Below are positions 1-64,000 of a stretch of DNA of 64,000 nt, in pieces. The notes beneath the pieces were generated by a model that was given only the letters and a program-made list of their open reading frames with translations, ran no database searches and had not been told where the DNA came from. The first letter of the stretch is position 1. Each line of letters begins with the position of its first letter. Origin of the DNA: Euglena gracilis (Eukaryota); NCBI GenBank assembly GCA_039621445.1, contig CP154954.1:39579816-39643815 (forward strand). The letters are read 5' to 3'. Both the position numbers and the translations under genes were made by a program.

Positions 1-149
1 CGGCGTCCGTGGGGGGGGGGGGAGGCGGCGGTTCTGTCGTGAACCGAGCATCCCAAACGCCGGTTTAATAGTGAAATCACTTGAGGCCTAAAAATAAAGC
101 CCTAGGGATTATATATGTGCATCGATATAGGTATAGATATATAGATACA

Positions 150-323
150 CCATGCCTCCCATATTGTACCCCCCTGGGAGCCATTTTCTGGGGGGTATAT
201 ATATATATATATTTTTTGGGGGGCCAAGGTCATGGTCCATGGTCACTCCGATCGAAACCATACACAGTCAATCCAATGGGGGGGTACATTATGGGGGGGG
301 TACAATATGGGGGGGGGGCATGG
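150..323. mobile_element. small MITE with CCATGCC...GGCATGG termini (Tc1/mariner-like)
   Basis: Inverted ends ccatgcctcccatattgtacccc / ggggtacaatatggggggggggcatgg. TA on the right flank, inside an AT microsatellite. Confidence 0.6.
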
Positions 324-406
324 TAAATAGAAATGTAGATATAGATATAGATATGGATATGGATGTAGACATAGACATAGACATAGATGTATATATAGTA
401 GTACTA

Positions 407-570
407 CCGTGCCCCCCCCCCCCCGAGTTAGTCACCCCCTTGGGAGGGGAATTTGGCCAAGGGTGACTAACAGGGGGGGGGTGCTAACTCGGGGGGGGGG
501 TCAATTTATGCCCAAATTTTGCCCCCTGCCCCAATTCTTGAGGGGGGGTGACTAACTGGGGGGGGCATGG
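407..570. mobile_element. small MITE, TA-flanked, CCRTGCCCC termini
   Basis: TA|ccgtgccccc..agttagtcacccc ... ggggtgactaactggggggggcatgg|TA. Confidence 0.65.
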
Positions 571-589
571 TAATAGGTGTAAATACAGA

Positions 590-1058
590 TGTAGATTAGA
601 TATTGATGTAGATTTCGATATAGATATAGATATTGATATAGATATAGATTTAGATATAGATATAGATATAGACATAGATATATAGAGATACAGATATAGA
701 TATAGATATAGATATAGATATGGATATAGATATAGACATAGACATAGACATAGACGTAGATATAGAGATATAGAGATATAGATATAGACATAGACATAGA
801 CATAGATATAGATATAGGCATAGATATAGATATAGATATGGATATAGACATAGACAAAGACATAGATATAGACATAGGTATAGATATAGATATAGATATA
901 GATATAGATATAGATATAGATATAGATATAGATATAGATATAGATATAGATGTAGACATAGATATAGATGTAGATATAGATATAGATATAGATAGAAAGA
1001 TAGATAGATGGATGGATGGATAGATAGACAGATAGATAGATGGATGGATGGATGGATG

Positions 1059-1127
<69 letters not shown>

Positions 1128-1128
1128 G
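590..1128. repeat. compound microsatellite (TAGATA/TAGACA)n grading into (GATG)/(GATA)n
   Basis: Directly visible. A smaller patch lies at 334-396. Confidence 0.97.
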
Positions 1129-1146
1129 TAAAAATAATATATGCAG

Positions 1147-1898
1147 ATGGCAGGTGAGAACTATAAACCCCCCCGGCAGGCCCTAAAGTTCACCCCACAA
1201 TGACCACCTGGGTACCCTGGGGTTAGTGAAGGGGGTGGGATTGGGGTGAGGACCGGCCGGCCGGATTTCGCCTGCGCGCACTGCGACGGGCGCATCCCCT
1301 GCCGGCGTGGGCGGCACTCACTGCTGACCCCAACTAACGTGACCCTCCCCCCCTATTTGGCCGCCCTCCGGGCGGCCCGGACCCCCCTTCTGGCCAATTA
1401 GGGGGGGGACAAATAGGGAGGGGTTACCCCTAACCCCCCCCCTAATTGGCCACCTGGGCCCCGTCCTTCATAGTCGCGAACCCCCGAAAAACACCCGAAC
1501 AAAGGCATTTTCCCTTGAAATGAGTACCCCCCCCCCTAATTGGCCACCTGGGCTCTGGCCAATTAGGGGGGGGGACAAATAGGGGGGGGGTCACGTTACC
1601 CCTGCACAACAAGTCCCAACACCCGCCCGTTCGGGGTCACCGGAGGAATCCCTTGTGGGGGCTGACCACTCGTCGGCCTTTATCTTTTTCCCCCCCTGCC
1701 TGTCTGCCGCCCTTGGGAATGGCGCGGCATGGGTTCTGAGGGGAGGCGTGTCGCGGTTGCATGCGCAGCCGCGACGCGCATCCCTTACCGAACCCAGGCC
1801 CTGGTCCTCAGCCTAACCCTACGTCCTTCACTAACCACAGGGTACCCAGGTGGCCATCGTGGGGTGAACCCCCTGGGGGTCTTATAGTCACCTGCCAT
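1147..1898. mobile_element. non-autonomous TIR element (~100 bp imperfect TIRs) containing a nested MITE
   Basis: atggcaggtga...gttcaccccac..acctgggtaccctg..gttagtgaagg at 1147-1232 is the imperfect reverse complement of 1825-1898. Confidence 0.65.
1337..1596. mobile_element. TA-flanked MITE nested in 1147-1898
   Basis: TA|acgtgaccc..cctattt ... aaataggggggggg tcacgt|TA, with internal ggccaattaggggg subrepeats. Confidence 0.7.
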
Positions 1899-4800
1899 AT
1901 ATGTACATATATAAAACATAAAGCATATATGTGTATATATATGTATATATGTACATATAATATGTGTGCATATATATATTATATATGCATATGGCAAGAT
2001 TAACTCATTGCCCTCCCGGGGGGGGGGGGGCGGAGGGCCCAGTAGTTGTAACCTACTGGGGGCTTCGGCCGCCCAGGTAAAACTAACCCCCCCCCCCAAA
2101 TAACACCCCCCCCCCGGGGTGTTATTTGGGCACCCGAATTTGGGCCCCAGGGGGGGTGTTATTTTTACATGAAAAAACTAAAGGAAAACAGGGGGGGGTG
2201 TTATTTTGGCGCTCGAAATCGGCCCCCGAGGGGGGGTGTGTTATTTGGGGTGGGGTGCGTTATTTGGGGGGGTGTTGTTTGGGGGGTTTACTGGGACCCC
2301 CCTTGTTTTTCCTGGGGACACCGATCTACCGCCGGGATTTTTCTCGCCGGCGGAGTTATTCCGGGGTTATTTTCAGGATTAGGGTTAGGGTCAGGGTGAG
2401 TGAAGTTTTTTGGGGTCGGATGAACCAGGCCCTCCCCCTGCCCAATTACATTTTTTTCAACTCAAACCTTGGCCTTTTTTCCGTTTCTGGACCGTGTCAA
2501 GCGAAATTTTGGATAATTTTGACAAGAAGGTTGATGAGGAGCAACCAAAATCGTTGGAACCGTGTCTGGGGGCTCCGGGTTCGCGCTTGAACCGGTGTCC
2601 CAGACGCTGGTTCATGCGTGAACCCGGCATCTGGGGGACCCAAAATAAAAAGTGCCAAAAGTGTCCAAAATGGTTGGTAGACATGTGATCATCATATTTG
2701 AGCAGTTTTTTGGGGTTTTTTTTGAACAACAATTTGCTTTTGGCATTTGGCCAGTTTTGGTCTTGGGGAGGAGAGCTTTCCGTTGATATGCAATATGTGA
2801 CCTGAACTGTGGGATTTGACAAATGACTATGTCATACACGATCACTGAAAACAAGAGCTGCGTGCATTATGGCCGAATTCTGTGGCCATCTGTCAAAAGC
2901 CCTTGAGAAGAGCTTTCGACATGGCATCAGCAACATGGCATCAGAAGTGTGGAATCTACCAGTTTCGTCCAGCCCAAAGCTGTCCCAAACATGGGTATTT
3001 GGGGCGAAATTTGGCCGAGAGATTCCTCAGACGCTGGTTCCGACATAAACCCGGAGCCTGGGACACAGTTCTCGCCATAGAAACCGGGTGAAGGGGCCCC
3101 GGCAGAAGTCCCACAACCGTGGCGATTACACAAGGGTTAGGCACAGTGGGGGGGTGGAAGGGGGCGGCGGCCACATGGGGGGGGGGAAGGAGTCCGAGGG
3201 CGAACGCACGCGCTGTGCGCAGCCTAAAATCGGGGATTTCAGTTCCAAAAAAAGTGTCATTTTTTGGCCATTTTTGGCTATTTTTAATCAAAAAATGCTT
3301 TTTTGGGCTGTGCACGGAACGTGTAGCCCCCAAGTTTGCCATTTTATGTCCGAAGCCATTCTTGGCCATTTTTGGGCCTCAGAAATGTCGCGATTTTTTT
3401 CGCGAGTTTTTTCCCGTTAAAGTCAAAGTTGGGGGGTTGAGTTTTCAAGTTAGGGGGGGTTGGGGGGGGGGCGTGAGGGGGGGGTCCCGGACCTGGCCAA
3501 AATGCACGTTTAGTAGCAATTAGGCTGGCTTTGCCGGACAAAAAAAAGCTTCATTTCTTCGGGGGGCCCACAGCCCAGTTGGGAGTTGTTGGTTGACCCC
3601 TGGCGGTCGACCTAAGAATTTCCTTGGTCCCCCCTAATTAGCAAACGGGGGGTTTGAAGGAACCCGGGCACATGCCAAATTGGGGGGGGGGTGAAGGCAG
3701 TTTTTGGAGGGTTTTTTTTGAAAGAAACATTTTTTATTTATTTTTGAAAAGAAACGGCAAAGAAACATCAAGAAAACAAAGGAAAAAAACAACACACCAA
3801 ATTTCGTTTGATCACAAGGGTGAACTGAAATGAGTCAAATTTCTTCAAAAACACAGAATTTTTGTTCAAATTCGGAAGTAATGTGCAAAGTCGATATCAA
3901 AAACTGGGTCCCGTACCCCGGTTCGGGCGCCCGAACCGGGGTATAGACCTAGTTGTTGAGGCCCCGGATTCACGTCCGAACTGGCATTTTAAACACACGG
4001 GTTGGTCTTCAACTACTTGACCCTCAAAATGCATGCCGGCCAAGAAACTCATGTTTTTATCACAGGTCCGCGACCTGCCTGATGGTGCAGGCAATTTTCA
4101 TTGCGAAACTGTTTGGGGGTGGCAGGGATGACCAATTGACCGCCAAAGCGGGGACCAAGCAATTAACCGTGATCAACTGGGGGTCCCGGATTGATGAGCT
4201 AAACTTTTCAAGGAAAACCCACGTCATTGATGAACAGCATTTCCTCATCGGAGAAGCCTTGGGTCGTGATGTCAAAATGCCAAGGGGGGTGTCTGAGACG
4301 TGGGGGGGGAACAGTAGACATTAGGAACTCGCTGTGTGAAAATTTTGGCCAAAATTAGGATCCAAGCACACAAGTTAGGAATTGCTCAACATGAATGCAG
4401 AATCACACATACACACACACACCAAACAAGGAATCACCTGCCTCAAATTTCAGAAAAATCAGGAATCACCACCAAAATTTGGCTGTCTTGGCAATCAATA
4501 ACCAAACGTCGATTAATTGCGATTAATCGACCCCCCCCCCCCCCGTGCAAAAAGAGCGACTAGTAGGGGGGTCACAAATGATTAACCATACTTTGAACAA
4601 CCTTGGGGATGGGGGTCTAGGGAGGTGGATTGAACCCAGCTGCCGGGCTGGACCCAGCAAGGACCCAAAAACGGGAAAAACAGCCCAAATCCTGCTGGGA
4701 CATTTTTCAACTAAAATTTTGAGGCACAAACATAGAAAAGCCCAAAATGGCCATTTTTAGCGACTTTGACCACTTTTTAAACTTTTTGTGCTGATTTCTT

Positions 4801-4919
4801 GGGCCCATTTTGCAATTAAGGGCACACATCAACCACAATCACAGTCAGGACACACCCGCAAACCATGGCGGGGGGCGCTATCAATCTACCAACCTCTAGG
4901 CCAGCCAAAAATTGGGCTG

Positions 4920-5090
4920 GTGTGGGGGGTTGGGGCAGAGATTCATACGTGTCATGGACCCAGTGTCCCAGGCCTTACAGCTGTTTCAAAGTGCGGAGTG
5001 CAACCTGGGGTTGAGTGTGGGGGTCTGGCTGGAACTCCGTGACAGACCCTCGCGGACGTGGGCCAGTCAGTACGTGAAGTACCCCCCGAC
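4920..5090 (+). pseudogene. possible hAT transposase fragment
   Basis: Translates as RVMDPVSQALQLFQSAECNLGLSVGVWLEL, resembling the hAT 'P...A...Q...L.....W..L' segment. Short and has no catalytic residue. Confidence 0.3.
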
Positions 5091-5588
5091 AGAGTTTTTG
5101 GAAGAAGACGGGGGGGGGGGGTCCAGGTAGGACCTTTTTCCCAGTTGGTTCCCAATTTCGGTTCAAATCCAAATTTCAGGTGTGGGTATTCCTAATTTAT
5201 GGAAAAAAATTCCATATTTGGGTTCGGTGAATTTGGCAACCGAAAATGTTGTGTTCCCCCCCGTGAGCCCCCTATGCATGCGACGCGCCTTCGGCACCTT
5301 CCGCAGATTCATTGCAAGGAATGATGTATTGAGATTGAGCAATTACCATTCTTTGGATGGAACCTGATTTTGAAACAATTGAATACTTGGAAGACGATGA
5401 CGAAGTGTTATGAAGGTGATGTCTCTCACGAGGTCAAGAATGACAATGTTGAGTGCTTTTAAACCGGCGTTTGGTCCGCCGGGTTCATGACAGAACCGGC
5501 GTCCCCCCCACTGGTTTTCGGACGCTGGTTCTGTCCATGACCCGGCGTCGCTAACGCCAGTTCTGTCATCACAAAAAAACCATTATTA

Positions 5589-6368
5589 CAGTAGGGAAAC
5601 TAAATAGTGGACACCTGAAAATTTTGTGGATCATACCCAACCCCCAGCCCCAAAGCCTCTGCCAGCCCATGGGATGTGGTGATGGTGTGTGCACACTGGC
5701 ATGGCCCTGCCCCACGCAGCAGTGCCCCAGCCAGCTCTGCTGCACCACACTGCGCCAAATTCAGGCCAATCCCATGCGAGCAGGTTTTTTCCATTTCCTG
5801 GCCCTTTTTGGGCTGCGAAGATAACCCAGCCTCAGGTAAGGGGACGAGGCGGTTCACACTGCAGTGAGTGGCATTGGACCCCTACTTTGAACAATGCAAG
5901 TTAACAACCCCTGTCAACGTGGGCTGGTGGGGCGATGGCCTGGACATGTCGACTAATTTGGGCAAAAAAATGGCCAAAAACGGTGATTTTTGCCCAAATT
6001 GGTCGACATGTCGAGGCCATCGCCCCACCAGCCCACGTTGACAGGGGTTGTTAACTTGTATTGTTCAAAGTAGGGGTCCAATGCCACTCACTGCAGTGTG
6101 AACCGCCTCGTCCGCTTACCTGAGGCTGGGTTATCTTCGCAGCCCAAAAAGGGCCAGGAAATGGAAAAAAACCTGCTCGCATGGGATTGGCCTGAATTTG
6201 GCGCAGTGTGGTTCAGCAGAGCTGGCTGGGGCACTGCTGCGTGGGGCAGGGCCATGCCAGTGTGCACACACCATCACCACACCCCATGGGCTGGCAGAGG
6301 CTTTGGGGCTGGGGGTTGGGTGTTACCCACAAAATTTTCAGGTGTCCCACTATTTAGTTTCCCTACTG
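5589..6368. mobile_element. 780-bp fold-back MITE, Tc1/mariner-like (TA|CAGT...ACTG|TA)
   Basis: Near-perfect ~380 bp arms (5589-5968 and 5987-6368) around a ~18 nt loop, flanked by TA on both sides. Confidence 0.85.
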
Positions 6369-7414
6369 TAAAAGTGCCCCAAAATGGCCAAAATTGGGTA
6401 TAGAGGCCCTGATTTGACTGTTGAAGCCATGTCCCCTACTTATAAACCCCCAGGGTTTATAGGATCCGGTTTGGTTGGTCGGTCGAAGGGGGGGTTATAG
6501 GTCCTGGAATTGTTGGTGAAAATCCGACCCCCCCCAAAATGACTCCGAAACCGCCCGAAATCGGCATTTTTTTTTGGCAAATTTGGTCAAAAATGGCATT
6601 TTTGGTGATGGTCGGTCTCAAAAAGCTGCCAAAAAATCAGTTTTTGGGTGGTTTGTGGCCGAAAAAATCGTCTCCGGCGGTTTGCATTTTTCTTCCCCAT
6701 GGGGGGTTATAGGTCCCAGTTTGGTTGGCCGGCCCAAGGGGGGGTTTATAGGGGGGGGGGTTGGTTTACTGCATTGTAATTTGCATTGTAATTTGGGGAC
6801 CACTGGGGTGGGTATCCAATTTTGGTGAAAATTGGTGCTGTTTTGCAATTAGAGTACCGTAACCATCGCTGGCCGTCTGTTGAAAAGATTGAAAAGAGCT
6901 TTCAATTGAGGTGTAAATTGGTACCCCAACTTTGCACACATCCAGAGATACGCTTGCGATCGTCGTATCGGCCAGAATCAGAGTTGAAATTTGTGGTGAT
7001 TTTTGGTCCTCCCTGCAGAAGTGAATTTTCTGTTTAAGTTGATGACCTGAGGGTTCTGGCGAGTATAAAAATTATTAAATTCGGATTTCCCTGGGACAGG
7101 AAATCAGAGTACTGTGCAGTGTGGCCGAATTTAGTGGTCATCACTGGTCGTCTGATGACAAGAGCTTTTACAGCCGGTTGCGAAATGAATGCGTATCCGA
7201 GATCAAAATAATTGCCACGTTTCTCAACTCTAACCGGTCAATTTTCTCTGAATAACTGCCAATTTTCTCCAAATAACTGCCATTTTTCTCAAAAACAATT
7301 GCCTATTGTGTGAAAATAAATGCCAATTTTCTCATAAAAAATGCCACATGACATTGTGTTTGCAAGGCAAGTTTCTGTTTCACAAGTGTCTCCTTTCTCC
7401 GCAGATGTCAAATA

Positions 7415-8134
7415 ACATGCCCCCCCCCCCCCCGAGCTAACCCCCCCTGGGCTATTCCCAGGGACGGGAATAGCTCAATTCATACATCCCCCCCCCCTGT
7501 CCTTGACACGCCTTGTCCATGACACACCCCCCGTGTCAACCGCACTTTTCCCGTACCTAAAAAGAGTAAAGTATTTTTGACACACTTCACGTCTCTGGAG
7601 CTAATTGGTTGCCATTTTCTGCACGCTTTGAACTCATCTTCTTTTGAGTTTGGTGATTTAGTGAGATGTGAGCACTCCAATGGAGTTATTGTTGATGCTA
7701 TGGTGATTGGGCCCTCAAACCGAGGTCCAGATTACTTGGCCATCATTTGCTGCATGTTTCGTGGTACGGTTCCCATGACACGGCGTGTCCATGACACACC
7801 CCCCGTGTCAACCGCACTTTCCCCGTACTTTGGCGTGTCAAGGACAAGGGGGGGGAATGTAGCACTTTTTATGAAGAAGCTTCCGAAAAAGGGTTCAAAA
7901 ATTGACGTTTTTGGACGTTTTCACAAATTCCTTTTGGCAAATGTGCTGGAAATCGACCATTTTTGTGAACATCCAAAAAAGTTGCTAAAATGATCCTTTT
8001 TGACTGTCCAAGGTTTGGGAATGGGAACACCTTGGGGGGCGCAGGTCCCCAGGTGTCCCCCCCCCCCCAATGTTCCCATATTGGGCCATAAAGGGTCCGG
8101 GGGACCAGAATGGCTCGGGGGGGGGGGGGCATGG
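7415..8134. mobile_element. TA-flanked (C)CATGCCCC element with nested TA-flanked MITE at 7485-7859
   Basis: Outer ends acatgccccc..cgagc / gctcggggg..gcatgg|TA. Inner TA|catccccc..tgtccttgacacgcc ... ggcgtgtcaaggacaaggggggggaatg|TA. Duplicated at ~14212-14932. Confidence 0.75.
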
Positions 8135-8299
8135 TAATGCTCGTCATGGGTTCAATGTGTTGGCCAGGGATTTGCTTACTCTTGTGACGGGGCTGTCAGG
8201 TGACTCTCTTTGACTGGGGGTGGTGCGGGTCATGGGGGGGTGTCACGGGAGGGGTCACAAGGTCATGGGGGAACACCACATTATCGGCGGCCGAATTAG

Positions 8300-8740
8300 G
8301 AATCACCAAACCCAAAATTTTGGAAGAATTTTCCATAAATTCGGATGAATTGAATGAATTGAATTGCGCTGTTCCAATTTGGAAAAGCAAGTTGAATTTA
8401 TGGCTGGCACAGCAGAAACGATCCAGGTCGTGAACGTTGCCAATGCATCTGCGACTAGCGTTGCTGCTGCACTCCCTCCACTTTGATAGATTCCCTCTGA
8501 TCTTTCTTTGGTGGGACCTCAAGTATCATTGTGAATTTTTCTGCAGCGAGCAGGTGTTCCCTCCAACCGGGATGGTGCGCTTCTTTCTCGGGTCTGGCAT
8601 TTTATTGTGAGACAAGTGGCATTTAGGTTTGAGAAAATTGTGGCCGGGTTTTGAGTCAATGGAAATAATTTTGAGACGGGTGGCCATTCTTTTTGTGATC
8701 GATCGCAGTGTACAATGAGACAGGCGGCAGTTCATCATGA
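8300..8740 (-). pseudogene. hAT transposase remnant (duplicated at ~15100-15540)
   Basis: Minus frame contains SSNASRR...LDRFCCASHKFNL, matching the hAT CxxH-x-LNL motif. Broken by stops and frameshifts. Confidence 0.5.
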
Positions 8741-9122
8741 GACAGTGAGCCGTTATTTTTGCAACTGGCTGTAATTGAAGGGTGAATTTGCACCTGAACG
8801 ATTGACACAGCCGGAGATGCGCTCGCGATCGTCAGATTTTGGCGAAAGCCAAATTTAAAAAAAAATCCAAAGTGGCTCAGCATTGCAGATCAATGGTCAG
8901 AGTTTGGTCCTGGGAGTGCCTTTTGACCGAAGGTTGGGAACGCTGGTTCTGTCGTGAATTTGGTGGCCCAAAACGCCGCCTTAAGAAAGGGGAGGACGCC
9001 GGTTTTGTAGTGAATCTTGCATCCCAGACGCCGGTTCTGTCTTTCGGACAGAACCGGCGTCTGGGACGCTGGGTTAACAGAAACGGCCCCCCCCTTTCTG
9101 ATATAGATTCAGCAAGGGAAAG

Positions 9123-9875
9123 CAGGGGATTTCTCAAGCCAGAGGGGACCCCATCCATACATGGAGGGGGTCCATACACGGACATAGGACATCCATACAC
9201 GGGGGGGGGGGGCGGCTGCAGCCAGCCCCGATTTGGGCCCAGCCCAGCCGCAGCACCACCCCCCCCGGGGGGGGGGGGTGCTGCTAGCCCAGCTAGCCAG
9301 CCCCTTTTTGGGGGGTCCAGCCCAAAATTTTTCGGCGCGAAGCGCCGAAATTTTTTGAAAAACTGTGTGGAAAAGTGGCCAAAAATGGGGTTTGGGGGAA
9401 AATGGGGTTTGGGGGGCGTTTGGGGCATTTTTGGGGGGTTTCAGATGCATCATTTTTTCAAAACTGTGTTTTGCAGGTCATTTTTGGGCATTTTTCCGAT
9501 TTCAGTCCAGCTCGCCCTGGTTCGGGTCCAGCCGGGGGCCAGCCCCCCCCCCCCCCCGGGGGGGGGCGGGGTAGCTAGCCCAAATTTCTAGCTAGCCCAA
9601 ATTTCTAGCCCTAGCCCAGCAACCCCCCCCCCGGGGTCCTTAAAGAGATGTATGACCCCATCTCCAGGGGGGGGGGTCCAGCCAGCCAGCAACTCAAAAC
9701 CAGCCAGCAGTCCAAATCGGGGCTGGGAGTCCCCCCCCCCCCAGGGTCGAGTGAAATAACGTTGGGTCCAGCCCGTCCTGAGGCCAGGCCAGCCAACTGG
9801 GCTGCCCGGCTCACCTATCCCTGCATTTTTTCCCCTCATCACAGCTTCCTCGCCCCCAATTTCTGGCACATACAC

Positions 9876-9909
<34 letters not shown>

Positions 9910-10201
9910 TGCGGTGCTCTCGTCCCATCCATAGACTAGGTGTGAGTCAGTAAGTGGGCTGTTCCTCCAGTTCCGATCCAGCCTGCATCTAGCTCCATCC
10001 ATCAAATGTCGAGAAGGCAAAAATGTTTAGAAAATTTTGTTTTTCATCAGCCCAGCCCAGCACAGCCGCCTCCAGCCCCGGATTCCCCCCCCCCCCCCAT
10101 CCCCTTGGGGGGTCCAGCCAGCAGCTCGTTTCCAGCCAGCAGCCTTTTTTTCCAGCCGGAGGCTGGACCCCCCCCCCCAAGGGTCCTTAAGAAATCCCCT
10201 G
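9123..10201. mobile_element. hAT-like non-autonomous element
   Basis: TIR caggggatttct(c/t)aag. 8-bp TSD agggaaag/acggaaag (7/8 match). Internal (TG)n tract. A related end occurs at 24167. Confidence 0.75.
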
Positions 10202-13200
10202 ACGGAAAGCATGAGGTTTGCCGAAAATTGAAAATCACCTTTGACAGTAAATTTTGCTTTAAACGATTTTTTTGAACCTATTTTTTTGCCAACCAACGGG
10301 AACCAAACTGTTGTAAAATGTGACACAAAGCTTTTGAAGTAGCCCTCGGTGGGGGACAATTGGAACAGGACAACCCTGTGTTGGGGGATGCAAATGGAAA
10401 ACGGCAATCGGTGAACTGGATAAAATATTGGATCATTTTTCAAGTGTGAGATTGAAGCAAGCGTTCCAGGAAAAGAACAGAAACGATGCATTTTAATCAG
10501 AGAACCGGGAATGTGATCCACCATCTGAGAAGGTGTGGGTGGCTGACCCCAAACATTGGGGTGGGGCACTAGAAAGTCGATCGAAGGGTGTGGTCAAAGG
10601 GGGGGGGGTTAGCTCTAACCCAGGGATAAGAGCTCAGCGACCTCCCTAATTCTCCCCCAATTGCGATTAGGGGGCAATTGGACAACCCCGCGAGGCTGTA
10701 GGGGTGTCGCTAAAGTCAGGGTCTGTGCCACCAGGTTCATGACAGAACGCCGGCTCTGTTGTGAACCCGGCGGCCGCCACCACACAAAGGCGAGGATGGT
10801 AACGTGCCCCCCCCCTCTATTTGGCCCCCCCTTCTGGCCAATTTGGGTGGGGGACAATTAGGGGGATGCCCCCCCAACCCAGCGTCACCCCGATGAAATT
10901 CCCCATTGGGCAGCCAAAATTCCTGAAATTGAGGGGGGGAATACACAGTGGTTTTTTGGGTCGCTTGCAGATTTTGGCCTCTGTAAAGAGGATTGTTTTT
11001 TAAATTGAAAAACATGCCACAGAAAGCATGAGAAAGTGAATACAAAGTTCAAAAATGGATGGTGTTGCTGGATTCCTCACAGAAACCACCAATGTCAGCA
11101 CAGCCGCTTGTCATCGAAACCAGTGTCCAGAACAACAGTTCGAGTGTGATACCAGCATGTAAGGGTCTCAACTGAAAAGAGTAAAAAAAAAAAAGTGACC
11201 AAAATGGTCATAGAATGGTTATCGTATCTTTTGCATGGTCACAGGATGTGGTTATCGTATCTTTTGCAATTTTGGGGGTGTTTTGGCCTGCAATTATGGC
11301 TCTGGCTTCACGGTCCGAACTGGCATTCAAGGAATCACGGCCAATTTCGCCCCAAATACCCATTTTTTGCACATATTTTACATCGAGAACCGCCGTCTGG
11401 GGCACAGTCTTTGAAACTGTTGCCAGGGGGCTCCGGCTTCACGCCCGAACCGGCGTCTGAGGAATCACGGCCAATGGCCCCAAATGTCCATGTTTGGGAC
11501 ACGTTTGGGCGATTTTGGTCCGAATCAGTCACCGATCGAAATTGGTGAATTTCACAAGCAGGATGTCATGTTACCGATCAATCGAAAGCTCTTCTCAAGG
11601 GCAGATGGTCACAGATTTCAGCCAAAAGCACAGAGCTCTTAGTTTCAGCGATTGCATGTTCCAAAACTTGACATATTTATCTGCCAAATCCCACAGTTTT
11701 TTAGGTGCTGTATTGGTTCCGGTGCTATATTGCATGTCAATTGAAAGCTGTCCAGAAGGTTTTCCACTTGATACCAAAATCTGCAGACATAACATAATTT
11801 TGTCAGATTTTTTCTTCGGTATCATGTGGGGCTGTTTGGGCAATTTTGGCGGCACTTTGATTGAAGACAATTTTTGGCGGTGGCCAACAATGTCCCAAAG
11901 TGCGCCTGTGCACAATATTTCATCAGGTATTTTCGGAAATTTTGGTATTTTTTTTGGGCAGAAACTGCGTAACATTTTTATTGCAGCAAGGGGGATCCTG
12001 CATGGCGCGGGTAAATTGAAGCGGTGAAGGGTCGGCGGGGGGGGGGGTCTGGGGAATGCAGCGACAAAGTTGAGAGATAAATCATTTCACCGCCCAAAGG
12101 GTGCTGAGGCGGTATCCACTTTTCAAGTTTCAAATGAAATGGTCCAAAGCTGAACTCTTACCAATTTGTATACCATTTTTTGAAATTTTGCAGGCAGAAC
12201 ACGCCAGAAACAGCATTACACAAGAAATTTCTTTCCATTGCTCTCGAAATGGAGACAAATGCATCATGAACCTTTTTTTGATTGAAAAAAAGTGTAAATG
12301 GGCTGAAAATAAATTGAAACGGTGTCTAGTTCACGCCTGAACCAGTGCGTGGAGGACCCAAAATATAAAGTGCCAAAAAGTGTCCAAAATGCTTTGAAGA
12401 CATGTAGTAAACATGTCTGAGCAGTGTTTGGGGTCTTCGACCAGAAATTAGGTTTGTTTGTGCAATAATTCCCTTGTGCAAATTTTGGGAATTTCTGTAA
12501 CAAGAATGCCATGCAAAATGGCTGAAATATGAACTTATGTGCTGAAACCCCTTGAGAAGTGCTTTCGATCGAGGGGCAACTTGGCAGGTGAAAAGTTGAA
12601 TTTGGAATTTGCGAACAGGGTCGAAACATATGCGGTCTGCCATTTTCAGAGCGCTGTGAAGTGTGGCTGAGTTCTGTTGGTATTAAGAGAAAGGTCTTGT
12701 GGAGAGATTTCAATTGACATGCAATATAGCACCGGAACCAATACAGCACCTAAAATTGGGCAAAAATCACCGTTTTTGGCCATTTTTTTTGCCCAAATTA
12801 GTCGACATGTCGAGGCCATCGCCCCACCAGCCCACGTTGACAGGGGTTGTTAACTTGTATTGTTCAAAGTAGGGGTCCAATGCCACTCACTGCAGTGTGA
12901 ACCGCCTCGTCCCCTTACCTGAGGCTGGGTTATCTTCGCAGCCCAAAAAGGGCCAGGAAGTGGAAAAAAACCTGCTCGCATGGGATTGGCCTGAATTTGG
13001 CGCAGTGTGGTGCAGCAGAGCTGGCTGGAGCACTGCTGCGTGGGGCAGGGCCATGCCAGTGTGCACACACCATCACCACATCCCATGGGCTGGCAGAGGC
13101 TTTGGGGCTGGGGGTTGGGTGTTACCCACAAAATTTTCAGGTGTCCCACTATTTAGTTTCCCTACTGTAAAAGTGCCCCAAAATGGCCAAAATTGGGTAT

Positions 13201-16200
13201 AGAGGCCCTGATTTGACTGTTGAAGCCATGTCCCCTACTTATAAACCCCCAGGGTTTATAGGATCCGGTTTGGTTGGTCGGCCGAAGGGGGGGTTATAGG
13301 TCCTGGAATTGTTGGTGAAAATCCGACCCCCCCCCCCAAAATGACTCCGAAACCGCCCGAAATCGGCATTTTTTTTTGGGAAATTTGGTCAAAAATGGCA
13401 TTTTTGGTGATTGTCGGTCTCAAAAAGCTGCCAAAAAATCAGTTTTTGGGTGGCTTGTGGCCGAAAAAATCGTCTCCGGCGGTTTGCATTTTTCTTCCCC
13501 ATGGGGGGGTTATAGGTCCCAGTTTGGTTGGCCGGCCCAAGGGGGGGTTTATAGGGGGGGGGTTTACTGCATTGTAATTTGCATTGTAATTTGGGGACCA
13601 CTGGGGTGGGTATCCAATTTTGGTGAAAATTGGTGCTGTTTTGCAATTAGAGTACCGTAACCATCGCTGGCCGTCTGTTGAAAAGATTGAAAAGAGCTTT
13701 CAATTGAGGTGTAAATTGGTACCCCAACTTTGCACACATCCAGAGATACGCTTGCGATCGTCGTATCGGCCAGAATCAGAGTTGAAATTTGTGGTGATTT
13801 TTGGTCCTCCCTGCAGAAGTGAATTTTCTGTTTAAGTTGATGACCTGAGGGTTCTGGCGAGTATAAAAATTATTAAATTCGGATTTCCCTGGGACAGGAA
13901 ATCAGAGTACTGTGCAGTGTGGCCGAATTTAGTGGTCATCACTGGTCGTCTGATTAACTGAGCTTTTACAGCCGGTTGCGAATGAATGCGTATCCGAGAT
14001 CAAAATAATTGCCACGTTTCTCAACTCTAACCGGTCAATTTTCTCTGAATAACTGCCAATTTTCTCCAAATAACTGCCATTTTTCTCAAAAACAATTGCC
14101 TATTGTGTGAAAATAAATGCCAATTTTCTCATAAAAAATGCCACATGACATTGTGTTTGCAAGGCAAGTTTCTGTTTCACAAGTGTCTCCTTTCTCCGCA
14201 GATGTCGAATACCATGCCCCCCCCCCCCCCGAGCTAACCCCCCCTGGGCTATTCCCAGGGACGGGAATAGCTCAATGTCATACATTCCCCCCCCCCTTGT
14301 CCTTGACACGCCTTGTCCATGACACACCCCCCGTGTCAACCGCACTTTTCCCGTACCTAAAAAGAGTAAAGTATTTTTGACACACTTCACGTCTCTGGAG
14401 CTTATTGGTTGCCATTTTCTGCACGCTTTGAACTCATCTTCTTTTGAGTTTGGTGATTTAGTGAGATGTGAGCACTCCAATGGAGTTATTGTTGATGCTA
14501 TGGTGATTGGGCCCTCAAACCGAGGTCCAGATTACTTGGCCATCATTTGCTGCATGTTTCGTGGTACGGTTCCCATGACACGGCGTGTCCATGACACACC
14601 CCCTGTGTCAACCGCACTTTCCCCGTACTTTGGCGTGTCAAGGACAAGGGGGGGGAATGTAGCACTTTTTATGAAGAAGCTTCCGAAAAAGGGTTCAAAA
14701 ATTGACGTTTTTGGACGTTTTCACAAATTCCTTTTGGCAAATGTGCTGGAAATCGACCATTTTTGTGAACATCCAAAAAAGTTGCTAAAATGATCCTTTT
14801 TGACTGTCCAAGGTTTGGGAATGGGAACACCTTGGGGGGCGCAGGTCCCCAGGTGTCCCCCCCCCCCAATGTTCCCATATTGGGCCATAAAGGGTCCGGG
14901 GGACCAGAATGGCTCGGGGGGGGGGGGCATGGTAATGCTCGTCATGGGTTCAATGTGTTGGCCAGGGATTTGCTTACTCTTGTGACGGGGCTGTCAGGTG
15001 ACTCTCTTTGACTGGGGGTGGTGCGGGTCATGGGGGGGTGTCACGGGAGGGGTCACAAGGTCATGGGGGAACACCACATTATCGGCGGCCGAATTAGGAA
15101 TCACCAAACCCAAAATTTTGGAAGAATTTTCCATAAATTCGGATGAATTGAATGAATTGAATTGCGCTGTTCCAATTTGGAAAAGCAAGTTGAATTTATG
15201 GCTGGCACAGCAGAAACGATCCAGGTCGTGAACGTTGCCAATGCATCTGCGACTAGCGTTGCTGCTGCACTCCCTCCACTTTGATAGATTCCCTCTGATC
15301 TTTCTTTGGTGGGACCTCAAGTATCATTGTGAATTTTTCTGCAGCGAGCAGGTGTTCCCTCCAACCGGGATGGTGCGCTTCTTTCTCGGGTCTGGCATTT
15401 TATTGTGAGACAAGTGGAATTTAGGTTTGAGAAAATTGTGGCCGGGTTTTGAGTCAATGGAAATAATTTTGAGACGGGTGGCCATTCTTTTTGTGATCGA
15501 TCGCAGTGTACAATGAGACAGGCGGCAGTTCATCATGAGACAGTGAGCCGTTATTTTTGCAACTGGCTGTAATTGAAGGGTGAATTTGCACCTGAACGAT
15601 TGACACAGCCGGAGATGCGCTCGCGATCGTCAGATTTTGGCGAAAGCCAAATTTAAAAAAAAAATCCAAAGTGGCTCAGCATTGCAGATCAATGGTCAGA
15701 GTTTGGTCCTGGGAGTGCCTTTTGACCGAAGGTTGGGAACGCTGGTTCTGTCGTGAATTTGGTGGCCCAAAACGCCGCCTTAAGAAAGGGGAGGACGCCG
15801 GTTTTGTAGTGAATCTTGCATCCCAGACGCCCGGTTTCTGTCTTTCGGACAGAACCGGTCGTCTGGGACGCTGGGTTAACAGAAACGGCCCCCCCCTTTC
15901 TGATATAGATTCAGCAAGGGAAAGCGGGGGATTTTCTCAACCAAGGGGACCCCATCCATACATGGGGGGTCCATACACGGACATAGGACATCCATACACG
16001 GGGTGGGGGGGGGGGGGGTGGGGCGGCTGCAGCCAGCCCCGATTTGGGCCCAGCCCAGCCGCAGCAGCCCCCCCCCGGGGGGGGGGGGTGCTGCTAGCCC
16101 AGCTAGCCAGCCCCTTTTTGGGGGGTCCAGCCCAAAATTTTTCGGCGCGAAGCGCCGAAATTTTTTGAAAAACTGTGTGGAAAAGTGGCCAAAAATGGGG

Positions 16201-17353
16201 TTTGGGGGGCGTTTGGGGCATTTTTGGGGGGTTTCAGATGCATCATTTTTTCAAAACTGTGTTTTGCAGGTCATTTTTGGGCATTTTTCCGATTTCAGTC
16301 CAGCTCGCCCTGGTTCGGGTCCAGCCGGGGGCCAGCCCCCCCCCCCCCCCCCGGGGGGGGGGGCTAGCTAGCCCAAATTTCTAGCTAGCCCAAATTTCTA
16401 GCCCTAGCCCAGCAACCCCCCCCCGGGGTCCTTAAAGAGATGTATGACCCCATCTCCAGGGGGGAGGGTCCAGCCAGCCAGCAACTCAAAACCAGCCAGC
16501 AGCCCAAATCGGGGCTGGGAGTCCCCCCCCCCCCCAGGGTCGAGTGAAATAACGTTGGGTCCAGCCCGTCCTGAGGCCAGGCCAGCCAGCCGCAGGCTGG
16601 CCAGCCAACTGGGCTGCCCGGCTCACCTATCCCTGCATTTTTTTCCCCTCATCACAGCTTCCTCGCCCCCAATTTCTGGCACATACACTTGTGTGTGTGT
16701 GTGTGTGTGTGTGTGTGGTGCGGTGCTCTCGTCCCATCCATAGACTAGGTGTGAGTCAGTAAGTGGGCTGTTCCTCCAGTTCCGATCCAGCCTGCATCTA
16801 GCTCCATCCATCAAATGTCGAGAAGGCAAAAATGTTTAGAAAATTTTGTTTTTCATCAGCCCAGCCCAGCACAGCCGCCTCCAGCCCCGGATTCCCCCCC
16901 CCCCCATCCCCTTGGGGGGTCCAGCCAGCAGCTCGTTTCCAGCCAGCAGCCTTTTTTTCCAGCCGGAGGCTGGACCCCCCCCCCCCAAGGGTCCTTAAGA
17001 AATCCCCTGACGGAAAGCATGAGGTTTGCCGAAAATTGAAAATCACCTTTGACAGTAAATTTTGCTTTAAACGATTTTTTTGAACCTATTTTTTTGCCAA
17101 CCAACGGGAACCAAACTGTTGTAAAATGTGACACAAAGCTTTTGAAGTAGCCCTCGGTGGGGGACAATTGGAACAGGACAACCCTGTGTTGGGGGATGCA
17201 AATGGAAAACGGCAATCGGTGAACTGGATAAAATATTGGATCATTTTTCAAGTGTGAGATTGAAGCAAGCGTTCCAGGAAAAGAACAGAAACGATGCATT
17301 TTAATCAGAGAACCGGGAATGTGATCCACCATCTGAGAAGGTGTGGGTGGCTG

Positions 17354-19337
17354 CAGGCATTATTTTTTTTAAGGCGAAATTTCTCAAAAAATTTTAAGGC
17401 GTTTTTTAAGGTTTTTTAAGGTTTTTTAAGGTTTTTTGACGATTTTTAAAAAATTTTAAGGTTTTTTAAGGCATTTTTTTCTCATCTAAAATGTCAGATC
17501 CCGAAAATGGCCCGATGGCTTCAGACTCCTCTGTGGCTTTGGAACGCTCAAGGAAGAAGCCAATGGCGAAGCATGGGGATCAGGGCGGTCCATGAGGGAC
17601 AGTTATTGTCAACAGGCAAGCAAATGTCCTGAATAGGGTCAGAAATTTAAAAAATTTAAAGTAATTGCAATGAAAAAAAAATGGATGGTTTCGAGTTTCG
17701 AGTTTCGAGGTGACCCACTCTGTATCCCATGCAACAACGTGTTGAGCAATGTGTATGGCGGCACACTGCATGGACACGCTTTTGGTATTGCTCACATGAA
17801 AAAAGTTTGATTATTTTCTCGGTGTTCATGAGGCTATCACAAAATCCTTGCACCTTAGCCAACGCGGATTCAATGTTACCAACATCCTGTTACAACTTTT
17901 TGTGCAAATTGGTCATGGTGGCCTTGATTCCGCGAATATCCGGTGTGGGTGCCCGGGTTGCCGCATTTCGGGTCCGCAAATCCACGATTGTGGTTCGGAT
18001 ATCCACTGTGTCATTATGCCACTGTTGTTGCAAATTCTCAATCCTGCTTGCCATATTCGAGATTTTGGGTGTGAAAGCTTGCAAATTCAGCAGGAATTTC
18101 TCCACAATGGCAAGATTTCTGCTCCAAACGAGAAAGTCTTTCTTCCAACCGCTGCACATAAGTGCGGGGATCAAAATTTTCGCATGCTTGGGCAAGAAAG
18201 TGGGAAAAATTCGCGGAATCACCGCCAGGGCAGAACGGGAATCGGCCGAACAGCCAGGGTGGTGGGTCGACCCCCCCCACCACCTCCCGTATCTCCGGGA
18301 GCACCAATTTTTGGACCCGAAAAAAATTTCCTGCGCCGGGTGTTTTTTTTGACCCATTTTGGGACCCGTATCCCCCCCCCCCCCCCCCGAAAACTACCCA
18401 AAATCCCATTTTTTCACACCTTCCAAAAATTCGACATTTTCTCAAAATGTTGATTTTGAGAGGTTTCGGAAGCAAAAAAAAATGCCGTTGAAAGTCCAAA
18501 AGAGTTCAACGAGAAAAAATGTCAGTAAAATTTGACTGTGCCAAAATTCCGTCCACTTTTTTTGACCTTCGTTTTTTCACCCCCCCCCCTAAAAAGTACC
18601 AGTTTTTAGGACGGAAATTTTTGAGATTTTTTGTGAAAAAAAAAACGTGGTTTTTCATCGAAAAATCATGTGTTTTGGGTTCATTTTTCAAAGAAGTTTC
18701 AAAAAAATCTTCTGGCCAAAATCCTCGTTTTCCCGAAATTGGTGAAAATGCTGTGGTGGGTGGGGGGGGGTCGACCCCCACACCAGGCCTTCCCGTTCTG
18801 CCCTGATCACCGCTCAACTGGAGACCGCGCTTGAAATGCTGTGGCAAGTGTGGAAGCGTAGTAAATTGTCCCAAATCGTGATTTTTTGTTGTTCATGCAA
18901 CTTTTGCTGCAATTGCATTGCTGCAATTTGGGTTGACTCCTCAAGTAATTCAAATCAAGGAAGGTGTGGTTGCAAGTTTTGCTTTTTCTGGCCATGTGTC
19001 ACAGCCTTTGGTGAACCGAGGCCAACCGAACTATGCCAGAAACCTTGGCAAACAATCCGATTTTCATATTGTTTGTTCACAACCACTTCTGCATTGACTG
19101 GCTTTATGCGGGGTTTCAGACATGCCATTATTTGTTTGGTGCAAGAAAAAAATTTTTCAGGGAGAATTTTTAAGGTTTTTTAAGGTCATCACAGGGAAGA
19201 AAAACTTCCACGGGGTGATTTTTTTAAGGTTTTTTAAGGGTTTTTAAGGTTTTTTAAGGCATTTTGGCAAAAAAAATTTAAGGTTTTTTAAGGTTTTTTA
19301 AGGTTTTTTAAGGCGCCTTAAAAAATAATAATGCCTG
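17354..19337. mobile_element. 1984-bp hAT-like non-autonomous DNA transposon
   Basis: 23/24-bp TIR caggcattat...taaggcg. Perfect 8-bp TSD ggtggctg (17346-17353, 19338-19345). The empty site is present in copy 1 near 10538. Subterminal TTAAGGTTTT arrays. Confidence 0.93.
18226..18805. mobile_element. 580-bp hAT MITE nested in 17354-19337
   Basis: 16-bp TIR cagggcagaacgggaa and perfect 8-bp TSD atcaccgc. A related end occurs at ~25715-25760. Confidence 0.92.
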
Positions 19338-20150
19338 GGTGGCTGACCCCAAACATTGGGGTGGGGCACTAGAAAGTCGATCGAAGGGTGTGGTCAAAGG
19401 GGGGGGGGTTAGCTCTAACCCAGGGATAAGAGCTCAGCGACCTCCCTAATTCTCCCCCAATTGCGATTAGGGGGCAATTGGACAACCCCGCGAGGCTGTA
19501 GGGGTGTCGCTAAAGTCAGGGTCTGTGCCACCAGGTTCATGACAGAACGCCGGCTCTGTTGTGAACCCGGCGGCCGCCACCACACAAAGGCGAGGATGGT
19601 AACGTGCCCCCCCCCCTCTATTTGGCCCCCCCTTCTGGCCAATTTGGGTGGGGGACAATTAGGGGGATGCCCCCCCAACCCAGCGTCACCCCGATGAAAT
19701 TCCCCATTGGGCAGCCAAAATTCCTGAAATTTGAGGGGGGGAATACACAGTGGTTTTTTGGGTCGCTTGCAGATTTTGGCCTCTGTAAAGAGGATTGTTT
19801 TTTAAATTGAAAAACATGCCACAGAAAGCATGAGAAAGTGAATACAAAGTTCAAAAATGGATGGTGTTGCTGGATTCCTCACAGAAACCACCAATGTCAG
19901 CACAGCCGCTTGTCATCGAAACCAGTGTCCAGAACAACAGTTCGAGTGTGATACCAGCATGTAAGGGTCTCAACTGAAAAGAGTAAAAAAAAAAGTGACC
20001 AAAATGGTCATAGAATGGTTATCGTATCTTTTGCATGGTCACAGGATGTGGTTATCGTATCTTTTGCAATTTTGGGGGTGTTTTGGCCTGCAATTATGGC
20101 TCTGGCTTCACGGTCCGAACTGGCATTCAAGGAATCACGGCCAATTTCGC

Positions 20151-21934
20151 CCCAAATACCCATTTTTTGCACATATTTTACATCGAGAACCGCCGTCTGG
20201 GGCACAGTCTTTGAAACTGTTGCCAGGGGGCTCCGGCTTCACGCCCGAACTGGCGTCTGAGGAATCACGGCCAATGGCCCCAAATGTCCATGTTTGGGAC
20301 ACGTTTGGGCGATTTTGGTCCGAATCAGTCACCGATCGAAATTGGTGAATTTCACAAGCAGGATGTCATGTTACCGATCAATCGAAAGCTCTTCTCAAGG
20401 GCAGATGGTCACAGATTTCAGCCAAAAGCACAGAGCTCTTAGTTTCAGCGATTGCATGTTCCAAAACTTGACATATTTATTTGCCAAATCCCACAGTTTT
20501 TTAGGTGCTGTATTGGTTCCGGTGCTATATTGCATGTCAATTGAAAGCTGTCCAGAAGGTTTTCCACTTGATACCAAAATCTGCAGACATAACATAATTT
20601 TGTCAGATTTTTTCTTCGGTATCATGTGGGGCTGTTTGGGCAATTTTGGCGGCACTTTGATTGAAGACAATTTTTGGCGGTGGCCAACAATGTCCCAAAG
20701 TGCGCCTGTGCACAATATTTCATCAGGTATTTTCGGAAATTTTGGTATTTTTTTTTGGGCAGAAACTGCGTAACATTTTTATTGCAGCAAGGGGGATCCT
20801 GCATGGCGCGGGTAAATTGAAGCGGTGAAGGGTCGGCGGGGGGGGGGGGGGTCTGGGGAATGCAGCGACAAAGTTGAGAGATAAATCATTTCACCGCCCA
20901 AAGGGTGCTGAGGCGGTATCCACTTTTCAAGTTTCAAATGAAATGGTCCAAAGCTGAACTCTTACCAATTTGTATACCATTTTTTGAAATTTTGCAGGCA
21001 GAACACGCCAGAAACAGCATTACACAAGAAATTTCTTTCCATTGCTCTCGAAATGGAGACAAATGCATCATGAACCTTTTTTTGATTGAAAAAAAGTGTA
21101 AATGGGCTGAAAATAAATTGAAACGGTGTCTAGTTCACGCCTGAACCAGTGCGTGGAGGACCCAAAATATAAAGTGCCAAAAAGTGTCCAAAATGCTTTG
21201 AAGACATGTAGTAAACATGTCTGAGCAGTGTTTGGGGTCTTCGACCAGAAATTAGGTTTGTTTGTGCAATAATTCCCTTGTGCAAATTTTGGGAATTTCT
21301 GTAACAAGACTGCCATGCAAAATGGCTGAAATATGAACTTATGTGCTGAAACCCCTTGAGAAGTGCTTTCGATCGAGGGGCAACTTGGCAGGTGAAAAGT
21401 TGAATTTGGAATTTGCGAACAGGGTCGAAACATATGCGGTCTGCCATTTTCAGAGCGCTGTGAAGTGTGGCTGAGTTCTGTTGGTATTAAGCGAAAGGTC
21501 TTGTGGACAGCTTTCAATTGACATGCAATATAGCACCGGAACCAATACAGCACCTAAAAAACTGTGGGATTTGGCAAATAAATATGTCAAGTTTTGGAAC
21601 ATGCAATCGCTGAAGCTAAGAGCTCTGTGCTTTTGGCTGAAATCTGTGACCATCTGCCCTTGAGAAGAGCTTTCGATTGATCGGTAACATGACATCCTGC
21701 TTGTGAAATTCACCAATTTCGATCGGTGACTGATTCGGACCAAAATCGCCCAAACGTGTCCCAAACATGGACATTTGGGGCCATTGGCCGTGATTCCTCA
21801 GACGCCGGTTCGGGCGTGAGGCCGGAGCCCCCTAGAAACGTTTCCTAAAACCAGAAAACTAGAAACGGTTTCAAAGGCTGTGTCCCAGACGCCGGTTCTC
21901 GATATAAAACATGTGCAAAAAATGAGTATTTGGG
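20151..21934. mobile_element. long inverted-repeat (fold-back) structure, ~400 bp arms
   Basis: 20151-20552 is the reverse complement of 21506-21934. In copy 1 the right arm is cut at the duplication junction (12754). Related sequence lies at ~2560-3090. Confidence 0.75.
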
Positions 21935-22199
21935 ACACAGTTCTCAGTGTAAATTTTCATAGATGCTGGAAATTATTTTTTTTTTGAGATGCAACGTCAT
22001 TATCTAGTGACCAAGAATTTTTCTTTCCAAACCTGAACATGCCCCCAAACCTATATCGAACCCTGGGGCCGGTCTCGCCGACTGGACTGGACCCGGCTAG
22101 TCGGAAAATGACAAAAACAAGCCAAAATCCCATGCGAGTTTAAATTCAACCAAGAAAAATTCAAAAAAATTGGTGAAAATATTTCTTCAAACAGTCAAA

Positions 22200-23260
22200 G
22201 ATAGCATTTTCCACCATTGCCAACGCCCTTTTTCAAAGAAACTTGTCGATTGCTTGCAGCTGGCTTGGAATGCCAACTAATTGTTGCTGAGCTGCTCAAG
22301 GCGGAGCAGCCATTGTTGAGCCAGTCAGGTGTCGGGCAGCTGTGCCTCAGCACGAGAGCCTAATCAATCGCCAATTGGGGGGGGGGGCTTTTTGAGCCAG
22401 CACGTTTATCAATGCCCTTGCCATTTTTTGGGCTCTTTCCCACCACTTTCGGCCATGATGCGCGCAATCAGAAAAATCAGTGGGTGTTTTTCAAGCGCAG
22501 GGTGGGCCTCCATGGCCTCCATGCACCAACTGCGGACAACCATCTAACGTGTTTTGAAAACGGCATTCCTTGCTATGTCAAACAGGGAAACATGGGAAAT
22601 GACGTCCGCCTCGTTTTTCAGGAGTTTCTTTCGTCACCATACTGAAGTGCGAGTTTGGCCTGATGTTTTGCTGGACAGTTCGATTTCTGAACGCATGGCA
22701 GCCAGACTGCTTCCTGCCCTGTATTTGTTGTTTGTGTTTTTTTAGGAGGTAGGTCTTTTCTTTCCCTCCTGTCTGAATTCATTGTCGATTGTGGTGTTTT
22801 GTTCACCTGTCACAGACCCTTCCCCAAGTGGTGGAGTAGGCTTTTGAGATTCTCACCCCCAAGTTACTGCTGGAGCGACAGCAGAAGGAAGTCAATCGGT
22901 TGAACCTTTCTGATTTTGCTCTTCTGTTCATTCAGAGTGTTGTCTGTTTTAAACTTCAAGCCAAAATGCCCAAATAAATCTGTTTTCTTTTTTTTGCAAT
23001 GTTCATGAAGCCAAGTATCATAAAAATGCGGCTCAAAAGCATTTCGTCATAAAAGGGACGACATTGTTTCTCACCTGAATCTGGAAAATTTAACGACAGT
23101 GGTGCCGAAGCGGGCAGAATCAGTGCCAGGCTAGCCGGCTTCAGGACAGATTGGCGTCACGAACCTTTCATCAAAGGTGTGAATGGAAACATCGGGCAGA
23201 CATGCGGAATGAACTTTGTGATGAATATTGTTTTGAGGCCATCGTTTCCCAAGACCAGAC
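22200..23260 (-). pseudogene. possible highly decayed hAT transposase
   Basis: Minus-frame pieces KTDNTLN, SGCHA and LPDT*LAQQWLLRLEQLSNN occur in the order of hAT TDNAxN, CxxH and PxxTRW motifs. Many stops. Confidence 0.3.
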
Positions 23261-23313
23261 ATAGGGGAGGGGGGATCAATGAGAAATTCCTCCAGCAGCA
23301 TCATCGGTCCCAA

Positions 23314-23998
23314 CAGGGGTTTTTTTTAGTCTTGGACCCCAAGGGGCCCCCCCCCCCCCCAGGGGGGATCCCCCCAGAGGGGGGTGGTATATTTTTGGCA
23401 CCAAAATTTTTTGAAAAGGTGCTATTTTCAGCATTTTCGCGATTTTTGGCTCTTTCGGAGAAAAGTGGGTTGGGCCCAGGGTTCGATATAAGGAGGGCGA
23501 ACATGGTTTAGGTGGGGGGGTGTCCCCCCCCCCCCCCCCCCCCTCCTGGCCCGCAGGGGGGGGGTCCGGACCACCCCCCCCCCCACCTGCAAGGGGGGTC
23601 CGGACCGACCCTCGGGGGGGACCCGGGACCCCCCCCCCAAAAAGGGTCAATTTTTTCCTCCGGCGCTTCGCGCCGAAAATTTTTTGCATTTTTGGCCAAT
23701 TTTTGCCCAAAAAGTGCCCCAAATGGCACTTTTGGTCGTTTTGGGGGTCAAAAATTTTCGGCCCGGCGCTTTGCGCCGGGCCGAAAATCGGTCACCCTGA
23801 CCGCGCCACTGTTTAGGTGGGGGGGTGTCCCCCCCACCCCCCCCCCCCCCAACCCGCAGGGGGGGGCGGGCCCCCCCTCCTCTCCTTATATCGAACCCTG
23901 GTTGGGCCACCGGGGACCCCCCCCCGGGCGCCCCGGCCCCCCCCAGGGGGTGGGTGGGTGGGGGGACCCCCTCCCCTTGGTCTTAAAAAAAACCCCTG
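23314..23998. mobile_element. hAT-like MITE containing nested MITE 23477-23900
   Basis: Outer ends caggggttttttt / aaaaaaacccctg with TSD (g)gtcccaa. Inner TIR cagggttcgatataagga with perfect TSD gttgggcc. A diverged inner-family copy lies at 25071-25384. Confidence 0.8.
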
Positions 23999-26155
23999 GT
24001 CCCAAAGCCATCACCCCCAATCAAATGCATTGAGAGATTCCTCCAGCGGCATCGGTCCCAAAGCCATCGTTGCAAAGCCACATGGAGCTTGGCCTGCATT
24101 TACTGACCCCTGGGGGGGGGGACGCTGAAGGAATTTCCTGGAGGGAAGCAGATTGGGGTTTGCCATCAGGGGTTTTCTTAAGCCGGAGGGGACCCCATCC
24201 TCGGGGGGGGGGGGTCCAGCCAGCCAGCAGCTCAAATCCAGCCAGCAGCCCAAATTCGGGCTGGGAGCCCCCCCCCCCAGGGGGTTCGAGTGAAATAAAG
24301 TTGGGTCCAGCCGGAGGCCGGACCAGGGCTGGTCAGCCAAATGGGTTGCCCAGCTCATCCCTGCATTTTTTCAGTAAGTAGGCTGTTCCTCCAGTCCCGA
24401 TGCAGCCTTGATCTAGCTCCATCCGGCAAAATGTCAAAAATTGCAAAAAAAATCAGAAAATTTTGTTTTTCATCGACCCCCAGCCCCCTCCAGCCCCGGA
24501 CTCGGGACTACCACGCTGCTCCCCAACTGCACTGTTTGCAGTGGTTCTGCGTTAGGTCGTTGCTTTGGCCGGAGGCACCACAACTGGGGGGAGGGAGGGG
24601 GTCCAGCCAGCCAGTGGCCTTTTTTTCCAATGTGCAGGCGGCTAGGTGGTGACAGGGTTTTCTGCCTTGGGGGTCCCAAAGAGGCCAGGGGTCGACTTGC
24701 AATGATATGGATCGGATCGACCTCTTCACCAAAGCTCAATTTGCGTAAAATATTTTTCTACGCCGGGACCTGCCGAGAGAACATATTTTCCTCCAACGTT
24801 TCAACGCCTTTTGCGCATCGTTGCTGCCTGCTCTTTGCTGATTTCAATGCCCCCCCCCCCCCCGGGTTTCAACCCTTTTTTTGCTGTTTGTTCGGTTGAA
24901 AATGAGTTGGGGTTGTCCCACCCACAGGTTCATTTAACACTTGTGTGGTGGATTGGTTTTTTTTTTGTGCGTGGGTGGGTGGGTTAGGACCGCTGGGGGG
25001 GCGGGGGGCACGTGTCCGGTCCGGCCGAAGTCCGGGCCAGAAGAATTTCAGCCGATTTTGGGTGAGGTGCCAGGGTTCGATGTAAAGAGGGCGCACGGGG
25101 TGTGGGTGGGGGGTGTCTCCACACCCGCCTAAGTCAAATTTTCCCTTCTGGCGCTTTGCACCGAATTTTTTTTTTGCATTTTTGGCAATTTTTTTGCCCA
25201 AAATGTGCCCAAAATGGCACTTTTGGCCATTTTTGAGGGTCAAAAATTTCCGGCCTGGATCTTTGTGCCGGCCTGAAAATCAGTCACCAGGACTGCGCCA
25301 CTGTTCAGGTGGGAGGGTCCCCCCCCCCCTGCAAGCCGGAGGGGGGGTCCGGACCAACCCCACCTGCACTTATATTGAACCCTGGGGGTCGTGCCTGTGT
25401 GGGTTTTTGGAAAAAGTGGGTGTCACCAAGTGAATACATGGTCCCACCAAGATGTGCCAAGCAAGCACCTATGAAATGACTGGGCATGATTGGGTGTGAC
25501 CAGCATCAAGTGAGCAGTCGTTTTTGTGGAAGGGGGGGTCCGACCCCTTTGGAGGGAGGGGGTCCAGACCATCACCCTCCCCCTTTCAGACTGAGGGGGG
25601 GGGTCCGGGAACAACAAAAATTCCGGCATAATTTTGGGTGTAAGTTTTTCCGTTTTTATTTCAAAAAAAGTGCGGAAACTTTTTCACACACTTTTCCACT
25701 TTTTCACACCATGCAGGGGGGGTCGACCGTGGCTGTTTCGCCGATTCCCGTACTGCCTTGGGTGGGGGGGGCAGGCCTCAGCAAACAAGCCAGGCAATGC
25801 GGACCATTCGGGCTCCGCACTGCGAGATGGTGAGGTCCTGCTTTCCTTGCCGGCTGTTCTGTTCTGGTGTGTTTGTGCGTGCGCGGGGGGTGCTTCTTAC
25901 TGTTTTTTGTTGCCGGAGTTGGCTGATTCCTATTTCTGCCCTTCGACCTCAAGGAGAAAGATTTTACTTCTACGAGTTCAAGTGGAATTGTTTTTCGAGG
26001 AGTACGACCTTCCCGAGAACCAATACTCTTACCTACTGGTGGACCGAACTTTCTTCGGAACTTCAACTTCCTGAAGGAAGAATTCATACGCCTCGAGTTC
26101 AACTGGAACAAGAAATTCAAGAACAAGAGCAAGAAACACAACAACCTGGACTTCC

Positions 26156-27140
26156 ATGAAGAATGAATTTCAAAGAAACTATGAATTTCAAGAAGAACTG
26201 CAAAGAACTTCCAAGAAGTCAGCTGAAGCTGAGGAAGGTGGAGTCACAGCAGCCGCTGCAGAAGCTGGAGGGGCGGCAGCAACCCCCCCACCCCCCAACG
26301 CTTCAGAGTTTTCAAAATCCCCCTCTCAACATGAGAATGGCCATGGACCATGGACAACTGTGGTCAGGAAGACAAGAAGACAGAAGGGGAATACCATCAC
26401 AGGTCCAACAAACTACCCCCTCTTTTCTATGTCCACCCCCTTCCAGGGGACAAGTCACAGGCTATGGCAGCCTTCCAACAAATATCAGAAATCCAAAGGA
26501 TTCAAGTCATCATGGCTATGGCAGCCATCATTCAAAAGGACCTGGGGTTCAAATTCAAGGCTATGGAAGCCATTATTCAAGAGGGGGGGGCCCAGGGGCA
26601 AGGCTATGGCAGCCAGTACCCCAGCCTGGAGAGATCTCATTGGGGAAAGGTATGTCCAACTTTCCCCCCAGCAATTTCAAAAACAAACCCCCCAGGAGCA
26701 ACAAACCACTGCCAAAAACAGGCCATGGTGGCCTATATGGGGAATCCAGAAGGACAAAGAAGAGAAAGTCCTGGAAAGAGGGCCAATGGAGGCCAAGCAG
26801 GCCTGTGTGCCACTGGAGGCCAAAGGGCCCTGAAGGCAAATGGTGGCCAACACCAGGAAGGCCAGCCACACCACATCAGCCCTTGGGGGGGAGGCCCAAG
26901 ATTGGCTCAAGAAGGCCCCCCCCAGAAAATAATCAGCCCAGCATTATATATACCCACTCACAACAGGCACAGACCTTCCCCCATCATTCCAAAACAGGGG
27001 GAAAGCCTGTCTTTGAGAAGCCCTATGGCAGGGCCAGCTTCAGCCCCAGTGATGGGGCAGCCAGGGATGACCCCAGTGATGGGGAAACCTGGGGGAGGGA
27101 CCCCAGTGATGGGGCCAGTGGAATCCCCAGACACATTACA
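26156..27140 (+). CDS. DIRS gag-like/ORF1 low-complexity region (true frame uncertain)
   Basis: All three frames are largely open, with short tandem units ggctatggcagcc and ccccagtgatgggg. Lies upstream of RT. Confidence 0.45.
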
Positions 27141-28220
27141 CCCAGGGGTACCCCCTTACAAGGCCCTGCAGGCCAGCATCCCCCATTGGGTCAAGGCAGG
27201 AGCCAGCAGAGAGGTATTAAACCTGATAAGGGAGGGAGTTATGGCAGATCTTCCCCTCCCCCCTCAAATGTCCTTAAAAGTTCCATTCAAATCTCCCCAA
27301 GAAATAGTGATTGCCCAGAAAATTCTGAGAGAATACGAATGTGCAGGGGCAACCAGGCAAATCCCCCCAGAGGAGGCAAAACATTTGGTCCCTTACTTCA
27401 TCATTTCCAAAAAAGAAGGGGAAAAGACAAAGGAAAGACTGATTGAAGACTGTCGACAGTTAAATCTCCACTTCACCCCCCAGAAGTTCAGACTGGAGCA
27501 TATGGGAAATATCTTCCCATATCTAAGGAAAGGTTGGTTCTGTGGAAAAATAGATTTGAAAGATGCTTATTTCCACTTAAAACTGCACAGCAGTCTAGAA
27601 AGGCATGTTTGCATGCAGGTGGGGGGGGGGAAACATGGCAGTTTCAAGCTGCATGCTTCGGCATCAGCAGCCTGCCTCAAAAATTTATGACTCTCATGAG
27701 AGTCTGGGAGAGGAAATGGAGAAAAGAGGGAAAGGTAGTTTTCATCTACCTGGACGACATTTTGCTGTTAGCCCCCAGCAAAAAGACAGCAGCCCAGCAT
27801 TTGGCAGAAATAAAACAGGACCTTTTACTGGCAGGTTTCAGATTAAACCTCCCCAAGTCCTGTCTGGAACCCACACAGGAAATAAAACATTTGGGCCAGT
27901 GGGTCAACTTGAAAAAAGGCCAGCTGGAAATTCCTCAGGAAAAACTAAAATCCTTAAGAAAGGAGCTGGGCAAAGTGCTCACAGCACAAAAAAATGAGCT
28001 GCAGAAAGCTCAGTTCCATTGTAGGTCAAGTCAGAAGTTACCTAGTCTCAATGCCATTTCTCAGAATTCTGACAGACCAACTTTGCAAAATGGTGGATTT
28101 GCACACAAAGTGGGGTTGGGACCACACCCTAACCATTCCCCAGGGGGTCAAAGATCAAATTGTGGAGTTAAAAGCGTTTTTGCAGCCAGGTGTGGGCAGA
28201 GATTTTCAATCCCAGGCCTC
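27140..28220 (+). CDS. DIRS reverse transcriptase (frameshifts at homopolymers)
   Basis: Motifs RLIEDCRQLN, KIDLKDAYFHL, FGISSLP, YLDDILLL, GFRLNLPKS, IKHLG. Confidence 0.93.
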
Positions 28221-28575
28221 TCAGGAACTGTTCTCAGACAGCAGCACCTGGCAATGGGGGGGGGCTGGACAAAAACTCAGGCCAAAAAGTGCAGGATTTT
28301 TGGAGAGACCTGCACATCCTTCACATCAATCAAAAAGAGTTGATGTCAGCAGTGGAGACAGTAAAAAGTCTGGCCAAACCAAAACAAACAATAATGCTTC
28401 ACGTGGACAGCCAGGTGGCTGTAAGTTATTTAACAAAATGGGGAGGCAGAAAGCCATACCTAAATTCCATCTTAAAACCCCTGCTGTATCATTGTCAGGA
28501 AAAGAAAATCAATTTGCAGGTGGTTTGGGTTCCCACAAAAGAGCAATTGGCAGACTCCCTGACCAGGGAGCAAAA
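28220..28575 (+). CDS. DIRS RNase H domain
   Basis: Motifs LFSDSS..WGG, HINQKEL, VDSQVAVSY, ADSLTR. Confidence 0.9.
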
Positions 28576-28584
28576 GGACCCAGG

Positions 28585-29030
28585 GGATTATACCCTAAAC
28601 TTGAACATCTTTCACCAAATTCTGAAATTTTTCAGAAAGGACATTACCCCAGAGGTGGACATGTTTTGCACACCCAGCAACAAAAAATTTCCCCAGTTTG
28701 TTCGTCGATACCCCCACCAAGGGGTTTTGCTGGTGGATGCCTTGAGGGCCGATTTGAGGGGCCTCCCCCCAGTTTATGCCAACCCTCCCTGGAGCATCAT
28801 TCCCCAGTGGGTTCAGAGATTAATGTTAAACCCAGACCTAACATGGCTGTTGATCGTACCCCACTGGGCTTCGACATCATGGTGGCGCCAATTAATGTCA
28901 AACAGACAGCCAGGCAGCAAAGTTTTGCTGGTCCCCCCCCCCCCAATGGGGTCTATTCACCAACTGCTGGGGGGAGGAGATGCCCCCCCCCCAAGGTGGA
29001 ATTTGGCCTGCTTGATTGTGTCAGGCAAAT
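28585..29030 (+). CDS. DIRS Dam-like N6-adenine methyltransferase-like domain
   Basis: YTL...VDMFCTPSN...VDAL...YANPPW...LLIVPHW...SWW...PPRWNL, the MT domain known in DIRS1 elements. Confidence 0.88.
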
Positions 29031-29935
29031 ATTACAATCCCAGGAAGTTTCGATGTCCAGTATCGACACTTACATAAAAAATCTGGGAAATGTCAAAAGA
29101 TATGGCTCAGCCTTCAGGACATTGATGGGCCAATTATTGCAAAAATGGGTGCCTCTGCAGAAGTGCACAGTCCCCAAGATGGCTGAAGCCATCCTTGATC
29201 TTGCTGTTCATAGCATCAACACTGAACGAAATGCATATGCAGCAGCCTTATTACTCCCAGGGTGGGTCTTTGAGATTTTCACCTCTTCTGGCTCCATTGA
29301 AAAGGAAGTGGAATGCCAATGTCTGCAAGTATGCCCACTTTTGGTACCCCACTGATTTCCTAGAAAACATCATGGGGAATTCCACACCCCTCTCAGACCT
29401 ATCTGTGAAAGAGCTCAGAAACAGACTCATCATCTGTTGGAGGCTTTTGGCCCTCCACAGGGGGGTTGATTTAGCCAGGACACAGCGAAAAATCAGTTTC
29501 GTGGGAGAAAAAATTTTCATTTTGTTGCAAAGGAAAGGGTGGCAATTCCCAAGATTGGAGGAAGTTTTGAATCTGCCACACACCCCCCTCATGAGCCCTT
29601 GGCATTTATTGCAAAAGTATGTGGAAAGGACAGCCCACATGGTTGGACACAAAAATAATTTGTTATGGTCTTTGGATGGTAAAAGACCGTTGACATCAGA
29701 AAGGGTGAATTCCCTGACCAGAGAAATTCTGCAACAGGGGGGGTGGACACCACCCACTGGAAACCCCACAGCACCAGAGGAGCTGGGGTTTTATGGTGGA
29801 AAAATGCTGGTTTGCAAGTGGAAGAAGTCCAGCAATTGGGTCAGTGGAAAAATTTTGGGGCCTTCCAAGCTCATTATTTAAGGCTGGGAGTCGTTTCAAA
29901 AATTAAAAATATTATGGCCCAAAGGGGGGTGCACA
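29030..29935 (+). CDS. DIRS tyrosine recombinase (two frameshifts)
   Basis: HRGVDL (R), QRKG (K), HSTRGAG (HxxR), LGQW and FQAHYLR (Y). Confidence 0.9.
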
Positions 29936-29937
29936 GT

Positions 29938-30039
29938 ACCTCACCATCTCGCAGTGCGGAGCCCGAATGGTCTCGGACTCCCACGACACAGGAAGGGGGA
30001 GGAAGGGACCAAGAGGGCGAAGCACAAGAAGATGGTGAG
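29938..30039. repeat. DIRS internal complementary region (ICR)
   Basis: Its reverse complement reads right end (...gtgggagtccga) fused to left end (gaccattcgggctccgcac...). Confidence 0.93.
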
Positions 30040-31057
30040 CCCAACCCTCCCACCCCAAAAATCGGCAGAAAAAGAAAACCATCCCAACCAGAAAAGGGAC
30101 CCCCAACCAAGCAGCCCCAACCGCCCACCCAGCAACACACCAGAAAGAGAAAACCATCCCCACCAGGGGGGGGGGCCACCAAGCGACCAAGGGAGAGGGG
30201 GGGGGGGGGGCGGCGCCACGACGGTTCAGCTTCGCCAAGGTGTCGGAGGAGGCCACCTCATCGCCAACTCCGGCAACAACGGCGCAGTAAGAAGCACCCC
30301 CCGCGCACGCACAAACACACCAGAACAGAACAGCCGGCAAGGAAAGCAGGACCTCACCATCTTCTTGTGCTTCGCCCTCTTGGTCCCTTCCTCCCCCTTC
30401 CTGTGTCGTGGGAGTCCGAATGGCAAAGAACAGGGGTGTCCAGAAACACCCACCTCCCGCCGGGGAACACTTGGACCGACCTGGGAGAATGGGGGGGGGG
30501 GATGGACCGGTGAGGGATCATTTGGCTGGTGAGGGGTGAAAATGCATGGACCGGTGAGGGGTCACATGCATGGTGAACCCAACACCAAAGTTGTTGGGAA
30601 ATCCCTGTTTTATCGTTGAAAATAAACCAAAAAATGCTCAGTTAATGATTTTTTGGAATATTTTTTTTCACGTAGAAATAAAGGGGAAATATGCAAAAAA
30701 TTGCCACCAAATTGTTTGGGAGAATGAGAACCCATTTCAAAGAAAATTCGAAAGGTTTTTTTGACTTTGAAAGAAAAGCGTCGCAAAAAAATGCAAAATC
30801 GGTAAAAAAAATTAGGCAAAATTCGCTTATCACAAAAGAAGAATAAAAAAACATAAAAACAATATGCAGAAATAATGCTCTTAAAAGTGCAGGGAAAACT
30901 GCGCAAAAACTTCATCCGTGGAATTTTTTTTAAAAAAAAACATGTGCGAAATGAGGGGGGGACTGAAAACTTTTTTATCTTCCTCTCCGGCTCCTGATCC
31001 GGGCAGCAGGACCGTGTGAAAAAGGGATCACAGGCAATCTGCTGGCCCCCGCGTCAC

Positions 31058-32003
31058 CGCGGGCTCCGCACTTTGCCATTGTGAGGCCATGCCTTGCTCG
31101 CCGGCGGTGCTGTGCGATTGTTCGTTGTTCTGGGCTAGGAGGTCCCGCTTATTGCCTTTTTTCGCCGGAGTTGGCTGACTCTAAACTTGCCCTTCGACTC
31201 CAGGAAGACAGGGACAGAGGTCACGAACGAAGAACGACCGAAACAAGAAGTCAATATCAATTCAATATCCAGAAGAGCACGAACCAGGCGAATATCAATT
31301 GAGAATTTAATTATCAATTTCAATTTCGACTTCGATGAGCAATGCAGTGGAGAAGAAATTGGTATCATATCATCACGGACGTCCTGGAGCGGTGGCCGCA
31401 ACAGCTGGAGACCTTGGGGATGCAGTCATCACGTGGCAAACCGTGGCCGTTCTTCCCCCCCAGACTTCCACCCCAGAAATTTCCCAGCCCAAAACCCCCA
31501 CAGTGACGGCCACGGTCCTTGGACCACTACTACCAGAAGGCCCGGAAGGCAGAAGTCAGCCCCAGCCCTCGGTGGGCAAGGAATGGGCCATGGGGGCCAA
31601 AAATGCTTTAAAATTGGAAAATTAAAGCCCAAACATCAGGGGCATCTCCCTCAAAGGCGCCAAGTAGCCTGGGCACAAATCAACAAGAAGAGGGGGAGAT
31701 GGAATCCAGGCCAAGGAGGCCAACACCGAAAGGGCCATGGGGGCCAGTTTTTTCAAGCAAATCCCCTCGGGAAGGGGCATAAAAAGTCTGTACAACCCCG
31801 CAAATTCACCTTGCACAGCAGCCCCCCCAGAATTCCAATGGAGCTGGAGACCAAGGTCAAGAACAGCCCCATGGAGGGGAGACCAAGGTCTGGATCAGAA
31901 TTTCATTCAATGTCCTTTGCACGGCCATAGAGGCCAAAAAGTGCAGGGCCAGGGTGGCCAGTTTTTACAGGGCCATGGAGGCCAGAATTTATCAGGCCAG
32001 TGG
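31058..32003 (+). mobile_element. 5' fragment of a diverged sister DIRS family
   Basis: cgggctccgcac and gccggagttggctga..tgcccttcgac match the left ITR region. ORF motif DGHGPWTT..R..RQK parallels NGHGPWTTVVRKTRRQK. Contains GHGGQ repeats. Confidence 0.75.
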
Positions 32004-34089
32004 TCTTCACCTTCTCCACCGTCGTGTGCATCAGCAGTACCTCCAGCACGAAGGACCGGTGGTCCACCCGCCTGTCCTCCTCCTGCGCCACCTTTCGGCG
32101 CCACGGGTGGACGGGCATGGCCTCCACGAGGAGCTTCCCCAACTCCTCCTCCTCCATCCTCACCTGCCTCGCCATGGCTGCCATCTGCGCATAGTACTCT
32201 CTCCAGGCCTTCTCGGTCAGCTTCCCGCTTGTCACCAGCTTCAGCTTCCTCATTCGCCGCCGCAGGACCACCGTGTCCTCTCCGCTGTTCGCCAGCTCCA
32301 CCTCCCCGATCAGCACGGCACACTCCACCTCCTTCTTGGTTTCGATCTCCTCGTCCAGCATCAGCACTGTGGCTACGTCCAGAGCCGCGCAGAACATGGC
32401 AAGGCGCTGGGCTGGCGTGATGGAGTGCCAGGCCTGCTCGAGTTCCCGAAGGAACAGGAGCCACCGCCTCGGCCACTGCGGCCAGTTCTGCGGATGCCCG
32501 GAGAACCGGCCAGGGTGGTGGCCGATGACGCAATCCAGCAGCGGCTCCTGGAGGAAGTGCAGGGCCGCTGGCTGGTCCTGCACCGGGGTGATACGGACCA
32601 CCGCGGACGCGCTGGCGACAGGGACGGCGGACGGGGTGGTCAGGCGCGCAATGGAGAGGGACGGGACACCGCCACAACCCGTCCCCTCCTGCCTCCGGAC
32701 CATGCGGAGAGCTGGTCGGCGGGTGGATGACGGCTTCTACTGCACAGACTTCTCCTGAGTGGGCTTTTCCATCTGGACTGTACTCACCTCTGGCACTAGC
32801 CGCTGCCGGGCCACTGGCACAGGCTGCTGCTCAGCCGGGTGTGGCGGAGCCTTGGCGGGCATCGCCGGCACCCTCTTGGCCCGGGAGGATGCGATCACCT
32901 TCGAGATGATTTTGTCCAGCTGCTGCACGGCCATCACCGCGGCTTGAGTCTGGAAGTTCAACTTCTGCACTTCAGTTTCCACAACCCGAAGCTTGTCATC
33001 GGGGCTGTCAGCGGCGAGCTTTGCACGGCCACGGTCAGTCCCTGGGCTTGGGTTCATCTTTGGGCTCCTCCTTGGGCTTGGGCTCTCCGTCTCAACCTTC
33101 TGGATCCTCCCAATGATCAGTGGCGGCAGCTCGACGACCTTTGTCTCCTTGGCCGCAGCAGCCTCCACCTTGTTGGTGAGGGTGCACAACTGCGCCACCA
33201 GGACCTTGACCTGCTCCTTCAGCCAGACGTTCTCGGTGTGCTGGTGCTGCAGCTGCGCCGCGAGGTGCGGCGTCACCTCCACCGCCTTGCACTGGGCCAC
33301 CGGGGGCGCCTCCACCTTGGCGGTGATGGCGAACATCTGCCCTTCGGTGATGTTAATTTTCTCCTTCAGCCAGGCGTTTTCGGCACGCTGCCGGTCCTTC
33401 ACCTGTAGCAGCTCTTGTGCCGCGGCCTTGAAGTTCGCCACCTCCACCAGCTCGGTGAGCCCGCTCACAGGCACACCGCTCTTCACCACCATCACCGCGG
33501 CGGCGGCGTTGTCTTCCGCCTCCCTCACTTTCGGTCGGACCCTCCGGAGGTCCTCACCGAAGTCTCCGAGCACGTCGTGGGTGTAAATTCACACTCTTGT
33601 CATGCACTCCTCCGCCGTGGCCATCGTTGGCATGAGGTTGTAGAGTTGTGGTATTCCTTGACGTAGTCTGACGATGTCGTCCTTCACCTTCACCACCTTC
33701 CCCATCAGGTCCACATGGGCCATTTCTTGGGCCGCCTTCCTTTGCTTCAGATCTTGCACCGCCACACCTTGCTCGTCCACCTTGTACATCTCGGCAGCAG
33801 CCATTTGCACGGCCGCCCAGCTGTCCCACATCTCGTTCGCTTTGGAGCCGATGAAGTCGACGCTGTTTGCGGAGGCGGTCCATCCGCGTCTGCAATGCAG
33901 CCCGTTCAGGCTCCCACTCGGGGGGGGGGGGGGGTTGCCATGCATGACCTCGTCCGGCATCTCCTTGACGTCGTAAATCTCGCTCTGGTCTCCGACCGCC
34001 AGCCACACCTCGTCGTCATCAACGACCTTCTCCCTGGCGTTGTTGATAATTTTCACCTTGTCCATCAACATCGTTGTCTCATTTGTCAT
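32004..34089 (-). pseudogene. GC-rich Gag-like ORF with long coiled-coil N-terminus (retroelement fragment)
   Basis: Three consecutive long minus ORFs with strong GC3 bias. The segment GRFSGHPQNWPQW.RRW..FL resembles the Gag segments at 40363 and 53100. Truncated at 32004. Confidence 0.55.
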
Positions 34090-37000
34090 CAGAGAGTCCT
34101 AGCCGCGGCACCTTGTACGGCCGGACGGACGATAGTGGGGTGCGGAGGTGCGCGTGCACGGCGGCGGTACTCGGGTGTTCGCTTGGGGACAGGTAGGGAG
34201 GCGGACCTCCCTCCGGTGCGGCGATGATTTGGCTTGACGGCGACGCTGTCTGAGACGGCGAGGGCCCTACCACTGGCACTGGCGGCAGGGCAGACTGCTT
34301 AGACAGATGCACGGATGGGATCAGGTCAGCAACGGGGTCGGGGATCCTGTCTCGGCCCTCGCACTCTGCTCGTCGGTGGGATGATAAGTAATGGCCCGCA
34401 TTCCCTAATCTGGGCTCCTCGGTGGCCCAGGGCTTTGCACAGGCACCGGTAGGACCGCGAAGGCCCGCTCACTCTGTAGCTCCGGGACGCCCCACAGGTG
34501 GGGCACCTCGGACAGGAATAGGCCTGGGAAAGGCAGGGAAGGGATCATCTGGGGGAAGGGTGGGGTCACGGGGAAAAGCTGAGTGGTGGGGCCCCAGGTG
34601 GATTCCAGGGGGTCGGGTATCAGCTCTGGGGCTGGACTGATTTCGGTTACAGGAGGGAGACTTGGGACGAGTCTCGAGGGATATCGACTAGGGACTCGGA
34701 TTGGAGGGGGATGAGTGGGAGTTGGGGAAGGGCTGGGAAGGTGGGAAAAGAGGATTGTGGGGATGGGAGGAGGGATGGGGCAAGGGATCGGGGGTCCCTA
34801 TTCGGGGCGTTTGCTTGCGCTCCGCGAGGGCTATCGGGAAGGCTTGCAGTGGGGGCTGCCACTTCAGAGTCCGCCGGAAGGGTTGGCATCTTGTCTGTGT
34901 GCCGGTGGGCTGTAGCCTCTTCGTGTGTAGAAAATTCTGGGGAGGTGTTCACGTTTTGCCTTTCAGAAAGAGGACACTGAAGAAAATGCCCTTCAATGGA
35001 AAACGTAGAAAGAAGAAGCCTGTGCTACATGGTTTTCTCCTCTCGCCGGTTCAGTGACCTTGCGCGGAAGGGGCTCTTCGGCCGGCCGATCACCCGCCGC
35101 TCCAGTAAATATAGGAAAACGTGCCCAAAAAACTCCTTTTTTTGCGGCCTTCGGTCCCTGATTTCAGCCAGAGCCTTGGTTCCGGCAGAGAAATATTTAA
35201 AAAAAATGTTGGGGGTGAAGGTGCTTTTGTCCAAATCCTTGGAGGGTGCCTCTGAAGCAGTAGGGTGGGGGAGGAAAAGCCTGGTTTAAAGCTAAAAAAG
35301 TGTAGCAGGGGGGGGGGTAGCGGAAGAACGCCTTCACCTTGCATCCCAGCGCCGCTTGCTCTTCTTCTGTCGAAATTGATTTGCTGCTTTTGGTTGGCCT
35401 TCCAGTTTGACTTTTTGAATTTGTTGGACAATTGTTCTCTTGAACTCAGATTGAAATTTAGCATTCCTTCCTTCAACAGGCACAATCCTCTGAAGGAACC
35501 ACCAGGAAAAGAGAACCTGGGACGTGTACCATGCACGTGCCAGCTCTGTAGGATACCTGCAGAGTAGGTTCAGTGACGATTGCACCACTGTGGAAACCAG
35601 AGCTGGCACGATCGTGACAGATCCTACCGGGATCTGCCCCTGGACACGTCTGCACTTTTCTCTCCTTCCTCCACAGTGGTATTCCTTTGTTTCACTGTCT
35701 ATAAATTTCGTGGTTTGATTCGCCGGAAGGAAAAAATTCAGAACAGTCGAACTTAGTTTCAGAGGAAACATCTAAAGCCTTTGAATTGTGCTTTGCCTCT
35801 TGGGGAATTAGGAACAGAAAGGGAAAATCTACTTTTTTACTCCAAAGACTTTTCCCATTCATAAGTAGGTTGCGCACCAAGGAGAAAGCAAAAGGCCTTT
35901 TCGAAAGGCTCCAAAAAAAGAGGAAAAGGAAAAGCTTTGGACGTACACTTGGTAGCAGAGTTAGGTTACGAGCCTACTCACATATCACAAACAGAATTAA
36001 AGACTACCAAGTATTACACTTGGTAGCACATTTAGACAACGATCCCACACAGCCGTACCACACAGAAATTCTCTGAGGTTGACTGGTGGTGAGGATCGTA
36101 CTGGGCCGTGAAAAACGGTGAAAGTACAGTTCCTGGCCTCTAGACAACCTTCAAGCACTGACTCCGAGTAACCGAATGGGTGTTCCAGGAGGCCTCCAAA
36201 GCCAGGGCACCCGTGGGTTTCATGATGATCGTGGTGTAATGGTAAGAAAAACATTCAGCGGGATTGTTGGTTGCAAGAAATGAGCACATCCAGACGGGTG
36301 CATTCGACCATTTCGGTGGAAATTAGCCTGGTCCGCCCGGGTTACTATGTAAAATATTGTCCAAAATGGACCTTACTCTGAGTGACCGAAAGGGTGATAC
36401 AGGTCTCTGGGGGCTCCGTCGGTAAACGCCGATAAAACCTTCCTGGTACGTGTTTCACTGCTTACTATTGTGAGCTTTTGGATTTTTGCCTTTATAGCCA
36501 TCTCAAAAGGTGCGGGGCTCAATCTCCAACCATCAATTTGATTATGACTTGTTGATGAGTTCATAGGCCCGCCTTGAAGAAGATGACGGAGATTGGAATG
36601 GTTCGATGGAAACAAATTCCACCTCCCGACCCGCCAAACAACAACCACACCAAGACATATTGATCCATTTGTCATTATCACAGGGCAAACGCCTTTGTTG
36701 CAAGGGGGCGACGAGCCTTCTTCGTCATCATTGTCATTGATTGTGTAGGATGTAGGTGGCAAATGGCCTTCCTCCATCCCGGTTCAACCATCTTTGATGC
36801 AGCGAGGGGATGAGCCCGTTGCCCAAGTACACTTGGTCACCGGTGTTACCCATGAACAAAGTGAGGGGTATGTGCCCTTTGCTCTGTTCACACCAAAACG
36901 ATTCCTGGTGGAAGCACCCGTGGGCCTTTTGGAGTATACCTCGGTGGAAACGCCGTGATTTTTCAAACCCCCCCTCAATTACCATCCCCCCACACAGCCT

Positions 37001-38100
37001 ATCGCGCATTGCGGCGATTACCCGCGGAAACAATTTTTTTCCCTTCATTGCCATGGAAACGAGATATGCGTCTGGTGGTTCCGGAAATCTCTGGTGCCTT
37101 TTCCGTTGTGGATTAATATGATGATTATTTGAGGGACAACGTCCAAGGTTGGGTTTTGTTTTTGTATTTTTGGGGGGGTCCTAAAACCAGCCCAACAACT
37201 TTTGGGGGGTACCCAAAAATCAACTTTTTGGGTCTCCATTGACGATGAGAGCAAACCATGGGAAACAATGGTCGACATCCGCAAAGTCACGAAGGGGCTG
37301 TCGCTCAGAGTTGTCCTGAACACTCCCCGCCTGCTTGAAACACTTTCTGGCGGTGTACTTTTCAGTAGTCAGACCATCCCCCACCCAGTTAGTCCAGTTA
37401 GTTTAGTTAGCACAATTTTGGATCCTGAAATTTTTTGGGGCCACAAGGCCTTTTCAAAATGCCCCAAAATGCAATTTTCTGTTCGAGACATGTAAAACCC
37501 CCCAAATAATACCCCCCGCGGTAATATTTTTTCGCCCGAAGTCCCGGCCCAAGGGGGGGTGTTAATTCCCAAAATTTTTCGAAGTTCCATAGGAGCAAAA
37601 ATAGTGCCAAAACCACCTTTGGGATAATTTTTTGTACGTTCTCATGAAATTTAGCATTCCTTGGAGGCCAGATAATCCAGAAAAATAGATTTTTTTTCGT
37701 AATTTATTGTCAGAGATTGTGTTTTTTACCTACATTTTCAGGTCAAAAATCCGGGCTGTCGGCCTGAAACTGGGGGAGGGGGGTAATATTTTGGTGGCCG
37801 AAGTCGTACCCCGAGGGGGGGGGTATTATTTGGGGGGGATTATTTCGGGGGAGGGTTTACTATGATCACACCCCTGCCACCCCCCCAATCAAAGGCCACA
37901 ATTCTGGAGGGCATGATTTTCCCTCCGAAAATAACAATCTGGATTCCAACGGTCACCCCTTATCAGAATCCACAATTTTGTTGTACCATTCCCGCCCCCG
38001 GTAAATAAACACTTGCCTTGTATAAGCACTCCCCCCCGGTGTATAAACACTTGCCTTGTATAAGCACTGCCCCCCCGGTGCACTTCCATCCTTTTGGACG

Positions 38101-38161
38101 TGTTGGACAGGAATCCTGCTTTGCACGCGAGGTCCGTGGTTCGATCCCGGCTGCAGCCCCA
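38101..38161 (+). pseudogene. 5'-truncated tRNA-Ala(TGC)-like remnant or SINE head
   Basis: ctTTGCAcgcg anticodon-like loop, B-box GGTTCGATCCC and 3' acceptor half gcagcccca. The 5' half is missing. Confidence 0.3.
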
Positions 38162-38498
38162 GGGATTACCCAGGGTGGGTCCAGCCGGACTCCCCCGGAG
38201 GGCCCAGGGAGGGGTGGGATATTCTTTTTGGCTCCGCAGGCGCAGAAAATTTTGAAAAAAATGGCTTTTCTTGGCCAAAATCAGCCTTTTTTAGGTAGTT
38301 AGGGGTTAGGGGTGAATTTTTTCAAAGAGGTGGTCACAAAAATACAAATTTTTGGTGTTTTTTTAGGGGGGGTACACAAAAAAACAAAATTTTGGGGGGG
38401 GACCCAAAACCCAAAACCCAACCTTGCAACGTCACCGCCGGTGATGTTTACCGAATTTTCGGCAACTTCCAGCGGATCATCCGCTGAGCAAGCAAATT

Positions 38499-41400
38499 TT
38501 GCATGTCCACCACTGCGTTGCGGAACGGACAACCATTCTCAACAAGGTTTTTCAGATCGATGTGGACAATCAAAGGGTTTCCAACACGGAACTGGAATAT
38601 TTCTGGAAATATTTGCAGGAAATCAGCAATTATTGCCAACCTAATTTTGAAAGCGCGGGGAAAGACCTTCAGCATTTTAGAGAAATTGTTGACAGTACTT
38701 TGCGCATCCAACTCCCACAAAAATTCCAACAAATCAGTGAAACACTGCATGAAGCGGGAACGCGGAATGATTCTAAGTTTCTGCACGTGCAAGATGGTAT
38801 GCACCATCTTTTTACCGACGTTGAACCATTTTCAACAATGCTACTGCAATGGCAGCAACAGTTACACGCGCAAAATGCCACCCCAAAAATGCCGCAATCG
38901 GTAACTTTGTCGCGGTTGAGCATTTTGCCACACTCTCAGCTTATTTGGAAGACGGCCAACAAAGGATTTTGCTCTGTGCTCGCAAATCGAGCATTTGGAG
39001 CAATTTCAGGCGAAAGTGCAAGATAATTTTGTTCCCTGTATGCAAAGTCAGATTTTGGAGGGATGAATCATACAAATGGAGCAAAAATCCTGCCATTGTT
39101 CCGCCAATCAGGATGGATAAACCTTCTTGGACGCGAAAAACGCGGCTTGCGCATAATGGTTGGATTTCACGCAACGAAAATTGCAAACGGACATTGGCGG
39201 TATTAATGAAACCCATTGTACCTTGTCGTCCTGCACATTAGCGTAAATGTGCTCACTACCCAATATTTCGCGCGTTCGGATATCCGAGTCACCAGAAATT
39301 CGCACTTTTTACAGCAAAATGGTTGTTGACAACAAGGAAACCTTGCAAACATTTTGCCCGAGTTTGGTTCAACTTGAGGAATCTGTGAATCGGAATGCCA
39401 GATCCATGCAAGATGAGGTTTCACGGTTGGATGGCCTAATTTGTGCTTCGTTGGAAATGTCAACCGCGGAAAATTCGCGAACCACTGCAGAAACCCACAC
39501 CAAGACACCCCGCCAACTGCAAAGTTTTTCAAATGCCATAAGAGTGCTTTCGGGACAACTCCGGAATGTGCAGGAGTGCCAAAGAAATCTTGTCCAAAAC
39601 CTACACGCGGTTTTTGAAAAGCTGCCTGACCTGGAAGGTTTTTCCCATTACCACAAACGCATTAGGCATTTGGACACTGAGGTTGACCGTATTTGCGGCC
39701 AACTCCAGTTGGTGGAACATTTGGAAGAAACCGTACATGACTTGTCCGCGAGTTTGGATAAAGTGTCCACTGTGTTACCGGTTGTGCCACCACCTACCGC
39801 GGTAAGCGCTGCGTTTGTTATTCCAAATGTCCCGGAATTGCGTTCTCAGAATTCCGTTTCTGGAATAGGAGTCCCTACTTCTACCGCGAACACGGTACAA
39901 CCATCCGCGAAAACGCGTAATGTACCACCTTTGCCTTTGTCCACACCTCAAAACCACTTTTCAGATGATGTTTCCGATGAGGAAATTGATTCACTGCTCG
40001 AAAATTCGAGTCTCCACCAAGAAATTCATCATTCCACCCTTGTGCAAGGAATGTGCCAACACCCCACACCTGGTATTGGTTATGTGTCGCATTCGCAATT
40101 GGAATAACAGATCATCCTTCGGGTTTTCCGCGGGAAACTGCCACACCGGGAGAAGTTCACCACGTTTCTCGCGTTTACCGCAGGTAAATCCTGCCAGCCT
40201 TACACTTGGTGCGGCAAATACTGCACAGATCACATTGGAAACGGAAAATACGCCAAATGTGTTTGGTGTTAAGAATTACCCGGACCCAAACCGCTAGTAT
40301 ACAACAGAGGGTCAGCGGGTTACCAGAGAAACTTCAAGGGCACCGACGCAAACGCGAACAAGGTGAAACCTCAGTGGGACGGTGATCCAACCACACGGAG
40401 ACAATTTCTTCGGGACTTGGAGTACTACTGGGCACTAAAGGGACACACCCAAGTTCAGAATCCCGAGGTAGCCAAGATGAAATTAATTGATTGCCTACCG
40501 GGGAAGGAGCGAGAACGCGCACGTAAGTTGGTGATACGTAATGGCGTACCCTTTGATGAACTGGTTGAGCAATACGCTTCAATAAACTCAAGCTTGGTCA
40601 CCAGGATTACCCCGGAAAACAAATGACGACAAAGTGCGCCACCGGATTGTAAATGGAAATCCTTTGACCTTTGGTATGCCAAATGGTTAGCACCTTAGCG
40701 AGAAGCAAATGCGCGAACAATTCGATGCGGTTTTGTTGCATTTCACACCATCCCTCGTGAAGGATATCCATCGCAAGGAGTTGGCGTGGCACGTAATGAC
40801 TCTTTCACAACGTTAGAATTATGTGTCAAAGCAACTCAAGCTCACACAAGTTTTGGGACAAACACAGTCCGCTTTCCGAACGCATCTGAACACGGGAATC
40901 CCTGCGGGCGCGGGTAATGCGTTACAAAAATCACCCACGTCACCACGACAACCCACCATGGGTGCAAAAAAGCGGACTCAGCGTTCTTCACACCAATGCA
41001 CGGATAAGCTGTGCTTTTTGTGCAGAGCTAGTCACATGTCTCGGGAATGCCGGAACCCCGATGCCTGAAAGCGTATTGGAAGTCCAAGGGGCTCGACCAC
41101 CTCACGGAGATCAGATTCCTCGGCGTTTTCACGTCAATCGGGCGCTTGACGGTCCTCGGACAACTACTTTGGCGGCAGTAGGCCCAAGTCACTTTCACGT
41201 GATGGTCGGGAAACCCGTCCTTCTCAAGATCGGTCACCTGGTCCTCCTGCCAGAAAACAGGATTTCAATTGCTATTCTTCACGATCCCGATCGTGAATTG
41301 GATCATCCTTTTCGTGTGAGTCACGGGGTCAACCCCGGAACACCGCTCATGGTCCACAGGAAAACCGTTCACCACGACGGTTTGACGGTAGAACGGAGTA

Positions 41401-44400
41401 CCGTTCTCCCCGTTATGCGGAATCTTGTCACAAATCCCGTTATCCACTTTTGCGGTTCCAAGGAACACCACTCATCCAAATGTCCCAGATCTCGTTCCCC
41501 ACGTCCTGGCTACGGAAATTGCGGTAAGCGCCGCGAGGACCGTGGTACCTCCTCCAACCGGCAAACAGTTGGTTTCCAGGTACCTTGTTTGGAAGAGGAC
41601 ACTCCGGCCACGGGCAGGGAGGGGGATGAGACCTCGGACGGGTATTTAATGAGGCCCGAATGGCGGTGCGCTCATTGAATTCCACCAATTCCGCCAAAAA
41701 GTCCGTTGCCGGCTATGCGGCCGGTTCGGACTTGGAGTAGGGGTGCCCGAGGTCGGAGGGCACGGACCTCTGGGCTGATGAAAAGATGGAGGTAAGACGT
41801 GATCAACCTTGCCCCACCTGCCCATCCGCCTTCCGGTCGGTACACAGAATTATTTCGGGTCCCCTTCCCTCCACTCCACATTTCCGCTAGGAATGCTGAG
41901 AAAAGTAGGAAAGGGTTCATGGGAAAAGTTGGCATGCAAAAGCACTTCCGCCTGGCCCTTCACTCTGCGTTCCACCAATGTAGTTAATCGCCCAAGCAAA
42001 AAAATACGCATTCAAAAATTTTCCACCGAAGTAAAAATTCTAATTGACACTGGTTGTCGCATTGCACTGCTTTTTCGGTTGGGGTTCATTCCGACCCGTC
42101 TCTTGGTAAACGCCAAGGAACCGATCAAAATTACAACCGCGGAATACACCCCCATGTGCGCTGGTGCTTTGGGATGTATGCTCGAGGTACTCTTGCCCAT
42201 AATTCCCAGCATAATTCGCACCCCCAACAAATTTGCAACATTTCACCAATATTTGGGGTTACGAGGCCGGAATTCATGGGTCTGACGGGTAATGTTGGGA
42301 TACCCACATTTACGCCGATATGGATTTGTTGTGGATTGCCACTCACACGGTTTGCGCACAGCACCCACCTCCGCATTGCCACCCAAACCACCATCACCGT
42401 TGGCGTCCACCATGACGACCAACCCTTTGGCAACGCTTGGTGTCCACCATACCAACCACCGTTTTCCACACCCGGGTTACGGAGAAAGCCTCCCCCCTAC
42501 TCAATGACGCATCTACGTGCGTTACACATGAGGTAGGGCAAGCGAGTAGCGGTACACCAGCCGTTTCACTGGGTTCCAAGACGAAAGCCCAAAGGCCTGC
42601 AGTACGTATGGTAACGAGTACTCGCCCTGCTAAAGCACCACTCCGTTTTCCACCAGTTTTGCCGAATCCAGGCACACCTGTACAAGACTCACCGGCTAAT
42701 GCCGTCGACATCCACTTAAAAAAGTACCCGTTACATCACCTCACTTCCTCCAATGCGTGCACTGCAGGAGAAATTCCACCCAATCGGATTTCGATTGTGG
42801 ATGTTTAGTTCAAAAGGCAATTTCAAAAACGAAGTCCACACCCCAGGATACAGTTGGTTGTAGCCCGCAATGCGTGGAGATACACCAAGTACTCCAACAA
42901 CGCGGATTAGCCTCGTTGTTTGGAAACGCGAAATGCGTCCTTCCTAATCAGAATCTCGATCACACTTGGTGTGTATTTGATGCCGAATGGGGAAAACCCC
43001 AGCCTGTCCAAACTCCCTTGGGATTAACCCTTGAGGTGGTAGAAGACAGCCCGCATGTTTGTGGATCCATTCATTGTGTTCCTTCACTCCAACACGGAAA
43101 GCGGGTGCATGAATACGCGAGACGTGTATTGAATGCTTTCGATTTTGGTCAATATCGCATTTTGGAAAGGCGGTTTTCCAAAATCACGACATTGGCTGAT
43201 TCCTTTGATTGGATATTGATGCCTTCTCATCCAAAGCGCATGCCCGTTTGCCACGTCATTAGTCACAACACTCCAACGCATTTGATAAATTTTGGGGTGA
43301 TACGGTTTTTTGGATGCACACAAAACCAAAGGTTCTCGAATGTGCGGTTGATAAAATTCTGCGGGATGAAGCCGGTGGAGTTATTCTCATACCCATCATT
43401 CCGGGTGCGGAAAGGTTCACCTAACTATCGTACATCCGTTTTCATTGGTGTTATTTACCCACTAGTGTACTGATTTTCGACGACTTTTGTGGTAAAATGT
43501 GGTAAAAAAATACCACCCTTACAAAGAACACATTTTGCGTGTATGGTTCTTCGATGCAATGGGAATTTCCGAAATCGCGGTGCCGAGGAAGCTCAGTAGC
43601 CACCGGGATGGAACCCTGGCAGTTTCCGCGGTCATCGAGAGTGCAGGTCAGCATCTTAAGTCAGCGAATTCTGTTCACGGATCACCGCAAATTTCATGAT
43701 GTGCTGGAAAAAGCAGTATACGAGTGCGAAATCGACCCCGCAATACGCGGTCTGTTCGGCGTTTGCAAGTCTGAGCTTAAGGAAGGAGCTAGCCGGTGCA
43801 CAGAAAATTATTTTGTTGTTCGAGAGAACGTTGAAAGGCTCTCAATGAAATGATTGAGAAGTTTATTCAACGCAACTGGACTGTATCCTCGAAAAGTGAG
43901 TGCACATACCAGGCAATTTTAGTTCCTAAACCCCCAGACCCCTCAGGTCAGAAGAAATGGAGACTGGTGCTGGATTACCGGTACCTGAACTCCCGGACAA
44001 GGGATGGTCTCATCCCGCTCCCCCTAGCGGAGGTTTCGATCACTAAGCGACTGGAAAACCGGTTGTGGTCAATTTTTTTTTCGATCTGAAGAATGCTTTT
44101 CACAAAATGCACTTACACCCCGAATCACAACCATACACGACTTTCGTACCAATGGACGGTACTCCCCACGGGTGTTAGGAGTGGCCCAGCCATGTTTCAC
44201 CGCATGATCCAATGGGTTTACCGCGACTTACCGTTTGCCATTGTGTATATTGATGATGTGCTGGTGGGAATACCACCAGCATCCGCAAAATCGAGCGGGG
44301 ATATCCTCGACACACACTTTCACCGTGTTTGCGCGGTATAAACCGCCTTCCAAAAACCTGCGCTTTTCACGAAGGGCGCGAAAATGCATTTGTTTTGCGA

Positions 44401-44830
44401 GCTTATAAAATTTTGCAGAAACATCCTCAGCAATGGATTTCAGAACGCCGCTCCAAGCAAACTTGGGGACGTTAAGAAATGGACCCCTGCAGTAATCAAG
44501 ACGATTACCCACCTCAAAGGATGTTTGGGACTATCCCAATACTATGCAATATACAGGAGGGAATTCGCGTAAATCACGGTGCCCCTCACCAAACAGCTCA
44601 AAACGCAGGCGGTTGACAACACCATGTCATTTGGGATGACCAAATGCGCGAGGCCCTTGAGGAAATCAGAGTTTTGCTTTTGGAGAATGTTGTACTCGAA
44701 GTTTCGGACCCGTACGAACGTTATGTGCTGGAAGCCAACAGCAGAGATTACGCTGTTGGCGGAGATCTTAGCCAGCAATACGCGTCGAATGAACTCCGAC
44801 CTGTGGCTTTCTTCAGCAGAAATTAGCAGG
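38499..44830 (+). mobile_element. decayed Ty3/Gypsy-like retrotransposon A (gag-PR-[MTase-like]-RT-RNaseH), 3' truncated
   Basis: Zinc knuckles CFLCRASHMSREC (~41010) and HFCGSKEHHSSKC (~41445). Protease ILIDTG (42046). RT WRLVLDYRYLN and YIDD (44246-44257). RNase H DYAVGGDLSQ..RPVAFFSR. Confidence 0.88.
43150..43520 (+). pseudogene. Dam-like amino-methyltransferase-like domain in Gypsy A
   Basis: Manual translation DIDAFSSKAHARLPRH*SQHSNAFDKFWGDTVFWMHTKPKVLECAVDKILRDEAGGVILIP. Motif IV is degenerate. Confidence 0.65.
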
Positions 44831-44866
44831 GAGACGCCTTGTTTGGCTGTTTTGGACACTGAGGTC

Positions 44867-45036
44867 TAAGCAATTGGCCGGTCCGAAGCAAGCAAATGGC
44901 CGGTCCGAAGCAAGTAAATGGACGCTGGAACGGGCAAGCAAATGGCGTGCGTGGCCAAAGCAAACAAATGGCTGCTAGTGCGGCTGAAGCAAGCAAATGG
45001 CTGGTAGTGCGGTCGAAGCAAGCAAATGGCTGCAAG
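44867..45036. repeat. minisatellite with core gaagcaagcaaatggc
   Basis: About 7 imperfect units of 20-33 bp between two converging Gypsy fragments. Confidence 0.85.
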
Positions 45037-46139
45037 CGCGCCTTAGCAGCCACCACCACCTCCAATTAAAATTGTGGTTTTTTTTTGGTACTGGAAAAGT
45101 CTGGGACACATTCAGAATATTTGGCTGTGTACGGCTCAGTGTATTCTTTGTCAAGCAATCCTTGTGTGGTTTTTTCAAGTACCTCTTTCCTCTTACCGTG
45201 CATGAAAAAAGGATTCTGTCTTGTTGGCTTTGCCCCCTCCTTCAACGGTACGTGTGCATATCCATATTGCCCTCTTTCCGGGGGGTCCGGAAATGGCGAT
45301 GACCGAAATACCGTCCCCCTGTAACCCTGCAATACTTGTTCACTTAATTTAGCCACCCGTTCATCCACTTTTTCGTCCTCCCATTTCTTGCAATTCTCAT
45401 TTGGTTGACAACTTGCACTGGGGGGTCAATTCCCTCCAAATTTGTGGCAATATCCCCCAGGTCCTCGTCACTCCAAAATTGCAATTCCTGGTCCACCACT
45501 TCCAAAAGCAAACAAATACCAAGTTTCTGCAAATTAAACGAAGCCCCGTACGCCACAGTCACATTGTCTTCTGAAAAGTTTGTGTCATCCCCCAATTTTT
45601 GCGGCCCCTCCGTCTTTCAACACCCCGCAAAAAAAAGGTCGCGGCTGTCTTTCACAAACGCCTTGTGGAGTGTAAAACTTCCCATTTTTGCCCCCGCTAA
45701 TAAAAGAATAAGAAAGAATTTCGTCAACTTTGATGTTTGCCTCATAAAATTTATCCTCATATTCCACACACCCAGGACCCCTTTCTGCATTCCATTTTTG
45801 TTGAACGATCCCTTTTACCTTTGCGCATATGCTCCCCCCGCCAAAGTTTGCCCATTGGCCGTCTCAAACCTTAACAGGTCCTTAGTAAGATACATTAGGT
45901 GGTCCCGTATCAACCCTTGTTGAATGAGGTTTGCCTAAGCCCCCGTGTCAATCAAAACTTGGACATTTTTCCTCCCCATTTGCCAACCGTATCTGTGTTT
46001 TTAACAGCAGTTGTCTGTACTCTCCAATATTCTTCGCACCTCCCCGGGTTTTCGTCCCCCTCGGCATTTTTTTTTCTTCAGCCGCACCAATTTTTTCTTC
46101 CCTGGGGCTGCCCCCCCCTGGGAGGGTTGCCTTCTATCA

Positions 46140-46500
46140 TAACCAATCAATAGCCCCACATCCCCACAAAGGGTATCCCTCAAAATCCTCCCATCAGCCC
46201 CAAACAACTTTGTCCTCTAGGGAAAATAAATCTTTTTGACAGCAATGGCCACAAGTTTTTTCACCAACCTCCTACTCCAGTCTGGGTGAATAGAAATTAC
46301 CCGACAATTGGAATTTTGGCAAATCATCCACCTCAGGCCACAAAGTACAGGCGGCCACACAAAGTTTCCTCCTCCCCCAATCCTTTTTCATGGCATCGTC
46401 ATTCTCCCAATAAAATTTTCACACCTGCATTTTGGCTGGTTGCTAAAAACAATCCCGTTCGCCTACCAAGAACTCCTCAATAGAAAATTTTTCCTTCATA
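46140..46500 (-). pseudogene. Dam-like amino-methyltransferase-like domain in Gypsy C
   Basis: Frameshifted pieces RDCF..SQNA, DDAMKKDW, LWPEV, VISIHPDW, VKKIYFP, TKLF are collinear with the NPPF domain at 51430-51840. Confidence 0.55.
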
Positions 46501-46554
46501 ATAATCCTCCCCTAAACTTTTTTTTTTTTTTCCCAACCCTTAGCAACACTCCCG

Positions 46555-46990
46555 TTGTTTGGGCATCCTCCAATTTTTTTGAGTTCCAACTGTCATTCCA
46601 TATCCCAGCTTTTCACGGTGAATCCTCCCCCTAGGAATCAAATTCGGGCAGGTCTGGCCCTCACAAAGTTTGTTTTGTAGCGTGCTCAAATTTTCTCTCC
46701 CCCACTCCCCCAGATATGGGTGGTTTTTGATATCCCCAGTCTGAAAACTGACAACAGTCAACATTGAAAAAAGTCAAATTTTTAACACAGGGTCTTTTAC
46801 GCAAAAGCCCATGACGGGGACTTTCAATCCACCACAACTTTTGTTTGAAGTATTCGACAGTTTCCAAAGTTTTTTTGACCAGCCGATGTGCCCCCTCCAA
46901 TTTTCTGATTCCAAACGTTTTCGCCAAGCTGTATTCTGGACGTCTCAGAAAATTCTTTTCTTTTTCTTGAAATCCTCGGATTCCCAATTT
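46555..46990 (-). pseudogene. C5-cytosine DNA methyltransferase-like domain (virus/phage small-MTase type)
   Basis: PEYSLAKT..RKLEGAHRLVKKTLETVEYFKQKLWWIESPRHGLL...VDCCQFSDWGYQKP, then HIWG, NKLCEGQTCPNL and WRMP in adjacent frames. Matches the pattern PPCTEYS.AKT / WxIENP / VDYC..GY.K.T / YRIP. Confidence 0.75.
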
Positions 46991-47639
46991 TCTTCATATT
47001 TCAATTGTCCCAAAGACGTAAACACAAATCAATGTGAAGACATTGAACCAGAGCGAGCAGTCTGCGGGGGGAAAGTTCGAATTAGGAATACAAAAACCAG
47101 TCCGGCAGTAAGGTAAGCGGTCAGCAAAATAGTTCGCATACGCCCCCCATGCCAGAGGACGCGGCACCACAGGCACATGACGAAACGGCATCACACCACA
47201 GAAAAAAATGGCTTTACTGTTTTTCAAGCACTGATGAATGGTGTTCAACATGAATTGTCCACAAAAAGGTTCAGAACGACAAGTGTCAACGCAAAGTAAG
47301 GTAAAAGACGTTCCTTCCGACGTTCAACTTGGTCCCTTCACTTCTTGGTTGGCTTTTCATTCGAAGGTAACACAAACCTGGGCGAAACTCCTTGCATCAA
47401 TGGCAGGTTTGTGTCTGAAAGCCTTCAAAGGTTAGACAACAATCCACCCATGGCGAGGCGGGTTGGTGTCTCCTGAACCGAAAAACAATCCAAAAGGTCC
47501 TCTGGGGTGGCATGACTTTCCTCCCGCGTGACTGAAAGCACGATCAAAACATTTGGGGGGAGCTCAGGCTGTCTCTTGTGCTGCCAACCGCCATTCACAT
47601 TCTGAAACGTCACAAAACATTCTGAGCCCCTGGCGTAGG

Positions 47640-50600
47640 ATCGGTTGTAAATTGTGATCCACACAATAATTCTTGAAAATCTTATTCATTCTGCCACCTG
47701 GTTGCACAAAAGAAGCCACAGGCTCTCATGTACTGCTGCTTGCCGGAAAATTCTCCCACCAAACCAATTTCCATCCCCCTTGGTACTTGTGCTTCAAAAT
47801 CTTGTAAACATCGTAAAAACCCAGTTGTGCTTGTTCTTCTTCTGACATCTGAAGAGGGGGTCCCCTACCTGGTCTGAAATGGGGGTGTCACCCTCCATTG
47901 GGGCTCCCACAACCACATCACTGGTCAAAAGGTCTGGGTCTTCTTCCAAAAGACTTTCTTCATGTGAAGCAACCTCCCACTTTTTTGCAGAAACCCGAAG
48001 AGACATCAATGGCCCCTCCCAAAGATGGACTGCTAGCAATTTGCACTGATTTGAACCTCGGTTTGAGAACCCGAAAAGGTCCTTGCCAGGGCGGGGAAAG
48101 CTTGGGCCATCATGTGTTTGGCCATCCTTTGTTGTGCACCAAATCATAGTCATCTTTATTTTTTGCTGGTTCCCTCCCTTTGTTGGCACTCTCAAAATCT
48201 TTTTTCCTCAATTCTTTCAATCTCTGGGAAGCTCTTTCTTGAATCTGAATTTGGGCCAAAAGCCGGGAATGGGTGTCTGGGTTTGTCACCGGTTCTGGGG
48301 GTAATACAAACCTCCAAGCTGTTCCCAAAAAAATGTCATGGCGTGGCAACATTGTTGTCGGGGAAAACTGCACACTCATCAAAAACGTACAATAAGGAAT
48401 AAATTGAACCCAACTTTTGTCCTTGGAAGATATGTTCAAAGCTCGCATATGCTTCAAAAACATTTTGTTGTCATTTTCAACCAAATCGTTTGATCTGGGG
48501 TTCCGGGGTACCGAAAACGATAATTTCACATCTAGACCTTTAAAAGCTGTCTGATAAAAACAACTGGGTTGTCTGAATCCGACGTAGTTGTCATACCTCA
48601 CAACGGACGATTTTCCAAAAAACTGAAATCCACCGGTCCAAAATGAGTCTCAAAACACCTTCTCCGGGTACCGTTTTCTGTGTGGGAATGAATTGGAAAA
48701 AAATGGGACAAATTGTCGACCAAAGTCAGCACATAGTCAAAACCATTGTAGGGGTCCATTTGCACAAAAACGAAACACAAAACTTCATTGCTCACTGTTG
48801 GAACGGGTTAAGAACAGACCTTTCCACGGTCGCTGGGGCGGTTTTGTTTTGAAAGGGTGCAAATTTCATATGTCATCACAATGGCCCTGCAAATTTCCAA
48901 CATGTCTTTCTTGGAAACCTTGGACTGAAAATGGCTCATAAAAAATCAGTGTCCTTTCAGCACCAACATGGTTGCTTGCCTTGTGACATTCATCCAAACA
49001 AACCTTCAACAAATGAGACGGAACAACCAATTTTCCTTCACAGTACATGGCCTTGGCAGATCAGAACCAGAAGTTATTGTCAATGAAACAGGGTTTTGAA
49101 ACCTCCAGTTTCTGCCAAAATTCTTTCAGTTCTGAACTCAAATAATCCTTTTCAGACGCTTGCACTCTGTGGGACAAGCTGAAAACATTTTGTGAAAACA
49201 GGTCAAGCTGAACATCCACTTTCTGAAAAGCGTTCCTTGCTACTTACTCAAAATGAATTTCAAATTTGTTCTCAAAATCAGCACGAGACAAAAAAATCAC
49301 AGAATTCATTTTTGCAACCTGCCACGTGAACAAATATTCAGTTTGAACTGGTGTAAAAAAAACATACATCCTTCTCAGTCGTTTGTTGAGAGGGGATTCA
49401 CCCTTCTGAAAAGAGATGGCTGCCACATTGTCTGTGAACCGCACAATTGGCAGATTTTGAAAATTCCTTGTTTGTGAAGCAATGACCAACACACTTCTCA
49501 AAATTTCCTTTTCCCACGTGGTGTATTTTTTTCTTGCTTCACTCCATTTCCAGTTGTAGTGGCCCAAGGGCACCAACCTCATTTCACTGGGGTATTTGCT
49601 TGGGTCCCATCCACCTTCACACCACTTGTTCGAAAATTCTCAGGAATTTGTATTTGTTGGAGGGTTTGCAACTGAAACAACGCAGAACCACCTCCTAAAT
49701 GCGAACTGTCAGTCACCAAAACAATCTCTCCCGAAGTTCTTGTGGTATCCAAAACATCAAGGGAAGATAATTTCCTTTTCAAAGCATAACAACTCTCCTT
49801 CTTTTCAGTCCACTTCCATTTCACATTCTTTTTCAGAAGACCTGTCAGTGGGGCTGAGTCAAATGTAAACCCTTCCATGTGTCTGCGGTAAAAATTAATG
49901 GCTCCCAACATTCGCCTCAAATACCTTTGATTCTGAACTCGAAAACTCAAAATTGGTTCAGTGTTCCTCTTGTTTGCCGCCACATTCCCTATCCCAACGA
50001 GAAGCCCAAGTAGTCAGTAGTCTTATTCAGAAAAGAACATTTGCTCGATTTGACTCTCACTTGGTTCTTTCTGCAACTTCAAACCACTTTTCCAAAAGAT
50101 ACGAATGGTCCTCCTCAGAGTTTGCACTAACCCCTGTGTCACCGGAAAAGAAGCCAGGTGTCCATCCTTCAAAGTCTTTTTCACCCTCAAAACCGTTTGG
50201 CATTGGGAGGTTCGGATTTACATCAACTCCTGAAAAATCCCTGGGGCATTCATCAACCGAAATATTATCCTTTTCGGACGAAAACACCTCCCTGAAGGAA
50301 TGCAAAATTCAGACAAACCTGCTGCGCTTTTTGTGATTGCGATTTGCCAATACCCACTCCTCATGTCCAGGGCACTTTTGAACCGACACTTGGCCAAACT
50401 TTCAGTCCGAATTTCCATGTTTGGCAAAAACCCTGCAAGTGCCTTGATTCTGGAATTCAATTTTCTGTAATGAATGACCGTCCTTCTGGTACTTGACCAT
50501 TTTTTTGTCCACCAAAAATGTGGGGCTGCACACCTGGGGGATTTCACCAACTGGGAACTGCTCAATCAACCCTGACTTTAGCAATTCTTCACACTGAAGA

Positions 50601-53500
50601 TCAATTACTTTTTCATCCTCCTGGGGCATGGGCCAACACCTTTGCCTTAGCGGTTTGCCTTCCCATTCAGGCTTCAGCTATGTCCATCAAAACAGGCAGG
50701 GGGGAAGACTCAGAAATTGTGGCCACTGGTCCAAAAACATCCGAAAATTTCACCAAAAGCTCATACAACCTGGGGTGGTCTCTGAATTTCTCAAATTCTT
50801 TATCAAATTCTCCAATCAGGTTCTCAGTAAACAATTTGCTGCTTTTTCACTGAGCATTTGTTTGGGCCCACAAAGTCAAAATCTTTTCATGTTAATCTTG
50901 GGAAATGCTCTTTAGTTTATCCATCTTGATTGTTGCCTTGGGAGTCTTCACAGGTTTTGCAAACTGAACCTCTTCCACAGGCCTGGACAGCTGGAAAAAC
51001 TTCACATCCACATCTTTTCTCATTCCTTAAAAAGGCTCAGCTCACTTTCAACGTCCTTTGTCAATTCACCCAAAAAACTGCTGTTTTCATGCTCACTCAT
51101 TGGTTCACACACCCGAACATTGTCCAACCATTCTTTCACCTATTCCTCTGATTCTTTGGGGGGAACAGTCCACAAAGGAAACCTTGGAGTTTCAAAAACT
51201 TGCTGGTCTGCAGGTGGATTGGCATGCTTGGGTGCCTGCTGCTGGGTGGACATCAGGAACATCTGGGAAATCCACTTGCATTTCATCATCCACTGTGGGG
51301 TACTTCCTGGTCTCACGTCTCAGTTCATCCAAATTCCAATTTCTTGAAACTTTTCTGAGCCAACTGACAATTTTGTGGTCCAAAAGCTCAAAATGCACTT
51401 TGAATTGCACTGTCTCCACCACAGTCACAAGAGTGTTCCACAGAGGGGAGGGCACCTTTTGCACCTGCCACACCACAAACAAGGGAACCCCACTTGAAAT
51501 TTTAACCATGGCCACCGTTACCCTTTCAAGCAGGGGGGACCGGTACTGGTCCACCCAGTCTGGGTGCACCAAGACCGTTTTTGTTTCATCAGCGCACAAC
51601 CTGGTCACCACTGTGCTTAGTTTGCTGAAGGGTGGGTTTGCTCACAGAAACTTTGAAGCACCAAGGTCACACAACAATTATTCCCATGAATACCTGTAGG
51701 CTGAATTCCCTTTCGTCATGTACAAAGACTGTGTGTCGTTCAGGTGGTTTGCAAAAAGATCAATGCAAATTTGGCCCTCAGAAATCTTCAATTTTTCCAT
51801 AGCTTTTGACTTCATTGGCCTGACCAAAGTGTAACTTTTTGTCTTGAAAATTTTGAAAATGCTTTTGATAGTGTGGTCCCCATCATGGCACTGAAGTAAA
51901 AACTCCTCATCTCTGATGATAATGCTGGGGGGGTCTGGTCAACCACCCTCCAAAAAACTCACTTTCTATGAATTCAGTCCCCAAAACTGCCTCAACGCAC
52001 AAGTATCCACCACAACAGCTGTCAAATTCAAAACCTTAGACCCAAACTGCAAACACATGTCGACGTCCCCTCGGGAACAGTGTACTCCCCGTTGTCGATG
52101 TGCAGGGGTACCACTGCACTCCGCTGAAATTTATTCTCAGGAACACATTTCTTAGAAACTGCAGTAATGGTGGCCCCTGTGTCCAAAATGGCTTGAACAT
52201 CCTTTCCATAAACCTTCACTGGCAACAGATAATTTGGAGCCACAATTTTCTGTCGATTTTGTCACAAAAAACGGCATTATGAAGACAGATGGTGGTCAAG
52301 AGAAAAGATTGAGAAAAATAAGGCAGCAGCCCAGAAAAGGCAGGCAAATGGACCCCTTCGGTTCAACCCCAGGTAGTGCAAACCCAGGTTACCCCCTTGG
52401 GTGACAACCACAAAAAGAGAAAGGCTGATGCTTTGCATTTCCTCCAGATGGTGTGTAAAACTTCGTGGGGCTGGGGTGTCATCAACTTCTCTTTCACCCT
52501 TGCATTTGCCTTTTCCTTTGCCTTCTCCTTTTCCACCAAACGTTCTACCTTTTCTAGATTCTGGGACACTTTCACCACCTTCTTCTGATTGGTCAAAGGG
52601 GCTTTCAATCAGGGACCTGAGGTTTCCTTTTTTCAACAAATTCCTCTCCAACCAATCTTCGAAGCTGTTTTCCAAAATTGTTTTTCTCAAATCTGTGAAA
52701 ATCACAGAAAGATCATGTCTGCATACATTCTGGTGTGTAATTTCCTCAGCAAAAGCAGAAACTTTTCGTGTTCACTCGTGTCCTGGGGGCTCAACCTTGC
52801 CATCAAATTGTCCAACTCATTGAAAGTTTTCTTGATGTCTTGTGGTTACAGGGTTCTGTGAAAGTGCTGGCAATTTCTCAATGGCAGACCTGAAAGTCAT
52901 GCCATTTTCCAGTGTTGCAAACAATTTTAAAATTTACAACAGCACTTTTAAAAAATCCTCATTCTCATCAAACACTTTTCAACAAGTTCGTTCAACAACG
53001 TTCCAACAGGCAATCCTTTTTCTGGACACTTCCAAGTGTACCAGCACCAGTTAACCTCAACCATCTGCCAAAATCTTTCACAAACTCTGGCCAGTTTGCG
53101 CCATCAAACTCTGGCAATTTCACAGGGGGTAAACTTGAATTTTGGGTTGAACTTTGGCTGGGGTTTCTGGAGTTTGGTTCCACAACTTGCTTCAGAGATG
53201 TTTCCACCTGGGTGAGGGGTTCACAGGGGTAAACACGGACTGACTGCTGCTGGCTGACTTGCTTTCCAATTCTTGCAACCTTCTTTACAAATCTTCAATT
53301 TGACGACTTTTCTGCAGATCACTTTCACAAAATCTCAACCACTGGCTCTGAAAACTGGGAGAAACAATTGCAAACCCAACAAGCCAAACAAAACTGAAGA
53401 AACCAGAACAGAAAACCAACCACCTGGTTCAGGACCAGGTCAGAAAGATGATGAAGATCTTGCCTACACCAGGATCTTGTTCTTGACCGCAAGGAGATCA
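47640..53500 (-). mobile_element. decayed chromodomain-bearing Ty3/Gypsy element B (gag-PR-N6MTase-RT-RNaseH-IN-chromo)
   Basis: Gag LPEFDGANWPEF. PR AILDTGAT (52170-52192). RT LDMRSGYWQI and NAPGIFQ. RNase H VTDSS and YTTWEKEIL. IN CHKASNHVG, LVDNLS and PRSNDLVE. Chromo-like FYDVYKILKHK...EPVASF (47690-47830). Confidence 0.92.
51430..51840 (-). pseudogene. Dam-like N6-adenine methyltransferase domain between protease and RT of Gypsy B
   Basis: One frame with two stops: SYTL...IDLFANHLN...NSAYRYSWE*...FL*ANPPFSKL..VVTRL...TVLVHPDW...PLWNT. NPPF at 51627-51638. Confidence 0.85.
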
Positions 53501-55339
53501 GCAGCACCACAAGCTTCAACCAAGTGCTGAAGCCATTCCCTGTGCGTTAAACTCGTGTGTTTGCTGGGATTTCATTACAATTCAAGTGTAAGCATTTTCC
53601 TGGTTTGGTTTGTGATTGCCCAGCCACCATTTGTAGAGATTTGCTCTGTAGGGCACTTTGCTTTTTGGCCTTCCCCTTTTGATTTGCCCAGATTTCCCCT
53701 TAACAGGGGAGGCACCAAAGGGGTGGATGTAATTGCCCAGTTGGGGAAGGGTCAGGACACAAAGAAGGGGGGTACTCTGTTTTGCCCGCATGGGCACAGA
53801 AGTACGGCAGGGCACGTAACTGACCAGTGGATAAAGACATTTGGAGCTGAAGATTTTCCGCCTTGCCCAGATTTTTTCCCATAGTCCCGTTTTTTGGCTG
53901 CCCATTTCTGGGCACAAAAATCAGACTCCCCTTTTCGTGATTGCCCGAATTCCCTCCAGGTTACATTTTTTGTTGGCCCCCCCCCAGGGCCCAGGGATGA
54001 CTGCCTAGGGGGGGGGTGACAATTCGGGCACATCAGTGCGAGGTTAGAATTTCGAATTGGCAAATTTGACCTGCGAATGCCGATTGACATTCCAAGGAAT
54101 GTTCTGTAGGAAGGTGGTGTAGGATTCGCCAAGTCTGCAATTCCTAATTCAAGATTGCAAAGCCATTGAAGAATGCCAATTGTTCTGTAGGGAGCAAAAT
54201 GCTTACACTGATTGCGTGGGTCACTGATTGAACCTCAAAGAAGTCCTGTCTTTGCTTGTGCTGTGCTGGAAGTTTTGAAAAGTTCAATGCCAGAAAAGTC
54301 AAAAGTGAGACACTGGGTACAGGCCAAGAGTGGGCACTCAAAAATTGCCAGTAGAAAAGCCCAAGTTAGCAATAGGATGCTGTCCAGCATTGCACATTAC
54401 AGGTTGGCCTGGGCCAGAAGATTTTCACCCAAGTGTCACATCAATGCCAAATCGAAACGGCAGAGGATTTCATAGGTTAACCCCCAACCCATGGCAATGC
54501 CAACAACTGGGCTGTCCAAGGCACCAAATGACCACCATCTTTCTCTCCAGAACGTGCCTCACGGCTCATCTGGGTGATCTACCGGAGCTCGATTCTGTTG
54601 TACGTGCCTCACGGCTCATCACCATCTCCACTTCAGTGACAACGACATGCTATCTTCACAGAAATCCGCAGCAATGTACAGTGCAAGTGCTGCCGTCAGC
54701 TGCAGCCAGTGGTCCGCCAATGACAATGTAATGTCACTCCACCAGATCGCAATCTCAGCGTCAATCCCCTTCGTGGCACAACAGGATCGTTTGAACTGGA
54801 CAAAGCTCATACCAGTTTGTGTGTGGTTGGGGCCTCGGCTCAGTGCGTTCGGACAGCCCTTGTCCAATGACGTTGATGTCGTGCTGTGTGATGGTGGTGT
54901 TCTGCGGCAGTAAATATCACGGTTTGATCGTTTTCTCCGTCTTCGTCTTCTGCGTGTTTCTGTCTCCTCTCCATGTTCTGCGAGGGGCTAACTGGCTCGT
55001 CTGTCCGCTGTGCTCTGAATGCCTGGGCAACTGCGCAGCAATTGTTCATGAAGGGGGGGGGTGGCGGACAGTCTTTTTACGATCAATCTCCTGTAATCTC
55101 TGAATTAGGCATTGCCAGAAAAAAGGTTCTCAGACCAAAATCTTAATATGGGATTTCTTTGCATAATTCTTTATTTTATTGGCCTATGGCAAACAGTGTA
55201 TCAGTTTGCTTGGACTTGATTGATCAAGGGCATTGGCAAAGATCTTCAATCTTTGTTCCCCTGCTGTGAGAAAGACTTTTGGAAACTCCAGTGATTCAGT
55301 GAGAAACTCCCAGTGGAAAAGCCCAATTCGTCATTAGGA

Positions 55340-56200
55340 GACTGTCCAGCATTGCACATTACAGGTTGGCCTGGGCAAGAAGTTTGTCACCCCAAGTGTC
55401 ATTGGACAAGGGCTGTCCCAACACACTGAGCCGAGGACCCATCCACACAAGCGGCGAACCCGGGAGACGGCCGTCATCCAAGTACCATCCCTGCCGTTCG
55501 ACGTTTGCAGACAGCTCTTCCAGGACATCTTGCAGTCCCCAGGCCAACAGAGCTGGGCCACACGGGTCTCCGTGTTGGGCGACTCTGGCCGAAGTGACCA
55601 TTTTCTTGCCACAAAACAGATGGGAATGTTGGCTGTAGCAAGTCTCGACCCATGACATCGCAGCAGGACGTCTCGGACGGACACTGTCTAATGCGGAACT
55701 GCGGAACTGTTGAACGCGTTGCTTAGGTCTATTTTTAAAAAGCCCCGTCGATCCTCATTCTTGCGGAAGAGGTCATCAGTCATCTGATGCACGCCAATTG
55801 CGGTGAGGCTACCCATACTCCGCTTTGCATAGGACTGAGGTCTTTGAGGGTCTGCGTGATGGCTTGGAGGTGCATGAATACCTTGGCTACAAGGCGTCCG
55901 AGGCACTCCTCGGCGGCGATTGGTCAGGTTCCCCCCGGGTGCATTCACACATGGCGGAGCAACCTTGTCACCTTTTTTTTGAACTGGACAGCGTGCCGAC
56001 GCTGGTCCACGTCCCCTGTGGTGCCGTTGTGCGAGTCACGTGCACCTACATCACCCTCCTCCGCAACTTAAATGCAAGTGCTGACTGGGGTCCCTGCATC
56101 ATCTTTAGGCATTTCAAACGGCAGAGCTTTGCCCACTAAAGCGCGGTGGGAAAGACCATAGGGCACAGGTTGGCCGCAAGGTCGCTGAGCGCGCCAGGTT
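55340..56200 (-). pseudogene. non-LTR retrotransposon RT fragment, CRE/SLACS/CZAR-like
   Basis: PIAAEECLGRLVAK, KIDLSNAFNS, QHGDPCGPALLA and WYLDDG, in order. Confidence 0.75.
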
Positions 56201-56389
56201 GTACCTTCAACGGCCCGTCATTGAAAGTTGGGAGGAGATTGCGTTGCCTGGCGTACCGCCACCAGCCCTGAGAACTAGGTCCGCGGCTGCAAGGGAACAA
56301 GCTTCGGACACCGAGCGAGTGGAGAATTGTGTCAGCACTCTCGTGGGACATGGGGCAATCAGTATACGTCTGGTCTTCAATTCATGTTT

Positions 56390-57755
56390 CCAAAAAGCCT
56401 TCGCTTTCGCCTTGTCGCACCTATTTGGAAACTGAAAATCAGAGTAACAGTGAAAACTCTTTTCCTACTTCCCAAGAACAAAGCACGGAGCAATGCAGGA
56501 AGGACGGAGTAGATATCCAAGTCCGGTCCGGAGAAAAGGAAAGACAAAACAGAATAAAGAATACCACCTATGGAGAGAGAAGGGGCACCCATTAGGAAAT
56601 CCTAATAGGGTCTGCTTCCATCCTAACTTCCTCAACGGAAGTGAACAGAAGCATACGTCTGGTACATATGCCCTCCCAGGGCTATGCCCGATTTCCCCTT
56701 TGGACCAGGCAGTCTGGCCACAGGGATTTCAGACACAGACCTTGTCTGTGGGAGGTGCAACCTTGCCCATCCACTGGGGCCCTTTCTGTCGCACAGGGGA
56801 CTACTCAGGGAGGGGGCAGAAAGGAGGAAGACCCTAAATCCCAAACGCGCAAAATGGTTTCACCTACTTTGCTGGGGCTTATTGTTGTATAGTATATTAT
56901 AGCCCAATGGGGAAAGCGGGGCTGGCAGGTTTCCTTGCCACGCAAACCCTCCACCCAGGTTAGGTGTGGCCAAGGCACGTGGGGTTGGTTCGATGGGCAT
57001 TCCAGGAAAACCCGGGAGGGTGTGGAATGAGTGTGCCCCTAACAAGTCAAACCTGGGTACGTCTGATTCCCAATTCCCCTTCACCAAAAGCCTTCGCTTT
57101 CGCCTTGTCGCACCTACTTGGGGACTGAAAATCAGAGTAACAGTGAAAACCCTTTTCCCACTTCCCAAGAAGCAAAGCACGGAGCAATGTGGGGAGGACG
57201 GACTGGAAATCCAAGTCCGGTCCAAGGAAAAGGAGGGAAAAGGTATAAGAAGAATACCACCTGTAGAGAGAGAAGGGGCAACCATCAGGAGATCATAATA
57301 GGATCTGCTTCCATCCTAACTTCCTCAACGGAAGGGGACAGAAGCATACGCCTGGTACACATCTCCCTCCCAGGGCTATGCCCGATTTCCCTTTGGACCA
57401 GGCATTCTGGCCACAGGGATTTCGGACACAGACCTGGACTGTTGGAGGTGCACCCTGGCGCATACACAGGGGCCCTTTCCGTCGCACAGTGGTCCACTCA
57501 AAAGGGGCGGGGGGAAAGGGTGACCCAAAAGCCCAAAACGCGCAAAATGGTTTCATTTATTCTGCGGTGGCTTATGGGTGTATAGTATATTATAGCCCAC
57601 TGGGGAAAATAGGGCTGGCAGGTTTCCTTGCCAGGCAAACCCATCCACCCAGTTTGGGTGTGCCAAAGGCACTTGGGGTTGGGTCCATGGGCATTCCAGG
57701 AAAACCCATGGGGAGGGTGTGGAAGGAGGGGGCCGCTGACCAGTCAAATTTGGGC
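56390..57755. repeat. two diverged ~690-bp direct repeats (56390-57058, 57083-57755), probably LTR-like
   Basis: Collinear similarity starting ccaaaagccttcgctttcgccttgtcgcacct. Lies just downstream of a chromodomain ORF on the minus strand. Confidence 0.8.
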
Positions 57756-57898
57756 AGGGCGCATGGCCAGTCAAATCTGACCACGCAACAGGAAAGTCCT
57801 ACTCTACAAAACCAACTGCCGGCGACTGCATTTGCCCCGGAGGGTATAAACGCGAAACATTCACATAAAGCACACACATTCTCCAAAACGAAATCGTT

Positions 57899-58140
57899 TC
57901 AGAAAGTGTTTATGTTTATGTCTATGTTATTGCGGTTGTTCCACAGCTTCCACTCCTGCTGGATATATCCAACAAAACTGGATGCTGGCTCCCAAGTGTC
58001 CTCCTCTGGCCCATACCCTTTCCAGCGAACTTTCCAGTAGTGCACACCCCTGTCGACCTTGTGGTCTATTGTCTTATCGACCACAAAGTCGTCCGTTTCA
58101 GGTAATCTGGAACGGGGTTTCCAATATAGGCAGGGGATGT
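57899..58140 (-). CDS. chromodomain, C-terminus of a Gypsy integrase
   Basis: DDFVVDKTIDHKVDRGVHYWKVRWKGYGPEEDTWEPASSF, with aromatic cage residues present. Confidence 0.88.
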
Positions 58141-60256
58141 TAACGCGAGAGGCCCACCCCGCGTCCGCCCCCCCGGGGGGGAACCCGGGACTGACCTCCG
58201 GCGGCGTAGGATCTTTATTTCCCACCTCAGTTTCAGGGGATCCAACCCAAACTGGAATCCCTTCAGGATCTTCTTGGGGTTCCCTTTGGGCAAAACCAGG
58301 GTGGGCTCAGGTCCCTGATTCCTACCCAACCCCATTGTCATGTCCAGGGGGGGGGGAGGAAAATCCCCGCCCTCTGGATTCCTTCCCGACCTCACACCCC
58401 CGACACTCCCGGATGAAACATTTCCAGACTGTTTCTGGATAATTTCAAGGTCTGTGTTGGAAAAACAAAACCCAAACAAACAGGCAAAACAACCTGACTT
58501 CGCAACCAACAAAACAAAGGAGTTGGAGGTTCACGAGTGACCGTTCAGCCAATGAATGTTACCACAGTTTCAACTTCTGACAATGTCTTTGATTGAATTC
58601 CTTGACTTCTTTCAATGATGTTTCATAGTCCAAGAATCTTGACAACTTGCATGTTTGAGAAACTTGGAAAACTGGGAAACCCACTGTGGAAAGTGGAACA
58701 TGAAAACAAATGTGCCGAACGCGGGCAACTCAATGAGAATATGCGCAATACCAATTCCCACCTCCCAATACTGCCCACTGCCCTTTTCACACTTATGCAT
58801 GTGCTGGCTGGGTTATTGGAAGGTTACTGATTAGGAATGACCACAGATTAGGATAGGAGCCTATGCCAAGGCACTCCCTACCTTTGGCGTCATTCCCTCC
58901 TCTCTTCCTGCGCCCTGTCCGCCAGGTCCCACACTCTGGAAAATGAATCTGGCCATTATTCCGTATGTGAGAACCCAACTTTCATCCTGGAAGAATAATT
59001 CAAAGTGGAAAGATATTTCTCCCCTGTCATTACAGATCACAGGCCAGTTTAACCAACCACAGGATCACACACTGGCTCGCACAAGCTTGCAAACAAACGG
59101 TCATTCACCTTTCGGGAGGCGCAGGGGCTATGTGCGGTCATAGCGACTCCTCGCACACACCCCCCCCTTTTCAGCGCTCAGACAGACCTTGAATCACCCC
59201 CCCGTGGGGATGCCCAGAGGCACATTTCTTCCGCCTCGGCAGGAGGCACCCAAGGACCTGCCCTTATCCTCACTCTTCACATTGTTCGCTGGCTGAGTGG
59301 ACTTACCACGGAAGCCTCACCTCCCCCCCCTTCAGCGGAGTGGGTGTTCTTCCCGCAGGTTTCCCGGACCCCCCAACAAAATACTCAAAAACTTCTAGAA
59401 ACTTCAAAAAAAAGTGGGGTCCCAAAAAAAAAAACAAATTGATTGCGAAGGAACCACTGGGAAAGTCATGGAGATCACATTTTGGACTGAACATCTTGGA
59501 AGCTTCTTGAGGGAGGCTGGGACTTCGCAGAGGGCCCCTTTTTCACTTTACCGTTCAACGAATTGGGGGGGGAACTCTCTAAAGGAAGGGAAGGTTTCCT
59601 CACATAAGGGCTGAATGTCTGGTCACAGGGTGGGGTTTCACATGGTTTGTTGGGTTTGCTGGGTTTGCTTATTCCTTCACTCTTAGGGCTCTTGTTTCCA
59701 GATTGGGTACAGGTCTCTGGAAGGGTTTCACATTTGAAAAATGGGGTTTTTTCAAACTGCATTTGGTTTCTCCTCGCAAGGCCTCTGGGTTTGCCTGGTG
59801 GTTCGTGTTTTTAAGGTTACTGGTGAATTTTTCAGGGCTGGTCTTGTTTCAAGCTTTTTCCCCCCCCCCCCCTCCGGTTTCTCCCCCCACTCCCGGTAGG
59901 AGGCGGAGACCGGAAACCTGCCCCACTCCACCAAAAAAGAAACCTGATGTTGGCCCGCAGCACCGACACCTTCACCTGGACACTTCCTGGACGTCCCCCC
60001 CCCACTGCTGGGAGGGAAGGCTCCACTTGCAGGCGATCCCCCCGCTGGGAAAGCCTGGTCATCGGGGGCTGCCCCCCCCCCTGGGAGGCCTTGATGGACC
60101 TCAGAGAGGGCCCACATTCTCCACCGCCAGGAAGGCACCGTTCTCATCAAATTTCCACCCCCCTGGGAGGGCTCAACATGCCAACGACATCCCTCGCTGG
60201 GAAAGCCTGATTATTCGAGGACCCACCCCCTGGGAAGGTTTGCCGGGTGCCTCCGT

Positions 60257-60655
60257 TCACGTTCACCACACCATTCCGCTCACAGGGTGGGGCTTTCACA
60301 GGTGAACCCGAAACCTGCCGGTAGGGTTTTCACCCACAGCCCTGCTTCCCGCATGGTTCCCCCCCCATCGTCCTCCGGGGGTTCTGACTCCGTTGGCCAT
60401 TGGGTCAGGCAGGGGGTGCTCTCGGGACCCCCTCACCAAGAAGGTTCGCCGGATGCCTCCCTCCAGGGAGGCCATCACGTTCACCACACCATTCTGGTCA
60501 CAGGGTGGGGTTTTCACAGGTGAACCCGAAACCTGCCGTTAGGGTTTTCACCCACAGCCCTGCTTCCCGCATGGCCCCCCCCCCATCGTCCTCCGGGGGT
60601 TCTGATTCCGTTGGCCACTGGGTCGGGCAGGGGGTGCTCTCGGGACCCCCTCCCC
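60257..60655. repeat. ~220-bp direct tandem repeat (2 copies)
   Basis: cacgttcaccacaccatt..acagggtgggg..ctctcgggacccc at ~60257 and ~60476. Confidence 0.9.
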
Positions 60656-61510
60656 CAGGAAGGTTTCTTTATTCCTTGCGTGCTTCGGTTCTGAATCCGA
60701 GTCTCCACCGAATTTGAGCACATCACAGATCCCAACTCCGGAAAAACTGTAAAACTGAAGGACTGGAGGGGTCGCACCCTTTTCACTCCGACCTGCTTCA
60801 GCAGGCGGGGTGGGGACTCCCTATTCACCAGCCCCAGTCTTGGCACCCTTTGAAGTCCGGCCCTCACCTTTTCTGCATCCTGAGCTCAGCAGGGTCCCCT
60901 CCTCCAGGGGAATAAGGACTTCATGTTTGAACCGAACTTCAAATCAAACTTTTACACGTCACCCAACACAAGATCCCCAAATGGGCACAACATACAATCC
61001 AACTCGGAAGAGCTGCAGAACCAACCACACAAGAATGCCCCATCGACAATCTTCGATGCCCACCCCAGGTCCATGGTTGCACGCCAACCTTGCTCCAGGA
61101 TGGGTGAACTCCCTCCCCAGAAGTTCACAACCACCAAATGCTGTTTCTCAAGCTGCACCACCTGGGGTTGTCAAGGTCACAGCCACCCCAGGCCCTTTCC
61201 TCGGTTGGTGTCCCCCCCCGGGAGGACTGACCACCGGAAGACCCCCCCCCACTAGGAGGACTCCCTGAAAACAGTTGCCTCCCCCCCAGAGGCCCCTTTC
61301 ATCGGTTGGTGTCCCCCCCCCGTGGGAGGACTCGCCAAAAAAACGGGTCTCCCTGCTGGAAAGACTTCATGTAAGCCAAGTGTCTCCCCCCTGGGGGACT
61401 CAACACAAGCTGGATGCTCCCCCCGCTGGGCGAGCTTTCTTCAACTTTCACAGATTCTTCACCGGGCATGGACAAAGCAAACAAAATGACGGACAACACC
61501 TCTCAACTCC

Positions 61511-63890
61511 TCACCTGGAGTCGAGACTGCACAACACTTGCCCCCACAGGGCTGCGACCCCCCTACTCAGGCCTTTGCAGGCCCCCCCCCCCTCTGGTGC
61601 TGGCTTTTTCCTTTTTGGGCGAGTACACAATCCTGCCCTCTCATTTTGACAATCACCCTCCTTGATGCACTCTGATCTCCCTGTCAGCTGAACTGGGCTG
61701 TTAAGGGATCCCGAAACGTGGCAGACCCCAAACATATCTGCAAAAGTCCCAAGGGACGTGCCCAAAATTGGCTGTGCGTGGGGGGTTCTGGCTCCCAAAT
61801 CAACGATTTTCAGCCTCGTGCGAAAATCTTCATTCCCCCCATCAAACACTGGACTCAGAGTCACTGATGGCAGAAAAATCGACTCTCCCCCCCATTCCCA
61901 CGGGAACTCCTGGGCACCCAACGGTGGTGGGGGAGGATGTGCCGTCGGCAAATCCCCTTGCGGACCCCCCATGATCTGGATATGGGGAATCAACACTGCT
62001 GTCCGAGCGTCTGCTACATGCGTGACACATTCTATGCCCGACTCTGCCCAAGACCTGTCCCACCCAGGGGAATCTTGTGGGTTTCCCGAACCCCCGGTGG
62101 GCATGCTGGGCTGGGCTATCAAACTCGCGGTGGGTTTGGGCAAAGCTGAAACCAATGGAATGGGGGGCTGGGGTTCGGCCTCAACCCCCACTAAATCCTC
62201 CCCCCTCCCTGCTGCCTTCGCCCCGATTCCTATCACAGGAAATCGTCCTGTGACGGCAGGACATTCACTGGATGGAAGATTGAAATTCTGCTGGCTGCCC
62301 CACTGGACTAGCTCTTGAACTGTCGGTTCTGGCCGAGCCGTCGGTTCTGGCTGGGCTGGCCCCCCTGCAGCTTGCTGGGGCTGAGTTGGCAAGGGCTGGG
62401 CTGCCCCCTGCCCACTCGACACGTGACACATGTCTTGTGAACTCGCAGAAGGGGTGGCTGGGGAAAAAAGACCAGGTGGACTGTGACTCGGAAGTTGCTC
62501 ACCCAATTCCCTCAGAGAATGCATGCGATCCGAACAAGACCGCAACATTTCAGATTATGCCAACCTCTTTTTCTTGCAATTTTCAGCCTCCGCACGAAAT
62601 GTTTCCTCCCTTTCAGAAGCCAGACGCATTCTGTTGGCCCAGCCAGCAGGACTGACGTCTGTGCCTGCCGTCCCTGCCGACATTGCAAACCCTGCCTGAA
62701 ATTGCAATTCTGATTCTGGCTCCACGACTGGACTTGAAGCTTGTTCACCGGCTGACCGCACTGACTCTGGGGCAACTGATTGGGGAGAGGCCGGATTATG
62801 ATTATTTGAACATGCACTTCCCAGTTGAAATTGCTTCTCTGAAACTGGCCCATGGACCCTCCCCAACTCTGCCAATCCCAGACCATTTTCACCAAAACAA
62901 TGCTGGCTGGTCGGCTGAGCTGTCTTTTGTGTTACTGACTGGAGCTGGTCTAGCTTGTCGACAGTCGGCTGTGGCTGAGCTGAGCTGTCGACCACTGACT
63001 GCTGCTGGGCTGGCCCCACGACAATTGGCTGGTGCCGGGTTGGCGATTGCACGATGGGCTGGGTTGGCAATTGCATAATGGGCTGGGCTGGCTTTTGCAT
63101 CATGGGCTGGGTTGGCCCCGTGATGGGCTGGGCTGTTTCTCGCATCATGGGATGGGCTGGCCCCATGATGGGCTTGGCTGGCTCTTGCATCATTCACTGG
63201 GCTGGCCCATGCATAATTAGCTGGGACAGTGCAATTTCTGGGCTCCTCTGACCCAAAAACTGCTGGCCGGTTGACTGGGCCGGCTCCTGAATGACGGGCT
63301 GGGCTGGCCCGTGCATGATTGGCTGGGGCACTGCAATTTCTGGGCTCCTCGGACCCAAAAACTGCTGGCCGGTTGACTGGGCCGGCTCCTGCATGATGGC
63401 CTGGGCTGGATCTTGCATGATTGGCTGGGCTGGCCCGTACATGACTGGCTGGGGCACTGCAATTTCTGGGCTCCTCTGACCCAAAAACTGCTGGCTGGTT
63501 GACTGGGCCGGCTCCTGCATGACGGGCTGGGCTGGACCGTGCATAATTGGCTGGGGCACTGCAATTTCTGGGCTCCTCTGACCCAAAAACTGCTGGCTGG
63601 TTGACTGGGCCGGCTCCTGCATGATGGGCTGGGCTGGCCCGTGCATGATTGGCTGGGGCTGGACTGACTCCTGCGCAGCTGGCTGAGCTATCCCTTCTGC
63701 AGCTGGCTGGAGTTGGGCTGGCCCCCCGACTGCTGGCTAGGGTTGGGCTGCCCCCCCGACTGCTGGCTGGGGCTGGGCTGGCCCTGCGTTTGGCTGTGCA
63801 ATTCCCAATTGAAATTGCAAACGGGCTGCAACTCCCAAACTCTCGTGGGCAAAAACTAGCTGACTCATTTCTGCTGGCTGTGGCTGGCAC
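61511..63890 (-). pseudogene. long Pro/Gln/Ala-rich ORF relic, probably retroelement ORF1
   Basis: Overlapping long minus ORFs with repeated PAQP(I/V)M units. No catalytic motif seen. Confidence 0.35.
62990..63790. repeat. hierarchical coding minisatellite (24-bp ggctgggctggcc..atgat subunits in 4 higher-order ~110-135 bp units)
   Basis: gcaatttctgggctcctc..acccaaaaactgctggc recurs at ~63231, 63333, 63459 and 63561. Confidence 0.9.
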
Positions 63891-64000
63891 TGAGCTGGCG
63901 TTGGGCTGGGCTGTGCAATTCCAATCATAAATTGCGACTCAGCCCCCCTAATTTCCAGACCCCCTGGGACTGAAAATTGTTGAACACCAGCGTCACACCT

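What the first reader, a model, noticed from the sequence alone, without database searches (positions are those of the whole stretch)
45066..47010. Gypsy-like retrotransposon carrying two DNA methyltransferase-like domains (C5-cytosine and Dam-like N6-adenine) in tandem before its protease
Seen: on the minus strand the order is C5-MTase-like (46990-46555), Dam-like (46500-46140), protease VLIDTG (~45950), then RT N-terminus. Deviations from the C5 consensus are single-base changes (ENP to ESP, VDYC to VDCC, and probably the catalytic Cys to Arg in xPEYS), as expected for a decayed copy. Motif I is lost by truncation. Known: this compact C5 family resembles small viral/phage cytosine MTases. 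Cytosine-DNMT-bearing retrotransposons are reported in Symbiodinium and Klebsormidium, and Dam-like domains in DIRS1. Inference: this may be an LTR element that writes both 5mC and an amino-methyl mark, possibly on its own cDNA. I do not know this architecture in Gypsy elements.
Basis: partly seen in the sequence, partly recalled or inferred. Interest (0 to 1): 0.88.

Follow-up and report, generated by a model that had tools for sequence, protein, structure and literature searches.

The report
Dead dual-methyltransferase LTR retrotransposon fragment
This stretch is a broken, truncated piece of a jumping gene whose intact relatives carry both a cytosine and an adenine DNA methyltransferase ahead of their protease, a design first described in a 2026 preprint, so it is a real but non-functional example of a recently reported kind.

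Summary
On the minus strand, 46,936 to 45,069 is one collinear remnant of a polyprotein. It reads compact C5 cytosine methyltransferase, then Dam-like adenine methyltransferase, then aspartic protease (DTG), then the RT N-terminus. A single 588-aa metagenome protein (P0159) aligns across all four parts (E 2e-72). The C5 piece has 514 relatives at E<=0.001. Of the 150 scanned, 78 hit PF00145. In my census, 31 of 210 relatives also carry a Dam-like domain in the same predicted protein. A model of an intact relative has both folds: DNMT3A Z 14.6 and E. coli Dam Z 9.0.

The window copy is dead. It has at least 12 frame changes and 4 in-frame stops, and it is cut at both ends. It lacks C5 motif I and the catalytic Cys. 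The supposed Cys-to-Arg change is probably flanking repeat, because the homology starts exactly at a repeat junction at 46,936/46,937. It also lacks the Asn of NPPW.

LTR elements carrying both DAM and DNMT domains ("EpiLTRs") were described in a May 2026 bioRxiv preprint for Euglena gracilis and Cymbomonas tetramitiformis. The idea is therefore in print. The host of this window is unknown.

Two results go beyond the preprint's main text: relatives show eight different C5/Dam/protease orders, and the nearest non-retroelement relatives of the C5 module are virus-like.

The parts
46555..46936 (-). Remnant of a compact C5 cytosine DNA methyltransferase. It runs from just after the PC motif to the C-terminal RxP region. 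Motifs I-IV, including the catalytic Cys, are absent. It has ESP for ENP and VDCC for VDYC, and two frame changes near 46,736-46,704.
   Evidence: Profile hits E 7e-32 and 5e-6. tblastn with P0001/P0002: 60-61% identity over 72 aa. Frame path. Column counts.
46118..46508 (-). Remnant of a Dam-like (PF05869-type) N6-adenine methyltransferase domain. The DCF motif is followed by a stop. The Asn of NPPW is missing. The HPDW strand is kept. There are 3 in-frame stops and several frame changes.
   Evidence: Dam profile E 6e-6. tblastn P0151 1e-7 and P0153 7e-24. Segment frames. Reading of the three frames.
45600..46070 (-). Linker and retroviral-type aspartic protease. DTG lies at 45,949-45,941 and a stop follows DTGA. 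There are frame changes inside the domain.
   Evidence: tblastn P0010 5e-7 and P0072 6e-14. 67% identity to P0159 over 45 aa.
45069..45565 (-). Pre-RT linker and reverse transcriptase N-terminus. It is cut off before the RT core motifs.
   Evidence: P0159 residues 520-583 at 67% identity. P0127, P0108 and P0021 RT N-termini at E 2e-6 to 3e-9.
46937..47019 (.). Flanking high-copy repeat that abuts the 5' break of the fragment. It is not part of the C5 domain.
   Evidence: Summed word depth about 1.6e5 in this bin, against about 150 for contigs identical to the fragment. Four RNA reads match from 46,937 upward and are unlike the window below it. The profile does not align here.
44868..45040 (.). 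Tandem repeats of 22 bp and 29 bp at the 3' break of the fragment. They separate it from a plus-strand DAM-LTR element that ends near 44,870.
   Evidence: Tandem Repeats Finder. Self-blast.

Best explanation
Window 46,936 to 45,069 (minus strand) is a 1.87-kb internal pseudogene fragment of a Ty3/Gypsy-like LTR retrotransposon family. In this family the pol polyprotein starts with two DNA methyltransferase modules. The first is a compact (~200 aa) C5 cytosine methyltransferase. The second is a shortened Dam-like N6-adenine methyltransferase. Protease and RT follow, and in relatives on longer contigs RNase H and integrase follow those.

In intact family members the catalytic residues are conserved (shown). 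They probably act as enzymes released from, or working within, the polyprotein, on the element's own DNA or its insertion site (inferred, not shown).

The copy in this window does nothing. It is cut at both ends by other repeats. It lacks the SAM-binding motif I and the catalytic Cys of the C5 module. It lacks the Asn of the Dam NPPW motif. It carries at least 12 frame changes and 4 in-frame stops. It lies in a mosaic of other decayed DAM-bearing LTR and DIRS elements in a CpG-depleted genome.
For: Family membership and linkage:
- Collinearity with one protein, P0159, at E 2e-72.
- 514 relatives at E<=0.001. Of the 150 scanned, 78 hit PF00145, 5 hit PF05869 and 2 hit RVT_1.
- Census of 210 relatives with my own profiles: 31 have C5 and Dam in one predicted protein, and 13 of these are in the window's order.
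- L003 pol reads Dam (45.5 bits), RVP, DNA_methylase, RVT_1, RNase H. L007 pol reads RVT_1, RNase H, H2C2, rve, SH3 after PR-C5.

Folds of an intact relative:
- The AF2 model of P0151 has pLDDT >90 for both domains.
- VIA: DNMT3A Z 14.6, M.HhaI Z 13.8, E. coli Dam Z 9.0 (107 aligned, rmsd 2.6), PCIF1 Z 10.6.
- Foldseek against PDB: DNMT3 and HhaI at E ~1e-8.

Conservation in relatives:
- The catalytic Cys is in 143 of 143 aligned relatives, and the E of ENP in 143 of 143.
- NPP[WFYC] is in 24 of 26 Dam domains.

Placement of the window copy:
- Its C5 falls in an SH-aLRT 95 clade of 12 rows, 9 of them C5>Dam.

Decay of the window copy:
- Frame path and stops.
- Contigs from two DNA runs are identical to the window over 46,722-46,981, 45,079-45,309 and 45,295-45,623. 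The frame changes are therefore in the DNA.
- CpG observed/expected is 0.59.
Against: - RNase H, integrase, LTRs and target-site duplication are not present for this copy. The Gypsy assignment therefore rests on relatives.
- For the exact C5>Dam>PR subfamily, no relative reaching the integrase was recovered.
- Blast found no LTR pair.
- The short ORFs alone gave no Pfam, PHROGs or PDB hit.
- The junction at 46,936/46,937 rests on four RNA reads and on depth steps, not on a second assembled copy.
- No enzymatic activity has been shown for this family. The preprint's assays of eukaryotic DAMs in E. coli were negative.
Confidence: 0.9

Rival explanations
1. The C5 segment is the 3' appendage of the upstream minus-strand DAM-LTR element (PR-Dam-RT-RNaseH-INT, 52,261 to 48,110), as in the Cymbomonas EpiLTR where the DNMT sits at the 3' end of pol. 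The Dam-PR-RT that follows would then be a separate element.
For: On the minus strand the C5 remnant lies about 1.2 kb downstream of that element's integrase. The preprint describes a 3'-appended DNMT in C. tetramitiformis.
Against: Single predicted proteins read C5>Dam>PR(>RT) without a break (P0159, P0152, P0153). C5 homology starts abruptly at a repeat junction at 46,936/46,937, not in continuity with the sequence upstream. None of 151 relatives matches 47,000-48,100.
Confidence: 0.04
2. The apparent architecture is a chance juxtaposition of unrelated fragments (nested insertions or misassembly), not a real element design.
For: The region is a mosaic of truncated elements with very high repeat depth. 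The preprint warns of nested insertions and assembly artefacts in Euglena.
Against: The same order occurs in 13 of 210 independent relatives from other assemblies, and in one protein that spans all four parts. Contigs from two independent DNA runs match the window exactly across several internal boundaries.
Confidence: 0.03
3. The C5 segment derives from an endogenised DNA virus gene rather than from a retroelement.
For: The closest structural match in the viral library is the 218-aa MTase of Tetraselmis virus 1 (E 1e-18, TM 0.81, 32% identity). AT-rich metagenome contigs carry stand-alone homologues next to a D5-like primase-helicase. The nearest ESM Atlas clusters are viral, at score 0.88, which is a lead only.
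Against: In the tree, 16 virus-like rows lie across a 99% SH-aLRT branch from all 123 retroelement-side rows. The window groups inside the C5>Dam retroelement clade. It is also collinear with Dam-PR-RT.
Confidence: 0.02
4. The locus is a live or recently live element that methylates cytosine and adenine, as the first reader proposed for the element.
For: Catalytic motifs are conserved in relatives. Some retrotransposon DNMTs (SymbioDIRS-Dnmt3) methylate CG de novo in yeast (PMC5890265, section 10).
Against: The copy has at least 12 frame changes and 4 stops, and is missing motifs I-IV, the NPPW Asn, and the RT core and everything after it.
Confidence: 0.01

Closest known systems
EpiLTRs: LTR retrotransposons with DAM, DNMT and a chromodomain in Euglena gracilis and Cymbomonas tetramitiformis (bioRxiv 10.64898/2026.05.21.726589; I read the abstract and sections 7-10, and searched passages of the introduction, section 5, the discussion and the methods)
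   Same: An LTR-type retroelement polyprotein that carries both a Dam-like adenine MTase and a C5 cytosine MTase. The genome around it is rich in mixed DIRS and DAM-LTR elements, as that paper describes for Euglena.
   Different: The main text does not give the domain order of the Euglena elements, and supplements are closed. I therefore cannot say whether C5>Dam>PR>RT is the published layout. The Cymbomonas layout (DNMT at the 3' end of pol) is different. A chromodomain cannot be assessed in this truncated copy. The host here is not known. The preprint places the DNMT as sister to DNMT4.
DAM-LTR and DIRS elements with a Dam-like domain (same preprint; DIRS Dam-like domains are also cited in PMC5890265, section 6)
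   Same: The Dam-like module has NPP[FWY] and a following PxW strand. Three more such modules lie in this window, at 28,172-29,074, 43,263-43,421 and 51,641-51,195.
   Different: Those elements have no C5 module.
DNMT-bearing retrotransposons of Symbiodinium (SymbioLINE-Dnmt, SymbioDIRS-Dnmt3) and Klebsormidium (KnitGypsy-Dnmt3), PMC5890265 (abstract and sections 6 and 10 read)
   Same: A C5 MTase domain sits inside a retrotransposon coding region. The proposed role is self-methylation of new copies.
   Different: Those carry Dnmt3-type or orphan DNMTs and no Dam-like partner. Here the C5 module is a compact ~200-aa form. No sequence comparison with them was possible.
Compact stand-alone viral C5 MTases (Tetraselmis virus 1 putative cytosine MTase A0A2P0VN45; AT-rich metagenome contigs such as L019)
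   Same: Same compact fold and signature (FSGxGS, PPC, ENP, DYCxxSDWGYxKPTR): TM 0.81 and 32% identity, with a 236-aa ORF in L019.
   Different: They are stand-alone genes in DNA-virus-like contexts (D5-like primase-helicase), and they lie on the other side of a 99% branch from the retroelement copies.

Membership tests
EpiLTR (DAM + DNMT LTR retrotransposon, 2026 preprint) | C5 DNMT domain encoded in the element's polyprotein | tested here: met
   The window remnant matches the family profile at E 7e-32. 78 of 150 relatives hit PF00145. The model of a relative matches DNMT3A at Z 14.6.
EpiLTR (DAM + DNMT LTR retrotransposon, 2026 preprint) | Dam-like adenine MTase domain in the same polyprotein | tested here: met
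   Window 46,508-46,118. PF05869 scores 45.5 bits in P0001 and in L003 pol. E. coli Dam Z 9.0.
EpiLTR (DAM + DNMT LTR retrotransposon, 2026 preprint) | LTR-retrotransposon backbone: PR, RT, RNase H, DDE integrase, LTRs | tested here: inconclusive
   Only PR and the RT N-terminus are present in this copy, and no LTR pair was found. Relatives L003 and L007 have RVT_1, RNase H and rve, but they belong to other sub-branches of the C5 tree.
EpiLTR (DAM + DNMT LTR retrotransposon, 2026 preprint) | Chromodomain | not testable with these tools
   The copy is cut before the RT core. The L007 pol tail looks chromo-like by eye, but Pfam gave no Chromo hit at E<=0.001.
EpiLTR (DAM + DNMT LTR retrotransposon, 2026 preprint) | DNMT in the clade shared by the Euglena and Cymbomonas elements, sister to DNMT4 | not testable with these tools
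   No reference sequences are at hand and the supplements are closed.
Active C5 cytosine DNA methyltransferase (PF00145) | Motif I FxGxG (SAM binding) and motif IV PC (catalytic Cys) | tested here: not met
   The window matches the profile only from position 68 of 212, and upstream ORFs score E>10. Cys is present in 143 of 143 relatives.
Active C5 cytosine DNA methyltransferase (PF00145) | Motif VI ENV/ENP | tested here: not met
   The window has ESP. N is found in 131 of 143 relatives.
Active Dam-like N6-adenine methyltransferase (PF05869) | Asn-Pro-Pro-aromatic catalytic motif | tested here: not met
   The window reads VW-PP with the Asn missing, followed by a frame change. 24 of 26 relatives have NPP[WFYC].
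Ty3/Gypsy LTR retrotransposon | PR-RT-RNaseH-INT order with RT_RNaseH and rve domains | tested here: inconclusive
   Met in L007 and partly in L003. Not assessable in the truncated window copy.
DIRS | Tyrosine recombinase instead of DDE integrase | tested here: not met
   No recombinase lies next to the fragment. L007, a relative, has H2C2 and rve. The separate DIRS-like element at 26,000-30,500 is unrelated in DNA to the fragment.

The most novel reading that the evidence does not exclude
The family seen here may be a lineage of dual-methyltransferase LTR elements distinct from the two published ones. Its MTase pair sits at the N-terminus of pol. Its compact C5 module would share ancestry with stand-alone MTases of algal giant viruses and small virus-like contigs, rather than with cellular DNMTs. 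The C5, Dam and protease modules have been reshuffled into eight different orders among environmental protists.
Probability: 0.3. Interest if true: 0.55.

Novelty: new member of a known kind. Interest (0 to 1): 0.35.

Why it matters
Retroelements that carry their own writers of 5mC and 6mA bear on how transposons deal with host epigenetic control. This copy is dead and teaches nothing about mechanism.

The search it triggered does add something. The dual-MTase design is common in environmental eukaryote sequence: 31 of 210 relatives have both domains in one predicted protein. The modules are shuffled freely. The C5 module's nearest non-retroelement relatives are viral. Those points could sharpen the origin story given in the 2026 preprint, provided they are tested with its sequences.

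Tried and rejected
- Pfam, PHROGs and PDB sequence searches with the window's short ORFs found nothing relevant.
- No whole genome is held for this window. Intact copies in the host could therefore not be sought.
- Self-blast found no second DNA copy in the window. tblastn found no second C5 copy.
- No LTR pairs were found around the fragment or its neighbours.
- No tRNA and no Rfam family was found in the window, so there was no taxonomic handle.
- A PDB sequence profile search gave only weak DNMT1 matches, E ~3e-4.
- Earlier scan notes: nothing for this genome or for P0159. One note on a diatom Gypsy element with a dead C5-like fold came up. I did not test it, and it concerns a different position in pol.
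- Sequencing runs: no RNA holder was listed. Laying two RNA runs, sampled at about 5-6%, gave 6 and 4 reads, most of them on the flanking repeat. This says nothing either way about expression.
- The host organism is coded in the run table and I did not try to name it. A euglenid or green-algal host is a guess from the literature only.
- ESM Atlas hits scored 0.88, below the 0.9 level, and are a lead only.
- The preprint's main text does not state the domain order of the Euglena EpiLTRs, and its supplements could not be read.
Full report
**What is there.** I read the three minus-strand frames of 47,350-44,950. I also aligned relatives segment by segment without gaps. Together they show one collinear coding remnant:

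| Module | Window coordinates (minus strand) |
|---|---|
| C5 methyltransferase-like | 46,936-46,555 |
| Dam-like | 46,508-46,118 |
| Basic linker and aspartic protease (DTG at 45,949-45,941) | 46,070-45,600 |
| Linker and RT N-terminus | 45,565-45,069 |

The window's short ORFs alone gave no relevant Pfam, PHROGs or PDB hit. The 110-aa ORF 46,661-46,993 was then searched with phmmer against 1.84 billion representative proteins. It found 514 proteins at E<=0.001 and 158 at E<=1e-10. The best was 8.9e-23 at 59% identity.

**What the relatives are.**
- I scanned 150 relatives with Pfam: 149 of the 150 best hits (P0108 was left out) plus P0151. At E<=0.001, 78 hit PF00145, 5 hit PF05869 (Dam), 2 hit RVT_1 and 1 hit the RT-RNaseH models.
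- Individual proteins show the modules fused. P0001 and P0151 read C5 then Dam. P0010 reads C5 then protease. P0018 reads C5, RT, RNase H. P0036 reads Dam, protease, C5, RT N-terminus.
- A second search with P0151 residues 170-538 gave 76 proteins at E<=0.001, nearly all from metagenome assemblies without names. One is filed under Genlisea aurea on a 2.5-kb contig, and I did not verify its origin.
- P0159, a 588-aa metagenome protein, reads C5>Dam>protease>RT N-terminus in one frame. It aligns to window 46,900-45,186 at E 2e-72. The linkage is a property of the family.

**Census.** I built a C5 profile from 48 relatives and a Dam profile from 5 seeds. I used simple motif matches for the protease and for RT. 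The 210 relatives sort as follows:

| Order in the predicted protein | Count |
|---|---|
| C5 only | 141 |
| C5>PR | 26 |
| C5>DAM | 9 |
| PR>C5 | 9 |
| DAM>C5 | 6 |
| PR>DAM>C5 | 6 |
| C5>DAM>PR | 4 |
| C5>RT | 3 |
| PR>C5>DAM | 2 |
| DAM>C5>PR | 2 |
| C5>PR>DAM | 1 |
| DAM>PR>C5 | 1 |

- 31 of 210 have both MTase modules in one predicted protein, in eight different orders. 13 of these are in the window's order.
- These are gene calls on short contigs, so 'C5 only' mostly means a fragment.
- The motif matches miss some domains. P0127 has RVT_1 by Pfam but was counted without RT.

**Whole elements.** A scan of metagenome contigs returned 35 loci.
- L003 has a long gag-like ORF. Its pol reads Dam (PF05869, 45.5 bits), RVP, DNA_methylase (21.7 bits, just under the cut-off of 22), RVT_1 and RNase H.
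- L007 has gag and then PR-C5. Its pol reads RVT_1, RNase H, H2C2 zinc finger, rve core and an SH3-like integrase tail. It ends in a tail that looks chromo-like by eye but gave no Pfam Chromo hit.
- The backbone is therefore Ty3/Gypsy-like.
- For the exact C5>Dam>PR subfamily, I recovered no relative that reaches the integrase.

**Folds.**
- An AlphaFold2 model of P0151, made with a 103-row alignment, has pLDDT above 90 for residues 170-376 and 388-521. The N-terminal 161 residues are disordered.
- Foldseek against the PDB puts DNMT3A/3B, M.HhaI and DNMT1 on top, at E ~1e-8.
- For the first domain, VIA-align gives DNMT3A Z 14.6 (203 aligned, rmsd 4.8), M.HhaI Z 13.8 and DIM2 Z 12.1.
- For the second domain, VIA-align gives PCIF1 Z 10.6 (126 aligned, rmsd 2.9) and E. 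coli Dam Z 9.0 (107 aligned, rmsd 2.6).
- In the viral library the best match is the 218-aa putative cytosine MTase of Tetraselmis virus 1 (E 1.3e-18, TM 0.81, 32% identity). Several phage N6-adenine MTases match the second domain.

**Conservation.**
- In 143 aligned C5 domains, the catalytic Cys, the Ser of EYS, the Glu and Pro of ENP and the Cys of DYC are invariant. The Asn of ENP is present in 131.
- Of 26 Dam domains that cover the motif, 24 have NPP followed by W, F, Y or C.
- This is what a domain under selection for catalysis looks like. Activity itself is not shown.

**State of the window copy.**
- Relative to P0159 the reading frame changes at least 12 times between 46,900 and 45,186. 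There are in-frame stops after DCF, after MQV, after YFP and after DTGA.
- The C5 profile is matched only from position 68 of 212. Motif I and the PC dipeptide are therefore not there, and upstream ORFs do not score.
- The window has S where relatives have the N of ENP, and C where they have the Y of DYC.
- In the Dam part, the Asn (and the Leu before it) of the LNPPW stretch are missing, and a frame change follows.

**The junctions.** I laid two DNA runs and two RNA runs on 44,000-48,500.
- 2,755 and 1,975 DNA contigs fit at 95% identity or more. The whole stretch is therefore made of high-copy repeats.
- Contigs identical to the window, at depth about 150 and about 70, cover 46,722-46,981, 45,079-45,309 and 45,295-45,623. 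The frame changes in those parts are thus real DNA, not errors of this assembly. One of the runs may, however, be the assembly's own source.
- Summed depth is about 1e5 in 46,869-47,019 and in 47,171-48,227.
- Four RNA reads match from 46,937 upward and run on unlike the window below that point.
- The repeat junction is therefore at 46,936/46,937, exactly where C5 homology begins. The 'RRP' before EYS is most simply the end of the neighbouring repeat, not a mutated 'PPC'.
- At the other end, the RT N-terminus stops at 45,069 against 22-bp and 29-bp tandem repeats at 44,868-45,040.

**Surroundings.** The Dam profile hits three more places in the window:
- A DIRS-like element at about 26,000-30,500 on the plus strand, reading RT, RNase H, Dam-like and a further ORF.
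- A plus-strand element at about 39,250-44,870, reading gag-like, PR at 42,031, Dam-like at 43,047-43,421, and RT and RNase H at 43,793-44,620.
- A minus-strand element running from 52,261 to 48,110, reading PR, Dam-like with ANPPF, RT, RNase H and integrase.

CpG observed/expected is 0.57 for the window, 0.59 for the finding and 0.20 for the DIRS-like element. TpG and CpA are in excess, as expected in a CG-methylated genome.

**Origin of the C5 module.**
- Of the 35 loci, 12 have 46-63% G+C. Of these, 4 carry an RT match and 2 a Dam match.
- The other 23 have 23-38% G+C. They carry a stand-alone C5 ORF and no RT or Dam match.
- L019, one of the 23, has a 236-aa C5 ORF next to a D5-like primase-helicase.
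- I built a tree from 144 rows. These were the window, 117 of the 210 proteins (those covering 170 or more profile positions) and 26 of the 35 loci. The rest were left out as too short.
- The tree puts 16 AT-rich loci, plus 5 proteins, on one side of a 99% SH-aLRT branch, and all 123 other rows on the other side.
- The window sits in a 95% clade of 12 rows, 9 of which are C5>Dam.
- This was a quick search with SH-aLRT support only. The root is arbitrary, so no direction of transfer can be read from it.

**Literature.**
- De Mendoza et al. 2018 (PMC5890265; abstract and sections 6 and 10 read) described DNMTs in Symbiodinium LINE-like and DIRS-like elements and in a Klebsormidium Gypsy element. 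They showed CG methylation in yeast by the SymbioDIRS-Dnmt3 domains only.
- Fernandez-Moreno et al., bioRxiv 10.64898/2026.05.21.726589 (May 2026; abstract, sections 7-10 and searched passages read), describe DAM-LTR lineages and 'EpiLTRs' that combine DAM, DNMT and a chromodomain in E. gracilis and C. tetramitiformis.
- They place the DNMT as sister to DNMT4. They report that eukaryotic DAMs did not raise 6mA in dam-deficient E. coli.
- A full-text search for 'EpiLTR' finds only that preprint. So does a search for Euglena gracilis with LTR retrotransposon, methyltransferase and DIRS.
- Its main text does not give the domain order of the Euglena elements, and I could not see its supplements.

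**Verdict.**
- The dual-MTase LTR design is real and recurrent, but it is now in print.
- This locus is a dead fragment of it in an unidentified host. I file it as a new member of a known kind.
- The points worth carrying forward are the breadth of the family in environmental data, the free shuffling of module order, and the virus-like nearest relatives of the C5 module.

Noticed in passing
window 26000-30500 (+): DIRS-like element with long open frames reading RT (RVT_1, E 4e-10), RNase H and a Dam-like domain with ANPPW, followed by a further 251-aa ORF that gave no Pfam hit. CpG observed/expected is only 0.20.
   Followed up: partly
window 39247-44870 (+): LTR-type element reading gag-like, PR (ILIDTGC at ~42,040), Dam-like (43,047-43,421, NPP motif lost), RT and RNase H. 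It is cut off at 44,870 by the tandem repeats that also end the finding.
   Followed up: partly
window 48110-52261 (-): LTR-type element reading PR, Dam-like (ANPPF at ~51,640), RT, RNase H and integrase (H2C2 and core). It is decayed, with CpG observed/expected of 0.38. Its 3' side (47,171-48,227) has summed word depth of about 1e5 in two DNA runs.
   Followed up: partly
window 7900-20700: Paired tblastn hits about 6.8 kb apart (7,994/14,794; 9,457/16,250; 10,294/17,102) and about 8.8 kb apart (11,384/20,184; 11,873/20,673). Near-identical ORFs at 8,806-9,591 and 15,596-16,168 also suggest a large tandem duplication.
   Followed up: no
window 61845-62180 (-): Weak match (E 0.05) of the C5 profile to a GFGKPTRF-containing stretch inside a 347-aa ORF. 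It may be another decayed C5 remnant, or chance.
   Followed up: no
L019 9992-10702 and neighbours; 23 AT-rich loci in all (L011, L012, L014, L016-L035): AT-rich metagenome contigs (23-38% G+C) carry a stand-alone compact C5 MTase of the same family. L019 also has a D5-like primase-helicase (D5_N and DUF5906), so it looks like a small DNA virus.
   Followed up: partly
relatives P0001-P0210: The C5, Dam and protease modules occur in eight different orders among the 31 proteins that have both MTases. This points to repeated reshuffling within pol.
   Followed up: partly
window 62555-63938 (-): Long open frames made of a repeated PAQPIMQEPAQSTSQQFLGQRSPEIAVPQ-like unit in a 58% G+C region. Its nature is unknown.
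   Followed up: no
window 484-1182: Long compound microsatellite that reads as IY/LS repeats in translation.
   Followed up: no
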